Part shown: piece after piece, positions 1 through 63,726 of the stretch | How positions within the stretch are numbered: the stretch's first letter is position 1 | Layout: each line of letters starts with the position of its first letter | Source: Schmidtea polychroa | Taxonomy: Eukaryota | Assembly (NCBI GenBank): GCA_044892525.1 | Contig: CM097885.1 | Span: forward strand, 46,810,001-46,873,726 | DNA: 63,726 nt | Reading direction: 5' to 3' | The notes under the pieces: generated by a model | Database searches by the model: none | What the model was told of the DNA's origin: nothing | Seen by the model: only the letters and a program-made list of their open reading frames with translations | Position numbers and translations under genes: made by a program

Positions 1-154
1 CCAGTCCTTATAATTTTCCTGACATGGCAAATTGAACTTCACACATTCAACAAATCTGGTTGAAATATGTTCAAGCCATACGAACTCAAAAATTAAATGA
101 AAAATAGTGTTATCAGCAAATATTTGAAAATTACGCTACTTATATATTGTGCAG

Positions 155-299
155 CAAAATCTCAAAAACGTCAAATTCACATGTTGAATTCGATCATCCA
201 ATAGAAATGGAAACAACAGAACTGCTCAAATCTACTCGATCTATTTATGAAGAAATTCATAAAACCAATAATGATCAACATATTTTACTAACAAAATAA
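155..299 (+). CDS. Probable terminal exon of an upstream gene of unknown product
   Basis: CAG acceptor at 152-154, then an open frame (KISKTSNSHVEFDHPIEMETTELL...LLTK*) ending TAA at 297-299, followed by AATAAA-rich sequence. No family motif recognised. Confidence 0.35.
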
Positions 300-748
300 A
301 TAAAAATTAATAAATAAAAATTAAATAAAGTAAGTAATTAATATAAGATAATAATAAAATAATTAATTAATAAAATGTAATAAATTAAATAATTAAATAG
401 AAGAATTTCAATAAAATTTTAAAAATAAAATGATTCATTAGATCTATATCTGATCTTGACATATTTCATGAAATTGTGATGACCTTGATAGTGTGCTGGA
501 ATCATCACTTCACACTAATAAAGAAACACCTGGAATTGCCAGTTTTTATAAATATTCATTTTTCAATAAATTAAATTTGAAAATTGAAAATAGTTCATCA
601 ATGGTTATAGAGATAATAAATGTATACTATTAACTTTTTTAAATCTAAAAATATAATTTGATGAAAAGCAAATTTCATAGAATCTCCATTGAGTGTTCAC
701 GAAAAAAATGGACTACATTCATGATAGCATATAATTGAAGTAAATCGT

Positions 749-2320
749 TCAATTGTTGTCATTATAAACATTTACTCTCTGGCAATTGTGCATCAGAAAC
801 TTCCCAGACAAAACAACCACCAATTCAATGATCTCAATGATCGAAATGATGCTGCACCCAACCCATAAGCCCATTTGGGAACCGATATTTGAAACAAAAG
901 TTAGCAACTGATATGAAGAAATGTCATCCTGTTTAATTGAGCCCGACGTTCGGACAATATTAACGCTTTGCAACTCATATTGTGTCGAAAAATTGATAAA
1001 TTTTTCTAAAGAATCTGGAGCGTTACTTTTATTGTCAAAAGTTTTAATTCGGTTTCTTTGAATTTCATAATATTTACCTACTTTAATTTTATAGTTCAAT
1101 GTCTGAAAAACATCAAACATGCTCTGACTGAATGTACTAGCAATTCTGAAGCTTCTTTGCTCACAATAATCGAAACAACCTTTAACAGATTTTTCTTTTA
1201 TGGATCTCATGCAACTTAGTTTCTGAGATAATTCATTAATCAAAGAATCATTTAGTTTTGATGATTGTTTGATTAATGTCCATGATAATACATGACAACC
1301 TTGAATTCCTGTACCAACTGACCCTGGCAGTTCGAAATCTTCAAAATAACATTTGCATTTTTTAATTATTTGATTTTGCATATTTAATCGTTTACATAAA
1401 TCAGTTGTTTGTAAAACATTGACCACTTGTGATGTCATGGGAAATCGGATTGTTAAATATATATTTTCTTTGACACAAACACTTGACGGATTGGTGTCCT
1501 TTCGTAAATAGGATGAAAATGAAATGAGAAATATTCGATTCCAATTTGTGGAAACACATGAATCCTCTGCAGCAGAACCGATTTCATGAATGCAAGCCAC
1601 CGGAGCATCGGTCCATTGGTACGGATCTGGAAACGGATCTAAATTTTCACTAGATTGTTTTAATCGGTAGATAATAAAAGAAAATTTGTTCGTTATGGCT
1701 CTCAGTAGGAACTTTTCAGAAAACGTCAGGCACTGCCAATAAATCGGATGCTCGTAAAATTTTCCAAAGGTTGAATTACATTTTACTCTCCTATCTATTA
1801 AGCAATCCAACATGTCCAATTTAATAGAATGTAAAATTTTCGATTGAAAAGCATAAAACTTATTCGATCTTCTAACCGCACTATTGATTGTTCGTTCCAA
1901 ATTTATTTGCAAAAATAAATTATAAGAATCTTGATATTTGTCACTTTGATTTCTTATATTTTCAAATACTTGTGTCCATATTTGACTGATTCTTTTGTTT
2001 ATTTCTCGAAATGTAAAATTGTCAAACGAAACTAATCCGGCATCAATAAAAGCCTTATTAATAGGCTCTTTTAGGCAAATTGTGATATCTGGAAAAGTAT
2101 CTTTATCTGTCATTGGAGTTATTAGAGTGGAAATCGGATTTAATAAAAACAATTCAACTTCTTTAGAAATACAATACAAACAAGCACTTAAACTTGTCAG
2201 AAATATAAATAACCATACAATCTTGTGCCACAGTTTATGTGGTCGTTCTCCAAGTTGAAATGTTCCATGAAGAGTGGCAGCTTCTAAAAAATTGAACAAC
2301 CAAGTCTTAATTGATGACAT
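749..2320 (-). CDS. DEG/ENaC (amiloride-sensitive sodium channel family) subunit, single-exon ORF, 523 aa
   Basis: Pre-TM1 HG motif (AATLHG), TM1, FPDITIC (FPAVTIC-like), cysteine-rich ectodomain, and TM2 SNIGSQMGLWVGCS with the G-x-S filter. Confidence 0.92.
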   Translation of the reverse strand: MSSIKTWLFNFLEAATLHGTFQLGERPHKLWHKIVWLFIFLTSLSACLYCISKEVELFLLNPISTLITPMTDKDTFPDITICLKEPINKAFIDAGLVSFDNFTFREINKRISQIWTQVFENIRNQSDKYQDSYNLFLQINLERTINSAVRRSNKFYAFQSKILHSIKLDMLDCLIDRRVKCNSTFGKFYEHPIYWQCLTFSEKFLLRAITNKFSFIIYRLKQSSENLDPFPDPYQWTDAPVACIHEIGSAAEDSCVSTNWNRIFLISFSSYLRKDTNPSSVCVKENIYLTIRFPMTSQVVNVLQTTDLCKRLNMQNQIIKKCKCYFEDFELPGSVGTGIQGCHVLSWTLIKQSSKLNDSLINELSQKLSCMRSIKEKSVKGCFDYCEQRSFRIASTFSQSMFDVFQTLNYKIKVGKYYEIQRNRIKTFDNKSNAPDSLEKFINFSTQYELQSVNIVRTSGSIKQDDISSYQLLTFVSNIGSQMGLWVGCSIISIIEIIELVVVLSGKFLMHNCQRVNVYNDNN

Positions 2321-4077
2321 AGAAATTAATTGAAAATTTATTTTTTCTGTTTTTTATTTATTTTTATAGTTAAAATATTTATTAATGTCAACAAATACGT
2401 GAAAATTGACATTTAAAATTTAAGAAAATAAATTATTTTATTTANNNNNNNNNNNNNNNNNNNNNNNNNNNNNNNNNNNNNNNNNNNNNNNNNNNNNNNN
2501 NNNNNNNNNNNNNNNNNNNNNNNNNNNNNNNNNNNNNNNNNNNNNNNNNNNNNNNNNNNNNNNNNNNNNNNNNNNNNNNNNNNNNNNNNNNNNNNNNAGA
2601 AAATTTAGTTTTTTAGTTAAGAAACAAATAGTTAATAAATAGTTAAAAAATAGTTAAGAAACAAATGATGGGTTACGAATAGAAACATTCTATATCTGTA
2701 CGCATAAATGTACGTCTTACATCATCGATGACTGTAATTTTTCTGCTTCCCTTTCGTAACGACGCATAATCAATGATTTTACCACTTAATTACCCATCGC
2801 AGGTAACGTTGGTACAACAATATAGTGAGTGGCCGTCAGCAAAAGATGAGCCCCATCACTAGGAATGCAGATGCCTTGACGCGCTTATGGGTTTATGGGC
2901 ATACCATAAAATTTGTAGCGCTCTACCTTCTACTGTCCCTATTATCATCGTCGTATTTATTTGTTCTAACCATTTTCATCAAATATTATCTTAGACTTTT
3001 ATCGCAAGAAATTTTATTTAAACGAATTATTGTCAAACAAATATTAAATAAATTATTATGCATTACGTTTCAAATCTTATTCATTTAATATTTGTTATAT
3101 AATTATTTATTTTAATATTTACCTAACAATAATTTGTTTTAACCATCTATTTAATTCAGCATAATAAGCGCCCGACAAACGAGAGAAAAGAATTTTAATT
3201 TCAATTCAGATTCGGTTGTTTAATATTTAGCAAAAATATAAACTAATATTATTCTTACACATAAAATTAGACAAAAATATAAATGAAATTTATATTAATA
3301 AGACACATTAGTTGGTAAATCAGTTAATAGCCACATTAAAAATCATATAGATCCACTGTCTTCATCACCTCTTACCAGCCTAGTTGGTTCGTGTGTCCTT
3401 GAGTAGCTTAACTCGGTCCTTTCGTATTTTCTTGGTAGCGGCTTTGCCGATTTTCCATGTTTGTTCGAAATAATCTGGAGATAATCGATGCCAATGTCGG
3501 AAGTAGATCTTGTTTGGAATATTTCGAAACTTTCCCAACCCCCACATCCGTGTGAATTCTTACCTTTAATTAAATCAGACATTGAACTTGCTTCCTGTAA
3601 GTGATTTTGAGGTCTCTAATCACTGCTGGTCCTTGTTTCTTGCCTATTCATTCGCCTCGATATGTCGATGGAGCTTTTGAACGTAGCCAGAACAGAACTA
3701 TTTCAATTCCATCCGTCTACAACGGTATACTAACGGCATTGCTTTACTCTATTGCCTGACCACTTCGGCTGTATATCTCGACCCAACCAAGAGGAATTTC
3801 TCCATTAATGGGCCCACTGAATTAAAATATTTGAATACAAGTTAGAGAGAACAGTGGTGCGGTGGCAGTACTAATGTTACTGATTGCAGAAGCAATAAGT
3901 ATTACGAAAATATAAATAAGCATTATTATTATACATAAGTTCAAAGATAAAGTTATCGATGAAAAACACTGAAGTAATTGATATCGCTATACTTAATATT
4001 GTCGAGCATCTAAAAAACCTATCAGCTGATTTAAAAGGAAGATTTTCCGATTTGAAAGAAATCAATATCCAACTTGG

Positions 4078-4503
4078 GTGATGCAGCCAATGTTAGTTAA
4101 TTTATCTCATATTTCAAATATACAGTACCAAGAAGAATTAGCAGAAATGCAGAGTGGTGAGTCAGTTAAAACTTTATTTAATATGAAAGGATCGAAGGTA
4201 TGGTTTTTTGAAGAGACCAAATATCCAAGCACAACAGAATGTGCAAGAAAAAAATTATTATTACCGTTTCTTTCTTCATATTTAGCTGAATGCGGATTTA
4301 GTGCCATAACTGATTTGTTACTTAAAAAAAGAAATCGTTTGGATATAACACAACGGGGAGATCTAAGAATGAAGCTAACAAAATTGGAAATGTTTTCGCC
4401 TATTCATCGGCAAAGATCCACAAATGTCAATGTACTTAAAATTACCAGGATCAAATCGGAAAAGCATAAATTGATAACTTTAAGTTTATTACAAATAATT
4501 TGA
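4078..4503 (+). mobile_element. hAT (Buster/Charlie-type) transposase C-terminal remnant
   Basis: LLPFLSSYLAECGFSAITDLLLKKRNRLDITQRGDLRMKLTKLE matches the hAT dimerisation-domain end of Buster/SCAND3-like transposases. No N-terminus or TIRs seen. Confidence 0.75.
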
Positions 4504-5517
4504 GCCTTCAAAAATGGTTTGTTTATTTCTTAACAAAAAATATAGTACAATATGATATCTATAATGTTAATATTTTTTATACCCTATCGATGTCCCAACT
4601 ATTATTATTAGACATCTTTTTAAACATTTTTACTTTTGGTTCATTACATTAACAATTATGCGCTCACTCTTATTTGCTTGGTAAGTATTTAGTCTTTTGA
4701 TGATTTGGCGTAATCATTTCATTTACTCACATCTTTTGTCGTTATGGAAATAACTTGAAAATTAGCGGAATAATGGTGTTCATTACTCCGAATTCTACTT
4801 TAAGTCTCTTTTTCACTAAGCATTATTATATTTTCAAAGCGCGGATCTTAACTTAATTCTGAAACGCTTGCAAATTTTGGATTTGGATTTGCCTTAAACA
4901 TGATAACAAAGTCTTTAAAAGCCTATTACACTGCTTTAATTGTCACAGATGGTGTTGATAAATTCGAAACTGACATTAGTAACAATAGCCATGCCATAAT
5001 TCCTACAATCTGAATGTCAAGCAAATGATGGTTTGTATAAACAGTATAAATTCAAGAGAACTACCACATATCAAAGACCGATGTCAAGAAATTAAAAAAG
5101 TAATTACTTGTTACATTCAAAAAGTTGGTCGTAATAATTCATTGAATATTTTTAATACGTATTCTTAATATTTAACAGTGCGCATTACTTTGTTTTTATC
5201 TATTGAACATCTAAGGAGTAGCTAGTGGTGTCGCTAGAAATTATTTGGGCATTAACTACGCAAAATAAATGATTTAAAATTTGCTATATAACCAGGAAAA
5301 TTATTGAATACTATTCAAAAATTCATTCAGAATTATTCATCAAACATTATTATATTACGGAAATTTTAAAAACAATAAATGATAATATTAATAACAATAA
5401 GCCAAATTTTTATTATTCTATTTTATGGTTTATTTGTATAACCATGATAAAAGTATTGTTATATCAAAACCCATCTTCATTCAACACTAAACCTGCTCAT
5501 TACAACTCCATCCTCTC

Positions 5518-7289
5518 TGTTGTCATTTTCAGAATACATTATTTAGAAAAAAGACACTTTGAATTTGTAAATCTTTATTTTTATAACATATTTAAATAAA
5601 GTTTAAATAATTAGATTATTATAAATACCTATAGTATTTATAACAATTATTTAATTGATTTGGCTACATAGCCCTCAGCCGAGATCATGGAGTGATCTAT
5701 TAGATTCTTGGAGATGGGTTGCTTTGAGTTTGTCTACTGATACTCGTAAAGTCCTCGTTGGTAATTGAATTTCAAATGTTTTAAAATCTGAACTTCGACT
5801 AATTACCCTATATGGTCCATCATATACAGGTATGAGGGAGGTTCTTGATTCGGCTTTGAGCAACACGCGAGTAGATTCCTTCAGCTCGCTCGGTAGGAAT
5901 GGTTAGGAATTTTGATTTCTTTTCCTTCTGATTATGATATCACCTGGTAGCCGTCCATCAGTTCCAAAAACACTTTGGTTTGGTAATAAATTTGTTTCTT
6001 CAGAGATGACATTGCCCAACTTCTGGAGTAATCATCTGAGTGTGCCCTTATTGCTGCTTTAAGAGTTCTATGGAACCTTTCAACTTTGCAATTACATTGT
6101 GGATGATATGGTGTGGTAATTCTGTGATTTTCTTTACATCTACCACCACGAATCTCCATCTAAAGTTCTGCTCTATGTTTAAAATCTATGTTTAAAATTA
6201 AGTGTCTTCGAACCATATGTTTTGATGTTGAAGTTATTGGCTGAAACAAGTTTAATAGGCACGTCTCTAGAATCAGGAGTAAATGTATTCGCTGGGATGA
6301 CGCTGACATCCGCTCCAGAATCCACGAGGAAATTGTATGTTCTGTCGCTCTTAAAAATTGGCACAGTGAATATGGCTTGGATTTTTGTCAACTGCTGAGT
6401 ATTGTCCCGAATCTCTGTCGTCGACATCAAAGAGATCCTTGGTCTTTTCCCGCATATGATGACTTAGTCCAATAACATGGCTGTTCGCATTTTCGGGCAT
6501 CTTTTCCAAATCTTCTGTGGAAATAGCATATAGGATTCATTGTTGACAGCTTGTTGTATTGACTGGATTTGTTATTTGACTTTATAGCATTAATTTGATT
6601 TTGGAGATTTTCTAATGCCTATTGATACTGGATTTCTGCTTGTTGTCGATTTTCCACCTGAGATATAACATGATTTTTGATGCCCATGTGTAAGTTTGTG
6701 TTGTTTGCTAGCTCATCAATATCCGCTTCCTTTGACAGTAATAAGTGTTTTATGTGAACTGCATCCAATTTATAAATTGAAATCTCAGGATCCAACTCGT
6801 TTATGGGTTTCCATTCGGTTCCATTAGTTTGTAACTGCGCTTGAGTTCCATAAGCAATTGACTTAGTTTTCGGTTACCAAGTTCTTGGTTCTGCAGCAAT
6901 TTTTTGGCAGCCTCTGTTTTCGATCCTTTTCATTCCCTGATTATTGCGTCTTTTAACGTCGAATATGGCTTTTTGATTTGTGGGTTCAGTAGATCCGATT
7001 ATTCTTCGAGGATTTTTGGTGGTAGACTGGTGAGGAAATGAAAATACTTGTTGGAACCACGCTACCACGTTGTCGAATGAAATCGGTACCTTCATCTGAA
7101 TTTGACTACTTTCATGTGCTGCACTTTTGACACCAATGTTGTCATTTTCAGAATACATTATTTAGAAACAAGACACTTTTTGAATTTGCAAATCTTTATT
7201 TTTATAACATATTTAAACAAAGTTTAAATAATTAGATTATTATAAAAACATATGGTATTTATAATAATTAGTTAATGGATTTGGCTACA
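5518..7289 (-). mobile_element. Internally deleted Gypsy LTR retrotransposon with both LTRs
   Basis: LTRs at 7137-7289 and 5518-5668 (minus strand TGTAGCC...ACAACA). 5-bp TSD CTCTC at 5513-5517 and 7290-7294. PBS TGGTGTCAAAAGTG resembles the tRNA-Leu type. Remnants of gag (6874-7158), protease FLVDSGADVSVIP (6179-6430) and the integrase tail (YHPQ..VERFHRTLK; YDGPYRV). RT and RNase H are absent. Confidence 0.9.
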
Positions 7290-7660
7290 CTCTCCTATAT
7301 GTATTTTTCTTTGATCGATATAATGCTCTACTAGCCAACTTCTTCTGTATCACTGATACTAAATAATGTAGCTTTTAGAAAACAAAATTCAACGCTATGC
7401 ATTAGTTCAACACCAACATCTTTTATATCTATTCAAGATAAATATTTAACAATAATTACATTAATTACATTATCCAAATCTTTCAATATTAAAAAAAAAG
7501 ATTTTTTTTGAAATAATTTCGTAAATAGGTTTTACTTAACACATAATTATTTTAAAAAAGAATAAATCTGTAAATAAAAGCATTTTTGTTAAAGCTATTA
7601 TATGTTCAATGTAGTTTTACTGTATAAATTATTTGACCTATACTTTCAAATTTGATTAAA

Positions 7661-10600
7661 ATGTCAAATATAGAAGATAATTCCAAAACTTCTAATAGGA
7701 AATTATCGTAATTACTGCCTTCTCTATCAATTTAATAAATTTTTTCTAGGACAAATGGATTAAGTTTATACGAAACTTTAGAATTAAATAAAACATGTAA
7801 TGAAGCAGATATTAAAAAATCTTATAGACGAGTAATTTGCATTAAATTATTAATTTTATTTTTATTATTGAAAAATTAGCTTGCTTTAAAATATCATCCA
7901 GATAAAAATTCAAATGATACAGATGCTACAGAGAAAGTACATTTTTAAATATATATATTCAATTTGACATTGATCAGTAGTGTAGTAAGTTGGATAAATT
8001 TTTAATGGTTATTACATAAAGTCATATTAAAATTATTCAAATTTATCAAATCGGTTTGAATATAATGTAAATTTCAAATAATCACAATAAAATTTTTTTA
8101 AATAAATTTTGATGTTTCATTTTATTAATTTCTTATTTGACATTGCATAATTAAGTTACTGGAAGTTAAAGATAATCTATATAATAATATATTGAAACGA
8201 AACTAAATAATTAAATAGTTAAAAATTTGATATTAATGTTATTGAAATTTAATCAATTTAATGTAGATCGTGGTTTTCTGATCATTTATGTAATTATTGA
8301 TTTTTCAGTTCTAAAATATATTTAAATTGTAATTTCTGAATTATTTATAATATATAATATATACAAAATTACATTAGCGAGTTCTTTCTAAAAAGTATAT
8401 ACACGAGTGTTGTTATCCATGAAATTTAATATTTAAATTAATAATTAATCAAAGACAAAATAACAATTCGAATTTCTGTATTTTATCACATTTTCTAAAC
8501 AAAATTATATTTGTTATATTTCAAATATTTAAATATATATTAAAACACATATTTTAAATATTGATTAGTTACGTAACTCCCCTGGAAGTTTATGGAGTCA
8601 ATGACATCAGCCACTTTCAGTCTATCTATAGAGAATGTAATTACTTTCCTCGCTGCATTTGAAATCTTTGAATGTTCCTTCGTAGATTTGTTGAAGTGTT
8701 GTTCTAATTTCTCCTCTCACCCATATGTGACTGCATGTTTTTAGATTCTTTTTGTTTAATTTTATTTTCTCTCTTTTTGAACAGGATATTTCCAAGCAAT
8801 CTGAATTGTGCTCCAAATACTGCCTGGTAAGTGTTGGTTTCTTCGGATATTACATTCTGTAACCCGAGCATCACCCAAGGTAGGTCCTTAGCCCAAGTTC
8901 TACTTACTTTATCACTGTGAGGTCGTAGAGCTACCTTCAGTGTCATGCTATCTTTCTATTTTACCATCGCACCAAGGATGGTAAGAGGTGTTGTGTCTAT
9001 GTAATATTTTGTGCTTGTTAAATAAAAATTGTATATACATTGAACTTTAGCGCCATGTGAGTTACATATAACTTTGTGGCAGATTTGAATTTGAAGCCGT
9101 GCGAAGTAGTGTGGCCCTACAACAACTTTACCAATTTTTGATACAACAATCAACGTGTTAATCGAATACAGTTAATAATAGCAATAACAATTCAAACCAT
9201 CAACTTGAAAGACGCATTATATTACTAAAATTCCCAAAATCTGCGTCTTATATGCGCTAAGATACGGTAATTGTGAATTATAATAATTTAATAATTTCTA
9301 TTCAAGAGGTGTTCAATTTTCCAAATTTTAAATTATATTTTTGAAATTGAATGCATTACATCTATATATAAAACATTATGTAATAATATATAACCGCCAC
9401 TTTCTTAAAGGCTTCTAACGGTTCATTTTGTTCTTAAGGCAGGGAGTGGTTCCATGATCTGTGACAATAGTTTTGTCATTTTCTTTTGACATATTACACA
9501 TTTCTTCTTTAACTCCTTTAATAACTTACGGTAACCCACAACCAAATATTTTTCATGCAGTTTAGTTAGAAAATACTCTATTTCACCGAAATGTTTCAAG
9601 GAACTATGTATTGTTATCACTACCAATCTCGTAACCCAACTACTTCCAGATAAGATTATCGGGAATCTTGCCATTGGGTTAAATCATTCCGTATTAGATA
9701 AGTGACTTTCACCTCGCAATATTCCATCATCGAAAACCTTTGGATTTAGGTGCTTTTGTAAACTTTTTGCCTTCAAGCTTCCAATTTACAGTTAATCTTT
9801 TAACTCTTCCATTTATTCACCTTTGTGCTATTTTTTTATTAATATGTTCTCCGATTCCTCAATTTCGTGACTTGTTGTGCTGCTCTCGATGTACCGATTC
9901 AGCCAGGCGCGATAATGAGTAAGTCTTTTCCAGTTTGAATAAGTACTAGATATCAGACTGCTCGTTTTCCAATATTTTTCCACGGTCTCACTTTACACTA
10001 GACCCGTTAAGATGCTAGTTTGTTTCACAGTATGCGTGCTGATCCCCAATCGTTTGCTCTTTCATTGAGGCCACTTGTCTTCCTCCTCTAATAGAAATCA
10101 TTCTCTCGAATCGTGAAGTTCTTCAGCCTGTGTATTATTATTTTTCACATAAGATATTAACTTTAAAGCCTCTTAGCATAATTAAACGAAAAATAATATT
10201 TATTATTTTTCACTTAAAATTTGACCGGTGTTTTTATCTAGAAAATATTGTATTGATTTTAAAGAAAATATCAAAATACCTAAAAAATACTGATTAAAAA
10301 TTCTAAATTTTTCAAAATTAATTTGATTGATATTAAATTCACTGAAAACAAAGTGGTGAATAATATTAATTTTTCATTTTACATATAATTTGATTATTAT
10401 AATCTGATTTCATTATTTATAGAAAGTTTTTATTACTATATAAATATACTAAATTAAATATAAAATTATTTTATTTTATTAATCAAACATTTTTATAAAT
10501 GCAATGTTAAATAAGATTGATATTATGAAAATTCTTAAGCAAATTTTAAAATATTAGACTTTATTATTGAAATATTTAATTAACATTGAAAATTTGTCTA

Positions 10601-13600
10601 GGCTACTGACAATGATATTAAATATGTAACTTAATTAATGTTTCGTTTACAGTTTCGTAGTGTAAATAAAGCTTATTCAGTTTTAATTGACAAAAAAAAA
10701 CGAGCCTTTTATGATAAATATGGATCACTAGGATTGCAATTTCTATCACAAATGGGAGAAGACAATGCCCAATTCCTTTTGAAATCAGCACATCCGTGTG
10801 TCAAAGTAATCTTTATTTTTTGAAGTTTAGTATTTATTAGGCTTCATTTAAACTCTAATTTTCATATATATAAATAATCAAAGAATGCAGGTAAAGTTTT
10901 TATAATTGAAAATCCCAACTAAGAATATTAAAATATAACATTACTATATATTTCGAACATTTCTCTTTCAAGCTAAAAATCGTATTAATCACAACTAAAT
11001 AAACAAATTAACAACCAATAATCGTAATCAAATTCTATCAAAAATATATTTTAATAAATATTTTTTTAATCATATAAAAATTATTTTAATTTTATAAAAC
11101 ACAAAATTGTTAATATTCTCATACAAATTATTTTTAAATTAGTATAAAATTTAAATTTAAAAATTAAAAATTGTTTTTATACACAAAATTTAACAAACAA
11201 CAACTTTCAAGATATAATTTCGGATCACATTTTTTATTAGCCTGACAGACAGATAGGAAAAATGTATTAATTAATTTATTATAAATAAATAGATTATTCT
11301 TTAAAAAAATCAATTAAAAATAAAACCTATTCATTCATAACACAGTTTGTCATAAATATGAATTTGTGAATAAAAATAACAGAGCACATACTCAATTCGT
11401 TGAATCTTTCAATAATAACATTAAATAGGAAATTTAAAAATGAAAGGGAATTATTACCAATAAGAGACAAAGATTTTTAAATGAAAATTGCTGGAAGTTT
11501 AACAATAAAGTTGATAGGTTCGAAAAAATTTTAGAATTAATTAAATGTTAGGGTAGGTGCAATTGTTTTTGTTGTTTAGTTTTATTTGTAATTCATTTCA
11601 ATACATTTTTCTTAAATTTAGGTTTTATTTAATTTCTATTTAATTATTTTTATATTGTGTAAAAATAAATGAGCTTGTTACAAGAATAATTTTTGTAAAT
11701 TATAAAATCTATAAAATCTTTAATTATTAGAAAGCGCTACTCGAACATACGTTTTACGATATATTTCTAGGATAGAAAAAATTATAGATATTATTGATTT
11801 AATAAACAAGTTACTAAATATTTATAATTAAAATTTTTTTAAATTTAATTTACGTAAATAATTAAATTTTTTTCAATTTTTATATATTTTCAAATTTTTT
11901 TAAAATGATTTTCATTCACAAAATAATTTTAATGAAAATAGTTAAAAAAATTTATTCAACTTAACCAACCATTCAAAACAATTGGAAACAACAACAACAA
12001 TTCACATACTCTCAATTTCAAAATCTTAAAACACAAGTTTTCAGAGGATTTAACACATTAATTTTCAATGATTCAATGATCTTATTAAGGTGCCATAAAT
12101 TTTACACATTATTAAAGCTGTTAATAAAATTTTAAAATCAGACATGCCTATTTTACTCAATCATTGTGTTCACTAATATTGGTCAATTCTTTCGATCGAC
12201 AATGTACAAGAACTCGAGTACAAAGATTACTGGAAGTTTATCTACTATATTTNNNNNNNNNNNNNNNNNNNNNNNNNNNNNNNNNNNNNNNNNNNNNNNN
12301 NNNNNNNNNNNNNNNNNNNNNNNNNNNNNNNNNNNNNNNNNNNNNNNNNNNNNNNNNNNNNNNNNNNNNNNNNNNNNNNNNNNNNNNNNNNNNNNNNNNN
12401 NNNNNNNNNNNNNNNNNNNNNNNNNNNNNNNNNAATAAGTTTATTAGTGAAGCAAACACATGAGAATGACGACAATGAAAACACATTGAAGCATACAAAC
12501 GGCTTAAGAAGAAAAGAATGGCTATCATTTCCCATGCCTTTTCAATAGTCTTATTATGCGAACGTTTCTCTTCATTATTTTCTTGTATAAGTTTCTTAGG
12601 ATAGGCTGATGAATGTGGCATAAAATGTCATTATAGTATATTAGCAATTAATTAATGCGTTTCGTCCATCCATAATAGCCAGAGTCATAAAGAGGTTTTT
12701 CTCATTTAAAAATCGTGGAATTTCTGGTTTCCTTTTTGAATATCTTGATCAAAAATTCCTAGCGAAATGAAAAAAAGGAAAATCCCGTCTCCCCGCAAGG
12801 AGTATGTACGCACATCACAATCGAATAGATTTATTCGCAATCTATTGTAAAATATGTATTGAAATTGTGAAAATAAATTAAAATAAACAAGTGTATTCAT
12901 CTTGATCGAAAAGTTCAGAAAGAAATAAAACAAGGCTGAGTGTATCAACGAGAACTAATTCAGGAATTCTGCAACCAATGTTAAAAATTTTGAAAATTAC
13001 TTTTGAATCTAAGGGGACGGAAAATTTGGAACTCACGATGGAGAAAATTTTAATTCTGTTCCCTCGATCTGAATTTATTTGAAATATTTCTGTACAAAAA
13101 ATCATAACTTATGAAGTGAATGAAAATCATAAATCCAAAGTTTAACACTGAAAAGATTACAAAAATTGTTTAATGATATACTTTCCTCTTTATTTTGACA
13201 CTATGCTTTGCAAGCATATTTATAAACTGCTTAAGTTACTATTTCTAATGCATAAGCATTTCCTAAGTATTTCCTGTTGTTAAGTATGGATTCTCAAACA
13301 CAATCACATTATTTTATTTAGTTATAATGTATTTTTACTTTTATTTTATTTTATACTTTAACTTGTACAATAAAGTACAAAGTTATAGAGGATTGGATAA
13401 GTGTATTTGTTTGGTAAGAAGATCTATGATAATATTAGTATACTATACCACACTTTACGGACTAAGTTGTCCCCAAAGCGAAAAGCCATGTAACAAATCA
13501 ATTATTTTAATATAAATCCATGTAAATTCAATATTATTGGTTTCATTTTTTTATAAAATAACTTAGTTTTAAGTTTTAAATGCATTTTTTTCTTTATATT

Positions 13601-16600
13601 TCATTTAAAATTGCTTACATATAAAAATAAAAATACATAACAATTATAATAATAAACCGAAACTAAAAAAACTATACTGTAATCGTCACATTCCGCTGTT
13701 GTAGATTGACTTGGGTTAAAAAAGTTGCCCAACTTTATTTGTCTTGGCTTGCTTTATTTTTGCAGTTCTTTATAACAGCTAATGGTCCAGTTAATTTCCC
13801 GGGATTATAGGGTTGAAGAAGGTGGTTTATTACTAGAGTGGCCAACTGCAAGGAATTTGTCGAGACAGTCCCGGATTTTCATCTTTGGCGCGGAATTCCG
13901 GTTTGGAGGCCATTTGTCCTGGATTCTAAATTTTTATCCTTTTTAATTTTTTTCCTTGTCAATCCCTGACTTAAACCGAAAAATATTTGAACATTTTTCT
14001 CGTAATCGCTCGTCACATTGTGAAATTCACGATATTAAGTTAATTTTTCAATAGCTATACTTACAATTCACTCAAAATCAATGTAAGATAAATGTAAGCA
14101 CGAATTTAACGATTGCTTAATTGCATAAATTGAAAATTGCAATGTTCAAATGCATAATGTTATCAAGCAAGCATCGGAAGACATCTTTAAATGACAAATA
14201 CTCTAACGCTGAAGTTTTTCTTTGTTTTACAATGCCAAACATATACGTTAGAGCGATTTTAAAATTCAATGTGAATTATTGTTTTTCACCAGTCAAATAG
14301 TTCTAAAATAGAATTGCCTTTTCAACCATTTTATTTATGTCTCGGTTTCCACTAAAAAAGTCCCGGATGTTTTCAAAAATGGCCACTCCATTTATTACTT
14401 GTTCAAAATAAGAAAGTGCATTCTACAAGTTCTTTGATGTTAGCTGTTTTTATATAGCAGTCCTTGGCTCCTCGTTAAGTGTTTGTTCTGATTCTAATCG
14501 GATCAGTTCATCGTATGAAAGTGGTTCTCTGCCAGCATCTAGTAAATCAAGCACATCACCTTCTTTAAATTCATCAAAACCAAGAACATTTGCTAGGTTC
14601 AATATGGTTTGTAGATAAGCTTCTATGTAATTACACAGCAGCGACAATGCAGTAAAATACATATGTTTCTTTCACATTTATATTTTATGGCAGTTTAATG
14701 AAACATCGAAAAAAGTGCCATAATTAAAGAAGGCCGTTATAGCGAGGTATGAGTGTATATTTCGATCTGTAACGGATTAAGAACGTATACCGAGGTACCA
14801 CAGTATAAATTCATAAAATAAATTGCTCATTTTTTACGCTTAATTATTAGTTAAATTGTAAATTATTTAGATTTTTGAGAATAATGAGCAAAATATCGAA
14901 AATTAATATTAAATGATAAATGTTTTCATGCAAAAAATTTAAGAAATATGTCGCAGATAAAGAAATAATATCAAAAACAATTTTATCTATTTTTATTATT
15001 ATCTCATCTTTTACTCTTAATTTTAATTACACAAAATTGAAATTTTTCCCCTACAAAAATAAAAATATTTTTATTGCACAAATCGATTACAATTTAAATA
15101 TCGATAATTAATTATAATCATTTAATTATAATCATTATGTTAGAAGTTTATGCGTATGGTAAGAACATTGAAAACAGAAAGAGTATGAATCGAAAACATA
15201 ATGATCTCGTTTTATTATAAGAAAAATATTGATTGTTGACGAATTAGCATTAATTCGGAATTCCATTTATGTAAAATTACTTATCGGTCTTGTGGCCCTA
15301 CAAGAAATGTATTATTGGTGATGATGAAGGTGATGTAACCGGCAGCAATAGTTGTGAGGATATTTCATTTTTATTCTGAATAATCATTTCCTTATCAATA
15401 ACATTACTCAAAAATGTGATGCCATAGCATCATCATGCAAGTTACTAATATAAAAGAAGTGACGTGAAATAAAATATGTTAAAATGAAATGAAAGAATAT
15501 GAAGCAACTGGAAAAAACACAGAGAATGTATAAAAATTGCATAAAGTAATAAATTACTTTGATATCAATTGTAGCAAAAAAGATTTTATTAGAAATTGGC
15601 CTATTTGTAACTAAATTTTATGAGAAGGATGTTAAGACTGGATACCTCATTGGCCGTGATATATGTTCATTTCGAAAAATTTATCACCTAGGATTAATTT
15701 CGTTTAACTACTTTTGTACTTTTCTGTTAAAAATCCTCTATGATATAGCTCTCGTCCATGTATTTGGTTATCAATCCATTACTCTTTTTGGTTGCCCATG
15801 TATGAACATTTAAATATCTATAAATAAAATGAATATCCGCAAATTTTTCGAATGTAAACGTTGTTTTAAACAATTTAATAAAGAATTATTACCTTTCAAA
15901 TAAGATCAGATATAGATATTTACTTTGGTTTTTGTGCAAGTTATAAACATTTCAATCGTCCAGTTTACAGTACCATAAATAAATTTATTTGCAAAGGGTT
16001 GTACTATAGTAACAATATATTTCCGGATATATATAAATTTAGTGACAATATTTCCATACATCGACCCAATTACATGATCCGTATGTTTGGACCATTCATA
16101 ATGTGATACTATGTGTAAATCCACTGTCTTATTTTGTAAATTTTATACTCTCATTATCACTTTAAAATGTGTCTTTATTAATACTTGTATTTTTAATAGT
16201 ATCGAATTTATCAATATATGCAGCTAAAATATGCTTATACTTTTAATTTATGTAGCAACAAAAATTTATATATTGAAATCAATGACAAACTTGAAAATTA
16301 AAAAAAAATATAGTGAAAATCATACTATCTAATTTCTTTTTCCTTCATTTCCCTTCATCATCAAGATTTTCCTTCATTTTCCTTTACAGAAATTTATTGT
16401 TTTATAAAAATTGAAAAGAAAAGATTTAAATTTAAAATAGCTATCAATTAGCCGATAGTGAGGAGAATAAAAGATTTCCTTTAATATGATTTATTAATTT
16501 TTGGGAAAATGTTTATTTCCTTCAAAAGTTTTTATAATATATCTAATAGATTTCTCATTTTTAACTTGCTTGACAATTATTAAAATTGATAAGTGGGTAC

Positions 16601-19600
16601 AGGATGTAAAATAGAGAATAATAGTTGCATATATTTATCTCTACCCAATACACTAGTATGAGGAACCAGTTCTTATCAAATATTGAATAGCACTATTGTG
16701 TGTATTGGTTGACAAATAGAATTTATTTGTTTAGTAAATGTGAAATTATGCATTGATCAATAAACCCAAATATCTAATATTAGATATTTAGTGTTCTGAA
16801 ATATGTTAATAAAAGTTTTTCATTAATTATCATGTATATTTTGCTAACTTTTCACAAACAAAAAAGACAACACAGGTTTGTCCGTTTGGTATATATATTT
16901 ATGAACAAAAATATAATAAAAATCTTTACAAAAACACCAAATTTAATTTGCATTTCCACATTATTTCACAAATTAAAAAATGACAAGATAAGTAGATAGA
17001 TGAAATATAAAATTAGAAAAAACAATGAAATACATGAACAAAAAACCGATTAAGATTACTTAAGTTTTTTCGCTGTCATAATTTGTCATTATACACATCT
17101 GGTTGCGAAAGACTGTTTCAAAATCACTATCGTTTATCGAAATGTTTTGTTCTGTTACAAAAGCCAGGTTATCCGGGTGGTCTCTTCAACAAGATTAGGA
17201 TTTCCTAGAACTGATTGGGTGTTTCGTTTGTCAGTGAATTATATTATTAAATCCGGTTTTTGATAACTCATTGTATAATTTTTCCGAGGAGCAATACAAT
17301 ACTTCAGATTATGTTAGAATTATCCATCTCTTGCGACAATGGAATTGTTTGTCAGGAAATGATTTTCTAATTTATTAGCAATTAGAGTTTTAAGTTAAAA
17401 CTTTTAACCGTTTTAAATCAAAATTGTGTAAAAAAGATAATTAATAATTAACGAATTATAACTGTTTCTCATTAAAAACATCAATATTCCATATAAAAGT
17501 TAGCAATTCTAAAATAGCAGCTTACGAACTACTCGCAACATTTCAAATTTGCTTTAGAGTCGGGATATATTATCCCAATGGTATTATATGATGAGATAAT
17601 TTATTCCAAACGTATTTTTTATATCTTTATGTTATTTTTTTTGACGAAAAAATGTAATACCTGTTTAGTAAAATAACACGATTAAGAAAAGATAATCGGG
17701 GACTCAAAAAGTTAACAAATTTCAAAATGATAGATTAATTAAATACTTTAAACGCAAATGTTTTTTGTAGCAATTTATTTGAAATATTTAAGTACTAATG
17801 AATATTATATTCTCTGGTCATAACAATAATTAAATAAATTACGAGTTACATTTTATTTATTTTTCACTGAACAAAAAAATTTAAACTGATCAATGAATCG
17901 AAAATTCGGATTAAAGATTTTGCGAAAAATTGTTAATAATTCATATAGCTGTGTTCAAAATCAGCGCGCTCTTATTTTTCTAATGAATTAAAAACTGTGG
18001 ATAAAAATAAGTAACTTTAATACTTAAAATAAAATCATCAAATTTTCAGAAATTGGTTATTTTTCACGGATTATAGCTACCCAACCCGAGAAGCATGAGC
18101 GCACATACTTCTTGGGTGTAGTCTTTTTAAAAAAAAGGATAATTGGCTATTTTTTTAATAGTTTTCGAACTCTCATACATGTTTCACACTTTTTAAAATT
18201 TCACCACAAATTTCAAAAACAACAAGAAACATTTATATTTATATAAGATTCACGTCAATATAACTATCGCAAAATTTTCAATGGTTTTTATTTACATTTC
18301 GTAAATTTAACGGAAATTTGTTTGACATCATGAGACTCGATACGAATTGATTTTTTGTACAGAAATATTTCAAATAAATTCAGATCGAGGGAACAGAATT
18401 AAAATTTTCTCCATCGTAAATTCCAAATTTTCTGTCCCTCGATTCAGAAGTACTTTTCAAAATATTTAACATTGGTTGCAGAATTCCTGAAATATTTCTC
18501 GTTGATACACTCAGCTTTGCTTTATTTCCTTTTGCTACTTGAAATTCTTTCTGAACTTTTTGATCAAGATGAAGAATCTTGTTTGAAAAAGGAAATCTTA
18601 ACTGAAAGTAAAGTGGAGTTGTTTGCATTTTCCAGTCTATTTGACATAATCTTATGATAAATGGTTTTAAATGATGATTTACTAGAAGAAGAATGTATTT
18701 TATTCAACTAAAACTATAAAAAATGGTGAAATTTAAGGATAATTTTGAATATATGAAATGAATATCAATCCAAATATTTACTCAGTACTATTTTTTTAAA
18801 TTTAGCTTTTTAATTTTGTTTTTTAACAAAAATCTTTATAAAATTTAAAATTCTTAAAATCTTATGGATTAATATGTTGATAAGGAAATTTATTTTAATG
18901 CGCATTCTAATTAAGAATTTAAATAGAAAATTTTTTTTTCACAATTTCTATAAATTTTCTTACAATAGATTGCGCGCGCATGCTCCTCGGAGGGAGACGG
19001 TAGTATTTTAATAAATAATAAAATTTCGCGATTTTATTTATTAAAAGCTTTAATGTTGGGAGTTTTATAGAACAAGGGATTTCATATCACTGACTTCATT
19101 TTGAAATTGTAATTACATTTAAAACATCACTAAAAGCGAAATATATTTTATTATAACTCAAACTGTTATCTTAAAATTGACATCTTGTAAATTATTAGTT
19201 TATATATAATTTTTACACAATGTTTATTGTAAGTATTAGCATCAGTTTCGAACACCGATAATCAATAGATCCACTTAAACGAGCGGAAGTTTAGTGCTTC
19301 AAATTTTATAGGTCATTAATAATAATGAAGTTGATTTGATCATTTTAATTTTACTTAAAGATATATTTCAAGAGCGCTAGAAAGCATATGTGGAAGCAAT
19401 AGTGAAAAAATAATCTGGACTCAGGAATGTGAGAAAGCTTTCGAAGAAATGAAAATGGCGTTGACTACAGCGCCAATTCTCGTATTTCAAGATTTCAAGA
19501 AAGAATTCATATTAGATACAGACGCAAGCTTTGATACAATTGGAGCTGTATTATCACAAAGAGATGAAATGGGGCATAAACACGTTATTGCATATGGACC

Positions 19601-22600
19601 CCATGCAATGAGTAGCCATGAAAGAGAATATTGTATAACACGAAAAGAGCTTTTGGCTATATATTATTTCTGTCGCCATTTCAACCATTATTTATACCGT
19701 AAACGGTTTGTTTTGCGCACTGATCATAAAGCAATAACTTTTATGTTGACGACAAAGAAGCCTATAACAGCACAGTTCCAAACGTGGATAAATTACTTGA
19801 GCAGTTTAGACATAAAAATGGAGTTCAGGAAAGGTACGGCGCATACAAATGCAGATATGCTGTCTAGAAATACATGTGGCAAATGTGTACAATGTTTGAT
19901 GGACCATGATAACCCCAAATCAGGGCGATTAAAAACTAGATTGTTAACATTGATGACCGAAAATAATGGAAATGAATGGCAGAGATAATGCAGAAATACA
20001 AGATATAAAAGATCAAATAAATGAAAGGAAAAATAATAAATATATATTAAAAAGAAATATTATCTATACCAATCAAAACAAAATATGGATACCAGAAACA
20101 AAAAAACGAGAAATGATTAAGGAAACACATTTATTATTATGCCACGCAGGAGTAGAAAAAGTTATGAAATATAATAGGAACAATTTTGATATGGAAGATT
20201 TGCTAAATGAAGTAAAAGAGACTATTTCAATATGTGAAGCATGTCAGAAAAACAAAGTTTTAACTACAAAGTCAAAAGAAAAAACCCAAGTAATTCAAGC
20301 TTCAGAACCTATGGAGAAAATATACATGGATATTTGCGGTCCATTAAGAGAAACCTTCAGAGGAGAAAAATATATTTGTGCAATAATCGATCATTACAGT
20401 AAATACATATCTCTAACTCCTATTAGAAAGCAAGATGAAAATACAATAAAGGCAGTTTTTTTAAATAATTGGATATTGAAATTTGGAGCCCCTAAGGAAC
20501 TACATGTTGATTGTGTAAAGAATTTTGAAGCAAATAGTATTAAAGAACTAGCAAAGGCAGCAGGAATTGAGTTGATATTTTCGAGTCCGTATCATCATAA
20601 TACTAATGGTGTAATTGAAAGACAATTTCGTACTATAAGAGACTATATTAACGCGTAACTCAGAGAAGGAGTTAAAAAAGCTGGGCAGAATTAATATCTG
20701 ATATAGAATACGTTTTAAATGCGACAGCTCAAAAAACTACTGGAGTGAGTCCAGTAGAAATTATATTTGGGAGAAAGATTAATAGATCGCAATGGCATAG
20801 TAATAATGAAGTGGATAGAAGTGAAATCATGCGGAAATTAGAGGCTAAAAGACAGCAAGCGAAAGAAATTGGCACAACTAGGAACTTAGAAGTGGGGGAC
20901 AAAGTATTGGCGAAACAACAAATTAGGAACAAAGATCACGAGAGATATGAAGGACCATACACAGTAATAAAACGAAATCATGAAAGAAGTTACTTATTAA
21001 CAGACGAAAACGGGAGGAAAATAACGAGGAATATAGAAAAGTTAAAGAATTTTAAAGTAGGGGGATGAAAGGAGTTAGTAAATCTCTATATAAAATTATT
21101 ATGGTTAAATGGTAGAAGTGAGATCAGTTAGTAGAAATAATTATTTCTGTTAAATTTTTATATTTAAATTCTATATTAAATTATATCATATTATATTAAA
21201 TTATATTAAATTAAATCAATTAAATGTATAACCGGTAATTACATTAATATTAATAATTATCACGCCTCGGTGTTTAAATACGCTAGTAAACGGCGCAATT
21301 TTGAAGTTGTTATTAAAATAAATACTTGAAGAAGACTTGAATTTAATTTCGTCTAACAGGGTAAAAAATATTTTATCAACTTTTAATATAACATTTTGAG
21401 ATCAATTTTGAATTTTTATACATGTTTGAATGTAAAATCAATGATTTTTAAGGTTTAAAATTAAAGAGTATTAGTTTATTTGTATAAGTTTACTATATAA
21501 TACAATATCAAAATATACCAACACAATAAAGGACACTTGTGCGTAAATATTGATTAATCTCTTTAACTTATAAAAGAAAATAAATGTTTTTATTTTAAAA
21601 TAAGAAAAAAAACAGACAAAACTTCTAAAAATAATATTTGTAAGATTTTAAAATTATTTGCATTGAAGGTTTTTTATTTGTTTTACTTTATATTTCAATG
21701 TTGGAAAATTCGTAATTGTTTGTGTTGAGAGAATTGTGGATTATTTTACAATATACAGGTAATCCCCAAAGAATTTGTTCCGTGTTCTTTTAAACCGTGT
21801 TGTTCGAGACTACAAAAAACGGAATTTCCGTTTCAAGTGTGAAAATATAAAACTAAAAATTTTATTTTTTGAATTCAATTTAGTAAACACTTCAAAGAAA
21901 TCTTGTATTACATAATTCAAATTAAATTTTTAATTAGTTTAGAAAAAAAATTTTTATCTTAAATTTTTATTATCAAAATAAAACAAAAAATTTGCAAGCA
22001 TATCTTTATTTTGTTAAAATGACATTACCATGCCACCTAGTCCTTATCACTGGAGTCATCTGGTAACGTGATTCTAGTATATTTTCTTGAAAAATGACAT
22101 TTGGAGATTATATTATATCAAATAATAAATATATTTTATTCTTTTTCCATATAATTACTTGAAAATCGTGTAGTTTGAAACCGTGTAATTCGGACCAAAG
22201 TATTCGTGTTCTTCGAGGGTTGATTTTATTATTTAAAATATTTTTACCATCCTAAAATTTGCGGTTAAGTATATCTAAAAATGATATCAATGTTTGTAAA
22301 TATGATAAAGGCAACGGTTTAGTTATTTTGGAACTTGACGTCTACATTAGAAAATTAAATAATGTTTTATTAGCTCTACAGCTTATAAAAGTGGAGACAA
22401 CCGTATTAATCGGAAGTTACCACCAACGAAGGATGAATTGTTTTAGTTAAAACTGTTGAAGGAATTATCAGATAAGAAACATATGGACGTTGACTTAGCT
22501 AAGTCTATTCAATCGAAAGGCTCACAACCAGCAAAACGTCATGGAATACCTAAAGTGTGGTATCATTTGATGTGCGTAGTCTATTTTCGAATGTTCCACT

Positions 22601-25600
22601 ATTAGAAACAATTGATTTATGTTGTAAGACGTGGAAAGAAAATGTAATAGAACATAACAAAGTTGATGAGATTGCATTTCGTAAATTACTCGAATTTTGC
22701 AACGTCGAATGTGAATTATGTTTTTAACAATGAGTAGTATAAACCGATTGACGGTGTTGCTATGGGTTCCTCATTGGCTCCAACAATGGAATTAATTTTC
22801 ATGTAAAGTTTAGAAAAGAAAATTTCATCATACAATTTAACCAGATCAACTGTGTATTTTTGATGTTAAAGTTAATATGTTGTCAAGTTCGTAAGATTAA
22901 AAAATCAGATCTAAGCACACTGATCAAAAATATGTGTTGATATTACCTTTTTCTGAAGGTTTCAGATAATTGAAGCATAAGTTCCTTAAACATATAATTA
23001 AGACTATTTTTAGGATTGTTTCAACGTCTTGGGATCATTTTAGGAAGTGTACCAGTAAAAAATAAGTATTGCTGGTTTTAAGATCTTGTCGAAGAGTTTG
23101 AGTAATTACTGGTAACGAGTAACGTGCGAGGCGTTGCTAATTATATCTTTAAATTCTATAATTAATATTCAAAGTCCCCATTCTACAGGGACTTCGAATG
23201 TATTTAAATAATTTAACTTCTATATTTAGTTTTTGGGATAATGTTGTTTATTAAATTTGAGTATTAAAACAATTTTAAAATTAAAATTTATTTTTTATAT
23301 TAATTAAAAAATTTTTGTATGAAAATGTTAACAATTTGTTTGTCAAAATTTTATTAAAATCTTTTTGATACAATTTGATTACGATTATTGGTTGTTAATT
23401 TGTTTATTTAGTTGTGATTAATACGATTCTTAGCCTGAAGAAGAGTGTTAAACAGTCGAAATATTTAGCAATACTTATTTGGGGATTTTAATAGAAAATT
23501 ACATAAGATTTATACATTAAAATTACAACGTAAAATAGCCTGATAAAATATCTTTAAATTCGAAATTAATTCCATACATGTAGTGTGTGTCAACTCAACA
23601 TACACTATAAAAATATTATCGACTGGAACTGTATACCGCGTCGCATTTGATAACGACCACATATAATATGAAAACTCATCAATAAATGATATATTATAAG
23701 ATACATACCTCTATGCTGAAGTTTCATTGGCAGTTACACCCGTCAATTTATTGACGCACCTCTAAAACATCGATTTCTACAACATCTACTACGAAAAAAC
23801 AGATTTCTAAAACATCGACTGTCAAAATCATTGACTGTCAAAGACATCAAATACTAATATATCCTAAAACATCGACTGTAAAAAAAATTTTATCCGACAG
23901 TTTGTTTTGTCCCCCTATGGGTCCTGGTCGTAAAAATATTGGTCGTAACAGTACTGGTCGTAAGGGTAATGGTTTTCAGTTTTAATGATTGTATTTAGGC
24001 AAATTTTTGTGTCTAAAACAATTGTTCGTAATTTATTGGTAATTTTTTAGTGTTGATGCTAGATGGTTTTATGAAATATTTAACCTACCATTTAAAAAAA
24101 ATAAAAATAGTTAAGTATTATTAGTTAAATAAATATTACCTTAATTATTTAATACTTAACAATTAATTCAATTTTATAGCAATCTATGTTTTAAAAGTCT
24201 ATGTTTTAGAAATCGATGTTTTAAGTCAAAAATTCGAATAAATAGCAATCTATGTTTTAAAAGTCGATGTTTTAGAATTCGTTTAAATGGGGCGACTCCA
24301 AATTTATTATAGGATTCCAGAAAGGTAGAAAAATTAATGAAACATGTAAACATTATAAAATAAAATTCTATAATAAAACAAACATGCAAACAAACGATGA
24401 AATTAATACACCTAAAAAATATACCAATTTTTAATCAAATAGTTTTTTTAATGAAATTGGAAAACATATCCATGGCCAGTACTCGAATTATATTTTCATT
24501 TTGACAAAATGAATTAAGAAATTCGTGAGGTTTAATTGTTTATTATTAATAACTAGCTATAGCCCGTCAAAAATGACGGAATCATGTTATCAATCCAAAT
24601 ACATAATACTCCATAGATTTTTATGTTAAAAAAAAGATTCAGCATGTGGTTTGATTCATATTTATTAAAATTTATTAAAGCAAAAATAAGTAACATAAGG
24701 AATAAAAAAGAAGTAATGTTCCGAAATTGGACAAATTATGCATCATTCGATAGAAAAAAGTTGATTTTCAGATAACATTAAAATAAAAATGCCATGTTGT
24801 CGAATAAAATTAAAAGTTATAGTAAAATTTGCCATTTGGTGATTTTAATTAAGCGTTATTCCAGTATCACTCATTCACGTACATAGAGAATTATGTATTT
24901 AAATCATGTTTTGTATTTTGCCGAAATAGGTTCATTTAAAAATGTTCACATTCAATTTTAGTTTTTATAAACTATAAAGATATTCTTGAAAATTGATTAC
25001 TTTTCTAATTAATATTTAATTAAATTGATTTATTTTATTTTAATTCATTCGATACAGAATAACATTGTAAAATAATAATTTCAAGAAAGTTAATTAATTT
25101 TGAATTATTTGTTAAACAATAAAACAGCAATTTAATTTTTTGTTTTTTTATTATTTAATTTACACTAAGCATATTGAGTGAGGTATATAGTATATACTAT
25201 ATACCATGGTATTTCTTCATGTGGCTCTTTAATTTTTTAAACTGGATCAAAATTTAATATTTGGCTCTTTGCAATGAAAAGGTTCCAATTCCAAAAGGTC
25301 TAATTATTGTTAAAAAATCATTTACACCACATTTAAAATTTTTTTTAAAACATTTTTTATAAAATAGTAAATTATAGTCATGGATAATTTACTAGAATAT
25401 TATTTATAATATAGTTTACTATAATATTTAAATTATTTAATAATTTTTTTAAAATAATTTTACCTGTAATTTAAAATGTGAAATTTCCATAATTTGTAAT
25501 GAAATCTTCATAATAATTTGTACTCTGTATTTAAATTCCTTCCAACACATTCAATAGAGTTTATATCAAATGCAACGCAGTGTAATAATTGCTTTTTATC

Positions 25601-28600
25601 CTAACTGACGATAGCAGGAAAACTATCGGAAAGTTCCATTTAAAGCATGTTTGAGGGACATTTTTACATTTTTAACAGTCTCACATAAGGATATTTAATA
25701 CATTATCGAATTTTCAATTTGTTTCCCTTTTATTTTATTAATGTCTGGTGCTTATTCGATAATTCTAATCGTTTCAGGCTTTACTTATTGCTACATGTAT
25801 ACTTACTGGATGTTGTTATTGTTGCTTCTGCTATTGCTTTTGTTGTTACAATTTCTGCTGTGGAAAATGTGCTCCAGATGAGCAGGATGATCTCGGAGAA
25901 CCTTTGACCGAGAGGATGGATCTTGTAAGTAGTTGTTTTATTTTTTGTCTTAATAATAATAAATATAATACATAGGATAAATAAGAATTTATGAAGTAAA
26001 TAATTATTAAATTACCATTTTAATAATATGATTTTTTTCATTATTTATGTTTCATATTTTATCTATATATCTAAATCAAATGTTTTCAATTAGAGAAAAA
26101 TCATTAATTAATTGGCCTTTCATAAAAATATTTCGATGTATTCGATTGGTCAATTTGTCAGTGAGTTTTTTCCGTGTAAATTTAAGGCTATTAATTTATA
26201 TAAAAACGATAAAATCAATAATGTAATTCCCATTTTGTTCGATCTCCTTATGGCATCATTTGACACCTTTGCATGATTCCTCACTTGAAAAATGTCAATC
26301 TAATGCGACCAGATTTGGTGAATATGGCGGGTGTAATAAGATATCAACAATTTTTGTGAGTGGCAAAACTGGCACATGATGACCTTTAATTATCATAGTG
26401 AAAAACTTTAAATTTACGATTGTCTAGTCCAGCCATGGCCAACCGGTGACCCGTGAAGCGTTTTGATGTGGTCCGGACACAATTTTAAACATCAAATCAA
26501 TAATTGTCTTTTCTAGAATTCATATTCGAATTAAGGATGTTTTTAATCAAAAAAATTGATTCTAAGTTTACTCGAATTGTAAAAACGAGTTATATTTATT
26601 TAAATGAATTTATTGTGGCCCGTGATAGTATATTTCCGAAAATTTGGCCCTTCGATTGATTTGGGTTGGCTACCACTGGTCTAGTCGCTTCTGTATGATG
26701 TCATCATTTAATTCATCAAGTTTAGTGGCGTAGCGAGAGGGGGCAGGCAAGGGGATCTATCATGAACCGGGCGCCACTCGCAGAGGGATCCAAATGGTCC
26801 TCCGGACAAACAAGATTTTGCGGAAAATCTCTATTTTTATTTTGGTCAATTTCTGGAAAAAATATTTTAAATCAATAATTATTGTAATATAATTAATTAT
26901 TTCCTTTCTTGATTTGTCTGATAAAATATGTTATAAATAAAGTTTGCAGTTAATCAGTCAAATATAGCAATTATAGTTAAGAAAAACTTTATTTCAGAGA
27001 AATAAATTTTCTTTCGTTTTATGGTATTTTCGATGATTTGCACCGTAAAGTCATTTTACATTAAATAAAAGCTTGGTTTTTTTTGACAAAGTAAACGTAC
27101 TATTTTTAAATTGATTAAGTCTACAGAGAAACTGTTTAACTCATTATTAAGTAAAACATTTTTTCAGGGTTTCACTCTTTGTTGTTAACATTATTTTATA
27201 TCAATTGTCACAATTTAGCAATATTGATAATAATATATTATCAAATACATGGAATCAATTAAAATTTTACAACAAAAAAAGAACAAACATTTTACAGAAT
27301 ATCGATTCACTCGTTTTTGTAATGAACATTAGTAGATGGAAGTGTGTTCCATGACTCTTCGTTAAACAAAGACATGTGAGCCATAATAGGGGGTATATAT
27401 AAACACACACCCTATATGACTCATCGGGATGGCCGATTGGTATGACTCATCGGGTGACTCTTCGATGACTCATTTCAAATTTAATTTTTAAAGGTCTTAA
27501 AAGTTTTTGGTCCTTTGAAGGTTGAGGACACACTATACACTTTCGAGGGTATGGCCATTGGATAGAACTCTTCAAGACCTTTCGAATGATACCCTTAGAA
27601 TTTTTTCAAACCTTATAATATNNNNNNNNNNNNNNNNNNNNNNNNNNNNNNNNNNNNNNNNNNNNNNNNNNNNNNNNNNNNNNNNNNNNNNNNNNNNNNN
27701 NNNNNNNNNNNNNNNNNNNNNNNNNNNNNNNNNNNNNNNNNNNNNNNNNNNNNNNNNNNNNNNNNNNNNNNNNNNNNNNNNNNNNNNNNNNNNNNNNNNN
27801 NNNNNNNNNNNNNNNNNNNNNNNNNNNNNNNNNNNNNNNNNNNNNNNNNNNNNNNNNNNNNNNNNCAATTAGGTTCAAAAATCTTAAAACCTAATAATAT
27901 ACATATCAAACAAAGGTATTTGAGATGTAAGTATCATGGTCATATTTTCAAAGGTTTATGAAGACTCCTGAACCTTCAAACATATAATAAGATATAAAAA
28001 AAAAGAAAGAACAAAAATTGGTTACAGACTATTTAATAAGACGAGAAGAAGATCTTGCTGCTGGAGGATTTGAATCCAATGATAGTAGCGATTTCGATCC
28101 AACCAAAAAGAAAAAATTGGTTGAATTAGAATATAGTAGTGAGGAGTCGGAATAATTAAATTACAATTATTCTTTTTAATATACCTTTTAACTATGAACA
28201 TGTTATAAATTTTACAATTTAAAATTTAAATGTCGATTTTTTAAATCTATTTCTAAATAAAATTGTATTTTTTTATGCCTCGTTTTACGCGAGTTTCTGG
28301 AACTTATCCCCTTACTTTATATGAACTCGAAGTCTCGATTTACGCAGATTTTTATTTTCTGGTACCTATCTTTCATTTTTGTATGAATTTGAAGTAACGA
28401 TTTGCACGTAAATTTCACTTAAGTCGAGGGATTGGTATATATATATATAAATTAAAACAATAAAGTGATAATCTAAGCCTTGCTGCGAAATATGTATTTA
28501 ATGAAAAAACTTTCGACTATAAGATAGTCCTTGTCAATTTCCTGGAATTTAGCATTTTTCTTCCCGAATATACATCTCGATCTTTCTTTTGTTTCCTTTT

Positions 28601-29093
28601 TCTTACTTCTCATTTGTTGAAAATATAATATAATGATATTACTGTCTTTTTCTGAATTTTTAAAAAAAATTTATTTAAAATTATAATTAAATATCCTCTA
28701 AAATTCTAAATAACACCAACCAAAATTTTTAAATTTTTAAATCTTCTATAATTAGCCCCTAGAAGCCCTTAAAATATTTATAGAATAAAGCTTTCAATAA
28801 CATACGGGATTTAAATATTTTAATAAATGTGTCAATTTTGATTTTTAATTTCTATTACTTTATATATATATATATATATTAATGAATATTTGATTTTATG
28901 TATCGCTAGCAAGAACCTTTGCTCGCCACTGTACAAAAGTACATATTTAAACAAATAGAAATATTTTATTTAAAATTTTCAAATAAATATAATTAATCTC
29001 TTTTAGGAAACTGGAGATCCTCCTGAAACCGTTATCATTACACAACCTTGTGATGCCAATGCGTCCAAAAGTTCCTATGGAACAATAGAATAA
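7661..29093 (+). CDS. DNAJC5: Cysteine string protein (DnaJ homolog subfamily C member 5), 190 aa in 6 exons
   Basis: Exons 7661-7707, 7750-7831, 7880-7936, 10653-10805, 25778-25924 and 29007-29093, all GT-AG and in phase. J domain DIKKSYRRLALKYHPDKN, then YDKYGSLGL and the cysteine string GCCYCCFCYCFCCYNFCCGKC. Confidence 0.95.
8622..8946 (-). mobile_element. Gypsy integrase C-terminal remnant (frameshifted)
   Basis: TLKVAL...WAKDLPWVMLGL...VFG and SHIWVR...LQQIYEG are typical Gypsy integrase tail motifs, related to the 5518-7289 family. Confidence 0.75.
9423..10090 (-). mobile_element. BEL/Pao retrotransposon pol remnant
   Basis: RFPIIL...H....HFG...KKCVICQK...QIMEPLPALR is the BEL/Pao integrase zinc-binding region. 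Boundaries are approximate. Confidence 0.7.
13834..14390. mobile_element. hAT-family MITE, 557 bp
   Basis: Termini TAGAGTGGCCA and TGGCCACTCCA, exact 8-bp TSD TTTATTAC (13826-13833, 14391-14398), and subterminal GTCCCGGA motifs. Confidence 0.85.
14450..14757 (-). mobile_element. pogo/Tigger transposon remnant
   Basis: ILNLANVLGFDEFKEGDVLDLLDAGREPLSYDELIRLE resembles the Tigger transposase C-terminus. Tigger-like end TACACTCATACCTCGCTATAACGG near 14734-14757 (minus). Confidence 0.55.
19380..21358 (+). mobile_element. 5'-truncated Gypsy element: RNase H-integrase remnant plus probable 3' LTR
   Basis: FILDTDASFDTIGAVLSQ, KELLAI, TDHKAI (RNase H); HLLLCHAG..CEAC zinc finger; YMDICGP and SPYHHNTNGVIERQFRTI (rve); YEGPYTV tail. 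Frameshifted. PPT AGTAGGGGGA is followed by TG at 21066. The LTR end at about 21358 (CA) is tentative. Confidence 0.85.
21754..22222. mobile_element. Possible pogo/Tigger-type MITE
   Basis: Left end TACAGGTAATCCCC, repeated AAACCGTGT motifs, and a degenerate right end TTCTTCGAGGG. TSD not confirmed. Confidence 0.35.
22280..22810 (+). mobile_element. Penelope-like retroelement RT remnant
   Basis: YDKGNGLVIL, SFDVRSLFSNVPLLETID and DGVAMGSSLAPTM are Penelope-type RT motifs, interrupted by stops and frameshifts. Confidence 0.75.
23757..24300. repeat. Repeat element with inverted clusters of an AAAACATCGA motif
   Basis: Several AAAACATCGA(T/C)T copies on + at 23760-23880, mirrored by TCGATGTTTT and CTATGTTTT copies at 24180-24275. 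Likely MITE subterminal arrays. Confidence 0.5.
26430..26678. mobile_element. hAT (Charlie/Buster-type) MITE, 249 bp
   Basis: Termini CAGCCATGGCCAAC and GTTGGCTACCACTG, with exact 8-bp TSD GTCTAGTC (26422-26429, 26679-26686). Confidence 0.85.
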
Positions 29094-29887
29094 ATTTTTT
29101 CAATTTAAGATATTTATGTAATAATTTGCTGTGATAATATTTACTAATTGATAAAATTTGCCTTACACAAAACATGCAATTCATTTTAATTTGTCTGATT
29201 TTGTAAAGGGATTCTTTAATGTCTTCCCATGTCTATTTAAATTGGTATTATTATAACTCTCTTTTCTCTATGTTGTTGGTCATTGCGATTTATATAATTG
29301 GTTAGATGTTCAGCGTTAATACAACAATAATACAATGATTATATATAAACTATATATATATTTACTTGATAAGTATTACCGTTCTTTTAATAAATTATCT
29401 GAGGATTTGTACAATTTTTCTAGTTAATCTAGTTAATCTTTGTTTAATTTTAATTTTTAAGTGCTTGAAAATTTATTAAAACTGAATTTAATTCAATATT
29501 TCTCAACTGCTATCAATACAATGTAATTGGACGTTCCGGATCATATTTCAACATTGCTAGTTTTGAGGTATTGGTAAAGTTTCGATGGGAATTTGCTCTG
29601 AATCGGGCTCGTCGTTGTTAGTAGAAAATTTGGAGAAAAACCCAGCAATATATAGAAGATATTTCGATTTCATAAAAACATGAATTTCGATTTCATTATC
29701 ATGAGATCAATCTGCAATCAGATATTGATTATTGGCTTAGCAAAGTTCTTGCCGTTAATTGTTCAATACAATGTCTGGGGCTTAATTTCATCTGTAACTG
29801 GACGTTCTGGCTCATTTCAGCATTGCTATGGTTGAGGTATTAGTAAAGCTTCGACAGGAATTAATTCTGAATCTGGAACATTGTGTT

Positions 29888-31552
29888 CAGTGGCGTACGC
29901 AGGGGGGGGGGTTTAACCCCTCATGATTCCAACAACAATATAAAAAACTATAATTAATAAATATATAAACTTAAAACAATTTAAGAAATATTCCGAATGC
30001 CGATATATATACAGGCCCGACAAGAGGGGGGTTTGATGGGGAAAATGCCCGAGGCCCCGGAGAAAAAATCTATCATGATTTAAATCACTTGATTTTTTTA
30101 ATGAAAAAATCATGATTTCAATTTGTAGGAACTATGTTCCTCCTTTTGTAGTGCGTGTGTGTGGGGTACGTCTGGAGAGTGTCCGTTGCCAAGATTGCGA
30201 AAAAGTCTACACGGCACAAACGCATCTTGCAGTAATGGTAAGCACATGTGGCAATCTTTTGTTTGTCAAGAGTCAAGTGCTTGCTATCACTAGCTTTTGA
30301 CATTTTGAGCCTGTTTCATTATTTACAAACTATTATTATTTAACTAAAAGAAAAATTACAAACATTAATATTTTAGTAAGTGTAGTTGTTTGATCAATGT
30401 GAAAATCTCCAGGAAGAAGCGGATAAAGTAATCGTGTTTGTGAACTAAGCCGAAAGTGAATAAGAAATTAACCTAAGCTTTGGGCTACAAAGCATTTCTT
30501 TACCGGTGCTGGAGTGCTGAAGTCTAATTTTCGATTATTAGTAATTAGCAGTCAATGGGAGACCGCCATCGACTCCGATATTCGCGACGTGGATGAATTA
30601 GAAATGACACCAAGTGACGAATTCAGAACAAATGTTTTCAATGTTTTCTTAGATTGTATTATTGGAAATATTTGCAAGAAGATTTAATGCGGCTAAAGAA
30701 ATTGATTCGTTATTTAATGTATTATGGTTATTTCATAACCTTAATGATGAAGAAATACAAAAGAAGTCCGAAAAATTACAAAAGGTATATGAAAATAATT
30801 ATGACCATAATCTTGGTGAAGAAATACTCCATTTAAAATCAATTTATGATGCCAATATACAAAACAAATCTCTCTCGCCCATTGAGTTACTAAACATCAT
30901 TAAAAAAATGAAACTGGATGTATTGTTTCCCAACATAATAATAGCACTAAGATTATTTTGTACGATCCCTGTAACCGTTGCTGAAGCAGAACGATCCTTT
31001 AGTGTTTTTAAAAGGATAAAAGATGTTTTGAGATCCACAATGTCACAACACCGATTGAATGATTTAGGAATGTTGTCGATTGAATCTGAAATGGCTAAGA
31101 AAATTGATTTTCAAGACGTAATTAATTTGTTTGCTAGGCGCAAAGTTCGGAAAGCAACATTCTAAAAAATAATTTGTTTTTTGTACTTTTTTTGTAACTT
31201 TGGTTGTAAACGTTTTCATTTTTGTAAGAGAATTTTTGATGAATACATTGTTCCAATAACAATTAGGACATTTTTCGGTTTCCCGCTTCATTTATAAATA
31301 GCCCAAAGTCCGAGGGGAAAAATTTTTTTTCACGCTATTGGCAGGGGCCCTACAAGAAGTATATCCCCGGGCCACAANNNNNNNNNNNNNNNNNNNNNNN
31401 NNNNNNNNNNNNNNNNNNNNNNNNNNNNNNNNNNNNNNNNNNNNNNNNNNNNNNNNNNNNNNNNNNNNNNNNNNNNNNNNNNNNNNNNNNNNNNNNNNNN
31501 NNNNNNNNNNNNNNNNNNNNNCCCCGATGGATTCATCCTGCGTACGCGCCTG
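29888..31552. mobile_element. hAT element containing a nested second hAT
   Basis: Termini CAGTGGCGTACGCAGG and CCTGCGTACGCGCCTG, with exact 8-bp TSD ATTGTGTT (29880-29887, 31553-31560). The inner element starts CAGGCCCGAC at about 30012 and its right end runs into the N gap. Confidence 0.8.
30662..31165 (+). pseudogene. hAT (Tip100/ZMYM1-like) transposase C-terminal fragment
   Basis: LFPNIIIALRLFCTIPVTVAEAERSFSVFKRIKDVLRSTMSQHRLNDLGMLSIE is the hATC dimerisation domain. The catalytic core is deleted. Confidence 0.85.
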
Positions 31553-34500
31553 ATTGTGTTTAGTTGAAAAATCAGAGAAAAACCCAGCAATATAGAATTT
31601 TTTCATCAATCACAAGAAAACTATAATTTCCATTCATTCCTGAGGTAGAATTCTAACAGATTTCACCCATGAGATTAATCTGCAATCTTATATTGATTAT
31701 TGGCTTTATCTTAGTTCGCGCTTTGTTTTTCTGGCCACACGTGTTGTAAATTTCTTTGTTTATCCTTCCTTTTTATAAACTGGTTGTCATCAATTATTAT
31801 TGCTTAAGACTTCTGTCTGAAAACTCAGTCTTGCCGATTTTTAGACTTATTTTTAACATTATTATTATTCAAATTTATTTATTTTTTGAACCAGAACCTG
31901 AGAATAAATAAAAAGGTATTTTAACTAAATCATTTTTTTACATAATCTCTACGTTTTATTTAATTGCTGTTATTGAAAATACTATCTTTTTTTAATTCAC
32001 TTTTAGAAGATAAGGGAACAAAATATCAACAAATATTTCTAGGTTGATACTATCGCAATAAACTTTCTAGCGTCCTTCTTTTTCCAATCACTTTGATACA
32101 TTTTAGGACCAGCCTTAGTGATTACCTTTAAAAAGTAACATTATAAATAAATCTTATCAAAACATCGTTGGGTAATGTAGAAATGAACTAAAATAAAAAT
32201 TGGAACACAAATAAAACCAATAAAAATATCAAAATGACAAAAGAGCATAAATTTGAAAAATAATATTGATCGGGGAATGAGTATGGTTGAACGCCAAATC
32301 TAGAGATGAACCCAAGAATGATAATAATAGACCAAATTCCAGGAAATTGACAAGGCCTATCTTATAGTCGAAAATTTTTTCATTTCTATTAAATATATTA
32401 TTTGCAGCAAAAGGATTAAATTATAATTTAATTGTTTAATATCTTCATTTAGTTTTCAAAAGACACTTGGAAAAGTCAGCCGAATTTTGTGCTATATTTT
32501 AAATATTGATCTATAGTCGAAAATCGTTGAGATATTGGCATAATTACACTACCAGGTATAATCCGTTGTAATTAATATTCATGAAAATCGTTTTTAATTA
32601 ATTATTCATTTGCCATAGTTCGTTAAACAAAATGAATTATGTAATTCCATCAATGTTATTGTTAAATGGTTCCAAGTTTCACTGTTATCACAATATAGCA
32701 CCGCTGAATAATGGATTTAACAATTTATTTTAATGTAGCATGATAATTTAATTGTCATTTTCATTATTGAAAAATTACTGCAATATTTAAATTTGTGTTA
32801 ATAAGAAAAATAATATAAATACGATGTTCTTTTTAAATAAGTTCGGTGTACAGTATTTTTTTAGGAACACCTAAGTAACTTCTTTACCCATCTTCATTAC
32901 TGATAACGTATGATTTTGCCTCTAAGTACCAATATTTAAAAGACTACTTAACAGCTATTTTTGTAAATATTTTTGGTACTCGAATTCCCAGTGAGCACTG
33001 TTAACAGCATTTTAATCCATCGATATGCCTTTAGAAGGTTACATATAGGGTTTTTAGTACTGTGACTCAGTTGCTTTAGTTCATTCAAAACACTTACAGT
33101 CTTACACACTAAAATACTAACACGGTTCACTAATTAATTTAATTCAAAGATTTCAACCCTCTATCATCATAAAGCCAAATTTAATATGATTTTTATTGGT
33201 TCAGTAATCAAAAGATAAATCAGAACATTAATTAAATTTGATTTGCATTACACTATGTTCATTAAGATTTTTCCGCAATCTATATCAATGGTATCTTCGA
33301 AATCGTCAAATTATTTTAAGTCGATATCAGCGCTTAACACTCGATCTACTTCGAGTACTTCTTAATGAATTCTTTTATGCTTCCTTTTCTTTTTATTTGT
33401 TCTATCTTTCAGTTTTTCTCTACCTTTATGCGGTGTATTAGTTTTTCAACAATTAGAGGAGTATCGACTGGCATAAATTCAACTGTCTTTTTTTAGCTAA
33501 CGATGTCATTCATCATTGTAGCTTCTTCTATGCGTATATATTATAGTGAACCACACTATCGAGCAACGTAAATCTAAACTTTCGATTTTTTTATTGTGAA
33601 GTCGGGCTTTTTAAGAAAGATTTTTAAATTTTTAGTTTTTTTAGTTTTTTGTATTTACTTTCTATCAAAGTAAATGCCATCCAAGGAAGGGTGGCAACGT
33701 TGGTTTTGGATTAGAACTAACTGAATTATTGGAGATTAATTCTTTCATTTCAAATAGTGATCTTATTCATACGATAATATGACTCTATGAAATTGTAGGT
33801 ATATTTAAATGTTTATCGATGCGATTAAATCTTGATCCGACTTATTGTGTTCAGCAATCAAATAAATAGAACTCAAATACCAACAACATCTTTATTTTTA
33901 AATTGCACAAACTAATTTTTGGATTACAATAGCTGGGTAATACTCAATACTAATAAGTAAATCAAAACACAATTTGGTTTATCATTTTTTCTGAATCGGT
34001 CTAGTTCACCTTCTTCAACAATTTCTGCTAAGTTTAATTATTTTCGTTTTATTTATTTCTGCTGAGTTATTTTAATTTTTCCATCTTCGACCAAATGATG
34101 ATTTCTTTTTTTTTGCTATCTGATTATATAGTATTTCATTGATCTTTACTTTATTCGGCTGAAAAATTCAATTCTTCTGACAATTCGCTGGTCAAGCTGA
34201 AGAATTTATTGCCTTATCTTAATTCCTGACAACCAATTGATCTCACAGTCCTCTGGGCATCCTTTGATTAATGGCTTTCGTTAAGGCTTAATTAATTTAT
34301 TTGTTTTTGGGCGTTCTATAGACTTCTGATCAATTGGAAATTATTTTATTCTTCTTCAGAATTTCATTTACCACCGGTTATTACTTTCCGCTCCCTGAAA
34401 AAATATTGATTTTTACCTTTTCCAAATATTAAATTAATTTTAATTGAAAATTATAATTTTTATAATTTTGCATTTCTGTTTCGTATATTTTTTTAATATC

Positions 34501-35230
34501 CCAACAAAATCTTAAATATGATAACTCTTGTTTCACCAAAACCTATTTATTTCTTCCATTCTTTTAAGCATGGTTTCGAACCCACAAATTTTTGAATTGA
34601 AGTTAGGATTCTGGTTAAAATAAAACAGAAATCAATGATTTATTTAAAAAAAGAATTCCATTTAATATTTCAAATAAATAATGCTAAGATTTTCAATTTT
34701 CAAATGGACCGTTTTATGGACATCAAATTTTAAACCAAAATGCGATCTTGAGATTCAGTTACCTTAAAATGAAACAAGGAGTATTAATCTTAAATAATTT
34801 TGTCAACTGAATTAATTTTCTACTGATTCTCAAGCACTTTACATCGTTTCAACGTAGATACTACAGTATATATGGGTCTATAGTCACAAAATGAAATCAT
34901 TAGTATTTCCTTCCCAATATAAGCAAACGTATTCCAACATAAGTTTAAAGATTTTTTAATATACAAATGTTAGTAAAATATGAATTCTTATACAAATAAT
35001 AATATAATAACAAATTTTAAAACTAAAAAATATAAATTTAAGTTTATTTTAGTTTTATAAAGTCAAATTAAATTAATTAAATGTAAAATTGAATTTATTA
35101 TTTATTGTTTATTTAATATCGGCATACAGATTAAATTTTGAATTTTTTATTTATTATTTAATAATTAAAAAAATTAAAATTTACTAGAGGTTGTGAAATA
35201 ATTATAGTAAATACATAATAATTCTATAAA

Positions 35231-37476
35231 ATGTCTTTGTTGAGTAAGAAAGACGATTCTATGCCCGTTTTGCCATTTGACAATTTAAATCATTGGATTT
35301 ATTGTGTATGTGTTGTCACTTTCGATTTAGAATTAGGTCAAGCAATGGAGGTAATTAAACATTTTATACATAATATGAAATTAATTTTCAAAAATCTAGT
35401 GCATTTATCCAAAACATATTAAGCTCGCCGATTCTGAAGTAGTATTATAGATAAATTTTTATTATTTTTTATTGCACATTAGAAATCCAATGTTAACTAT
35501 TTGTCTTTTCCAGATTCTAATTCAGGTTTCAAATTTTATTTTATTTATTTATTCATTACATACTTTGTTAGGTTGCATGGGAGATACAAGATACCATTTT
35601 AGATTTCGATGTAAGAAACCAGTGTTTCATAACGATGACAAAACAAGTGAATTTTATCCAGATTGTTTAAAAGTATTACATTTTATATTTAATAAATTAG
35701 TTTTTTCAATCATATTTTTTCTTATTGTTAAAAATTTCTCTGTTATTAAATTACTAATCTACAAATTAAAAACCTATTTTAAATTTTCTTACCCCGAGTA
35801 AAGTACCGATTTTTTAAAGTAACACTAAATAGGTAATAACTAATAAAGAGTAGCAAATTCTTCATAACAATATGAATTGTATTTTAGCGGGGTTACAACG
35901 GGGGTATTAAAAGCAAGCAATGCTTCGTAGTATCTAGTTAAAAGGATCCTCATATAAAATTGCCAAGTTCGACCATGTAATCTATTTACATTGTAAAAAG
36001 TATAATGAAATAAAATAGCAATAGCTATAATCGGTTTATTTATATAAAGAACATAAAAAGTAACATTCCAATATGAAAATAAAAGAACAATTATAAAAAT
36101 CAATTTTTGTTACAATGGCTATTTGTTTCATATATGGAAAAGGATTCTTTTTATCAGAATTACCTACTAAACGAGATAAACATTCAGATGCGTTTTTATA
36201 CGTTTTTCTCTTTGGCTTAAAACCTGCCGCTTTTCTAACCCCATTTCGCCATGTTTTTAGTTTTAAAAAAGTTAAATGTTTAAAATCACATTCTCTTTAC
36301 ATCTAACTCTTAAATTTTAACTCTTACATCAGTAAATTTCAATCTTTAACTGACCTTCCAAACCCCCATAACGGCTGCCCTTACAATTTGACCCTTTTAT
36401 CAACTTCTCTAGCGACATTTTCAACTCTATAATGACCTTAAATGACCTTCAATCAATATTAACCTTGATCCATTACATAATATGGTATTGACCTCAAATA
36501 CACTTGATCTTCAAATGACCTTGACCAGGGTTTTGATTTTGAATTTCTAAGAGATGTCGTTGACCAATTTCCTTAAAAATTCGAATAAGTAGCAAATCGA
36601 GTATGTTGATCAATATTTCGTTGAAAAAAATTTGAAAAAAATTGCCTGAAATGGGATTTGAACCCATCGGTCTTTGCATTGCTAATGAGTGATATTACCA
36701 CTAGGCTATCACTGCGGTGTTCAATACAAAAATTGTTGTTATTGTGTGCATATTTATTGATTAAATTAATAATTAATTAATCATTATCTTGACAACTACC
36801 ATTCAGAATGCTCTAAAAATTTAATTACATGGCAAAATCAGTACGTTAAGGACAGTCAACGATGGGTAATGATAGAAAGTACATCAGCTTGCTTTGTATT
36901 AATGAATTCCGTTTCCACTTAGATCAAATGAATGAAAAAACAGGGCAAATAAGATTTCTATAATTAAAATGACATGCAGAAATAACTTGTTGTCAATTTT
37001 ATGCCTTAACCCCTTGAGTCGCGGATTATTATTTTTCTCAAATCGAGTTATTTTACACACCTGATACTTTATTAGCAGTAATGTTCGATTACAAGAGAAG
37101 TGGCTGAAAAATCCCATTCACTTATTTTCAGAGTTACAACTAAAAGAAAATTTGGGATATTTTGTAGTGGGATCACCTGTCGCAACAGCACATTATAAAT
37201 TAATGGTAGATTGAAAACAAAACTCAAATTTAATTGTAAAAATGTTTTATAATTATGGAGTACAAAGAGAATACAAAAAGTCAAATATATTTTAATTTAT
37301 TATGAAATGGAAGGAAACATGATTGGCATAACTGAACGATTCTCTCAAAATCTATTGAAATATAAGCAGGTAAAGAAAACACTAGCACCGATACGTTACT
37401 GCTAAAGCAATAAACGGTAACTTATACGAACTTGGCGCACTAGAGTAGGGTGAAAGATAGAGAGTGACTGATGGGA

Positions 37477-37549
<73 letters not shown>

Positions 37550-40500
37550 TTTAAATATTAAATTTAAACTAACTTAATTTTACCCTATTAGACGCAACAA
37601 CCCCAACGCCAATGTACCTTGGCACGGCCCTGTATAAATCTTTTTTTATAAATAAATAGTTAAACCTACATGGTAACGATTTAATTATAAGAAGGTGCCA
37701 CTCAAAAATTCATTTTACGATATATTTTGACAGTTTTCCTGTCATCATCAGGTAGGATATAATAACTATATAGATTATAGATTCTTGAACAAATTTATGC
37801 ATTATAAGAACTTCTTTCAATTTTCACCTCTGATTTCTTTTCAATTGACATTGCATTTATTTAAACATTGACTATGAATCAGTAAAGATATAAAAAACAT
37901 CAATATCTTTACTGATTCATAGNNNNNNNNNNNNNNNNNNNNNNNNNNNNNNNNNNNNNNNNNNNNNNNNNNNNNNNNNNNNNNNNNNNNNNNNNNNNNN
38001 NNNNNNNNNNNNNNNNNNNNNNNNNNNNNNNNNNNNNNNNNNNNNNNNNNNNNNNNNNNNNNNNNNNNNNNNNNNNNNNNNNNNNNNNNNNNNNNNNNNN
38101 NNNNNNNNNNNNAATTTTAATTTGTTTAACTTTTAAAATTTTACTTTATCTAAGAAATTGTTTTCTAAATAAATTTCAAATTTTTCATTTATAATAAATC
38201 CTCTTTGTATAAAAATAATCTTCAGTAATGAAATTCTAAAATCAGTTAACCTTCTCCGTGTAAAAAATAATGCTGATATTTATAGTGAGCCGTTCTATTC
38301 CCACAAAAACGGTTACAAAATGTGCCTTCAGCTTCATCCCGATGGATTCAAAGCTGGAAAAGGGACACATCTTTCTGTTTTCTTTTTCATAATGCGCGGT
38401 GAAAACGATGCACTTTTGCAATGGCCTATGAAACTGGAATTGACATCTTGCTTTATTGTCGAATATATTCAACAAATATACGGAGAGGGTTAAATATCAA
38501 ATATGCAAAATAAACACCCACTATAAATTTACTTATTGAAATAAAGTGTACTTATTATTACACATTTTTTTCATTTTATTGTATCAATTTAATTTAAGGG
38601 ATTTTTCCGTTTTTCATTATTCCTTATTTTAAATTCAATTTCCTCTAACACTGTATTAAATTTTATGATTTATATTTAATAATCTTTATAATTGTCGGTA
38701 CAAATATTTACACTGAAATATACATGCACACGCTATCATTTATCATTAATAATTATCTTGATGTTTATTGCTTGCATAAATTAAGCCGCAGCGTAGATTT
38801 TTATAAAAATTTTCTTTTTATCACGCGATTTTAAATTAAATCTTTAAATCTATATTAAATTAAATCTAATAAATCTATATTTAAATTAAATCTATTTGAA
38901 ATATGCTAGAAAATGGTCATTGATTAAATAAATTTTATTATTGACAAATTCTTTATTTTAATTAAGCAGATTAACAGTGAATTTCGTATTTTCTTCCTTG
39001 TATTATGTCGGTAGTTTTAGTTAAGCAATTAAAATTAAACAAGAGTTTTGTTTACAATTTAAACACGAGTTAGACGGACAAATTGAAAAATACTTCATTA
39101 CAAAAATAATTACTGGAAAATATCACGAAAAAGATTTTTTCAAATGACTGTCGAAAGACAAGTTTTATTTAGACGCGTCTTAACAAAATACGAGAGGATT
39201 GCTTCCTATTGAAATTATTTTGAATCATAAAAATAAAGTTACAATTGATTCTAGATAAAACCTTAGAGTTAAATTAGAATTAAATTAACAGTTGAACACA
39301 GTGTAAAAAGAACTATTATTAGAATAATATATATGGATGAAAATAAATACAAAACACTTTGAAATGTGATAAATTTTTCATTTGTAAGGAGAAAGATGAT
39401 ACTTTGAGATTGAAATACTATTAGGCAAAGACAATTAAATAGCTAAAAAGTTGGAAGAGTTTTCAAGGTGGAAGAGTTATCTATTTATTTATTTTATATA
39501 TTATATTTAAAACTTTAATATTTAATCGAATTAATTACTGAATTTGAAAAAAGGTAAGAAAGGAAAAAAATTTTATAATGAAATAATTTATATTTTACTG
39601 TGACACATTGCTACCCCGACAAGATTCTATTGCTCCCTGAGGGAACTTTCGACCCTTTTATCTAATCTGATGAATTCAAACAATCAACAAATTGTTGTCA
39701 TTGACTATTTGTCAACAAATTCACTGATAACAATACGTAAACGATTCACTTAAAATTTTAAAATTATTTCAAGCAAATTTGTAAATTTTTCAATAAATTT
39801 TTTAAGTAAACATTTATCATATTAAATTAATTAGATTAAACATTTCTAATTTTGCGTTTTGAAAGTTATATTTAAAGAAACAAAAAATAAAAATAGAATG
39901 GACGCATTAAAATATTATTGAGACTATCACCGTTTTACATGTTATTAATTATGTTTCATTTAACTTTATAAATTGATTTTTCTTTGATTAATTGCTGTTA
40001 TATAGATAATAAAATTCCAAGAAAAATGCGCGAGTTCTTATGTGTAATAAAAGTTGCTAATTTAAATATTTGTTTTAATAAAGTGAAACATTAAAATATT
40101 TTTAAATTTTTTTTTTGAGAAAATCAAAATATTTAAGTTACAAATTTATGAATAAGTAAAAATGACTTATAAATAGATAATAATTATTATAAGAAGTAGT
40201 GTGTTTATATCCCTAACGACCACAAGCCTCCCACTGTTTTCATGTTTTATACCTATTTTTCCCCCATAAACGTAAAAAAAACACTTAAAACCCCTAAAAA
40301 CCTATATCTTTTAATTTCTTTATTCTGAAGACATTTTGGTTTCAAAATAAAGACTTAAAAAAAACAACAAAAATATTAAAAAAACAACAAAAATATTAAT
40401 AAAACGGGGAAAAAAATACTGATAAAACTATGAAAAACGTTTGTCGGCTTGCGGTCGTTAGGGATATAAACACACTACTTGAGGATGTCAACTAGCAAGT

Positions 40501-43500
40501 TGCTATTTGACTAATTTATAATTTTATAAATCTTAATCTTGAAGAATAAAAAATTTTATGAAAATAGTAAAACTGCTCTGAGAGGACAGTGGTATTTTTT
40601 TTTTTTTTTTTTTCACTGTCCTCTCAACAGTTTTTTTTGATCCGGATCATTTTTTTTTTTTATTTCAACCTCTTTCGTTTATCAAATCTCTTCCAATATA
40701 CAAGCTGGCCAGACTTATATATCAGAATCAATTCGATAATAGCAGCACACCTTATTATTCGCTTCTCGCTCACGAAGTCGATTTCATCGGCGTTTTAAGT
40801 GTGCTGCTCGAAAGTACAAATGAATTCGAAAGCGAATCCGAAAGAGGTCCGAAAACAACCAAGAAATAAATGTGCACATTATAGAATCGATCCGGGGGTG
40901 TTCGAAAGACTGGTGGCGATAATTACCGGTTCGCCACCATCACCCGTTTCAATATTTTTTTTTTCATATTTATGTTTAAAAATTAATTAATTAATAAATA
41001 AATAAATAAAATAAACAAGATTTATTTCCTAAGATACCCACACCATTTTTCAATATTATTTTCAAATTTTTAATATTATTTTATGTTGAAAAAAAAACTA
41101 ACCTCAGACGTGATTTGAACCGCTAGCATTTGAACCACTGTGCCAGTCTATTCCCACTGCGCTATCGGAGTTCGGATTTTTGTCATTTTTTAAATTTTTA
41201 ATTAATAAAAAAATAAAATAAAATAAATAAAATAAAAATAAATAAAATAAAATATAAATCTAAGATACCCACACCATTTTCAATATTATTTTCAAATTTT
41301 TAATATTATTTTATGTTAAAAAAAAACTAACCGTAGTTAGGATTTGAACCGCTATCCATTTGAACCACTGTGCCAGTCTAGCCCACTGCGCTATCGGAGT
41401 TCGGATTTTTATCATTTTTTAAAATTTTATTATAAAAATGAATAATATAAATCTTAAAATTCAAGAAAAAAATAAATTAAATCTTGATTATAATAAAGAA
41501 TTTACTCATGAAATCAAGAAAAATGATATTTTAAAAATCTCGCCAACTTCAGGATCTATTGCAAACTTAAATCGTAGGGGTGATATAGTTTTTCAATCTC
41601 TTCAAACATCAAACCCAATAGATATTTGTAATGCCAAATTATATTATAAAATTGAATTAGAAATTGAAGCAAACAAAGATATAACCATAGAAAACAATTT
41701 CTTTCCAAATTTATTCTCCAACATGAGATTAAAACTAGGATCATCAGAAATTGAAACTGTTTTACATCCAGGAGTATATTCTACAATGTTAAATTTTATT
41801 TTGACTGGTTGTGATTATAAAAATGAATATGGTGAATTAACAGGTTGGATTCCTGATGTTAATAAAGGAGATTTAGATAAAGATGGTTTAGATATAAATT
41901 ATGCTTACTATAAAAGAGCTGAACTTTATAAGTTGAAAAAATTTGAAGGTTATTTTGAATTAAAACACTTGTTCGGATTCCTTCAAAACTATAACCGGGT
42001 GCTCCATAATGTTTTTATAGAACCCATCTGTAATAGACTAGAAGGTGATAAAAGATTGTTCTATGGAGCTGCAGATACAAAAGCTAAATTAAAATTATCA
42101 ACACTTGAATTGCATATACCTGAATGGAGATTAAATCCACATTCTGAAATCAAACTCCTTGAAAGATTAAATTCCAACAAATCTATAAATGTAAATTATT
42201 TAAATCGAATCTGTAGTGAATTTAGTATGACAGAGGGTTCAACATATTCTATAAAGGTAGCAAATTTAGCATACCGACCAAGATATATCTTGATTGGATT
42301 CAAAGAAACAGATTCATCTTTCCAAAAAAATAACAATCTATTTATTCAAAAGATTGGAGATGATAATATAAAAACAATCCAAATTCAATTAAATAGTTCT
42401 TATTATCCAATAAATAGAATGGAATTTAATATTGAAAATAATGAAAACATATTCCCATATCTAAATTATATTGAAACATGTTATGATTTCAAAGTTGAAC
42501 CGCAATTAAGTTTAGAAGATTTCAAAAATTTATATTCTATATTTTGTATAAATGTATCAGACCAAGATGATCGCCTAGCTATAAATAATGTTGATGTTAC
42601 ACTTCATATAACAAAGGATTCTAATTTTAAAGCTAAAGTATATACATTAATATTAGAAGAAAAGAAAATAGAAATGAAGTTGTATGCTGGAAAGATTTCA
42701 ATTATTGAAAATGTTAGGGGAGATTCTTCATAAGTAGATTCCCCCATAAAAAAACTTTTAAAATGAGTAAATATTGGACATGTGAAAGTTGTAATTGTCA
42801 AGTTACAAGACATCACAAAGCAAGTCATCTCAAAACTAAAAAACATACGAGAGTTGATATTACAGGAGGTGATCTACAATCTTCAAAAACAACATCTAGA
42901 ATCTTGAAACTTTTTACTAATGAAAAATATCCAGGTGAAAGACATTTATTCCATCACAACTATACTGGACCTGGAACAAGATTAGATATTAGATTAGATG
43001 AAAATAATAATCCTAAACAAGGAGAAGAACCAATAAATAGAATTGATCAAGCAGCTTTAAAACATAACATTTCTTACAACTCTGAAGATCTTAGAGATAA
43101 ACATGTTGCTGATGTGAATTTAATACATGAGTTAAATAATATACAAAATCCATCAAGCAAGGAAAAGATTCAAAGAGCTCTAGTTAAATTAGCAATGAAA
43201 GGTAAGATTTTCATAGGCTTAGGACACAGTCCGATCACCATGGGTGCAAGACTTCCTAGGAAAGCAAAAGATGTTGCTAATAAAAAGATTATCGAACAAG
43301 CAGAGATTGAAAGATCCCTCGAGAGTACAGCCAAGACTAGTTTACAAACCCCAACAGAATCAGAAATAAAATATGCTAATGAATTACACCATGAATTTAG
43401 AAAAAATAAAAAATATTTAAAAGTTCAAGTACATGAAAAAGATCAAACATGGTCTGCTGATTTAGTCTTTATGCCCAAATCATCAGACCCTGAAAAATAT

Positions 43501-46500
43501 AAAATAATTTTAACAGTAATAGATTTATATACAAGATTTGCTTTTGCAAGGTGTTTAGAAAATAAAACAGGATATTCTATTACAGAAGCATTTGAAAATA
43601 TATTTGAAGAATATCAAAGAATTCCAAAATATTTATGGTGTGATAAAGGAACAGAATTTTATAACAAAGTTTTTACAAAGTTTTTAAATGAAAATGATAT
43701 TAAATTATATTCAACAGAAAACGAAGGAAAAGCAGTTGTGGTTGAAAGATTAAATAGAACATTAAAAAATAAAATGTGGAAATATTTTACTGCTATTGGA
43801 AAACAAAAATGGAACAATGAATTGTTACAAAAGATTGTAAATGAATATAATAATGATGTACATAGTTCTATAAAATCAACACCTTTAAATGCTTCCATGA
43901 AGCCTGAAACCATTAAAGTGGTGAATATTGAAAATGATGTTATTGTTGATACAACCCCTATAAAACCAAAGTTTAAAATTGGTGACCGAGTAAGAATATT
44001 TAAATATAAAAATAAATTTGAAAAAGGATTCACAGCAAAATGGACAAATGAAATTTTTATTATAAATAAAATACATTATACAACTCCAATAACATATAGC
44101 ATCATTGATTTAAATAATGAAAAAATATTAGGTAGATTTTATAATAATGAACTACAGAAAACAGATTTTTAAGTCGACAAGCCCTAAAACAAACTTTTCC
44201 ATATTTCAGCTTCTTCTCTATCCAAATAAATATAATTATATTTTTCTTTCCAATGATTATCAACAAACATATCAAACATATTCTTATCAGGTTCAACATT
44301 TGAAAATAAGTCATTATAAATCATATTCTTATCTCGACGATCTAATTTAAAAAATATAAAACAATTGGAATTATTTCTTATAGAGTTTTTATCTAAAGCA
44401 TAATATGTTTGAGATATATAAATAACATTACAATTATTATGTCTACCTCGTGTAAAGTAACTCTTTTGAATCTCTTGATTTTTCATGTTAACAACATCAT
44501 CAAATATAACTAGATTCTTTTTATCTTTAGGAAGTAAATCACAATGCAAAACATCTTCAGGTTTATTAGAGAATAAAACTCTAATCCCATAACCCTCCCT
44601 CTGCCCCTCATCTTCACAGATGTAATCATTTTTATTACTAATATCTGATTCTAAAATCTTTTCCTTGTACCAATCAACCATATCACAAGGATGAAAAACC
44701 TCTTCGGGATATGTATGTTGATTTTTAAAAATATCAATTATTGCTTTTTTAGTTAATTTATTTTCAAATCCACATTTCAAAAGTTGTAATTCCGGTTGGT
44801 TAATGGTTGTAGAATAAAAGATTAAATTATTATAATCCAAAAAACCATCTTCTAATAACATTCTCATAAGAAGAACATTCTTTCCACATCCAGAAGATCC
44901 AATAATTAAGCATCTAAAATTATCAGGAAATACTTTATTATTAAATTTAGATTTATGTCTATTTAAAATTGGTTTCCAAGTATCCATTTTTATTTATTAT
45001 AAAATGACAACACAAAACCCTACAGAGGAATCTTTGCAAGAATTAATAAATTCAAATAAAAATAAATCAGTAGTAATCTCTGGTAAAAACTATTTTATTG
45101 GAATACATGTAAAAGAACAAGTTAAAGAAAAACTAAAGGAAGGAGGGATTCTTCCTCTGGCGGCTTTAATACCTGCAATCATTGCCGGACTATCAGGTGC
45201 TGCTGGAATAGCTGGAGGAATTGCAACTACAGTTCAAAAAGCTAAAGAATCTCAAAAGACAGACCTAGAAAAAGAAAAACTACAAACTGAAATCGAGAAA
45301 ATGAAGGGAGGGAAAGGTCTTTATCTTGATCCTTATAAAGGTCGTGGTTTAAATGATTTTTTAAAAAATCAAATTTCTACATCTGAATCTTTATCTTCAA
45401 AAGATAAAGATGATTTAAAAAAAATATGTAAATCTTTAAAAAATGGATGTCTTTGTAAAATTAAAAATGGTAAAGGTTTATACTTGAAACCCTTTCCAAC
45501 GGATCCTTTACCAAAATGATACCATTTTTAATACCATTAAAATGGTATATGAAGAAAGATTAGCACTTTTAAAAAAATTACAATCAGATCAAGATAAATA
45601 TAATAAAAAAGATACAACTCAACACGCTGAATCTATAATATTAAATGAGGTAATCCAACAACAACAAGGACCAACAATTAAAGCCATAAAAGAGTTAGAA
45701 GTTTTAAAATTTAAAGAGTTGGAAGATAAACAAGATTTAAAAGAATTACCATGGTTGGAAGATTTAAATATAAAACCTCTTATACTTGATCCTAAAATTA
45801 ATGTGAGTTTAAGTAAAACAATTAAACCTACATTTAATATTAATGTTGAAGGATATCAAATAATAACAATTAATAAACATGACTTTCTGTTATATTTAAA
45901 TTCAGAAAATAAATCACGTATTCATTCACAAAATGTTTATAATACTAAACACCTAGATTTTGAATTTACAGATGATTTTTATGGATTAGTTTGTGGATAT
46001 CCCTCAGAGAATGTTGATCTTCTAGAAATTAAAAAATATTTAAATTTAATAGAATTAGTACATGGTAGTGCTAAAGCAAAACATATTCAAGATTTAAAGA
46101 AATATTTAAATAAAAATGAAAGGGGTTATATTGTCACAGAAGGAGAGGGCCAGGGAAAGGGTAAGGAGATAAACCCAATCAATCTTTTTATTGAATTAAG
46201 AAAACTATTAGCAGCTAAAAAAGCAGGACATAATAATTTAGATTCTGATATTTTAAAGATTTCTAAAGAATTATTAAAACAAGGAATAATTTCAAAAGAT
46301 AAATTTAATAAGTATACGAAGTTATAAATACGAAGTTATAAAATATAAAATGACTCCTTCAATATTAGATTTTTTAAAAACATTTGGAATAAATACAAAA
46401 ACAAATTTTGATTTAAAAGATTATGCAGATTATTTAAATTTAAAAATAAAAATATTAATGAATGATGAATTGTCGAGTCTGAAAGAAGACACTCCAAAGA

Positions 46501-49500
46501 ATATCATTATAAATTATCAAAATTCAAATGAAAAAGGATCTCATTGGGTTTGTATATATAATAAATCTATATACTTTGATTCTTTTGGGATTAAACCCAC
46601 TAAAGAAGTTGAAGACTATCTCTCGGACTACACTTTTAATTCTTTACAAGTTCAACCTAATAATACTAAAATATGTGGTATTTTAAGCTTATATGTTTTG
46701 TATAGATTGAATAAATCCAAAGGAGAAGGTTTCACTTCCTTAATCCAAGAAATTTATAATGATTTAAAATCTATACTATGAAAATGGAGCTTCGCAACCT
46801 TCCGGAAGATAATTTAAAAAAAATGGTAAACATAATGTCAGATAAATATTCAAGAACTTTATCTATAAATTCAAAAGAATCAGACTTTACTATAAACTTT
46901 CAAGATTCAATTAAATTAGATCAAAATTTAAATTATGAATTAGGACTATTATGGTTTTGTGCTTATAATACTATTTTTAATATAACTAAAGATAATAACA
47001 TATTTTATTATATAAGCCCAAAATCTACAGATAAGATTATAATAACAATCGAACCCGGAGCTTATGAAATAAAAGATTTAAATAATATACTTTCTAAAAA
47101 AACAAATGGAGTCATTAAAATTAAAATGGATTTACCAACTTCAAAATGTATAATGACTTTAGAGAATATAGGAATTCATTTTCAAAATAATAGTTTCTTT
47201 AGAACAATTTTAGGATTTACACGAAACCATTATATCACACCTGTAGTTGAGAATATAACATCAGAAAATATTATAAAAATAATAAATACAAACACAATAA
47301 ATATTCATTGCGATTGTATAACTGGTTCTTATAATAATGGTAAACAAACAAATGTTTTATATTCCTTTCCCTCAAACACAGTTCCTATGGGATATAAAAT
47401 AGTTGAAAGAATGAATCCTCCAAATTATTTACCTTTATGTAGAAAATATATAATGGATATTAATTTTAAAATTCTTAATCAAGAAGGAGAATTGATTGAT
47501 TTTAATGGAGAAGAGATTTCAATGTATTTACATTTGAAACAGGTTTGAAGATTCATTTTAAATTATTAATAAATGAGTTCTTATATTCCATGTAATAGAG
47601 GTGGTGGAACAATAAAAACAGGGTTTAATACAGAAGAAATATTAACTTTAACAGAAAATAAATATATTAATGAAAGAGGTGATTCAATGAAGGGTGATTT
47701 AATTTTAAATGGACACAAGATAAAAGAATTATCTTTTCCAACTGATGAAGCTGATGCAGTTAATAAGAAATATGTTGATGGTGTTAAAAAATATACTGAT
47801 TTAACAACAACAAGAATTGAAAGTTCATTAACAACAAAAATTGATAATATCGAGCAACGATTTAATGATAAATTTGACAAGTTACAAAGTCTGTTAACTG
47901 AACAAGTTGTAAAGTTAAATACTAGCATATTAAATTCTAAAGATAAACAAATTATGAATACTAAATTTAATACAATATATAATATAATAAATGAGATGAT
48001 TACATCATTTAATAAAAGACTTTCAAATTTAGAGTCTCATACAACACACATTAACACCACACATAGTATTAGAAAAAGAGCTGCTGAATTAGAACAGAAT
48101 AAAACATTATTACCCCATACATATAAACATTTTATAGAACCAAGTTTAATAACAACAAACAGTAAAGAATGGGGTGTTTTTATGGTTGTAAAGATTATTG
48201 ATCCTTATTTCTTTTTATTTGATGATGATAATGAAAAAATGAAATGGTTTGTGAAATGTGATTATAATAGTAAGCTTGAAAAGGGTGATGTTATAATGAC
48301 TAGTTATGATTTACCACACGGAGATTGGTATGTTAATACTCATTCACATGGACTACATAAAGTTAAAAGTAAGAATATTATTTTTAAAAGCACACTTGTA
48401 CAATATATAGATTTAATATTTTATGAAAAAAAGGTTGATGTTGATGAAGTTCGTAAAGCATTGATGGAATTGTATAAAGATATTCTCTCAACAAGAGTTT
48501 CTTTTGATATCCGAGTATTGGTACCAGATGGTGCTCAGAAGAATAAAGTCTTATTTTTTTAATTATTAAAATGGACAAAGTCCAAAAGATGGAAGAAGTA
48601 AGAGAAGAAAAAATTTACCCAGAGGTCCCTCCAGAATTGAGATCATCAGGATATTATTCCGAAGGTCACAAAAGTTCCAAGGCCTCGGCTCCCACAGAAC
48701 TTGAAATTATGAGAGTAAAAGAATTTAAATCAGAAACCTTACATTTACAAGATTTATTAAAGCATTATAAAAAGGTTAAAAATAGATGGAATAAAGGGAA
48801 TACAGTTTTAAAAATTATAGGTTATTCTTTAGGATTTGCATCTGCAATATTAACAGTTATTTTACCCATAACTTTACCAGTTTTAACAATAGCACCTGTA
48901 ATACTTGGAAGTATTTCTTTAGCTGATGGTTTCTTGACTGAAATAGTTTCATTATCTTATACTTCTAAAAAGAAAAGTTTATATCGTGAAGTTTGTTTAT
49001 CAATAGAATTAGGAATCTCTAAATTATTTTTATTTCAATTAAAAGCTTTGGAAGATGGAATCTTAACTGATGATGAAATAATGAAATCAAATCAAATAAT
49101 ACAAGATATTAAAAATAATATTAATAGATTAAAAAGTGCTAATGTTATAACTAATGAATATTCTAAAATAATTAAACGAGAGAAGTGGCTAAAGAATCAT
49201 ACATAAAAAAATTTATTGCCCTTCAAAAGGTTGATGTTGTCACTCTTAAATTAATTGTTGACATTTTTAAAAGAAAAAAATCATTTGATAGAATCTGATG
49301 TTAACTTTTCGAAATTAGTTTTTAGAACCTCCTTATGATCTTTAAATTCTTTATCACTTAGACCTTTTATATATTCAGGATCAGTATTAAAATATTTAAG
49401 TTCTAAACATATAGGATTAAAAACTTGAGAATATAAAGGTTTCTCAATTCTCTCAGGATAAATGATTTCAACATTATAAATATCAAGATCAGTAATCTTT

Positions 49501-52500
49501 GTATCATATAACTTATTCAAACTAGCAAGATTTTTTATTATCGGTATTAAATTATTTCCTATAGGAAGAGTTGTCTTTAAATCACTTAGTATGAATCTTT
49601 TATCATCATAATTTGATAATGATACTTTTTGGGATTCTATCAAGTAAATATCATGCTTTTCACTTTTAAGTTGATGTATTTCATCAATTTTATCTTTATG
49701 ATTTGGATTCAATGTATCTATATAATCTTGATGAGAAAGATTCTTTGCTACACATCTCTGAATTCCTTTACATCTGTTATCCTTTACAGGTTTTTCTTCC
49801 TGTCCGTCAGGTCCTTTAGGGAATATAGGATATCTATGTGTAATGCTTTCTTCTGTTTCTGGGGTTTTAAATATAAATGTATGTTCTTCAAATTTAGGAT
49901 TTGTAAATGTTTCATATGAATATTGTTTAGCACGAATAAATATTCCATTTTCTATAGGAGTAAAAGGTTTTTCATCTTTAAACGAAAATAATTCTCCAGA
50001 TGAATTTATTAAATTTGAAAGTATAGGATTTTCAGAGATATCACTTTGTAAATCGTGAGTTCTTATTGTTAAAAACATTGAATCTGTATCCATTGCATGC
50101 ATTGCTATATTCGATCCATATATAGGTTGTAAGATGTTATAATATGTTTCATACATTTGTAATTTTGAAAGTTCTAAAATTGCAAAGCCAATAAATATTG
50201 GTTTATTATATGTTTTCTCATAATTCTTTAGTTCTACTGCAGTAAGATTTTCAGAAAATACTTGTGCGTTTTTAAATGTAGGCTTTCCTAGCATACGATT
50301 ATAACGGGCTATATCTTTCGGGGTATTTGTTAGGAGTTCAATATGAGTATATTTATCAACATTCTCCATTGTCTTCCCAAAGACTGAATTGTTTAAAAGT
50401 TTATAATTATTGTCTTTTAAAAGGTTACCTTCTCTTTTTGCAATGTTTCGACAACGAATGTTCTCCTCGATGAAAGTCTTCATGAATGCTGCTTGTTTAA
50501 ATCTTATGACACTATGAACTTTTTTTAATATCATTCCTTGTGAAAGATAAAACTGGAGGAGTCTATAGTGACAAAGATAATAAGTTCGATCTGTTTGATC
50601 ACAAAGAAGTTTCATTGTTGGAGGTTTATCTTGTGAGATTTGCCATTCAGAAAGTTCGTTGATATCAATCTTTCTTCTTATAGGAGCTAAAGGGAAATGT
50701 CTTGTTCCTGATTTTATATCATCTGGGTAGTCGAGGTCACATTCTACAAAGTATCCTATTGGAGAATCTTTAGGAGTTGAACGTATTTCTTTCATAAGGT
50801 CTTTTAAGGGGCATTCTTCTTCTGAGGGGCATTCTGGAGGATATATTTCATGAAAGTCACTCATTGGTAAATATTGAGTCATAATTCCTGAATATAAAGC
50901 TGTTGCATCTATATAAAGTATAAATAGAGGATTTTTCATTCCTTCTAATACTTCTTTTAGTTCCTCATTGTTAAGTTTTATATATGGATCAGGGTGTTTA
51001 GAGATTCTTCGGCTAGTAGTTATTGCATTTCTAGCTTTTATTTCTCTATTCCCCATTACTGAAGATACTCCTCCTCTAATGTTTGTTTTAATTTGATTAA
51101 ACATATCTTGGTCGGTTAAAAGATCTATAATTTTATCAGATTCTGGAAGATCTGAAGTTCAAATGGTATATAACATAGTATCCCAAGCTAAAGAAGGAGC
51201 TGTTATATAATTATAAGGTTTAAGAACAAAAGACTTTGTAAATTCTTCAAAGCAATCTGCTAGAATATAAACATCTAGGGATAAGTACATACTTGTATAT
51301 TCTCCTAAAGTTTTACAGTTGAAAAGATCCCACATTTTATTTGCTCGAGAATATTCTTGATTTGTAATATGAGATTTTTGAAGTTGGGAATAGAAATCTT
51401 CTTTCTCTGGTAATTTTGTTTCATTATATTTTTCAAATGAATCAACATAGTCATAGGGATATATTCCTTTTGCTAAGCATGTAGGATATTCTTCTGGGGG
51501 GATATTATTTTTTTCCAAGAATTCTCGAGTGATTTTAAAATTTTCTGCTTTCATTGGTTTAGCTATTCCATCTAGAGACATTTGGAGAAAGTTTAACGAG
51601 TCTATAAATTTTAATTTTCCATATTCAACTGATTTATATTTTTCCTTTGTAAGTCCTATAACTTTGAAAGAGTTTTTAGCATTTTCTGCTAAATGTTTAA
51701 TAAATAGATGTATGTCATAACCAAAAAGATTATGAAATATAACTGGTACAAATTTAGGAGTATGACAATTAAGATTACAATTTCTATGGGCTGCTCCTCG
51801 ATAATTATTTTCCTTTTTTAAATGATCGTGATCTATAACTTTATCATCAGGAAGAATGTCTTGTTTACACATCCAACAGTTGGAAGTATTTTCATATTCT
51901 TGTTGTTGTTGATTAGAAATTTTTTGAGGATACTTTGTTTTTAATATTTTAAATATTTCATGTTCTAGATCATTTATACTTTTAGTAAAATGATTTAAAA
52001 CATCTTCTGAAGTTCCTTGAAATGCATATTCTCTAGATTCTATGAGTTCAGGATAATTACTTTTAAATAATAATTTATAAGCAGATGGTAATTGTTTAGT
52101 TTTTTAACACTATTAGGTTTATTTCTTTTTCTTAGAAAGGCTTTCATCCTCTCTGGTTTCATCTTCTGTTTAGAGGCTTTCCATTCATCCATGAGTTTAT
52201 ATTTTTCTATTATTTTTAAATATTGCATAATTATATCTTGTTTACGATTTATAGATTCAAAGTCTCCATAGACAACTCCTAATGTTTGTAATAAATTTGA
52301 AAAGTTTTTAAAATACATCCTGGGATCTGTAGGCATTCTAATTAAAGCTGGATCATCTTTTTCACAAAATCTTGCATGTTTAATCATAGAGTTTTTAGTT
52401 GTTGAATAATGAAGACATCTTTTACATGTTCCTCCTCCACTAGTTGGATTCTCTGGTGATGTAAAAGCTTGAAAGTCTTTTATTAAAACATAATGTTGAT

Positions 52501-53690
52501 TATTTCCTTCTTCCAAGATTAAAAGATATATCTCCCTCGTGCTATCACTATCAGAAATATAAATTGGAATAATATCTTTCCTTCCATGTCCCCATCCTTT
52601 AACATGTTCATAAATATTAAGTTTAAGATTATTTAGTTTTTCAAATTCTGGAATGTCTTCTAGTTTCATTGGGTGTGTGAATCCCTTGGGAAATATTAAT
52701 TCATTTTCATATTGTTTGTATTTTGAAACTCTTTGAGGGTTTTCAGCTTGAGGATGTAAATATGCAAGTATTGACCACATGAAACATTTGTTATCCTTAT
52801 TCTGTACATTTATAACAACCCTAGATCTAAAGGGTGTTTGAATATAAGATTTAGGATTAGGTGGTAATCCTCTCCAATAATCAATCACTAAAGTTTGGAA
52901 AGAGTTGAATACTAAGTTTGAATCTCCTAATTCATTTTCAACCTCTTCTTGTTTTGCTTCTACTGCTTGAATTATTTCTTTGATGCTTTTATTAAATCCT
53001 CTAGTTGAAAATAAATATTTAAAAGGTATTCCAATTTCAACATCTAAAGGAGTTGTCTTTTCTTCTGGTCCTCTCCAATATTTTGCTTTGATTGTAATTT
53101 TATATTTTATAACATTATACCTTGTTGGTTTATAATTTTTTAAAGCTTCAGTGAAAGAATTTTTAATATTTTTTTTATTTCTCTTTATATATTCTCCAGG
53201 AGTAGCAGGTCCACTGATTTCTGATTGAAATCCATCTATGTGATTAAATTTATCCCAGTTATATTTTTCTTTTTCAACATGATCAGGTTCTCCTTCTGAA
53301 TGACATTCTTCAACGTCAGAATTTTGTTTTTTATTTTTACATTCTTTTAAATGTCTTAAATAATAGAAATTTAGTTTTGTTGAAAAGTTACAATGAGGAC
53401 ATGTAAATATTTCTCTATTTTTCCCGATACAATTTTCAAAATGTTTATTATATCCAGAATGTAGAAATCTTCCTTTACATTTAGTACAAACTTTTGAATT
53501 TGTGTCATTAAGATTATTTTCTTTTAGTAAGTGAGCTTTCGATTTATAGTGAGAAATTAATCCTGTTTTATTTTTAAAAACTTTATTGCAAATATTACAA
53601 TTCATTTTTAGAAAAAATTTTTTTACTGGATACGTTGTTTTTAAATTTTTATATATTTATTTTTATTTTTATTTTTTTTTATTTTTATTT

Positions 53691-53722
<32 letters not shown>

Positions 53723-56700
53723 TTTTTTATATTTATATTCTAGCAGCTTGCCAAGCTATCGACCTGCCAAGCTGTCGACTTACCAAGCTGTCGACTTGCC
53801 AAGACCGCAGCGATTGCATCATCGACTTGACAAACTATCGACTTGATAAACTGGCGACTTGATAAACTGGCGACTTGATAAACTGGCGACTTGATAAACT
53901 GGCGACCTGCAAGTAGTGTGTATCTATCCCTAACGACCGCAAGCCGACAAACGTTTTTCATAGTTTTATCAGTATTTTTTTCCCTGTTTTATTAACATTT
54001 TGTGTTGTTTTTTTAATATTTTTGTTGTTTTTTAAGTTTTTATTTTGAAAGCAAAATGTCTTCGGAATAAAGAAATTAAAAGATATAGGTTTTTAAGGTT
54101 TTAAGTGTTTTTTTTTTACGTTTATGAGGGAAAAATAGGTATAAAACGGGAAAAAAATAGGTATAAAACATGAAAACAGTTGGGAGGCTTGTGGTCGTTA
54201 GGGATAGATACACACTACTATAAGAACTTTTTTTCCAATTTCACCACTGTTTTTCCATTGAATTTATTAAAAAAGCTTGAAGACTATAAATCAGTAATAT
54301 ATCGATGTTTTTGATATATTTACGGATTTATAGTCTTCAAGCTTTTTTTAATAAAATAATAATTAATTTAAACCAATTTTCTATGAATTTATAAAATCTG
54401 ATATTTTATTATTATTACTTATTACTTTTGTTTATCTTTATATTTTTACATTTTTCAGAATGTTTAATCATAACAAATATACCCAATGTTGAATGAAAAA
54501 TTTTGATTAAATTTCAAATAAATAGAAAATTATCTATTAAATCGTAGATAAAGAAACCAAAATTTTGTGAAAGAAATTTGAAAATAATTTTTAATAGTTT
54601 TGTTGAAAAACAGGAACTTAACCAAATTCTTTCTTGATAAACCGTAATTTTGTATTGAACTTCATTTAATCCTTTCGGTAAGTTGCAAACATGCTATTTA
54701 TGACCAAACTATAAATCAAAATTCATTAATTGTTATCGAAGTACGTTCAACTGCAACTACATATTATATATCAATTAACCGCGATGAGCTTTTTTTGAGG
54801 ACATTTACAAAGGGTTAAAATAAAAATACAAAAAATAACAATGTAATTCAAAAATTGATGGAAATTTTGTATTTATCTCGCCCTTATTTAGCCATCTCCT
54901 GATTTTTGCTACGGCTATGTTAATTTCCGTCAAGTCAAAGATAAGTCGATCCGACGAGGATATTTTCAAAAAGTAAATTTCACTACATTTTTTAATTTTA
55001 AATGTCTAATTTTTTTAGTCCGTAGTTGTTTTAAGCCCATTGCCTTTTATTAATTTATTTTATAAAGTATCGGAGTTAGTAGCGCTAGCATATTTTGACG
55101 ACGGAGAAATCGGCCTGGAAGTTGGTATGAAATATGATGAATAATTATTGAAATGAATCTGAACTATAGTTTGTCACAATATTGATAAATGGGGACCGCC
55201 AATGGCCGGACAGTTGATCAATCTTCCTTTGAGAGGAGTTGTTCTACAAACGCAAATTCCCATTAAAACTGACTATGTAAAATGTGAACCAAATGGAAAG
55301 GTGCGAATTTCGAAATCTATTATTCAGGACATAGAAGACAATGTTAATTCTCAACTTTATTTATCGATTTGTATTTAGTTGTAAAAATTTTGCAGGAGGA
55401 TCAGAAATTATTAATAGATAATTCATCAATTTGTATAATTCCATCTGTACATAATCAAGACTGTTTTACCGCTTTTGGAGCTGTAGTTAGCCAATTGCAA
55501 TTACTCTGGGAGCTCGTCTTAACCAATCAAGTAAATATTTCTGCATTTATTCCGTTACAGTAAATAAATTACTTATTAACTGTCATACTATTGAATTGAT
55601 TATTATACAGTCAATAATATTCTATTAATATTATTGACAGCTGGCATTTGAATATTTCACTCAATATTTCTATTTTTGAAGTAGAATTTATAATTTCTAT
55701 ATTGCTTGAAATTCAAATGTAATTTCTAACTTGTTTTTTGTCTGAATTCTAATGGAATTTTACCTTTGAAATAATATGATTTATCTTTATCAAATTGGAT
55801 TTAATCTATTACCATATTTGATCCCATAACAAATGGAGAAATATTACATTAATTGAAAAGGTCTGTAATGTCATCTATCAAAATGTAACTGCAATAAACA
55901 TGATAGTTGATTGATTCATCTGATTGTTTTTGACGTAACATAAGTGTATCATAGAAATTATTTCAATGATAATTGTCCAATTATATAATACACAATGCAA
56001 TTTATACCATTTTAATTATTGAATTTTTTTCATGAATTCATATATAAGTTTAGTGCAGAATTCTATAACTTGAAAGTTATTTGATTATATTACATTTTGA
56101 TAATGTTGCTTTTTATTATTGTTAACACTTGGGATGGGAAAAAATGGACATTATAGTAAAATGAAAGAAAATTCATAAACCAGTTCGAAATGATATGTTT
56201 TATTCAAAGCACGCTTGTATTAGTGAACTTCAAGTTGATGCTCTTCCATCATCTTCACTGGTCTTTCAGCGACAATATTGGATCTGGGAATATCCAGAAC
56301 AGGCGGCTTCTTAACCCATTGGGTTTCGAATCATTTTATCGCATTATGACATTCAAATGTTAAAATAGCAGATGTTTTATTAAATAATTAGGTAAAAACT
56401 CACTCAGTGGAAATAATACTCCAAAAATTTCTTAACTGAGCATCATATGAAAGCAGAAAGAAATAGGCTATTAGAGTAAATTTTGCGTGGGAGTTCCATC
56501 TGTTATTTAGCAAAGGAACCTTCACCATTTCTAATCGGAAACTTACCTGACTTCTGATGGAATTTATACGCTTCAAACACTCCAAAGGGAAATCGAACAA
56601 TGGAACGCGACAAGGTCGTTTTTTTATTAACATCATCAGATCCTGTGCATATTACAATATACAATATTTTCTTTCCTTTTTTGAAGCAGTTTTCAATCTA

Positions 56701-59700
56701 TTTTACTAAATGCATCGATTCCTTTTGTAAATTGAAATGTATATAAAAATAAAGTCCTAAAAATACAATTTTCCCCCATAATCCTTTTAGGTCCTGAATA
56801 AAATTTTTTTATTAATAGAAAATAAAAATTCAGGTTAATAAGTGCAATTGAAAATGAAAAAAGCAAAAACAAAAACAAATTTTGAATGGAAATTCCTTAT
56901 CTTAAGAGTTTACAAGATATAATAAATAAATAACTAGAACAGTTGGGGAAATAAAAAGGCGAGAAAACGAAATAAAATGATATTTCTTGACAGATGTAAG
57001 AGATAATGCGGGAATTAGGAATGTCCTGAGGAATATGCTGGAAAACAAGATAATTATCTACAAGTGATAGGAAATTACAAGGTATAAAAGAAAGACACTA
57101 ATTGTAAAAGACAGAAGAAAAATTATTGGAAAGGCAGAGTTAGAATATTGAGAATCCGAAGAGAGAAGAGGTGAAATTGAAACCGTATTTAATAAAGGCT
57201 AAAACAAAACAGCCAAAGTGGAAACAGAAAACGGAATATGATTGTTAAATCAATAAGCCAGTGATAATCGAACTAACAACCAGAAATTGTTAAAGTCCTA
57301 AGTCAAGGCAAGAAAGCAACCGGATCATTTTTGCGAGGTGTCAGGTACTAACAGCAGTTAAGTTCCCAAAGTGCTATTATTCCTAACAAACACCTCAATA
57401 TGTTTGAGTTGCATTGAGTAACAGATGACATTGTAATCGTTATAACCATTTGTGGAATTCAATAAAGTTATATTGTTCCGGATTCGTTATTATCATTGAA
57501 TAAAACAGGCTCGGAGTCAGATAGTAGTTATTGACTTGATAAAATATTGAATCTTTCTCTAAATATAACTTAATTATAATCATAAATTGGTAAAATTAAA
57601 ATAATTCATTAATACTTCATTTGGAGGTTAAATGAGAATCTCTTTTTTAAAATTATTATCGGTAACTGTGTAACTAGTATTTAAATTCTTATTCACAATT
57701 TTTTAATAAATTTTTTAAAATTTATTAAAAGATGTACACAATAGATTGTCTGTGTTTGTCATTAATATCGGTTCAAAATTTACCTTAGGCATAACAAGCT
57801 TAAAACGTTATTGATTTCAGATCTCGAATTCACATTTTAACCTTTTCAGGACAAAAGCCTTTATACTTCATGAATCAAATAAACAGTTCACGTGGTTCAA
57901 TATTTTACTCACTTTATTCAACATTTTCAATGACCTTGAATAACAATATTTTTCATAACCAAAACTGTAATAAAATTAAATTACAAAAATCTACGCGTAA
58001 TCCACAGAACAAACAATTACAAATAGTGCTTGACCTGCTAAAGAATACGTTTCGTTTAAAATAATGAATCATTAAATTTATGATTTCTCTTCTGACAACC
58101 TTGTTGACCATGTCCTATTGAATGTGAATTTCTATTTCAATAATTGCATCACTTTTTTCAGAAGATACTACTATAACATCTCGATTATACAGTAAAATGA
58201 TTTAATATTATACCATTAAAAATAAACATTGTCGCACTTAAATGTTTGTTTTAGTCAATACTCGTTGTATCAAATAGTCCAATATTCACATCTCTGGTAG
58301 TTCAGTCACTTGTCAGCAGTATTTCACCACTTCAATTCGCTCAAGAATTTAGACCATTTTTCACTATTCATGACACAGAATTCAAGGAATTTACCACTGA
58401 AACTCAAACACCGTATTATTGAATTTAAATACAAATCTAAATTATATACTAATTCAGGCCTCAGGTCATTCTCGGAATCACTAATCCATTTTTTGTCAAA
58501 GCTTTGGCCCATTGGCCTAATATTCTCAAAGTTACTGATACAAAATTAGGTCAGTTATTTGTAAAAATAATCATTGATTTTTCTATTTTTTTCATTTTAG
58601 AATCTCTGAAGAATAGAAAATTGAAAAGTCCCCGATATTTATTCAAGCAAGAAGAAATTAAACCCGGTTTATATTCCAATTATAAATCGTTTCTACAAAT
58701 CGACAAATCTTTGATTAAATCTTTACAAAAGGTAACTATTTTTTATTGATTTTTTATAAATTATGTGAAATGCATAAAACACATATCTATGGAGGCATTT
58801 GGGGTATCAATTTTGGGCATATAAAATTGAAAAAATGAATATACATTTGAAGATACAAAATAATATTGACCTGACACAAAAACCAGTTAATAAAAAATGC
58901 CTACAATTCAAGTTATTCAAGTTATTTCAATTTGAAATTGTTAATTATTATTAACTTGATTAATTTGATATTTTAATTTTGAAAATTGATTATTATTAGT
59001 AGTTTATATTGATTTTCGTCCTCGGAATTCAATTGATTATTTGAAATTATATATGTAGAAATCTAATTCTACTAATTTCTTCGATCTTTAATCTATCTAT
59101 TTATTAATTTAAAAAAATANNNNNNNNNNNNNNNNNNNNNNNNNNNNNNNNNNNNNNNNNNNNNNNNNNNNNNNNNNNNNNNNNNNNNNNNNNNNNNNNN
59201 NNNNNNNNNNNNNNNNNNNNNNNNNNNNNNNNNNNNNNNNNNNNNNNNNNNNNNNNNNNNNNNNNNATTGCAAGTCCCATCAGAACTATGCAGGAGACGC
59301 AAAGATTTTTCTTCGCGCCAGGTAAGTATGCAACAGTGTTGATTCAACTTTATTCCATACTTTCCCTGGTACGCTGACTATCACATTGCTTGATTTGTAG
59401 CTTGGTCACATATAATCTGTAAACTTGCAAACATGATGTATAAAAAATTGTATTCACCTCTAGGGACTAAAAAATTAGTCGATATACAGAAACTGTTTGC
59501 AAGGCATCCGATTAACTTTAGCATTTAATTTATAAATTTAGAAAATCAACATCCTTTGTTGCTCATTCCTTGAATTTATTATTAATAAAACATTTAATTT
59601 ATTCATTAACATGAAACCAAAAGATATGTCTAACGGTCTAAGTTTGATTTTAAAAAAATGAAGGAAACAACCACATCTACTTATCTACAAACAAAGCCAT

Positions 59701-62700
59701 CTAATGACAAAATCAACATTAATTATCAAACATCTATCAATAATGAAAACCAAGAGGAAGGTCAAGTTAAGAAAGAAGAAAAAGATGTGGAGTATGGAAA
59801 TATTTTACGGTTACAGGTAGAAACACTGCAAATTGTAATCAATGCCAAGAAGATTTTCCAATTAACAATCAAACAAGTATTGTATCGGAAGCAACAAAGG
59901 TTATGTCTAAAGAAAAATTTGGTATTGCTTCTTCAATTTGGCCTATAATATATCAACTCGACAATTTTAATGTAAAGCAAAAGGAAATGTAAATAGTAAT
60001 AATGTATCTGATGAAAAATTTAAAAGTATGGAGGATGAAATGAGGATTTTAAAAGAGATGAAAGTTCTTTTATTTTATTATGAAAAAAATCTTTGACCCA
60101 CGATTTAAAAACTTGAAATTTGTGAAAAAGTTAAAAACAGAAATTAAAGGTAAAAGAAAACTCGAAATTAAAGAACCCAAAAAAAGAAAGGAAATTAATC
60201 CAATAAAAAGCATTATAAAAAGTACAAACTTCTCTATGGGAAACCTTTAATAGTGATGAAAGTTATTACAAGAAAAGTGACATGAATGGATATGATATGT
60301 CACATCAATTGGAAATAATGGAAAAGTAATCATAAAAATTGACCTATTCTTGCAAATCATCGGAGAGAAGGTTTTCGTCTTCCGGGTATATAATTAGTGA
60401 CTTGATGGATAGACTGAAATGCTGATTTTCTTATATAACATAATGCAAGAAACAAGAAGAAATAAAACTTTAATTGGATTTATTTTTTCATTTTCAATAT
60501 GGATTTATTGTTTAGAAGATATTTATTGATCCCTTTCATAACAGCAAGATGGGTCATTTATTATTAATAAAGTTGTTAACAGTAAATTTTCCTTAACTGT
60601 GTGATATGTTCTCATTTACTATTTCATTTATTTTCGTGTAGTTTTCAATTATGAATTCATGTTTTATGTTTAACTCAAATTTAGGCAAAACACTTGAAAA
60701 ATGAAAAAAATAAAAATAAATGAAAAAATACATGAAATGAGCTTGCAATATAAAATTTGATAAAAATGTGGGTTGAGTCAACTCGACTACGACTTATATA
60801 ATTAGCATACGCCATGGCATCATATAGTCTTAATAATAACATGAAATTTCTGATATACTGCTCTAAAAACTAAAAAGACTAACTCTCAAAATATGAAATT
60901 GTTAAAAGCAAAAGAAGAAATATTTTTAATTCAACAAAATATTAATTTCTTTATTTTTTCTATTTGTACCATGTTACCGGGCAGATAGTGTTTTTTTGCT
61001 TCTAGATATAATAAAATATATTGTCAAAACCAGGAAAAATCGAGTTAGTGACTTATTTGTTAGAATGTAAATATAATGGTACAGCATAATATATTATTAC
61101 AAAATCACAGCGAATATCAATTGTTTATTAATTATCACTTGAATTACCATCTTCATCTGTCTTAACTGAGGACGAAAATAAAAAATTCAAATATTACTCA
61201 AGCCCCAAATCCACATTCCAATGGATACGATTGAATATTGGACTAAATGGGTAAACGGTAGATAGGGTTGCAAGATGTCAAATTGTTTCAAACTTTCATT
61301 CATATCATGTAATAGATGCAAATATATAAATTGCTTCACAAAAAAATACAAATTAAAATTTTGATTTATTTGATAAATTAACATGTCTCTATATTTTTCT
61401 TATTTTTCTAATCAAATAATTAATTTAGTTACATTTATATGGTTGAAATACTTAAAATAAAAATTACTTTATAGTTTCTCTTTTTATTACTACATAGTGT
61501 ATCCAGTGATGATATAAATAAAAATGAGACATATTCAAACCAGATATTCATAATAAATTTCTTTATTTTCCTATTATTTAGTTTGATATTGCATTTTCAA
61601 ATAAATTTTTTATAAAATAGTAAAACCCAATCAGTGTAAGTTACATACTACTTAAAGTCTGGACTATTCATATTTTAAAGGCAAAATATTTAAAGATTAA
61701 ATAGGATTTATATTTTGAGTCTTTCGAGTCATATTTACATAATATGCAACTATTTTAGTTATCCTACTTAGTATTGATAATATCCTATACCAGGGGAGGC
61801 CAATCTGTGGCTCGTGAGCCGCATGCGACTCTTTGAAGGTTTATTTGAGGCTCCTGAAAAATGTACTTGATTCACCAATTATTTATCAAATTTTAAAAAA
61901 TTATCAAAAGAAATAAAATAAATGAGTTTAATAATGTTTAAAGATGTACTTGATTCACCAATTATTTATCAAATTTTAAAAAATTATCAAAAGAAATAAA
62001 ATAAATGAGTTTAATATTCAAATATTTTAATCCAATACACATGTTTTGTACTATTATTTATATGTTTTCTAAAAATGTAATTCTTTTAAAAAAAATTTTT
62101 ATTATTTTTTTTGCATATTTTTTGAATACGTATTTTTTTGCTGCTCGCGAAACATTTTGAATTTCGAAAAATGACTCGAGTTATCGAGGAGATTGGCCAC
62201 CACTGTCATATACTAACATTTGTAACCTTGTTGTTAATTAATTATAAATAACGTCAATAATGATTTAATAATTTTTCTATCTATAGTTATTATTACATTT
62301 GCACTACTGTGAATTACTTTCTGATTTTTCAAATTAATATACAAATATTTTTCAGTTTTGGATTTTTTCTAATGAAAAAAATTTAAAACGGTTGTTTATT
62401 GTCTATTCTTGATATTTTTTACAATTAATCTTTTAATCGCGATAACAATTTAAATAATTCAACTGCTATTAGTAAATTTTATAGATTTGTTTAGATATTT
62501 ATTATTTTGTATGCATTTATATCAGTGCATGCTGTTCGGAAATTATAGCCATTTCGAACATATTAGAAAATTGAATTTTCTGATTTAGGGTGTCAAAATC
62601 GAACGACCTGAATCAATTCAATCGGAAATTATCCGAAAATTTTTTCTTGAACTAACTCAGAGTTTTATTTTTCCTTTGGTAAAATTTTTAATTAACAGTC

Positions 62701-62947
62701 AAAATTTTTCAATGATTAACATTTTCAAATTTTAGGAACGTTATGTTGCCAGTCTAATGCCTCTGAGAAAAGAAATTGTAGCATTTAGAGTAAATTAGAT
62801 TGTTTTCTAAAATGTACTTCACATAATTAAATTCTAGAATCCACCATGTTTGAAAAAGTTTAATTTTGATGATTTTTTAAAAACTTTGGAAAGCGGGGGT
62901 CCTAATTTGACTAGCGGTATAAAGGGGGATTGGATTGGTCTTTATCG
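35231..62947 (+). CDS. DENND6: DENN domain protein DENND6/FAM116 orthologue; 14 exons seen, 3' end beyond the last identified exon
   Basis: Exons 35231-35350, 35400-35438, 35483-35525, 35572-35672, 54892-54972, 55019-55124, 55170-55342, 55396-55530, 58255-58412, 58458-58549, 58601-58731, 62589-62678, 62736-62789 and 62838-62947. Motifs: [91 protein letters not shown]. Confidence 0.93.
36643..36715 (-). pseudogene. Degenerate tRNA-like sequence (tRNA pseudogene or SINE head), 73 nt
   Basis: A-box TAGCCTAGTGG and intact T-arm ATGGG-TTCAAAT-CCCAT, followed by a T7 terminator. The acceptor, D and anticodon stems pair poorly, so a functional tRNA is unlikely. Confidence 0.6.
37478..37543. repeat. 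(TA)n microsatellite
   Basis: Uninterrupted TA dinucleotide run of about 65 bp. Confidence 0.95.
40195..40479 (+). repeat. Left terminal inverted repeat, itself bounded by 27-bp inverted arms
   Basis: AGTAGTGTGTTTATATCCCTAACGACC at 40195-40221 and its exact reverse complement at 40453-40479. The body aligns in reverse with 53912-54219. Confidence 0.95.
40852..40945 (-). ncRNA. Candidate Pol III (type 2 promoter) structured RNA, unit 3
   Basis: A-box-like TGGCGAACCGG (40926-40936), B-box-like GGATCGATTCT (40883-40893), stems GGGTG/CACCC and TGGTGGCGA/TCGCCACCA, and first T4 at 40852-40855. Confidence 0.45.
41089..41172 (-). ncRNA. tRNA-derived Pol III unit, copy 1 (VA-RNA-like candidate)
   Basis: A-box TAGCGCAGTGG (41154-41164), two GGTTCAAAT boxes (41128-41136, 41112-41121), and T9 terminator (41089-41097). 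The 3' end GTTCAAATCACGTCTGAGGTT resembles the tRNA-Trp T-arm and acceptor. Confidence 0.6.
41318..41401 (-). ncRNA. tRNA-derived Pol III unit, copy 2 (VA-RNA-like candidate)
   Basis: A-box TAGCGCAGTGG (41383-41393), consensus B-box GGTTCAAATCC (41340-41350), and T9 terminator (41318-41326). Part of a direct duplication with a period of about 231 bp. Confidence 0.6.
41438..42733 (+). CDS. Major capsid protein (double jelly-roll, hexon-like), 431 aa
   Basis: [39 protein letters not shown] and IFCINVSDQ follow the Polinton DJR capsid pattern. Size and genomic context fit. Confidence 0.8.
   Translation: MNNINLKIQEKNKLNLDYNKEFTHEIKKNDILKISPTSGSIANLNRRGDIVFQSLQTSNPIDICNAKLYYKIELEIEANKDITIENNFFPNLFSNMRLKLGSSEIETVLHPGVYSTMLNFILTGCDYKNEYGELTGWIPDVNKGDLDKDGLDINYAYYKRAELYKLKKFEGYFELKHLFGFLQNYNRVLHNVFIEPICNRLEGDKRLFYGAADTKAKLKLSTLELHIPEWRLNPHSEIKLLERLNSNKSINVNYLNRICSEFSMTEGSTYSIKVANLAYRPRYILIGFKETDSSFQKNNNLFIQKIGDDNIKTIQIQLNSSYYPINRMEFNIENNENIFPYLNYIETCYDFKVEPQLSLEDFKNLYSIFCINVSDQDDRLAINNVDVTLHITKDSNFKAKVYTLILEEKKIEMKLYAGKISIIENVRGDSS
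42763..44172 (+). CDS. Zinc finger + parvovirus-type PLA2 + retroviral-like (rve) integrase fusion, 469 aa
   Basis: N-terminal CESC...H...H finger. PLA2 calcium loop HNYTGPG and [14 protein letters not shown]. Integrase DDE in [14 protein letters not shown] and [11 protein letters not shown]-terminal [10 protein letters not shown] domain. Confidence 0.92.
   Translation: MSKYWTCESCNCQVTRHHKASHLKTKKHTRVDITGGDLQSSKTTSRILKLFTNEKYPGERHLFHHNYTGPGTRLDIRLDENNNPKQGEEPINRIDQAALKHNISYNSEDLRDKHVADVNLIHELNNIQNPSSKEKIQRALVKLAMKGKIFIGLGHSPITMGARLPRKAKDVANKKIIEQAEIERSLESTAKTSLQTPTESEIKYANELHHEFRKNKKYLKVQVHEKDQTWSADLVFMPKSSDPEKYKIILTVIDLYTRFAFARCLENKTGYSITEAFENIFEEYQRIPKYLWCDKGTEFYNKVFTKFLNENDIKLYSTENEGKAVVVERLNRTLKNKMWKYFTAIGKQKWNNELLQKIVNEYNNDVHSSIKSTPLNASMKPETIKVVNIENDVIVDTTPIKPKFKIGDRVRIFKYKNKFEKGFTAKWTNEIFIINKIHYTTPITYSIIDLNNEKILGRFYNNELQKTDF
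44184..44987 (-). CDS. A32/FtsK-like genome-packaging ATPase, 267 aa
   Basis: Walker A GSSGCGKN (the canonical T/S is replaced by N), Walker B LVIFDD, and [17 protein letters not shown]. Confidence 0.92.
   Translation of the reverse strand: MDTWKPILNRHKSKFNNKVFPDNFRCLIIGSSGCGKNVLLMRMLLEDGFLDYNNLIFYSTTINQPELQLLKCGFENKLTKKAIIDIFKNQHTYPEEVFHPCDMVDWYKEKILESDISNKNDYICEDEGQREGYGIRVLFSNKPEDVLHCDLLPKDKKNLVIFDDVVNMKNQEIQKSYFTRGRHNNCNVIYISQTYYALDKNSIRNNSNCFIFFKLDRRDKNMIYNDLFSNVEPDKNMFDMFVDNHWKEKYNYIYLDREEAEIWKSLF
45004..45519 (+). CDS. Adenovirus pX/mu-like core or membrane-active precursor protein, 171 aa
   Basis: [31 protein letters not shown] parallels the adenovirus pX C-terminus (GGILPLLIPLIAAAIGAVPGIASVA). 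Adenain-type sites IAGG|I and MKGG|K, and repeated GKGLYLxP. Confidence 0.75.
   Translation: MTTQNPTEESLQELINSNKNKSVVISGKNYFIGIHVKEQVKEKLKEGGILPLAALIPAIIAGLSGAAGIAGGIATTVQKAKESQKTDLEKEKLQTEIEKMKGGKGLYLDPYKGRGLNDFLKNQISTSESLSSKDKDDLKKICKSLKNGCLCKIKNGKGLYLKPFPTDPLPK
45542..46327 (+). CDS. Conserved Polinton uncharacterised protein (probable core protein), 261 aa
   Basis: C-terminal [14 protein letters not shown]...[12 protein letters not shown] resembles the L..L..S..AGN motif recurrent in Polinton accessory ORFs. Recognised from memory, not by search. Confidence 0.55.
   Translation: MVYEERLALLKKLQSDQDKYNKKDTTQHAESIILNEVIQQQQGPTIKAIKELEVLKFKELEDKQDLKELPWLEDLNIKPLILDPKINVSLSKTIKPTFNINVEGYQIITINKHDFLLYLNSENKSRIHSQNVYNTKHLDFEFTDDFYGLVCGYPSENVDLLEIKKYLNLIELVHGSAKAKHIQDLKKYLNKNERGYIVTEGEGQGKGKEINPINLFIELRKLLAAKKAGHNNLDSDILKISKELLKQGIISKDKFNKYTKL
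46350..46781 (+). CDS. Adenain-like cysteine maturation protease, 143 aa
   Basis: Catalytic His (GSHWV), Asp (YFDSFG), oxyanion Gln and Cys (QPNNTKICG) are all present. Confidence 0.93.
   Translation: MTPSILDFLKTFGINTKTNFDLKDYADYLNLKIKILMNDELSSLKEDTPKNIIINYQNSNEKGSHWVCIYNKSIYFDSFGIKPTKEVEDYLSDYTFNSLQVQPNNTKICGILSLYVLYRLNKSKGEGFTSLIQEIYNDLKSIL
46778..47548 (+). CDS. Minor capsid protein (penton, single jelly-roll), 256 aa
   Basis: [31 protein letters not shown]....VLYSF and [22 protein letters not shown] match the Polinton penton pattern. Adjacent to the protease (ATGA overlap). Confidence 0.85.
   Translation: MKMELRNLPEDNLKKMVNIMSDKYSRTLSINSKESDFTINFQDSIKLDQNLNYELGLLWFCAYNTIFNITKDNNIFYYISPKSTDKIIITIEPGAYEIKDLNNILSKKTNGVIKIKMDLPTSKCIMTLENIGIHFQNNSFFRTILGFTRNHYITPVVENITSENIIKIINTNTINIHCDCITGSYNNGKQTNVLYSFPSNTVPMGYKIVERMNPPNYLPLCRKYIMDINFKILNQEGELIDFNGEEISMYLHLKQV
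47573..48562 (+). CDS. Putative fibre/spike-like protein, 329 aa
   Basis: [34 protein letters not shown] tail-fibre-type repeat, followed by a heptad-rich stalk and a distinct C-terminal domain. Directly downstream of the penton. Confidence 0.55.
   Translation: MSSYIPCNRGGGTIKTGFNTEEILTLTENKYINERGDSMKGDLILNGHKIKELSFPTDEADAVNKKYVDGVKKYTDLTTTRIESSLTTKIDNIEQRFNDKFDKLQSLLTEQVVKLNTSILNSKDKQIMNTKFNTIYNIINEMITSFNKRLSNLESHTTHINTTHSIRKRAAELEQNKTLLPHTYKHFIEPSLITTNSKEWGVFMVVKIIDPYFFLFDDDNEKMKWFVKCDYNSKLEKGDVIMTSYDLPHGDWYVNTHSHGLHKVKSKNIIFKSTLVQYIDLIFYEKKVDVDEVRKALMELYKDILSTRVSFDIRVLVPDGAQKNKVLFF
48571..49206 (+). CDS. Predicted membrane protein of the virus, 211 aa
   Basis: Long hydrophobic segment ([36 protein letters not shown]) and [12 protein letters not shown], a motif type recurrent in Polinton membrane ORFs. 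Confidence 0.55.
   Translation: MDKVQKMEEVREEKIYPEVPPELRSSGYYSEGHKSSKASAPTELEIMRVKEFKSETLHLQDLLKHYKKVKNRWNKGNTVLKIIGYSLGFASAILTVILPITLPVLTIAPVILGSISLADGFLTEIVSLSYTSKKKSLYREVCLSIELGISKLFLFQLKALEDGILTDDEIMKSNQIIQDIKNNINRLKSANVITNEYSKIIKREKWLKNHT
49281..53605 (-). pseudogene. Protein-primed family B DNA polymerase (pPolB), about 1440 aa when repaired, split into three ORFs
   Basis: N-terminal zinc fingers, [15 protein letters not shown], ExoI YGDFES, ExoII HNLFGYD, ExoIII DVYILAD, motif A DATALY, motif [11 protein letters not shown] and motif C DTDS. One-base frameshift in the T6 run at 52100-52105 and in-frame TGA at 51159-51161. Confidence 0.95.
53750..53907. repeat. Subterminal array of 16-bp direct repeats
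   Basis: Three (G/A)CCAAGCT(A/G)TCGAC(C/T)T units (53750-53797) and five (AT/GG)CGACTTGA(C/T)AAACT units (53821-53900), abutting the right TIR. Confidence 0.9.
53912..54219 (-). repeat. Right terminal inverted repeat, itself bounded by 27-bp inverted arms
   Basis: AGTAGTGTGTATCTATCCCTAACGACC at 53912-53938 and its exact reverse complement at 54193-54219. Confidence 0.95.
59850..60420 (+). mobile_element. Decayed hAT (Ac/ZBED1-type) transposase remnant
   Basis: [10 protein letters not shown] at about 60092 and SERRFSSSG at about 60360. Many stops. Boundaries are approximate. Confidence 0.65.
61791..62205. mobile_element. hAT MITE, 415 bp, with an internal tandem duplication of about 83 bp
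   Basis: Termini CAGGGGAGGCCAATCT and AGATTGGCCACCACTG, 8-bp TSD TCCTATAC/TCATATAC (1 mismatch), and a duplicated ATGTACTTGATTCACC... block at 61861 and 61945. Confidence 0.8.
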
Positions 62948-63726
62948 GTGAGTGTTATACTCGATTGCATTGTATTGTGGACGATTTATCATTTTCTATT
63001 AGGAATTTGATTAAACATATTAAATTGAGAATTTCTTTAAAAAATATAATTTTCAGTTACTATTAGTTACTATTTCCACTAATATCACTCCAAATCATTT
63101 ATTCAATTCACAAAATAATAAATCCAATAACTTTCATATTAAGAATATATTTTATAATCACTTGATAAAGGCTGTCGAAATATCGTGCACTTATACAAAC
63201 ATTAATATAAAAGTTATTGAATTAAAATAAAGATCAAAGGTGAAACCAAAAGAAAAATATAATTGTATAAATAATTACAAATAATAAATATCACTAAATG
63301 TAATAATTTATAAATAATTGATACTAAAACTTTTCAACTGTTTATAATAATATTTATACTATTGATAATTTTGAGATAGACTTAAAAGGCATTTATAAAC
63401 ACTATAGAAAATTTTGCATTATGAAATCCCATAAAATTTGCGAGTGTTCGGGAACTTTATGAATTCATGCCACAATCGCAAGACAGTAAAAAAAGCCTCA
63501 ATCAATCGATAACATAATATCTTATAAAGACATTAGTTGTAGTTAAAAAGTTTAGGTTCAACGTTATAGACTATTAAAATATCTGAAACACCATTTCTAT
63601 CTCTATTTCTTCGTAACCTGAAACAGAAACATAGATCACATCGGTCTGTTTTGCCTAACCACTTTAAATTTAACGTAAATTTAACCTATTGTCAATAATT
63701 TCTAGAAAACACACTAAATCTGCCAC

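Follow-up and report, generated by a model that had tools for sequence, protein, structure and literature searches.

The locus examined here lies in a window of 63,726 nucleotides from Schmidtea polychroa (the whole stretch of DNA that was analysed) and raises the question of how a virus-like element that inserts into chromosomes copies the tips of its DNA, each of which is found again, inverted, a short distance inward. The element, a Polinton/Maverick, spans 40195-54219 (14,025 bp) and carries ten genes, nine of them open; its left end reads AGTAGT and its right end ACTACT. The features are listed below in window coordinates; L133 and L139 are loci used for comparison, the latter a metagenomic Polinton.

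40189..40194, no strand: left copy of the target-site duplication (TSD), 6 bp, ATAAGA
40195..40479, no strand: left terminal inverted repeat (TIR), 285 bp, imperfect palindrome; outer arm 40195-40228, inner arm 40446-40479
~40567-40636 and ~40742-40810, no strand: two more hairpins in the left non-coding region, also in other subfamilies; no Rfam family at cut-off
41047..41430, reverse: two tandem units of ~230 bp, each with a T run
41438..42733, forward: major capsid protein, double jelly roll, 431 aa; PF21738, E 1e-25
42763..44172, forward: rve integrase with an N-terminal parvovirus-type PLA2-like domain, 469 aa; PF00665, E 3e-12, and PF08398, E 2e-7, both above cut-off
44184..44987, reverse: A32/FtsK-type packaging ATPase, 267 aa; PF04665, E 2.5e-8
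45004..45519, forward: pX-like core protein, 171 aa; PF05829, E 0.003, below cut-off; similar by eye to an L139 ORF
45542..46327, forward: ORF of conserved position, 261 aa; weak C-terminal match to an L139 ORF, E 0.003
46350..46781, forward: probable adenain-type maturation protease, 143 aa; 42% identity to an L139 ORF, motifs by eye
46778..47548, forward: probable minor capsid protein (putative penton), 256 aa; 38-39% identity to ORFs of L133 and L139
47573..48562, forward: fibre-like coiled-coil ORF, 329 aa; PHROG tail-fibre matches at residues 35-99, E 2e-6
48571..49206, forward: membrane-protein-like ORF, 211 aa; hydrophobic stretches by eye, Atlas neighbours unnamed and recognition below threshold
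49281..53605, reverse: pPolB gene in three pieces; PF03175, E 1e-7, above cut-off; thousands of relatives
53744..53909, no strand: array of a 16-bp tandem repeat adjoining the right inner arm; family D1
53912..54219, no strand: right TIR, 308 bp, imperfect palindrome; inner arm 53912-53945, outer arm 54186-54219
54220..54225, no strand: right copy of the TSD, ATAAGA, which opens a high-copy palindromic host repeat (to ~54360)

Every gene except polB and that of the ATPase lies on the same strand. The capsid structure model (pLDDT 88.6) was matched by Foldseek to the capsids of iridovirus, Sputnik, PBCV-1 and mavirus, with E of ~1e-13. The original prediction had named a set of pPolB, integrase, ATPase, protease and capsid. 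Four of these were identified with Pfam, whereas the protease was assigned by motifs and homology: the 143-aa ORF had no Pfam match and nothing significant in a PDB sequence search, and its His/Asp/Cys motifs, judged by eye, presumably fit the adenain-type pattern. No match to the 261-aa ORF was found in Pfam or the Atlas. The penton candidate was likewise without a Pfam match, and its structure model (pLDDT 43) was too poor for a fold search. The units at 41047..41430 carry motifs that we take to resemble RNA polymerase III A and B boxes; there ARAGORN and Rfam gave no hits and folding was not above shuffles.

The element has a pPolB gene (broken), an rve integrase, TIRs with (AGT)2//(ACT)2 ends and a 6-bp TSD, together with a double-jelly-roll capsid protein and a packaging ATPase. 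Its proposed placement among Polintons and adintoviruses was supported, as a Polinton/Maverick of adintovirus-like type, by Pfam, the capsid model and Foldseek. As described in the accessible text of two sources (PMC8097293; 10.1101/2023.08.22.554363), animal Polintons/Mavericks measure 12-25 kb and have TIRs, (AGT)2//(ACT)2 ends and a 6-bp TSD, and most genomic copies are decayed; size class, TIRs, end motif, TSD, pPolB, rve integrase, ATPase and capsid genes, and probably the protease, are common to them and to our element. The available part of another paper already reports Polintons from a planarian (PMC8532177). With the Alpha and Beta adintoviruses, as presented in the accessible sections of Starrett et al. 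(PMC8502044), the element shares PolB, rve integrase, FtsK-type ATPase, hexon, the PLA2-like and pX-like domains and, probably, adenain. However, PLA2X fusions occur there, whereas here PLA2 is fused to the integrase and pX is separate, and the OTU domain of the adintovirus PolB N-terminus was not detected by Pfam, which, used alone, reported only zinc fingers in the N-terminal piece of PolB. An HNH-like insert in pPolB (PF02945, E 0.009, below the Pfam cut-off) is reminiscent of the pPolB2 group of Jeong et al.

The AGTAGT termini and the perfect ATAAGA duplication announced by the original prediction were both recovered at both ends, all six N runs of the window lie outside 40195-54219, as its claim of a gap-free element implied, and its ten genes with nine uninterrupted ORFs were found again, pPolB being the interrupted one. 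Perfect 6-bp TSDs also surround 30 of the 35 sister copies whose ends were paired, and in other subfamilies 13 of 15 copies have them. In the host repeat at the right flank, the four other copies examined all have the hexamer once, with T before it and the right-flank bases after it. Considering these rates and the single hexamer, the ATAAGA duplication is not due to chance. The assembly contains the left flank only once and accordingly shows no allelic empty site. The junction stretch was partly present in 20 of the 23 sequencing runs listed (six with at least half of the words; eight studies), always as contigs; no RNA run was among them, which says nothing about expression. The nearest sisters are 99.7% identical, in agreement with the fairly recent insertion that had been proposed; dating by TIR divergence was ruled out, since the left-right differences are inherited, family-wide traits. 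We conclude that this is a young, integrase-inserted Polinton/Maverick copy. Since dozens of near-identical copies are present, a clean footprint is the rule here and not a rarity; taken by itself, the provirus is an ordinary example of a very common type of virus-like mobile element.

The pPolB gene is interrupted twice, by a frameshift that falls between 52040 and 52103 and by a stop codon in frame at 51159-51161, and a whole polymerase cannot come from this copy. A PDB sequence search with pPolB gave nothing significant. The frameshift is absent from all 19 sister copies that span its site, and one sister has a stop at the same codon as this copy, with a different triplet. The spread of an already broken gene was ruled out because the lesions are not common to the sisters (one copy, L181, covers neither lesion); comparison among the copies places the break at or after insertion. 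The genome holds 119 matching outer ends and 152 polB matches, and frames of at least 1450 aa are open in 10 of the 24 best polB matches. Taking these frames into account together with the open capsid genes, virion competence of the lineage is plausible. No relatives of the element were found when viral_contigs was scanned. Among 23 metagenomic loci the terminal unit was present in L139 only, but most of these loci are contigs too short to include an end, which do not count as negatives.

The feature of most interest, on which the original prediction was silent, is the palindromic TIR. The terminal ~34 nt are found again, inverted, 285-308 nt inward at each end, and the alignment of left and right TIR gave 271 matches, 11 mismatches and 29 gap positions. 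The 3'-terminal strand of the left TIR is predicted to fold at -55 kcal/mol (z -8.2 versus shuffles) and the right TIR at -67 kcal/mol (z -10). In the predicted fold the 3'-terminal base stands opposite the first base of the inner arm, which is the geometry of a primer, and a terminal hairpin able to prime is predicted. The TIR reaches 2 nt beyond the inner arm in this subfamily. In all 13 units compared, the 3' strand folded more stably than its 5' counterpart, a weak and partly compositional difference.

The design extends beyond this subfamily. The stem, taken as at least 24/36 nt (reached by 2 of 300 random host 36-mers, with none reaching 30), was present in 9 of 18 right ends of other subfamilies and in their left ends too; five of the 18 had no inner arm within 1000 nt, one was truncated and three termini were not located. 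In L114, L126 and L127 the stem is reduced to 21-23/27. Absence or decay in several subfamilies indicates that the structure is dispensable in successful ones. Eight of the 10 other units measured are 243-255 nt long with unalignable loops, and arm identity is complete up to position 27 and then falls sharply (2-12 of the next 18). The TIRs of this lineage start with a 243-308-nt unit between two inverted copies of the terminal ~27-34 nt. In the diverged subfamily of L118, 12 of positions 8-27 differ from this copy, in both arms and with zero discordance, and the loop is no more similar to ours than shuffles are. In the distant L139, whose capsid protein is 31% identical, the unit measures 150 nt and its stem is perfect over 21 bp (z -12.9); it was observed at a single contig end, next to 15 nt of flank.

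In this copy, positions 11 and 13 are the same in both arms of each end and different between ends. Of 40 distinct right ends among the sister copies, 35 have arms that are concordant at five diagnostic sites, in three haplotypes (20, 11 and 4), and the other 5 have discordant arms; within this subfamily the case for such covariation depends on the right end and on about three events rather than 35. Left ends were concordant in only 19 of 49, and these may simply retain an older state. Left TIRs contain right-type tracts that begin at the terminus and extend for ~31, 100 or 215 nt or as far as the inner arm, and left-type tips shorter than 24 nt occur on three right ends. On this evidence, which like all the evidence here is comparative, these terminus-anchored tracts would be the footprint of panhandle copying. 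Of the 28 left ends whose tip is right-type, 26 have an unaltered inner arm and the other two resemble whole-TIR replacements; the inner arms apparently behave as donors. On a 23-row tree of neighbouring sequence the left-tip state changed 7 times, against 7.4 with shuffled labels; with 11 of its 20 branches open this tree is weak, and an equal scatter would result if the copies recombined with one another. All loci were chosen by hand out of pattern and BLAST lists and are not a random sample.

Polintons replicate, in the established model of the family, by protein-primed strand displacement. Here, the element would be copied extrachromosomally in this way and the 3' end of the displaced strand would pair with its own 5' end into a panhandle or, alternatively, with the inner arm of the same end into a local hairpin. 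The 3' end would be trimmed and re-extended on the partner that holds it, so that either the opposite end or the inner arm supplies the new tip sequence, and the inner arm would be a protected reserve copy on which the origin and the integrase site could be templated. More speculatively, extension on the inner arm would have no natural stop, so that the overshoot would be cut back at the ACTACT end, with the integrase or the polymerase's HNH-like domain as possible agents. The evidence suggests that the ends fold back and repair themselves, and single-stranded 3' ends are probably rewritten on the opposite end or the inner arm. Panhandle repair of adenovirus ends and the fold-back patching of Streptomyces telomeres likewise complete the 3' end of terminal-protein-primed linear DNA on a complementary partner; adenovirus ITRs are not known to have an inner inverted arm, nor Streptomyces replicons to integrate, and the likeness is taken as a lead only.

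Other explanations share part of this evidence. The palindromic unit might be a neutral by-product without function, arising recurrently by copy-back template switching or from an end-capping mini-element and sometimes refreshed. The subfamilies in which it is missing or decayed fit such an origin, as do the unalignable loops, which allow independent origins, the mirror-ended copies L012/L060 and L090, a 198-bp mini-element of two outer arms with its own TSD. We consider it rather unlikely, considering that unit length is kept despite unalignable loops, that the sharp drop after position 27 would not come from a single duplication and that L139 has the same design. L090 had been a candidate solo TIR and was rejected as a deletion-type mini-element; no solo TIR with its own TSD and no inner arm serving as an integration end was seen in the loci examined, which speaks against the inner arm being a second double-stranded site for the polymerase/terminal protein or the integrase, alike because one protein reads both arms. 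That possibility, which we regard as very unlikely, agrees with an identity limited to an origin-sized 27-34 nt and with the 28 left ends whose inner arms tolerate at least 3 mismatches to their own tip; one protein would not match the arms within ends while the ends differ, as in this copy and its group.

Parvovirus-like self-priming, in which synthesis of the entire second strand starts from the folded 3' end and the hairpin is resolved by a nick, appears quite unlikely. The primer geometry, the 2 nt past the inner arm and the strand difference in fold stability would all suit it, and it is proposed for palindrome-ended virophages and PLVs in the available text of 10.64898/2026.07.28.741278. 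However, hairpin transfer in AAV yields flip/flop ends, according to the accessible part of PMC11575299, and no flipped terminus occurred among 111 exact inner-type arms here (107 preceded by the element's own CA; the other four of one right-end type, element-internal in the two examined). The difference in polarity between outer and inner arm at position 28 is maintained in 90 of 93 units, the other three having the outer state in both arms, and the element retains pPolB and the AGTAGT repeat. Asymmetric hairpin resolution, as in other parvoviruses, could still avoid flips.

The terminal fold-back with an extendable 3' end and the panhandle repair of incomplete ends are shared with AAV/parvovirus ITRs in the consulted portion of PMC11575299, whereas here a protein-primed polymerase and an integrase are retained; no Rep family (Rep/HUH gene) was among the element's Pfam matches. 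The accessible Polinton texts (PMC8097293; 10.1101/2023.08.22.554363) make no mention of TIR hairpins or palindromes, and the literature listings searched, together with the papers cited here, yielded no account of an inverted inner arm in the TIRs of Polintons; Kapitonov and Jurka 2006, Pritham 2007 or Repbase reports may mention one. The only near precedent in that literature, as far as its available text goes, is the 2026 preprint 10.64898/2026.07.28.741278, on Halocafeteria endogenous virophages/PLVs, which share TIR-tip palindromes beside the TSD and for which hairpin priming is proposed. Those palindromes are short (52 nt in the subtype shown in the figure, from a search that allowed gaps of up to 10 nt) and belong to elements mostly without pPolB in a protist host, and the accessible text reports no covariation; in contrast, the arms here are separated by 150-308 nt, and the elements that carry them encode pPolB, come from an animal-type genome and show both-arm changes and polar tracts.

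Returning to fold-back repair of the ends, a broader reading is possible and is offered tentatively: a pPolB-encoding animal Polinton lineage with telomere-like self-folding ends, in which the inner copy would be template or primer partner and a nuclease of the element would trim, combining protein priming with hairpin-assisted repair, and whose genomic copies would show which way sequence had been copied, from inner arm to tip and from one tip to the other. So far the copying of Polinton ends has been a model and not an observation. About sixty near-identical copies keep terminus-anchored conversion tracts and both-arm changes, which may be read as a fossil record of single-stranded intermediates; this record would predict snap-back or panhandle molecules, the donor end and the points at which reads would stop. 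If the inner arm is general, Polinton TIR annotation would have overlooked a cis-element, and inner arms may be mistaken for element ends.

The 14,025-bp element occupied window positions 40195–54219, began with AGTAGT, ended with ACTACT and had ATAAGA at either flank, in agreement with the termini and perfect target-site duplication (TSD) of the original prediction. Since this hexamer forms the first bases of a high-copy host repeat and occurs only once in all four of the other repeat copies examined, the TSD was considered genuine. The insertion point was the very start of that palindromic repeat (54220–54360), matched by 40/40 scored candidates, the best at 93%. Also as proposed, there was no N within the element and nine ORFs were open; the tenth gene, that of the family B polymerase (polB), was split into three, the reading frame shifting somewhere in 52040–52103 and being interrupted by a stop codon at 51159–51161. 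Pfam gave matches above the cut-off for a double-jelly-roll capsid, an rve integrase with a PLA2-like domain, an A32 ATPase and a family B polymerase, and below it for pX; no TBP-like gene was among the matches in 40195–54219. In ORF 42763–44172 the PLA2-like domain was fused to the integrase, pX being separate, and its active-site motif is presumably non-canonical with respect to the parvoviral pattern. The predicted capsid model (pLDDT 88.6) matched iridovirus, virophage and PBCV-1 capsids; protease and penton were putatively assigned from motifs and homologues in related elements, the penton structure model being too poor for use. Polymerase, integrase, capsid, ATPase, ends and TSD corresponded to the Polinton/Maverick features given in the parts consulted of PMC8097293 and 10.1101/2023.08.22.554363, and the provirus is an ordinary, decayed member of this known kind. 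It appears to resemble adintoviruses in its workings (PMC8502044, in part), although membership of an adintovirus class and virion formation would both be putative; in the N-terminal polymerase piece, where an OTU domain would be expected, Pfam showed zinc fingers only. Within polB, 51700–51930 (minus strand) held an HNH/endonuclease-VII-like motif (Pfam E 0.009, below cut-off); HNH inserts in pPolB2 were described in nematodes and oomycetes only (Jeong et al.). The window also contained:

749–2353, minus strand, intronless DEG/ENaC channel ORF
19359–21068, plus strand, LTR-retrotransposon remnant
30653–31165, plus strand, hAT remnant

The insertion footprint was described correctly at the outset, and the palindromic nature of each terminal inverted repeat (TIR) was overlooked. 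In both TIRs the first 34 nt (outer arm, or tip) were repeated inverted at the inner edge (inner arm; 40446–40479 left, 53912–53945 right), and left-right similarity ended 2 nt inward of the inner arm. The predicted fold of the 3′-terminal strand reached −67 kcal/mol (z −10.0) at the right and −55 kcal/mol (z −8.2) at the left. At positions 11 and 13 the ends of the element differed from each other, while the arms within each end matched. A 16-bp tandem array (53744–53909) lay directly inside the right inner arm. At the left, 41047–41430 (minus strand) held two tandem 230-bp units, each with a T run and with motifs that we take to be Pol III A/B-box-like; the B-box-like motif recurred within TIRs of other subfamilies. 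By analogy with adenoviral VA RNA these units could possibly encode a small Pol III RNA, a reading unsupported by ARAGORN, Rfam and folding. Two hairpins (40742–40810, z −3.6; 40567–40636) were present also in subfamilies without an inner arm.

In the 781-Mb genome (four largest contigs 272, 190, 145 and 93 Mb) the outer-arm pattern had 119 exact matches, equivalent to about 60 elements. All 40 scored capsid-gene matches were full length at 98–100%, and the polB piece gave 152 matches (85–100% among the 150 listed), with open frames of at least 1450 aa at 10 of the best 24. Perfect TSDs surrounded 30 of 35 paired sister copies. Considering that the nearest of 20 sisters were 99.7% identical across 1.1 kb of polB, that the left TIR was identical to that of another copy, that the frameshift was absent in all 19 sisters covering the site, and that one sister carried a stop at the same codon through a different triplet, the element is a young copy, broken independently; the recent insertion originally suggested is supported. 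Dating by TIR divergence was ruled out, as the left and right TIRs differ by 11 mismatches and 29 gap positions that are largely family-wide. Polintons are reported to be piRNA targets in a planarian (PMC8532177, in part).

Terminal units (outer to inner arm) were hand-picked from pattern-match and sequence-match lists, so that they are not a random sample; 113 gave 97 distinct by outer flank (40 right, 49 left, 4 unclassified, 4 without inner arm). At sites 8, 10, 11, 13 and 31 the arms matched in 35/40 right ends, five being discordant; the concordant ones comprised three haplotypes (n = 20, 11 and 4) and stand for about three events. Left arms matched at these sites in only 19/49. A right-end-type tip was found in 28 left ends, 26 of which kept the usual left inner arm. 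Right-type tracts in left TIRs began at the terminus and extended either as far as the inner arm or over some 31, 100 or 215 nt; entry from the terminus accounts for right-type tips beside unchanged left inner arms. Conversely, the tips of three right ends were of left type over less than 24 nt. In a weak tree of 23 of 30 neighbouring sequences (four excluded beforehand, three too short), left-tip state changed 7 times, vs 7.4 with shuffled labels, a scatter that recombination would produce equally. Other copies showed further rearrangements. G-type ends (e.g., loci L071–L079) carried an arm variant whose positions 8–19 form a perfect 12-bp palindrome through three simultaneous changes, as from local template switch; L012 and L060 represent a single element with a left-type TIR at each end and a perfect TSD; L090:577–774 is a 198-bp mini-element that consists of a pair of outer arms and is bounded by a perfect 6-bp TSD; TSDs were swapped between two neighbouring copies (L011, L013, L061, L062), as after recombination between them; and L005 is a copy inserted into the ATPase region of another.

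Among 20 right ends from lower-identity polB matches, two belonged to the element's own subfamily. In nine of the remaining 18, 24 or more of 36 nt matched in the stem, a score reached by random host 36-mers in 2/300 trials (30 in 0/300); in these nine the unit occurred also at the opposite end, within TIRs of ~340–1000 bp. The inner arm was missing within 1000 nt of the located terminus in five and truncated in one; termini were not located in three. Relative to the element's arm, 12 of positions 8–27 were changed in both arms of L118 without discordance; in L114, L126 and L127 the stem had decayed to 21–23 of 27. Loop similarity between subfamilies was not above shuffles. Among 23 metagenomic loci, most of them short contigs that stop before an element end, a terminal unit was found in L139, whose gene set is similar and whose capsid is 31% identical. 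AGTAGT stands at its start, followed by an inverted tip copy whose inner edge lies 150 nt from the terminus; the stem is perfect over 21 bp (z −12.9), as judged from one end with 15 nt of flank. By eye, a second, degenerate inverted tip copy lies inside the first (L139:205–245).

What was observed, then, is that arms are present and agree at right ends, that the tracts are polar and that flips are absent. It is probable that 3′ ends of single-stranded intermediates are re-extended on the opposite end or the inner arm. Each copy would at some stage be a single-stranded linear molecule; its 3′ end would pair with the 5′ end or the inner arm, be trimmed, and then be re-extended on that partner. 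The integrase or the HNH-like polB motif (below cut-off) are candidates for stopping extension on the inner arm. This mechanism accords with all observed flows, from inner arm to tip and, either way, between opposite tips; no flow from tip to own inner arm was seen at the left end. Weighing against it, several successful subfamilies dispense with the inner arm.

That the palindromic ends are a neutral by-product of copy-back seems unlikely. Parvovirus-like self-priming is more doubtful. Hairpin priming was proposed for the terminal palindromes of protist virophages and PLVs, mostly without pPolB (10.64898/2026.07.28.741278, in part). Flip/flop ends are the AAV hallmark in the section consulted of PMC11575299, and no flipped terminus occurred among 111 exact inner-type arms. 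The element's own CA preceded 107 of these; the other four were of one right-end type, element-internal in the two fetched. A role of the inner arm as a second protein site appears the least probable.

The literature searched, apart from the founding papers and Repbase, did not describe an inner arm for the TIRs of Polintons, nor did the portions considered of PMC11296320, PMC6431247 and PMC11414722. Self-folding ends that change jointly are a variant within a known kind, and they make the proposed model of Polinton end replication open to checking with existing reads.

What the first reader, a model, noticed from the sequence alone, without database searches (positions are those of the whole stretch)
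40195..54219. Each viral end has an inner inverted copy of the terminus, and inner and outer copies vary together within an end
Seen: both left-end arms (40195-40221, 40453-40479) read AGTAGTGTGT-TTATAT-CCCTAACGACC, while both right-end arms (53912-53938, 54193-54219) read AGTAGTGTGT-ATCTAT-CCCTAACGACC. The two diagnostic differences are shared within an end but not between ends, and TIR homology stops within a few bases of the inner arm. Established: Polinton TIRs are normally explained by end-to-end panhandle pairing with protein priming, which would homogenise left with right. Inference: each end folds back on itself as a roughly 290-nt loop on a 27-34 bp stem. The 3'-terminal ...ACTACT would then pair at the inner arm pointing into the genome. 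That geometry could self-prime, as in parvovirus hairpins, or rebuild a local duplex origin, and would copy the arms from each other. A composite of two mini-elements is an alternative reading.
Basis: partly seen in the sequence, partly recalled or inferred. Interest (0 to 1): 0.9.

Follow-up and report, generated by a model that had tools for sequence, protein, structure and literature searches.

The report
Self-complementary end modules of a Polinton
A 14-kb virus-like element in an animal genome has ends that are each a 285-308 bp foldback unit whose last 27 bases are repeated exactly, inverted, about 240 bases inward. Two distant relatives have the same design with unrelated sequence, so it looks like a working part of how these elements copy or maintain their ends.

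Summary
Four exact 27-nt arms lie at the stated coordinates (0 expected by chance). Both left arms read TTATAT and both right arms read ATCTAT. The repeat between the two ends stops 2 nt past the inner arms. The element (40195-54219, 6-bp duplication ATAAGA) is a Polinton/adintovirus-like genome with a capsid gene, an integrase, a packaging ATPase and a protein-primed polymerase.

New here:
- From nt 28 inward, the arms group as outer versus inner across both ends. Only the terminal 27 nt group by end.
- Two distant relatives (L027, L033) have the same end module (327 and 236 nt, AGTAGT tip) next to the polymerase gene. Their arm sequences differ from the window's at 11-18 of 27 positions, yet the arms stay complementary (106/108 pairs).
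- Perfect pairing breaks at nt 28 in all four modules.

Best reading: a selected, hairpin-capable terminal module. Its foldback pairs the 3' end with the inner arm, which rebuilds a local duplex origin and re-templates the tip.

Not supported: parvovirus-style self-priming (no nickase found, no isomer data). An accidental composite of two mini-elements is unlikely.

Weak points: the co-variation by end rests on two sites in one copy, and a mosaic of two strains would mimic it. No other copies with ends could be retrieved.

The parts
40189..40194 (.). Left copy of the 6-bp target site duplication ATAAGA
   Evidence: identical hexamer directly outside both termini
40195..54219 (.). Whole integrated Polinton/adintovirus-like element (14,025 bp)
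   Evidence: The duplication and terminal arms and the gene content
40195..40479 (.). Left terminal module (285 nt), an imperfect palindrome that equals the left TIR
   Evidence: 93.3% identical to the reverse complement of the right module. DNA fold -54.7 / -50.6 kcal/mol, z about -10
40195..40221 (+). Left outer arm tip (27 nt, TTATAT variant), starts with AGTAGT
40453..40479 (-). Left inner arm tip, an exact inverted copy of the left outer tip; its AGTAGT tip faces the core
40316..40354 (.). Central hairpin of the left module (approximate bounds), centred on the module's midpoint
   Evidence: Folds, and the sequence
40993..41451 (.). Two tandem copies of a 229-nt unit in the non-coding region upstream of, and running into, the capsid gene start
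   Evidence: The relative L002 carries one copy
41438..42733 (+). Double jelly-roll major capsid protein gene
   Evidence: PF21738, E 1.4e-25. 38 homologues, all from metagenomes
42763..44172 (+). Integrase (rve core) with an N-terminal parvovirus-VP1-type phospholipase A2-like domain
   Evidence: PF00665 E 3.3e-12 and PF08398 E 1.7e-07. The same fusion occurs in L003 and L027
44184..44987 (-). A32-like genome packaging ATPase
   Evidence: PF04665, E 2.5e-08
49281..53605 (-). [quoted passage not shown]
   Evidence: PF03175, E 1.2e-07, on the C-terminal piece; both the N- and C-terminal pieces align with the two pieces next to the L027 end module. The N-terminal piece carries zinc fingers
53747..53906 (.). 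Two arrays of a 16-nt tandem repeat (3.6 and 5.2 copies) that abut the tip of the right inner arm; no equivalent at the left end
53912..54219 (.). Right terminal module (308 nt), an imperfect palindrome that equals the right TIR
   Evidence: DNA fold -66.2 / -60.4 kcal/mol, z about -12.5
53912..53938 (+). Right inner arm tip (27 nt, ATCTAT variant)
54193..54219 (-). Right outer arm tip, an exact inverted copy of the right inner tip; the element ends ...ACTACT
54220..54225 (.). Right copy of the target site duplication ATAAGA

Best explanation
Each terminal inverted repeat of this Polinton/adintovirus-like genome is a discrete, self-complementary module with the layout arm - structured spacer - inverted arm. 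It is a selected part of the element's end biology, not an accident of insertion. When an end becomes single-stranded, for example as the strand displaced during protein-primed replication, the module snaps back. The 3'-terminal 27 nt then pair with the inner arm on the same strand. This rebuilds a double-stranded terminal origin locally, including the AGT-AGT tip that a protein-primed polymerase can use for slide-back initiation, without needing the other end 14 kb away. It also supplies a template from which the tip can be recopied or corrected. That local templating keeps the two 27-nt tips of one module identical while the rest of the arms, and the two ends, drift apart. Shown: the anatomy, its conservation in relatives, the concerted evolution of the tips, and the predicted folds. 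Inferred: that folding happens in vivo, that it serves replication rather than integration, and the direction of copying.
For: (1) There are four exact 27-nt arms and a sharp switch in genealogical signal at nt 27/28. Within nt 1-27 there are 25 invariant sites and 2 sites that group by end. Within nt 28-82 there are 10 sites that group outer versus inner and none that group by end. Splitting the 12 informative sites 2:0 versus 0:10 has a probability of 1/66. (2) The design is conserved without sequence conservation. L027 (capsid 44% identical) has a 327-nt module ending exactly at the contig end in ...ACTACT, with arms 27/27 identical. L033 has a 236-nt module with arms 23/24 identical, integrated next to host-like transposon genes. 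Outer arms are only 9-16/27 identical between lineages. Even so, 106/108 positions are Watson-Crick paired and 20/27 positions show two or more pair types, against 27-34/108 paired when the partner is slid by 1-3 nt. (3) In all four modules perfect pairing is interrupted at nt 28, which suggests a fixed limit to the copied tract. (4) In all three lineages the module lies next to the 5' end of the polymerase gene. (5) All modules fold far better than shuffles, with z from -9.7 to -16. In L027 and L033 the arm stem carries two internal hairpins, giving a Y shape. (6) The tip AGTAGT, a 3-nt tandem repeat, is shared by all three lineages. Short terminal tandem repeats are the feature cited in support of protein priming in Polintons (PMC4196379). 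(7) The left and right modules are only 93.3% identical with 4 indel events, while the other genes are open. The ends therefore probably already differed in the replicating genome, which argues against efficient end-to-end homogenisation. (8) There is a precedent: in Streptomyces telomeres the protein-capped 3' overhang folds so that the terminal palindrome pairs with an internal one, and truncated tips are restored by synthesis on the foldback (PMC5449611). Panhandles are the accepted model for origin rebuilding and homology restoration in adenovirus and PRD1 (PMC11886824).
Against: No other copy of this family with its ends could be retrieved, so co-segregation of arm variants per end is untested. 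The 'by end' signal is two sites 2 nt apart in one copy and could be a single event. A mosaic of two strains, each with four identical tips, or an assembly chimera of two genomic copies, gives the same pattern; it would still require outer-inner copying, but not copying confined to one end. An inverted repeat shows 'compensatory' change by definition, so the covariation cannot separate base pairing from two copies of one protein-binding site kept alike by copying. Neither strand folds preferentially once composition is accounted for (z-scores are similar for both strands). The folds are predictions. In three other relatives (L028, L032, L034) no module was seen near the polymerase gene, although their termini were not identified either.
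Confidence: 0.5

Rival explanations
1. Twin recognition sites plus mosaicism. The 27-nt tips are two inverted binding sites for one end-binding protein (integrase or polymerase/terminal protein). All four tips of a genome are normally alike. This copy joins a left end from one strain to a right end from another, either by natural recombination or by an assembly joining two genomic copies. On this reading the co-variation reflects strain differences, not copying confined to one end.
For: Strains a few percent apart exist: the metagenomic contigs L002 and L003 are 96-97% identical to the capsid/integrase region. The 6.7% left/right module divergence is of the size expected between such strains in non-coding DNA. 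The signal by end is only two adjacent sites. Retrovirus-type integrases and protein-primed polymerases both recognise terminal duplex sequence (established knowledge).
Against: For a new tip variant to reach all four arms of a strain, information must still pass between outer and inner arms. That needs outer-inner pairing or copying, so this rival changes where the copying acts, not whether it acts. Selection on a binding site alone does not explain 27/27 identity at positions that are free to differ between ends and lineages. The matching 6-bp duplication shows that both flanks belong to one insertion.
Confidence: 0.2
2. Parvovirus-like rolling hairpin. The folded 3' end itself primes DNA synthesis into the genome, and a site-specific nick near the inner arm later resolves the hairpin and recopies the tip.
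For: The layout arm-hairpin-hairpin-arm followed by unique sequence matches the A-B-B'-C-C'-A'-D layout of the AAV repeat (PMC11575299). This is clearest in L027 and L033. The 3' end pairs so that it points into the genome. The break in pairing conserved at nt 28 could mark a nick site. The integrase carries a parvovirus-type phospholipase domain, and an evolutionary link between Polintons and parvovirus-derived bidnaviruses has been published (PMC4061559).
Against: The element encodes a protein-primed polymerase and has the terminal 3-nt repeat typical of protein priming. No HUH/Rep-type nickase or other nuclease was found in any ORF by Pfam, PHROGs or PDB sequence search. Full hairpin transfer would make the whole arms complementary, yet only 27 nt are perfect and the rest is 69-77% identical. 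The double jelly-roll capsid and A32 ATPase point to packaged double-stranded DNA. Both ends here are in the same orientation, which is uninformative (expected half of the time).
Confidence: 0.12
3. Composite element. Two copies of a 285-308 bp miniature foldback transposon, with the same ends as the Polinton, flank the core in inverted orientation, as insertion sequences flank a composite transposon. Each mini-element's two tips were homogenised while it propagated on its own.
For: Each module has complete AG...CT tips at both ends and is the exact unit of left/right homology. A panhandle within a mini-element would homogenise its two tips. The outer tips, together with the 6-bp duplication, show the whole unit moved at once.
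Against: The inner junction hexamers (TGAGGA on the left, CCTGCA on the right) do not repeat the outer hexamer ATAAGA, so the modules did not insert separately here. No solo module was found in the window, in IMG/VR, in JGI metagenomes or in GTDB genomes. The same design next to the polymerase gene in two relatives, with unrelated module sequence, would require the composite to be ancient and maintained, which makes it a functional end structure in any case. No remnant of any other terminal repeat is visible inside the modules.
Confidence: 0.1
4. Gene conversion after integration. The host's repair machinery copied a short tract between the two close inverted arms of one end in the chromosome, with no role in the element's own life cycle.
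For: Close inverted repeats can exchange short tracts (general knowledge). Only one conversion event is needed to explain two adjacent sites.
Against: This does not explain why the same module design and perfect 27-nt tips recur in L027 and L033, nor the common nt-28 boundary. The element's genes are open, so it has spent little time decaying in the chromosome. Arms of 27-47 bp are poor substrates for homologous exchange.
Confidence: 0.05

Closest known systems
Polinton/Maverick elements, in particular animal adintovirus-like viruses
   Same: Protein-primed polymerase, rve integrase, double jelly-roll capsid and A32-type ATPase. 6-bp target duplication, TIRs within the 100-1000 bp range, a short tandem repeat at the tip, and a parvovirus-type PLA2-like domain (PMC4196379; PMC8502044).
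   Different: Published descriptions treat the TIR as a plain repeat between the two ends that pairs end to end (the racket/panhandle model). Here each TIR is itself a palindrome bounded by two copies of the tip, and the two TIRs are only 93% alike. I found no description of this in the searchable library.
Parvovirus (AAV-type) inverted terminal repeat
   Same: The terminal sequence is repeated in inverted form after two small internal palindromes, so the strand end folds into a stem with two ears and a base-paired 3' end. The same unit is present, inverted, at both genome ends (PMC11575299).
   Different: The modules here are 236-327 nt, against 145 nt in AAV. Only the first 27 nt of the stem are perfect. 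No Rep nickase was found. The polymerase is protein-primed, the capsid and ATPase suggest double-stranded DNA, and no flip/flop data exist.
Streptomyces linear-replicon telomeres (terminal protein, Tap/Tpg end patching)
   Same: A protein-primed system in which the 3' single-stranded end folds so that the terminal palindrome pairs with an internal one ('rabbit ears'), and truncated tips are restored by synthesis on the foldback (PMC5449611).
   Different: Those are bacterial replicons with an internal origin. The paired tip is 13 nt and sits within a dense cluster of seven palindromes, and the proteins are unrelated. Nothing here shows an internal origin or 3' overhangs.
Adenovirus / PRD1 inverted terminal repeats and the panhandle model
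   Same: Linear double-stranded DNA, protein priming, and a terminal short repeat for jump-back. Pairing of inverted repeats on the displaced strand is proposed to rebuild the origin and restore homology (PMC11886824).
   Different: In those systems the pairing partner is the opposite genome end. Here a partner lies about 240 nt away on the same end, and the two ends are not kept identical.
Composite transposons (IS-flanked, Tn5/Tn10 type) and foldback/MITE elements
   Same: The core is flanked by two inverted copies of a short unit that has functional-looking tips at both its outside and inside ends.
   Different: The units encode nothing, show no duplications of their own, and were not found as solo copies. 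The recombinase is a retrovirus-type integrase encoded in the core.

Membership tests
Polinton/Maverick (adintovirus-like) element | [quoted passage not shown] | tested here: met
   PF03175, E 1.2e-07; both pieces are homologous to the polymerase pieces of L027. The gene is read in three frames with two interruptions, which may be introns.
Polinton/Maverick (adintovirus-like) element | Retrovirus-like (rve) integrase | tested here: met
   PF00665, E 3.3e-12
Polinton/Maverick (adintovirus-like) element | Double jelly-roll major capsid protein and A32-type packaging ATPase | tested here: met
   PF21738, E 1.4e-25, and PF04665, E 2.5e-08
Polinton/Maverick (adintovirus-like) element | Adenovirus-like cysteine protease and minor capsid protein | tested here: inconclusive
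   No Pfam or PHROGs hit among the six unassigned ORFs. No structure-based search was run.
Polinton/Maverick (adintovirus-like) element | TIRs of 100-1000 bp, a 6-bp target duplication, and a short terminal tandem repeat | tested here: met
   285/308-bp TIRs, ATAAGA on both sides, and the tip AGT-AGT. Criteria as summarised in PMC4196379.
Parvovirus-type hairpin telomere / rolling-hairpin replication | Terminal palindrome that folds with a base-paired 3' end and internal small hairpins | tested here: met
   Predicted folds. The Y shape is clear in L027 and L033 and weaker in the window.
Parvovirus-type hairpin telomere / rolling-hairpin replication | Site-specific HUH (Rep/NS1) nickase and a terminal resolution site | tested here: not met
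   No such domain was found in any ORF. Only sequence-profile sensitivity was applied.
Parvovirus-type hairpin telomere / rolling-hairpin replication | Flip and flop isomers of the hairpin interior | not testable with these tools
   Only one copy with both ends is available. Both ends are in the same relative orientation, which is expected half of the time.
Adenovirus-type ITR (end-to-end panhandle) | Left and right repeats kept identical | tested here: not met
   93.3% identity, 19 substitutions and 4 indel events across the modules, while the other genes are open.
Composite transposon / pair of miniature elements | The flanking units exist as independent copies with their own target duplications | tested here: inconclusive
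   No own duplications at the inner junctions. No solo unit in the window or in three public collections. The host genome itself could not be searched.
Streptomyces-type protein-capped telomere | The terminal palindrome pairs with an internal palindrome on the 3' strand, and the foldback templates tip repair | tested here: inconclusive
   The pairing geometry is met in silico. Templated copying is inferred from the site patterns. There is no homology of proteins or sequence, so this is an analogy only (PMC5449611).

The most novel reading that the evidence does not exclude
A clade of animal Polinton-like viruses uses true hairpin-capable telomeres. The arm-ears-arm module would work as an autonomous origin and telomere at each end, combining protein priming with a parvovirus-like foldback. 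It might also extrude as a cruciform in the integrated state, giving a defined structure at the exact host/element junction from which a copy could be released. Such a module would be a mechanistic bridge between Polintons, bidnaviruses and parvoviruses, and would address the open question of how integrated Polintons start replication without a free end.
Probability: 0.12. Interest if true: 0.85.

Novelty: new variant of a known kind. Interest (0 to 1): 0.62.

Why it matters
How Polintons and adintoviruses replicate their ends has never been shown. The textbook picture is borrowed from adenovirus: identical repeats at the two ends that pair with each other. The ends found here are built differently. 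Each is a self-complementary module whose two 27-nt tips evolve in concert, and the design is conserved in three lineages while the sequence is not. That points to a local foldback as the working structure. It also yields a simple sequence signature to look for in other elements: an AGTAGT tip, an exact inverted copy 200-300 nt inward, and a break in pairing at nt 28. Finally, it makes the proposed link between Polinton ends and parvovirus or bidnavirus ends testable with sequence data alone.

Tried and rejected
**Searches for more copies with ends**
- Arm pattern searches in IMG/VR, JGI metagenomes and GTDB genomes found nothing for the window arms. IMG/VR also had nothing for the L027 and L033 arms.
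- Protein-guided locus searches with the capsid gene found nothing in IMG/VR. In JGI metagenomes they found 23 short loci, none with a homologous module.
The two closest relatives (L002 and L003, 96-97% identical) stop short of the ends. L001, L005, L006, L016 and L028-L032 gave no identifiable terminus. One contig had no DNA available.
- An exact-protein look-up of a central gene found no record.

**Ideas tested and dropped**
- Strand preference of the fold. The 3'-end strand is 4-8 kcal/mol more stable in all four modules, but shuffled controls shift the same way and the z-scores do not differ consistently. I dropped this as evidence.
- A nickase or resolvase in the element. None was found. 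Endonuclease VII domains appear only in the precomputed annotation of some distant homologues.
- A left-end counterpart of the 16-nt array. No match within 3 mismatches.
- Assembly artefact. I rejected this for the architecture itself, because it occurs in three independent assemblies with imperfect arms and a structured spacer. It is not excluded for the left/right mosaic.

Full report
**1.

A search with the arm pattern, allowing three mismatches, finds exactly four sites in the 63.7-kb window. All four are exact: 40195-40221(+), 40453-40479(-), 53912-53938(+) and 54193-54219(-). Shuffled sequence gave none. Both left arms read TTATAT at nt 11-16 and both right arms read ATCTAT.

The element is bounded by a perfect 6-bp duplication, ATAAGA, at 40189-40194 and 54220-54225. 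Aligning the left end with the reverse complement of the right end shows homology over the whole 285/308-nt unit. The homology stops two bases beyond the inner arm tip. Apart from a (TA)n tract and two short hairpins, no other perfect inverted pair of 20 nt or more within 800 nt exists in the window. There are no N runs inside the element.

Two numbers in the finding need correcting:
- The spacers between the 27-nt arms are 231 and 254 nt, not about 290.
- The arms remain recognisably homologous for about 80 nt.

**2. What the element is**

The ORFs between the modules are tightly packed and open. They include:
- a double jelly-roll capsid protein;
- an rve integrase fused to a parvovirus-VP1-type phospholipase A2-like domain;
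- an A32-type packaging ATPase;
- a protein-primed family B polymerase.

The flanks carry an amiloride-sensitive channel gene, gypsy-type and hAT fragments, and have 27% G+C, so the host is an animal. The features match the published description of Polintons: a 6-bp duplication, 100-1000 bp TIRs and a short tandem repeat at the tip (PMC4196379). They also match PLA2-bearing adintoviruses (PMC8502044).

The polymerase gene (49281-53605, minus strand) is read as three open frames, so it has two interruptions: one in-frame stop and one change of frame. Its homologues in L027, L028, L033 and L034 are fragmented in a similar way while their neighbouring genes are intact. The interruptions may therefore be introns. 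I did not test this.

**3. Anatomy of the ends**

The four arms align over about 80 columns. I classified every column:

| Region | Invariant | Group by end | Group outer vs inner | Cross pattern |
|---|---|---|---|---|
| nt 1-27 | 25 | 2 | 0 | 0 |
| nt 28-82 | not tabulated | 0 | 10 | 0 |

In the 'outer versus inner' pattern, the left outer arm equals the right outer arm and the left inner arm equals the right inner arm. So the module is a true TIR whose outer and inner halves differentiated before the two ends diverged. Only the terminal 27 nt carry the opposite signal. A 2:0 versus 0:10 split of the informative sites has a probability of 1/66.

Within an end the tips are 27/27 identical, while the rest of the arms are 35/51 (left) and 40/52 (right) identical.

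The two modules are 93.3% identical, with 19 substitutions and four indel events. If that divergence had accumulated after integration, the 13 kb of genes would be riddled with breaks, and they are not. Either the ends already differed in the replicating genome, or this copy is a mosaic.

**4. The same design occurs in distant relatives**

The capsid protein has only metagenomic homologues. Two contigs turned out to be informative.

- **L027** (ENA, capsid 44% identical, the same integrase-PLA2 fusion) ends exactly in ...ACTACT. It carries an inverted copy of its last 27 nt starting 327 nt inward. The arms are 27/27 identical, 41 nt at 95% and 79 nt at 86%.
- **L033** was found through a homologue of the N-terminal polymerase piece. 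It has a 236-nt module with arms 23/24 identical, lying between host-like transposon genes and the polymerase gene.

In all three lineages the module starts with AGTAGT and lies next to the 5' end of the polymerase gene.

The arm sequences themselves have diverged, with 9-16 of 27 positions shared between lineages. Reading pairs by index from the two ends of each module gives 106 of 108 Watson-Crick pairs, and 20 of 27 positions have two or more pair types. Sliding the partner by 1-3 nt gives only 27-34 of 108 pairs.

In all four modules the perfect tract is interrupted at nt 28 by a transition difference.

**5. Predicted folds**

| Module | 3'-end strand (kcal/mol) | z-score | Other strand (kcal/mol) |
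|---|---|---|---|
| Window left | -54.7 | -9.7 | -50.6 |
| Window right | -66.2 | -12.5 | -60.4 |
| L027 | -84.4 | -14.1 | -80.1 |
| L033 | -72.1 | -16.0 | -63.7 |

L027 and L033 fold as a stem of the two arms carrying two internal hairpins. The hairpin tips share the motif GAGCGRAGCGAG. The window modules fold as one long imperfect hairpin with a central hairpin.

The strand that carries the 3' end is always more stable. Shuffled controls shift in the same direction and the z-scores do not differ consistently, so I draw no conclusion about a preferred strand.

**6. Interpretation**

The accidental-composite reading is unlikely:
- The inner junction hexamers do not repeat the duplication.
- No solo unit was found anywhere I could search.
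- The design is conserved in relatives whose module sequences are unrelated.

Copying between the outer and inner tips is required under every scenario I could construct. Positions that are free to differ between ends and lineages are nevertheless identical within a module.

The simplest physical route is pairing of the two arms on one strand.

I favour a local version of the panhandle. The foldback rebuilds a duplex terminal origin for the protein-primed polymerase and allows the tip to be recopied. Three points support this preference:
- The element encodes that polymerase.
- It has the terminal 3-nt repeat that such polymerases use. The slide-back and jump-back mechanisms are established for phi29 and adenovirus (my own knowledge; see also PMC4196379).
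- The Streptomyces telomere provides an experimentally shown precedent for foldback-templated tip repair in a protein-primed system (PMC5449611). Panhandles are the accepted, though unproven, model for adenovirus and PRD1 (PMC11886824).

Self-priming of the parvovirus kind (PMC11575299) remains possible but lacks its defining enzyme, and it would be expected to homogenise the whole arm rather than 27 nt.

The main caveat concerns locality. Two sites in one copy cannot separate copying confined to one end from a mosaic of two strains.

**7. Novelty**

I found no description of self-complementary or hairpin-capable Polinton or adintovirus repeats in the searchable library. Bidnavirus repeats, thought to derive from Polintons, are stated not to form parvovirus-like hairpins (PMC4061559). 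I rate this a new variant of a known kind.

- I wrote them before I recognised the pieces as one interrupted gene. They amount to the places of its interruptions.
- In my reasoning I briefly recalled from memory the short terminal motif of adenovirus.

Noticed in passing
window 42763-44172; L003 1414-2805; L027 2121-3512: The rve integrase carries an N-terminal parvovirus-VP1-type phospholipase A2-like domain (PF08398). The fusion is conserved in relatives. PLA2-like genes are known in adintoviruses, but there they are described as virion-module genes rather than as integrase fusions.
   Followed up: partly
window 53747-53803 and 53823-53906: Two arrays of 16-nt tandem repeats (3.6 and 5.2 copies, iteron-like) fill the space between the polymerase gene start and the tip of the right inner arm. 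Nothing equivalent lies at the left end or in L027/L033.
   Followed up: partly
window 40993-41451: A tandem duplication of a 229-nt unit lies upstream of, and overlaps, the capsid gene start. The 97%-identical metagenomic contig L002 has a single copy.
   Followed up: partly
window 49281-53605 (minus strand); L027, L028, L033, L034: The polymerase gene is the only gene read in several frames (two interruptions in the window). It is fragmented in a similar way in four relatives whose other genes are intact, which suggests introns rather than decay.
   Followed up: no
window 54269-54292 / 54325-54348: A perfect 24-nt inverted pair with a 32-nt spacer lies in the host flank 50 nt to the right of the element. 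It may be part of another small foldback element at the insertion site.
   Followed up: no
L027 15984-16167; L033 7650-7813: The two internal hairpins of the L027 and L033 modules carry the shared motif GAGCGRAGCGAG, in the same orientation relative to the terminus in both lineages. It is absent from the window modules.
   Followed up: partly
L001 4245-4714 and 7233-7363: A 470-nt near-perfect palindrome (94.5%), with a 133-nt partial copy 2.5 kb away, lies inside a related metagenomic element. Its ends are unrelated to AGTAGT, so it is probably a different foldback mini-element.
   Followed up: partly
L028 545-2506 / 7179-9076: A 1968-nt gene-bearing inverted duplication (93%) flanks the polymerase region of a related contig. 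It is either a very long TIR or an inverted segmental duplication.
   Followed up: no
L027 1-1150: The first 1.1 kb of this contig has 59-65% G+C, against 27% for the rest, and the left terminal module is missing. The contig is either an assembly chimera or a truncated insertion.
   Followed up: partly
window 749-2320, 19449-20658, 30662-31165: The host context holds an intronless amiloride-sensitive sodium channel gene, a gypsy-type RNase H/integrase fragment and a hAT dimerisation domain. The region is a transposon-rich stretch of an AT-rich animal genome.
   Followed up: partly

Follow-up and report, generated by a model that had tools for sequence, protein, structure and literature searches.

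Outward-facing, tRNA-like Pol III promoter modules at the ends of a Schmidtea polychroa Polinton family as candidate cis-acting sites

When the left end of a Polinton in Schmidtea polychroa is analyzed together with the ends of its sibling elements, a plausible basis for its tandem tRNA-like units emerges. These units (unit A) have the geometry of Pol III genes and a fixed place near the element's terminus; their boxes and T-run are retained, a shared RNA fold is absent, and units have been gained repeatedly. A role in cis is the simplest account of this pattern, since it combines a retained promoter and terminator with a freely varying RNA body, repeated gain of units from different sources, and fixed spacing and orientation. 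We therefore suggest, with a probability of roughly one half, that the unit A copies are cis-acting TFIIIC/Pol III sites in an outward-facing terminal array that acts on the DNA.

In the mechanism that we propose, the two copies would be tRNA-derived, internal (type 2) Pol III promoter-terminator modules able to bind host TFIIIC, TFIIIB and Pol III at Polinton ends, and the bound factors would keep those ends open and shielded from silencing, as a barrier or as an open-chromatin anchor. Factor binding, transcription and barrier activity are thus putative properties of the units. The short unit A RNA would be a likely by-product, and the terminator would stop read-through into a neighboring unit (unit D). 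Ends would gain units by duplicating unit A, as in the element described here, or by taking up two units of the rDNA spacer, as most siblings appear to have done if the transfer ran in that direction. How many units an end carries seems to count for more than what their sequence is.

A tandem pair of Pol III modules beside the capsid gene

The window, by which we mean the whole 63,726-nucleotide stretch analyzed, contains the following features at and around the pair.

40195..54219, strand not assigned: Polinton/adintovirus-type element of ~14 kb, recognized by its TIRs, TSD and Pfam gene set
40979..41482, strand not assigned: direct duplication of the ~230-bp unit A module, two copies, 84% identity
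41089..41171, minus strand: unit A copy 1, predicted Pol III gene; A box 41164-41154, extra B-like motif 41136-41128, B box 41121-41112, T9
41318..41400, minus strand: unit A copy 2, predicted Pol III gene; A box 41393-41383, extra B-like motif, B box, T9
41438..42733, plus strand: major capsid protein gene (PF21738 double jelly roll, E 1.4e-25), back to back with unit A copy 2

The element has TIRs of ~290-310 bp that start with AGTAGT, a 6-bp target-site duplication (ATAAGA) and Pfam matches to a DJR capsid, a PLA2-like plus rve integrase, an A32 ATPase and pPolB. This combination of TIRs, 6-bp TSD, pPolB, retroviral-type integrase, packaging ATPase and double-jelly-roll capsid places it among the Polinton/Maverick (adintovirus-type) elements. 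Its capsid family is young, with all 97 of the matches scored (among 3286 candidates) being 96-100% identical.

The two arms of the duplication (40979-41248 and 41215-41482) are 84% identical over ~270 bp. A direct duplication with a period of about 231 bp had been claimed; the duplication stands, and the period, measured between the A boxes at 41164 and 41393 on the minus strand, is corrected to 229 bp. Each copy does carry on that strand the A box, the two GGTTCAAAT motifs and the T9 run described originally, and both B-box-like motifs are present, although only the second lies at tRNA spacing, with an A-to-B distance of 44 nt. With +1 placed 7 nt before the A box on the basis of tRNA geometry (41171 for copy 1 and 41400 for copy 2), the predicted RNA of the window copies is 74-75 nt long before its U tail, in agreement with the earlier estimate of ~75 nt, and copy 2 would start 37 bp from the capsid ATG at 41438, back to back with the gene and within one base pair of the ~36 bp first given. 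An A and a B box at tRNA spacing followed by a T9 terminator are what is expected, by sequence, of a type 2 Pol III gene. The 3' ends differ, that of copy 1 being an allele that is weakly tRNA-Trp-like and that of copy 2 an allele with a short hairpin.

Scanning generically for an A box and a B box at tRNA spacing returned three sites in 40195-41437 and a single site in the other 48.6 kb, outside the element. Among 2000 dinucleotide shuffles of the scan region, 1996 gave no site, 4 gave one and none reached three. The same scan places unit A at the left end of this Polinton only, with no unit at its right end.

tRNA identity and the SINE explanation

The original prediction held that the D and anticodon stems do not pair, and this was borne out: ARAGORN called 0 tRNA genes for the unit A copies, Rfam returned no tRNA match up to E 10 and no VA RNA match, the fold of the two window copies scored z = +0.41 and -0.28 relative to shuffles, and the acceptor, D, anticodon and T stems of a cloverleaf are not formed. 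The likeness of the 3' end of copy 1 to tRNA-Trp, also part of that prediction, turned out to be weak. The comparison covered four host tRNAs (Trp, Cys, Lys and Arg). Of 1000 shuffles that preserved the boxes, 26 matched host tRNA-Trp as well as or better than copy 1 did, and 295 of 1000 did so for copy 2; Trp was dropped as the parent of copy 1, the result being non-significant after testing 4 tRNAs. A derivation of unit B, a relative found in sibling ends, from tRNA-Cys was also dropped, Cys (9/1000 shuffles) being no better than Lys (2/1000). Geometry nevertheless makes a tRNA origin of the units clear. As a separate observation, host tRNA genes are tandemly arrayed over long stretches with periods of 278-424 bp, Trp-pattern matches numbering 793 and Cys-pattern matches 1000, for example from G000:C4:55022465, C1:269250644 and C4:76658343 on, and on C140 and C333.

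Exact matches to the unit A core number 883 for copy 1 and 507 for copy 2, at least 1390 in total, and this high copy number, together with the tRNA-like head, is what a host SINE inserted twice into the window's Polinton copy would give. We sampled the first 20 listed matches to the copy 1 core and 20 of the first 28 to the copy 2 core, all in the first 23 Mb of contig C1. Polinton sequence lay on both sides of 39 of these 40 matches and on one side of the remaining match; a match free of Polinton flanks was found in 0/40, so the dispersed copies with unrelated flanks that define a tRNA-derived SINE are missing from the sample. On the sense strand, moreover, the tRNA-length head is followed by neither a body nor an A tail. 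The SINE explanation, which had been named in advance as one that would undo the prediction, is contradicted for unit A within the 40-match sample, and we regard it as hardly credible. The units are, as had been supposed, fixed parts of the element with tRNA geometry: unit A is present in 57 of 60 sibling capsid-bearing ends (60 of 100 capsid loci were fetched) and lacking in 3.

Position, alleles and conservation in sibling ends

Fourteen of the 40 sampled unit A matches adjoin a zinc-finger ORF at the other end of the element, and, given the Polinton flanks throughout the sample, unit A is best described as subterminal and often present at both ends. The proposal that the units protect the capsid promoter is not supported by this finding, as their position tracks the element end instead. 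The commonest sibling layout has two further units, C and B, between the capsid gene and A (31/60, with another 2 that have extra units beyond the terminus). All typed units across the 60 ends face outward, and neighboring units are mostly 210-260 bp apart, except where a short ORF intervenes; the array to which the window's pair belongs has a spacing of ~230-250 bp. Most sibling ends have a charged ORF of 78 aa between B and A (for example L022:2040-2290), which is missing from the window's copy.

Two A copies occur in 7 of the 60 ends (8 by looser criteria), in three different backgrounds. The two 3' ends seen in the window are alleles, carried by 26 and 22 of 49 single-A ends, and the same 3' type occurs twice in 4 of the 7 tandem ends. 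The window's pair therefore looks like the result of an unequal cross between alleles, not like a specialized pair, and the analogy to VA-I and VA-II is correspondingly weak, since the tandem is a minority duplication of alleles that are also found singly.

Conservation in siblings, which had been suggested as a check, was assessed in 56 distinct copies gathered by BLAST and not by motif. None of the 10 columns of the true B box and none of the 8 of the T-run varies in >5% of these copies, whereas 28 of 57 other transcribed positions do; the A box has two such columns among its 11, both at degenerate positions. Boxes and remainder differ with p=0.0014, with the caveat that columns are not independent. 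Boxes and terminator are thus kept and the rest is variable; as the family is young, with capsids 96-100% identical, few independent changes lie behind these counts. The comparison supports selective retention of boxes and terminator. An alignment of A, B, C, a solo relative of B and host tRNA-Trp has 16 invariant columns, of which 12 fall inside the two boxes. Over 41 distinct copies, unit A has no shared fold (SCI 0.26) and ranges from 66 to 93 nt; its extra B-like motif can recur once more (L025, L026).

A conserved B box (0/10 columns polymorphic) is the sequence feature expected of a tDNA/TFIIIC chromatin barrier, an element that blocks the spread of heterochromatin in dependence on TFIIIC. 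Among the alternatives raised originally, a TFIIIC-bound insulator fits best, boxes being kept and the RNA lacking a fold; the capsid promoter as its target is not supported, and TFIIIC binding stays putative. TFIIIC-only sites need neither an A box nor a terminator, yet both are kept here, which would imply real transcription and perhaps some use of the RNA.

Such a use could be as a trans-acting decoy, either VA-like and directed against Dicer or RNAi, or as a sequence-independent sponge for La or piRNA factors that works through copy number. The A box, B box and terminator are intact, the output of at least 1390 exact core matches could be large, and one tRNA-like RNA of MHV68 is described as restoring virulence without its miRNAs (PMC4337559). 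The predicted 75-nt RNAs are, however, half the length of a VA RNA and lack its long stem (VA features as described in PMC4378190 and PMC6599070), their non-box transcribed positions vary freely, their two 3' types are alleles and not a fixed pair, and the related unit of a distant lineage, discussed below, has internal T6 runs. We consider decoys made from unit A decidedly unlikely, and the analogy to VA RNAs, as drawn for the two A copies, fails on length (~75 nt, not ~160), on fold (SCI 0.26) and on the rarity of the tandem (7/60).

Unit D as a candidate structured RNA

The third site of the box scan, overlooked in the original prediction, lies 228 bp outward of copy 1.

40545..40943, minus strand: unit D; A box at 40936, B box 44 nt on, 384-nt structured stretch, T-runs

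Its two boxes have the 44-nt spacing of unit A, and 50 of 53 near-complete sibling copies keep both; the structured stretch includes a 61-nt hairpin (~40676-40740) and a terminal hairpin that precedes strong T-runs. On the outward strand the 384-nt form has a fold z of -7.5, and one 65-nt hairpin reaches -6.9 outward versus -1.2 inward. An alignment of 33 sequences, in which the window joins 32 of the 50 distinct sibling copies, gives a structure of 82 pairs with 99.3% of cells paired and an SCI of 0.89, scored on the same alignment from which it was derived. Departures from pairing are G-U in 397 cells versus A-C in 10, and compensatory changes occupy 18 cells in 2 pairs; no shuffle in 500 reached that number of cells, whereas a count of two pairs was reached by 400/500. 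Rfam holds no family that matches unit D. A plus-strand reading of the region was dropped (z of -0.84 vs -2.91).

These features allow a reading in which the array is a Pol III cluster whose product is D, a TMER- or VA-like structured RNA of ~385 nt, with the A copies serving to load Pol III factors. There is a precedent in MHV68, whose left end carries a cluster of eight tRNA-like Pol III genes and hairpins downstream of them (PMC4337559, PMC4378190), and the retained boxes, the strand-biased hairpin, the near-complete pairing, the compensatory cells and the preponderance of G-U over A-C all point the same way. On the other hand, Pol III might already stop at the internal T4 at +89, and the resulting short form would be unstructured (z -0.03). 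The opposite strand folds too (z -5.5), and hairpins close to the termini could act in single-stranded DNA during replication. The two compensatory pairs, a number that most shuffles attain, and the shared origin of structure and score weaken the covariation, and an Rfam family match is lacking. We judge this reading unlikely overall. Between A and D, the better candidate for a small RNA is D. A broader version, which we likewise judge unlikely, has promoter-only tRNA remnants, enlarged by duplication and rDNA-spacer capture, loading Pol III at Polinton ends and driving a 385-nt D RNA that would yield small RNAs or serve as an RNAi/piRNA decoy.

Contigs of four runs cover a sibling end in part: X3 covers the D region, unit A and the capsid start, and X5 and X11 mainly the D region. 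As contigs show no strand, ends or level, we draw no conclusion on expression from them.

The rDNA spacer and distant lineages

Units B and C, which most siblings carry in addition to A, match the intergenic spacer of the host rDNA at 93-95% identity; of the 8 spacer positions covered, 5 have them and 3 do not. The spacer contains a row of 4-5 A-box/B-box units, 237-244 bp apart and antisense to the rRNA (L341:7285-8460, G000:C115:22285-23460; also L343, L345, L349 and L351). Units A and D were not found in the spacers covered, and the likeness of unit A to an extra spacer unit, E, is confined to the boxes (297/1000 and 117/1000 shuffles). Related pieces exist elsewhere in the genome, including one in the window.

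36531..36847, minus strand: solo 315-bp relative of unit B and the rDNA-spacer repeat, ~82%, outside the Polinton; A box at 36708, B box and T-run kept

Comparable solo relatives of B were seen at L094 and L095. A macrosatellite, a solo piece and a more diverged Polinton (L329) share spacer sequence that runs past the junction of the main family, and since these other genomic copies share more spacer than the Polinton does, the Polinton's piece looks clipped. This suggests that the rDNA spacer was the donor of units B and C to the Polinton. The element at L329 (G000:C1:267807601-267817600), with a polymerase 64% identical, carries its B/C piece with different endpoints, adjoining the polymerase end.

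A second, distant group of Polintons in this genome bears TBP. In one of five TBP-family elements examined (L314-L317, G000:C1:89093101-89133100), with an integrase 34% and a polymerase 30% identical, each inverted repeat contains a related unit that faces outward; the likeness of this unit to unit A copy 1 was reached by 1/500 shuffles. This unit is unlikely to yield a full RNA, because T6 runs lie between its boxes. The TBP-type unit also occurs as a 322-bp tandem array beside L119, beyond the Polinton end. The other four elements have no unit, from which it follows that Polintons in this host can thrive without one.

The units might, then, be neutral passengers, tRNA-like host repeats of the rDNA spacer and satellites that were caught in the recombining ends of a young element and spread by hitch-hiking. 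The near-identity of B and C to the spacer, the related pieces present as solos and in the macrosatellite, the differing number of units among ends and the 4/5 TBP-family elements without a unit are all consistent with this. The uniform outward orientation and spacing are not, nor is the presence of a related unit at the equivalent place in a distant lineage, and box-specific conservation of the kind seen in unit A was not found in the rDNA stretches examined. We find a purely passive origin very doubtful, and return to a cis-acting array as the preferred explanation.

Searches further afield returned no capsid relative in viral contigs. Metagenome contigs gave 18 capsid-relative loci, mostly of 1-4 kb and without termini, and the 8 that were scanned showed no unit, which is not evidence of absence. 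We examined 80 of the 89 stretches that the box pattern matched in viral contigs: 78 proved to be ordinary tRNAs, and there was no capsid or integrase match beside any of the 80.

Comparison with known systems

The closest parallel in layout is provided by the vtRNAs/TMERs of MHV68, which are tRNA-like Pol III units, not themselves tRNAs, clustered at one end of a dsDNA virus genome (PMC4337559, PMC4378190). The Polinton array is likewise a tRNA-like Pol III cluster at a genome end, and it resembles the TMERs more in unit D, with its tRNA-type promoter, hairpins and U tail, than in unit A, which has no cloverleaf and no hairpin before its terminator. In MHV68 the hairpins are part of the same transcript; that arrangement is absent from A, where T9 follows directly, and would be possible for D should Pol III pass the T4 at +89. 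TMERs are, according to the same sources, demonstrated transcripts that RNase Z processes into miRNAs, whereas the Polinton units are predicted Pol III genes.

Adenovirus VA RNAs I and II are also products of internal-promoter Pol III units, here matched by a tandem in an element with an adenovirus-like gene set. VA RNAs are very abundant, inhibit PKR and are Dicer substrates. As described in PMC4378190 and PMC6599070, however, VA RNA is ~160 nt long with an apical stem, a central domain and a terminal stem. Unit A has neither this length nor the long stems and central domain; it is ~75 nt long, lacks a conserved fold and sits close to the terminus, often at both ends, in 0-2 copies.

In both yeast and human, barriers to heterochromatin are formed by tRNA genes and TFIIIC sites, as reported in PMC12409998, and the tRNA-gene/TFIIIC (ETC) barriers covered there share with the array a clustering of B-box units in which the promoter rather than the RNA is conserved. 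The cases described in that source are host loci; the Polinton array is mobile, keeps A box and terminator, and has a putative barrier role. tRNA-related sequence within Polinton-like elements has been described for polinton-like viruses and MELD viruses, where whole tRNAs predicted by ARAGORN or Rfam are read as codon compensation (PMC12220804, PMC8502044), in contrast to the window's units, which fail both searches.

In the open-access literature searched, we found no description of promoter-only Pol III arrays in Polintons or spacers, and none of a non-coding RNA or insulator for Polintons. The array bears on how Polintons persist in animal genomes despite piRNA silencing; in a planarian, they are described as piRNA-silenced with H3K9me3 (PMC8532177). 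Many hundreds of young copies that keep Pol III promoters at their ends, with two units in common with the rDNA spacer, offer a direct test. Whether the array is a chromatin shield or a source of viral small RNA, it would extend an adenovirus/gammaherpesvirus trick to Polintons, and a D-driven cassette, if real, would be the first VA- or TMER-like RNA system of a Polinton.

Additional features of the element and window

The first 40-47 bp of the element recur in inverted orientation as a boundary of each TIR (40195-40480 and 53910-54219), and each end thus resembles a small self-contained element; sibling end L022 has the same arrangement with a different sequence. The integrase ORF (42763-44172) has an N-terminal PLA2-like domain (PF08398). 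The polymerase region consists of two adjoining ORFs, 49281-51104 and 51159-51872, and this split may be natural, given that distant Polintons of the same genome also match the two pieces as separate neighbors. Elsewhere in the window, remnants of an LTR-retrotransposon RNase H and integrase lie at 19449-20658, and an amiloride-sensitive channel gene (PF00858) occupies a single ORF at 749-2320.

Follow-up and report, generated by a model that had tools for sequence, protein, structure and literature searches.

We report a 469-aa open reading frame (ORF) of a Polinton/Maverick (adintovirus-like) element in Schmidtea polychroa, in which a zinc finger is fused to a parvovirus-type PLA2 domain and an RVE integrase. 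The ORF probably represents a gag-pol-like Polinton virion polyprotein of the order zinc finger, PLA2, integrase, which would be packaged and matured by cleavage with the element's own protease. We also lean slightly towards a wider reading, i.e., that the gag-pol strategy of retroviruses has arisen convergently in a large group of animal Polintons. In this group, a virion protein (PLA2 or protease) would carry the integrase as its tail. A programmed −1 frameshift would control the amount of integrase in several lineages, as would in-frame fusion in others, and the capsid protease would free the enzyme at a glycine motif.

Gene content of the element

The window, i.e., the whole stretch of 63,726 nt that was analyzed, contains the 14,025 bp element with the fusion ORF (Table 1). 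The ends of the element were inspected directly and read AGTAGT...ACTACT. Terminal inverted repeats of about 290–310 bp and a 6-bp target-site duplication are present, as is typical for Polintons/Mavericks, for which the range of duplications is 5–8 bp (PMC10748475). The expected genes for polymerase B, a DDE RVE integrase, a double-jelly-roll capsid protein, an A32-like ATPase, and an adenain-like protease were also found. The protease is the proposed maturation enzyme. A Pfam search with it gave zero matches, and the His, Asp, and Cys motifs are present and aligned with the protease part of P0136, the relatives of which have weak Peptidase_C5 matches. The Pfam search was also empty for the ORF at 46778–47548, which by eye is a candidate for the penton (minor capsid protein). 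The pX-like ORF contains six GG/GxG matches. Repeats of 229 bp are situated ahead of the capsid gene, and ARAGORN and Rfam gave no identification for them.

Table 1. Positions of the element, its genes, and the parts of the fusion ORF in the window. Arrows mark proposed cuts.
Feature	Position	Strand	Basis or remark
Polinton/Maverick element	40195..54219		inverted repeats, directly read ends, gene set
Left 6-bp target-site duplication ATAAGA	40189..40194	+	
Right 6-bp target-site duplication ATAAGA	54220..54225	+	
Left terminal inverted repeat	40195..40481	+	90% mean column identity to right repeat, flanks and gaps counted
Right terminal inverted repeat	53910..54219	-	
Major capsid protein, double jelly roll	41438..42733	+	PF21738, E 1.4e-25; directly 5′ of the fusion ORF
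Zinc finger-PLA2-integrase ORF, 469 aa	42763..44172	+	open frame, Pfam
C2H2-like zinc finger, C7/C10/H22/H28	42781..42846	+	
Putative cleavage site 1, ITGG↓D, aa 33–37	42859..42873	+	proposed cleavage
Parvovirus-VP1-type PLA2 domain, about aa 37–154	42871..43224	+	PF08398
Junction motif KIFIGLG, aa 148–154, putative site 2 GL↓G	43204..43224	+	proposed cleavage
Variable linker, aa 155–203	43225..43371	+	Met160 inside degenerate junction-motif repeat
RVE integrase, about aa 204–469	43372..44172	+	PF00665; D233/D294/E328 intact
A32-like packaging ATPase	44184..44987	-	PF04665, E 2.5e-8
pX-like core protein, separate gene	45004..45519	+	PF05829, E 0.003, below cut-off
Adenain-like cysteine protease	46350..46781	+	BLASTP E 1e-11 to protease part of P0136
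Protein-primed polymerase B, three pieces	49281..53605	-	PF03175, E 1.2e-7

Domains of the fusion ORF and decay of the window copy

The initial annotation had described a finger, an ITGG↓D site, a PLA2 domain, and an intact DDE integrase in one frame of 469 aa, and this was borne out by reading of the ORF, which has zero internal stop codons, by Pfam, and by alignment. In the predicted structure, the zinc finger was modelled as a beta-beta-alpha unit with a pLDDT of 85–91; a Pfam search of this region yielded no zinc-finger match. Among the top 120 homologs, 12 have a similar finger and 11 show a C4 ribbon pattern, and L043 has DUF5679 at this place. The finger appears to be an exchangeable N-terminal module. 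The PLA2 match to PF08398 covers aa 61–140 (E 1.7e-7, above the cut-off), and the calcium-binding loop YxGPG (aa 67–71) is intact, with G69 being present in 100 of 100 aligned proteins. The rve match to PF00665 covers aa 224–316 (E 3.3e-12), and D233, D294, and E328 are invariant in the same 100 proteins. Fold searches with the fusion protein gave matches confined to the integrase part, the best folds being foamy-virus intasomes and a MELD virus integrase. Comparison of the PLA2 part with PDB sequences gave a weak match to capsid-protein chains (best E 0.46). A C-terminal chromodomain is absent from the window integrase, with no Chromo match in the Pfam searches; it was found in L049, L009, P0136, and P0180.

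The catalytic His-Asp dyad of the PLA2 is broken at residue 102 (43066–43068) in the window copy, whereas it is intact in 112 of the 113 motif-bearing proteins among the top homologs. The PLA2 of the window copy is thus probably inactive. The polymerase gene is interrupted by a frame break at about 52.1 kb and by an in-frame stop codon at 51159–51161. Because the window copy is decayed, the model concerns the family and not the present activity of this copy. Both the broken dyad and the fragmented polymerase had been overlooked in the initial annotation.

The fusion is a property of the family

The PLA2 active-site motif, and hence both domains, was found in 113 of the 120 top homologs, and both Pfam labels (PLA2 and rve) were assigned to 105 of them, in a protein set that was gathered with the fused query and is therefore biased towards fusions. 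When the ranking was based on the integrase alone, PLA2 was present in 26 of the 30 best matches, and three of the other four proteins begin in-frame inside the last PLA2 helix. In the integrase tree, 95 of the 101 members of the window clade are fused (support 0.998). Comparison with siblings and homologs revealed the same continuous PLA2-rve frame in P0002 and P0186 and in most homologs. Both active sites are kept in the 100 aligned proteins (H101 in 100, the dyad Asp in 98, DDE in 100).

The fusion is not obligatory, because in many related elements the integrase stands alone and starts at an ATG of its own, and PLA2 domains that end at the junction exist. The closest PLA2 domains, P0257 and P0258 (69% identical), end there without an in-frame integrase. 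In other relatives, the integrase is fused in-frame to the protease (n = 7, three tree lineages). Further scans did not enlarge the set. A single-protein integrase scan of viral contigs retrieved zero relatives, and tblastn against phage records gave no matches. A DNA pattern scan yielded 17 stretches, among which PLA2 or integrase matches were confined to two contigs, both already in the set, and a viral PLA2 scan gave no additional PLA2-integrase junction, as L131 and L132 repeat L002 and L003.

Glycine motifs at the domain boundaries

The initial annotation had proposed that ITGG↓D is an adenain-type site. The GG↓D part is indeed conserved: among 100 aligned proteins, G35 is kept in 86, G36 in 77, and D37 in 88. 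Of 83 proteins whose leader has at least 5 residues, 72 have GG or GxG ahead of the conserved Asp, as opposed to none of the 5 proteins that begin within 4 residues of the Asp. The site of the window copy does fit the adenain consensus, which is quoted in passages of PMC6048507 as (M/I/L/N/Q)xGG↓x or (M/I/L/N/Q)xGx↓G, but the P4 rule is not kept in the family, as M/I/L was found at only 4 of 58 GG↓D sites and N or Q at none. A cut at site 1 would detach the zinc finger only. The GL↓G at aa 152–154 is the site whose cutting would free the integrase. At this junction, K148 and G152 are present in 100 and G154 in 81 of the 100 aligned proteins, and P4 is Phe in the window copy and Lys in 61 of the 100. 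Among 97 parsed fusions (three regex mis-parses were fixed by eye), 88 have GG or GxG at the junction and 9 do not. Both motifs appear to fit the looser pattern of the mavirus protease, which cuts GG↓X and GX↓G according to passages of PMC6048507 that mention uncut GxG sites as well; a GG↓X or GX↓G at the domain boundary is a match by motif alone. The predicted structure has two segments with a pLDDT below 50, and these contain the two sites (aa 30–36 for site 1 and aa 153–165 for the junction).

It is rather unlikely, but conceivable, that the fusion is real and that PLA2-integrase stays uncut or is cut solely at site 1. The only role of the glycines would then be to cap the last helix of the PLA2, with the fusion serving co-expression or co-packaging. 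The adenain P4 is missing, linkers of at most 6 residues occur in 19 of 94 cases, G152 is kept in stand-alone PLA2s as well, and GG or GxG is likewise found in 15 of the 23 short stand-alone PLA2s whose end lies 2–8 residues past G152. As glycines are found at the same place in stand-alone PLA2s, the junction motif may be partly structural. However, GxG is located right ahead of the integrase in all 7 protease-integrase fusions versus 2 of 37 stand-alone protease tails, and the junction motif is repeated two or three times in the linkers of P0006, P0027, P0081, and P0107. Both results speak against an uncut junction and are consistent with the proposed processing.

A −1 overlap in distant relatives

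In more distant relatives, the PLA2 gene terminates and is overlapped by an integrase ORF in the −1 frame. The survey of 34 PLA2-integrase junctions comprised 8 fused, 17 −1, 5 +1, and 4 in-frame stop cases. Eleven of the 17 −1 loci, in which both domains are intact and the break is at the junction, were kept. L002 and L078 were excluded because the break is inside the integrase start, and L079, L084, L098, and one further L066 copy because of other breaks or truncation. Addition of L160 and L162 from a further set, from which L161 was omitted as near-identical to L160, resulted in 13 intact −1 loci. Other breaks were present in all 4 in-frame-stop loci and in 4 of the 5 +1 loci.

At 12 of the 13 loci, the overlap contains an in-phase slippery heptamer (X XXY YYZ), versus an expectation of 0.77 loci (background 41 in 9182 codons). 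The heptamer was not found at any of the 9 intact in-frame junctions (2 of 11 if L002 and L078 are counted, p = 0.0005). An ATG ahead of the first catalytic Asp is absent in 11 of the 13. A downstream hairpin with z ≤ −2.8 was predicted at 5 loci from three lineages, and no significant hairpin at 8. For one hairpin, two compensatory pairs were observed among three sequences, a result that was equalled or beaten by 129 of 500 pair shuffles. At L066, the junction is common to three tandem copies. From these patterns, the distant relatives seem to join PLA2 and integrase by an apparent programmed −1 ribosomal frameshift. The initial annotation had regarded a stop codon after the junction in most family copies as evidence against a polyprotein. 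Such a stop, placed after the GxG motif, is present in many distant relatives, but this criterion is too simple, as the apparent −1 frameshift of these relatives backs the polyprotein idea.

The −1 layout of the relatives could also have arisen by loss of one base in a run of A, due to decay or assembly error, or it could be bridged by RNA polymerase slippage. This is unlikely, and it would leave the in-frame fusion of the window untouched. A run of 6–8 A is present in all 13 junctions, the domain-intact loci L076 and L159 are +1 and each has an A7 run, and L002 and L078, in-frame junctions that are broken just inside the integrase, have A-run heptamers. Nevertheless, simple base loss or slippage is at variance with the phase of the heptamers at 12 loci, with 27 other homopolymer runs of at least 6 in the same genes that are unbroken (at loci pre-chosen as intact), with the single junction of the three L066 copies, with hairpins in three lineages, and with the heptamer counts at in-frame junctions given above. 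Programmed frameshifting is thus the preferred reading for the −1 loci.

The linker and Met160

The linker varies from 2 to 72 aa in length, and Met is present in 15 of 94 parsed linkers. The internal Met160 (codon at 43240), to which the initial annotation had drawn attention, is present at the junction, but it is not conserved in the family. Translation of the working integrase might start separately at Met160, on a transcript of its own or a spliced one, which would make the continuous frame largely irrelevant. This is very improbable. The context ACC ATG G is Kozak-like and strong, the segment is common to the sibling P0186, and a contig of run X12 spans 43188–43550 (2 differing letters, zero gaps). 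However, the segment is missing from P0002, which is 93% identical, few linkers contain any Met, seven ATGs lie between the ORF start and Met160, and Met160 occupies the hydrophobic position of the repeated junction motif. The further alternative of the initial annotation, an accidental fusion by loss of the stop codon after PLA2 in the window copy alone, is refuted by the homolog set and was rejected because the fusion is family-wide (P0002, P0186, 113 of 120 homologs, 95 of 101 clade members), even though the window copy is decayed elsewhere and close PLA2s terminate at the junction.

Proposed mechanism and comparison with known systems

We propose that zinc finger, PLA2, and integrase are made as a single chain, which would most likely enter the capsid via its virion-protein part. 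Two cuts by the cysteine protease of the element are proposed, one at GG↓D (aa 36/37) and one at GL↓G (aa 153/154). Once released, the PLA2 would assist escape of the particle from the endosome, as it does in parvoviruses, and the integrase would come in together with the genome and insert it, coupling penetration to integration. The family may use three routes, the in-frame PLA2-integrase of the window clade, PLA2 with a −1 frameshift, and the in-frame protease-integrase. The −1 route would yield mainly PLA2 plus a small share of the fusion, in a gag-pol-like manner.

In Gag-Pol of retroviruses and LTR retrotransposons, the integrase forms the C-terminal end of a polyprotein that also contains virion proteins or the protease. 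Synthesis of Gag-Pol often depends on −1 frameshifting, for which an X XXY YYZ heptamer is followed by an RNA structure, and the viral protease frees the integrase. In contrast, the window element is dsDNA with a jelly-roll capsid, a cysteine protease, and a phospholipase partner, and it has no reverse transcriptase. The likeness is one of mechanism, not membership.

The virion-polyprotein model of the initial annotation is also the best model here, with the change that a cut at ITGG↓D would free the finger only. The model has a precedent in mavirus, the virions of which hold the rve integrase MV02 and the cleaved lipase MV13, the latter as two fragments; mavirus also has a related cysteine protease, as described in passages of PMC6048507. 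MV13 is a predicted alpha/beta hydrolase that is listed as a lipase (PMC3671162). This lipase is unrelated in fold to the window PLA2, and its gene is separate from that of the integrase.

Polintons/adintoviruses with PLA2X (PMC8502044) share with the window pPolB, the rve integrase, the A32 ATPase, the adenain-like protease, the double-jelly-roll capsid, terminal inverted repeats, and a parvovirus-type PLA2, which is thought to function in entry in these elements. PLA2X is a gene of its own with PLA2 and a pX-like tail, whereas the window PLA2 lacks a C-terminal pX-like domain and continues into the integrase; the weak pX match lies in a separate ORF, and the integrase has no chromodomain. 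The PLA2 of the parvoviral VP1-unique region (PF08398) shares the motifs of the calcium loop and the catalytic helix with the window PLA2. It is tethered to the capsid protein, whereas the window PLA2 is tethered to the integrase and its dyad is broken in this copy.

Particles of Maverick-Polintons are unobserved according to a passage of a 2026 preprint (10.64898/2026.06.19.733378). An integrase that can be made only attached to a membrane-penetration protein, and that is freed by the capsid maturation protease, would ill suit a purely intracellular transposon and would therefore be genomic evidence for a particle stage. The family-wide linkage suggests that the integrase is loaded into particles much like in retroviruses. 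If the gag-pol-like reading is true, the integrase is a packaged enzyme, which would argue for real infectious particles, and many annotated Polinton integrases have a wrong start. In annotation, −1-type integrases would get a wrong downstream start or resemble pseudogenes.

The adintovirus definition in passages of PMC11071296 includes a C-terminal chromodomain on the integrase, which the window protein lacks, an OTU-like domain in PolB, and Hexon by reciprocal BLASTP. In its supplement, Adinto15303 and Adinto6405 are labelled 'PLA2-Integrase', the same two-domain product as in the window. The in-frame fusion is thus already labelled in a preprint supplement; the passages and adintovirus section of that source contain no discussion of this product, and neither the frameshift nor the processing model was found in the printed passages covered. 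The −1 frameshifts proposed there concern Penton and Hexon-Adenain. In Adinto13074 of the same source, PLA2 and integrase are annotated apart, and in the listed sequence the integrase begins past the first catalytic Asp.

The fusion ORF and its distribution

The initial annotation had placed a zinc finger, an ITGGD motif, a parvovirus-type PLA2 and an integrase in one reading frame. This was confirmed: the ORF encodes 469 aa without a stop, Pfam recognizes both the PLA2 and the rve core, and the positions of the finger, ITGGD, KIFIGLG and Met160 were all correct on re-reading. The finger had no match in the Pfam search. An AlphaFold model of the protein, with an input alignment of 100 homologs, had a mean pLDDT of 87.1 and a pTM of 0.59. 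The pLDDT was below 50 in two segments, aa 30-36 and 153-165, which coincide with the two glycine motifs. The top structural matches were foamy-virus intasomes and a MELD virus integrase.

Features of the fusion ORF, its Polinton and related protease-integrase fusions (aa numbers refer to the ORF product)
Feature	Location	Strand	Details
Polinton carrying the fusion ORF	40195-54219		14,025 bp; terminal inverted repeats, 6-bp target duplication
Zinc finger-PLA2-integrase ORF	42763-44172	+	469 aa, zero internal stops
Finger	C7, C10, H22, H28		
ITGGD motif	aa 33-37		
Parvovirus-type PLA2	aa 61-140		Pfam, E 1.7e-7
KIFIGLG motif	aa 148-154		
Met160	43240		
rve integrase core	aa 224-316		Pfam, E 3.3e-12
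Protease-integrase fusion	L009:2740-4248		
Protease-integrase fusion	L055:274-1803		
Protease-integrase fusion	L065:128-1471		

The continuous PLA2-rve frame was also found in the closest siblings, P0002 and P0186, which have the same open frame. Among the best 120 of 575 homologs matching the fused query, 105 carried both Pfam labels and 113 the PLA2 active-site motif. Because a fused query biases toward fusions, homologs were re-ranked by the integrase alone; of the best 30, 26 had a PLA2, three began in-frame within the last PLA2 helix and one began at the integrase. A tree built from 256 integrase domains placed the window within a 101-member clade (support 0.998), of which 95 are fused and 6 unassigned. 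Both active sites were conserved in a 100-protein alignment. Judged from these comparisons, the PLA2-integrase fusion is family-wide. As a counterpoint, the most similar PLA2 domains in a short-protein search (69%) terminate at the junction, and thus stand-alone PLA2 forms exist nearby.

-1 junctions in related elements

Integrase motifs were used to gather 113 loci, 33 of which had a PLA2 directly upstream and gave 34 scored junctions: 8 fused, 17 with a -1 offset, 5 with a +1 offset and 4 with an in-frame stop. Where both domains were intact, 14 junctions were split, 13 of them -1 and one +1. Two of these 13, with the break inside the integrase start, were left out; a separate PLA2 scan contributed L160 and L162 (-1) and L159 (+1), resulting in a final set of 13 -1 loci. 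An in-phase X XXY YYZ heptamer was present within the overlap at 12 of the 13, versus 0.77 loci expected by chance, and at none of nine intact in-frame junctions, including that of the window. When the two dropped loci are counted as fused, the heptamer occurs in 2 of 11 in-frame junctions (p = 0.0005 versus the -1 loci), but p-values exaggerate the case for frameshifting because related loci are not independent. At 11 of the 13 loci, the integrase frame has no ATG upstream of the first catalytic Asp. A strong hairpin follows immediately downstream at five loci (z -2.9 to -4.5) and is absent from eight. All pairs of one 12-bp stem are kept across three distinct sequences, two through compensatory change, but the covariation does not surpass a pair shuffle (129 of 500).

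Every -1 junction has a run of 6-8 A, which makes the loss of a base or slippage by the polymerase a rival to ribosomal frameshifting as the origin of the offset. Against this, these genes contain a further 27 runs without a break, although the loci had been selected as intact. The -1 loci occupy at least three positions in the integrase tree, interspersed with fused loci.

At one locus (L066:1-6005), a unit of about 2.6 kb with PLA2, -1 integrase and protease occurs three times in tandem, each time with the same junction. Loci L159-L163, Polinton-like PLA2 and integrase loci, lie on contigs catalogued as bacterial or archaeal metagenome-assembled genomes and are probably mis-binned eukaryotic viral DNA. 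A second junction of this type leads from PLA2X into the protease: it is -1 in seven of eight distinct overlapping split loci (L004, L006, L010, L017, L104, L136, L163; +1 in L011), all with A-rich heptamers, and fused in-frame at two loci (L005, L007).

Putative cleavage sites

ITGG|D had been proposed as an adenain-type cleavage site. The GG|D part stood, as this putative site is conserved in the alignment (G35 in 86, G36 in 77 and D37 in 88 of 100 proteins), but the adenain P4 preference did not, with M/I/L in only 4 of 58. Of the proteins whose leader has at least five residues, 72 of 83 carry GG or GxG before the Asp; none of the five starting within four residues of it does, which fits a leader-removing site. 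A cut there would free the zinc finger alone; the candidate site for release of the integrase is GL|G (aa 152-154) at the PLA2/integrase junction. GG or GxG was found there in 88 of 97 parsed fusions (three mis-parses were corrected by eye). The motif may be partly structural, because 15 of 23 short stand-alone PLA2s share it.

Seven related integrases, spanning three lineages of the integrase tree, are fused in-frame to a protease (proteins P0136, P0170, P0177 and P0180, the last from a cluster of 215 members, and loci L009, L055 and L065). GxG precedes the integrase in all seven versus 2 of 37 stand-alone protease tails, which appears to be better evidence for junction cleavage than the PLA2-junction motif.

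GG and GxG motifs are also clustered in putative core proteins (45004-46327 and 47573-47611; 6, 3 and 2 matches) as additional candidate protease sites; the capsid, penton-candidate and 48571 ORFs had none.

A separate integrase start at Met160 is unlikely: its context is strong (ACC ATG G), but seven ATGs lie between the ORF start and Met160, the segment bearing it is missing from P0002 (it is present in P0186), and any Met occurs in just 15 of 94 parsed linkers. Around Met160 the junction motif recurs once more in degenerate form, with the Met at its hydrophobic position, similar to the repeats in P0006, P0027, P0081 and P0107.

A proposed virion polyprotein

Retroviruses are the comparison system for the polyprotein reading, and the domains, frames and motifs that it draws on are present in the sequences. 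The ORF probably encodes a virion polyprotein: it would be translated as a single chain, carried into the particle by the portion that is a virion protein, with the element's protease cleaving it at GG|D and GL|G. PLA2 would then mediate endosomal escape, and the integrase would travel in alongside the genome. Parvoviruses, mavirus and retroviruses serve as the precedents from which cleavage, packaging, frameshifting and a role in entry are inferred. The in-frame fusion would yield PLA2 and integrase in equal amounts, the -1 form PLA2 as the main product; we lean slightly toward such a gag-pol-like expression of Polinton integrases. In summary, the initial observation was confirmed and its interpretation supported in part.

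In mavirus, the protease is reported to cut at GG|X and GX|G, and the integrase to be present in virions along with a predicted hydrolase in two fragments (PMC6048507). Polinton PLA2 and its likely packaging have been published (PMC8502044, PMC4642659, PMC3671162, PMC5803895, 10.64898/2026.06.19.733378). The in-frame fusion is already labelled in print: in a supplementary file of PMC11071296, at least two sequences are named 'PLA2-Integrase', and PLA2X-Adenain products are listed alongside PLA2X. In the available text of that paper, -1 frameshifts are proposed for Penton and Hexon-Adenain only, and no PLA2-integrase fusion was found in the available parts of PMC10748475 and PMC11161782. Full-text searches of the open-access literature turned up neither a frameshift from PLA2 into the integrase nor protease-integrase fusions nor the processing of a Polinton integrase; the frameshift, the protease-integrase fusions and the model of processing at two sites seem not to have been described before.

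The host element

The fusion ORF lies directly downstream of the capsid gene. Besides the fusion, the Polinton encodes polymerase B, a packaging ATPase and, with a weak match, a pX-like protein, all identified by Pfam, as well as a protease in which His, Asp and Cys motifs are present. This copy is decayed. Its polymerase B gene is interrupted by a frame break near 52.1 kb and by an in-frame stop at 51159-51161. In the PLA2, residue 102 is where the catalytic dyad is broken; the dyad is intact in 112 of the 113 top homologs having the motif, and contigs from all three runs covering that codon differ from the window there.

The terminal repeats (40194-40480 and 53912-54219) have inverted ends of their own (arms of 47 nt left, 80 nt right), and each repeat could therefore form a fold-back structure. 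A 16-bp tandem array (53744-53909) adjoins the right repeat on its inner side and has no left counterpart. Immediately upstream of the capsid gene, an imperfect tandem duplication with a unit of about 229 bp (41047-41482) contains, by eye, polymerase-III-box-like words on the minus strand; ARAGORN found no tRNA and Rfam no known RNA in it. Elsewhere in the window, an uninterrupted amiloride-sensitive sodium channel ORF (749-2320, minus strand; PF00858) and RNase H and integrase fragments of an LTR retrotransposon (19449-20658, plus strand) are consistent with an AT-rich animal host.
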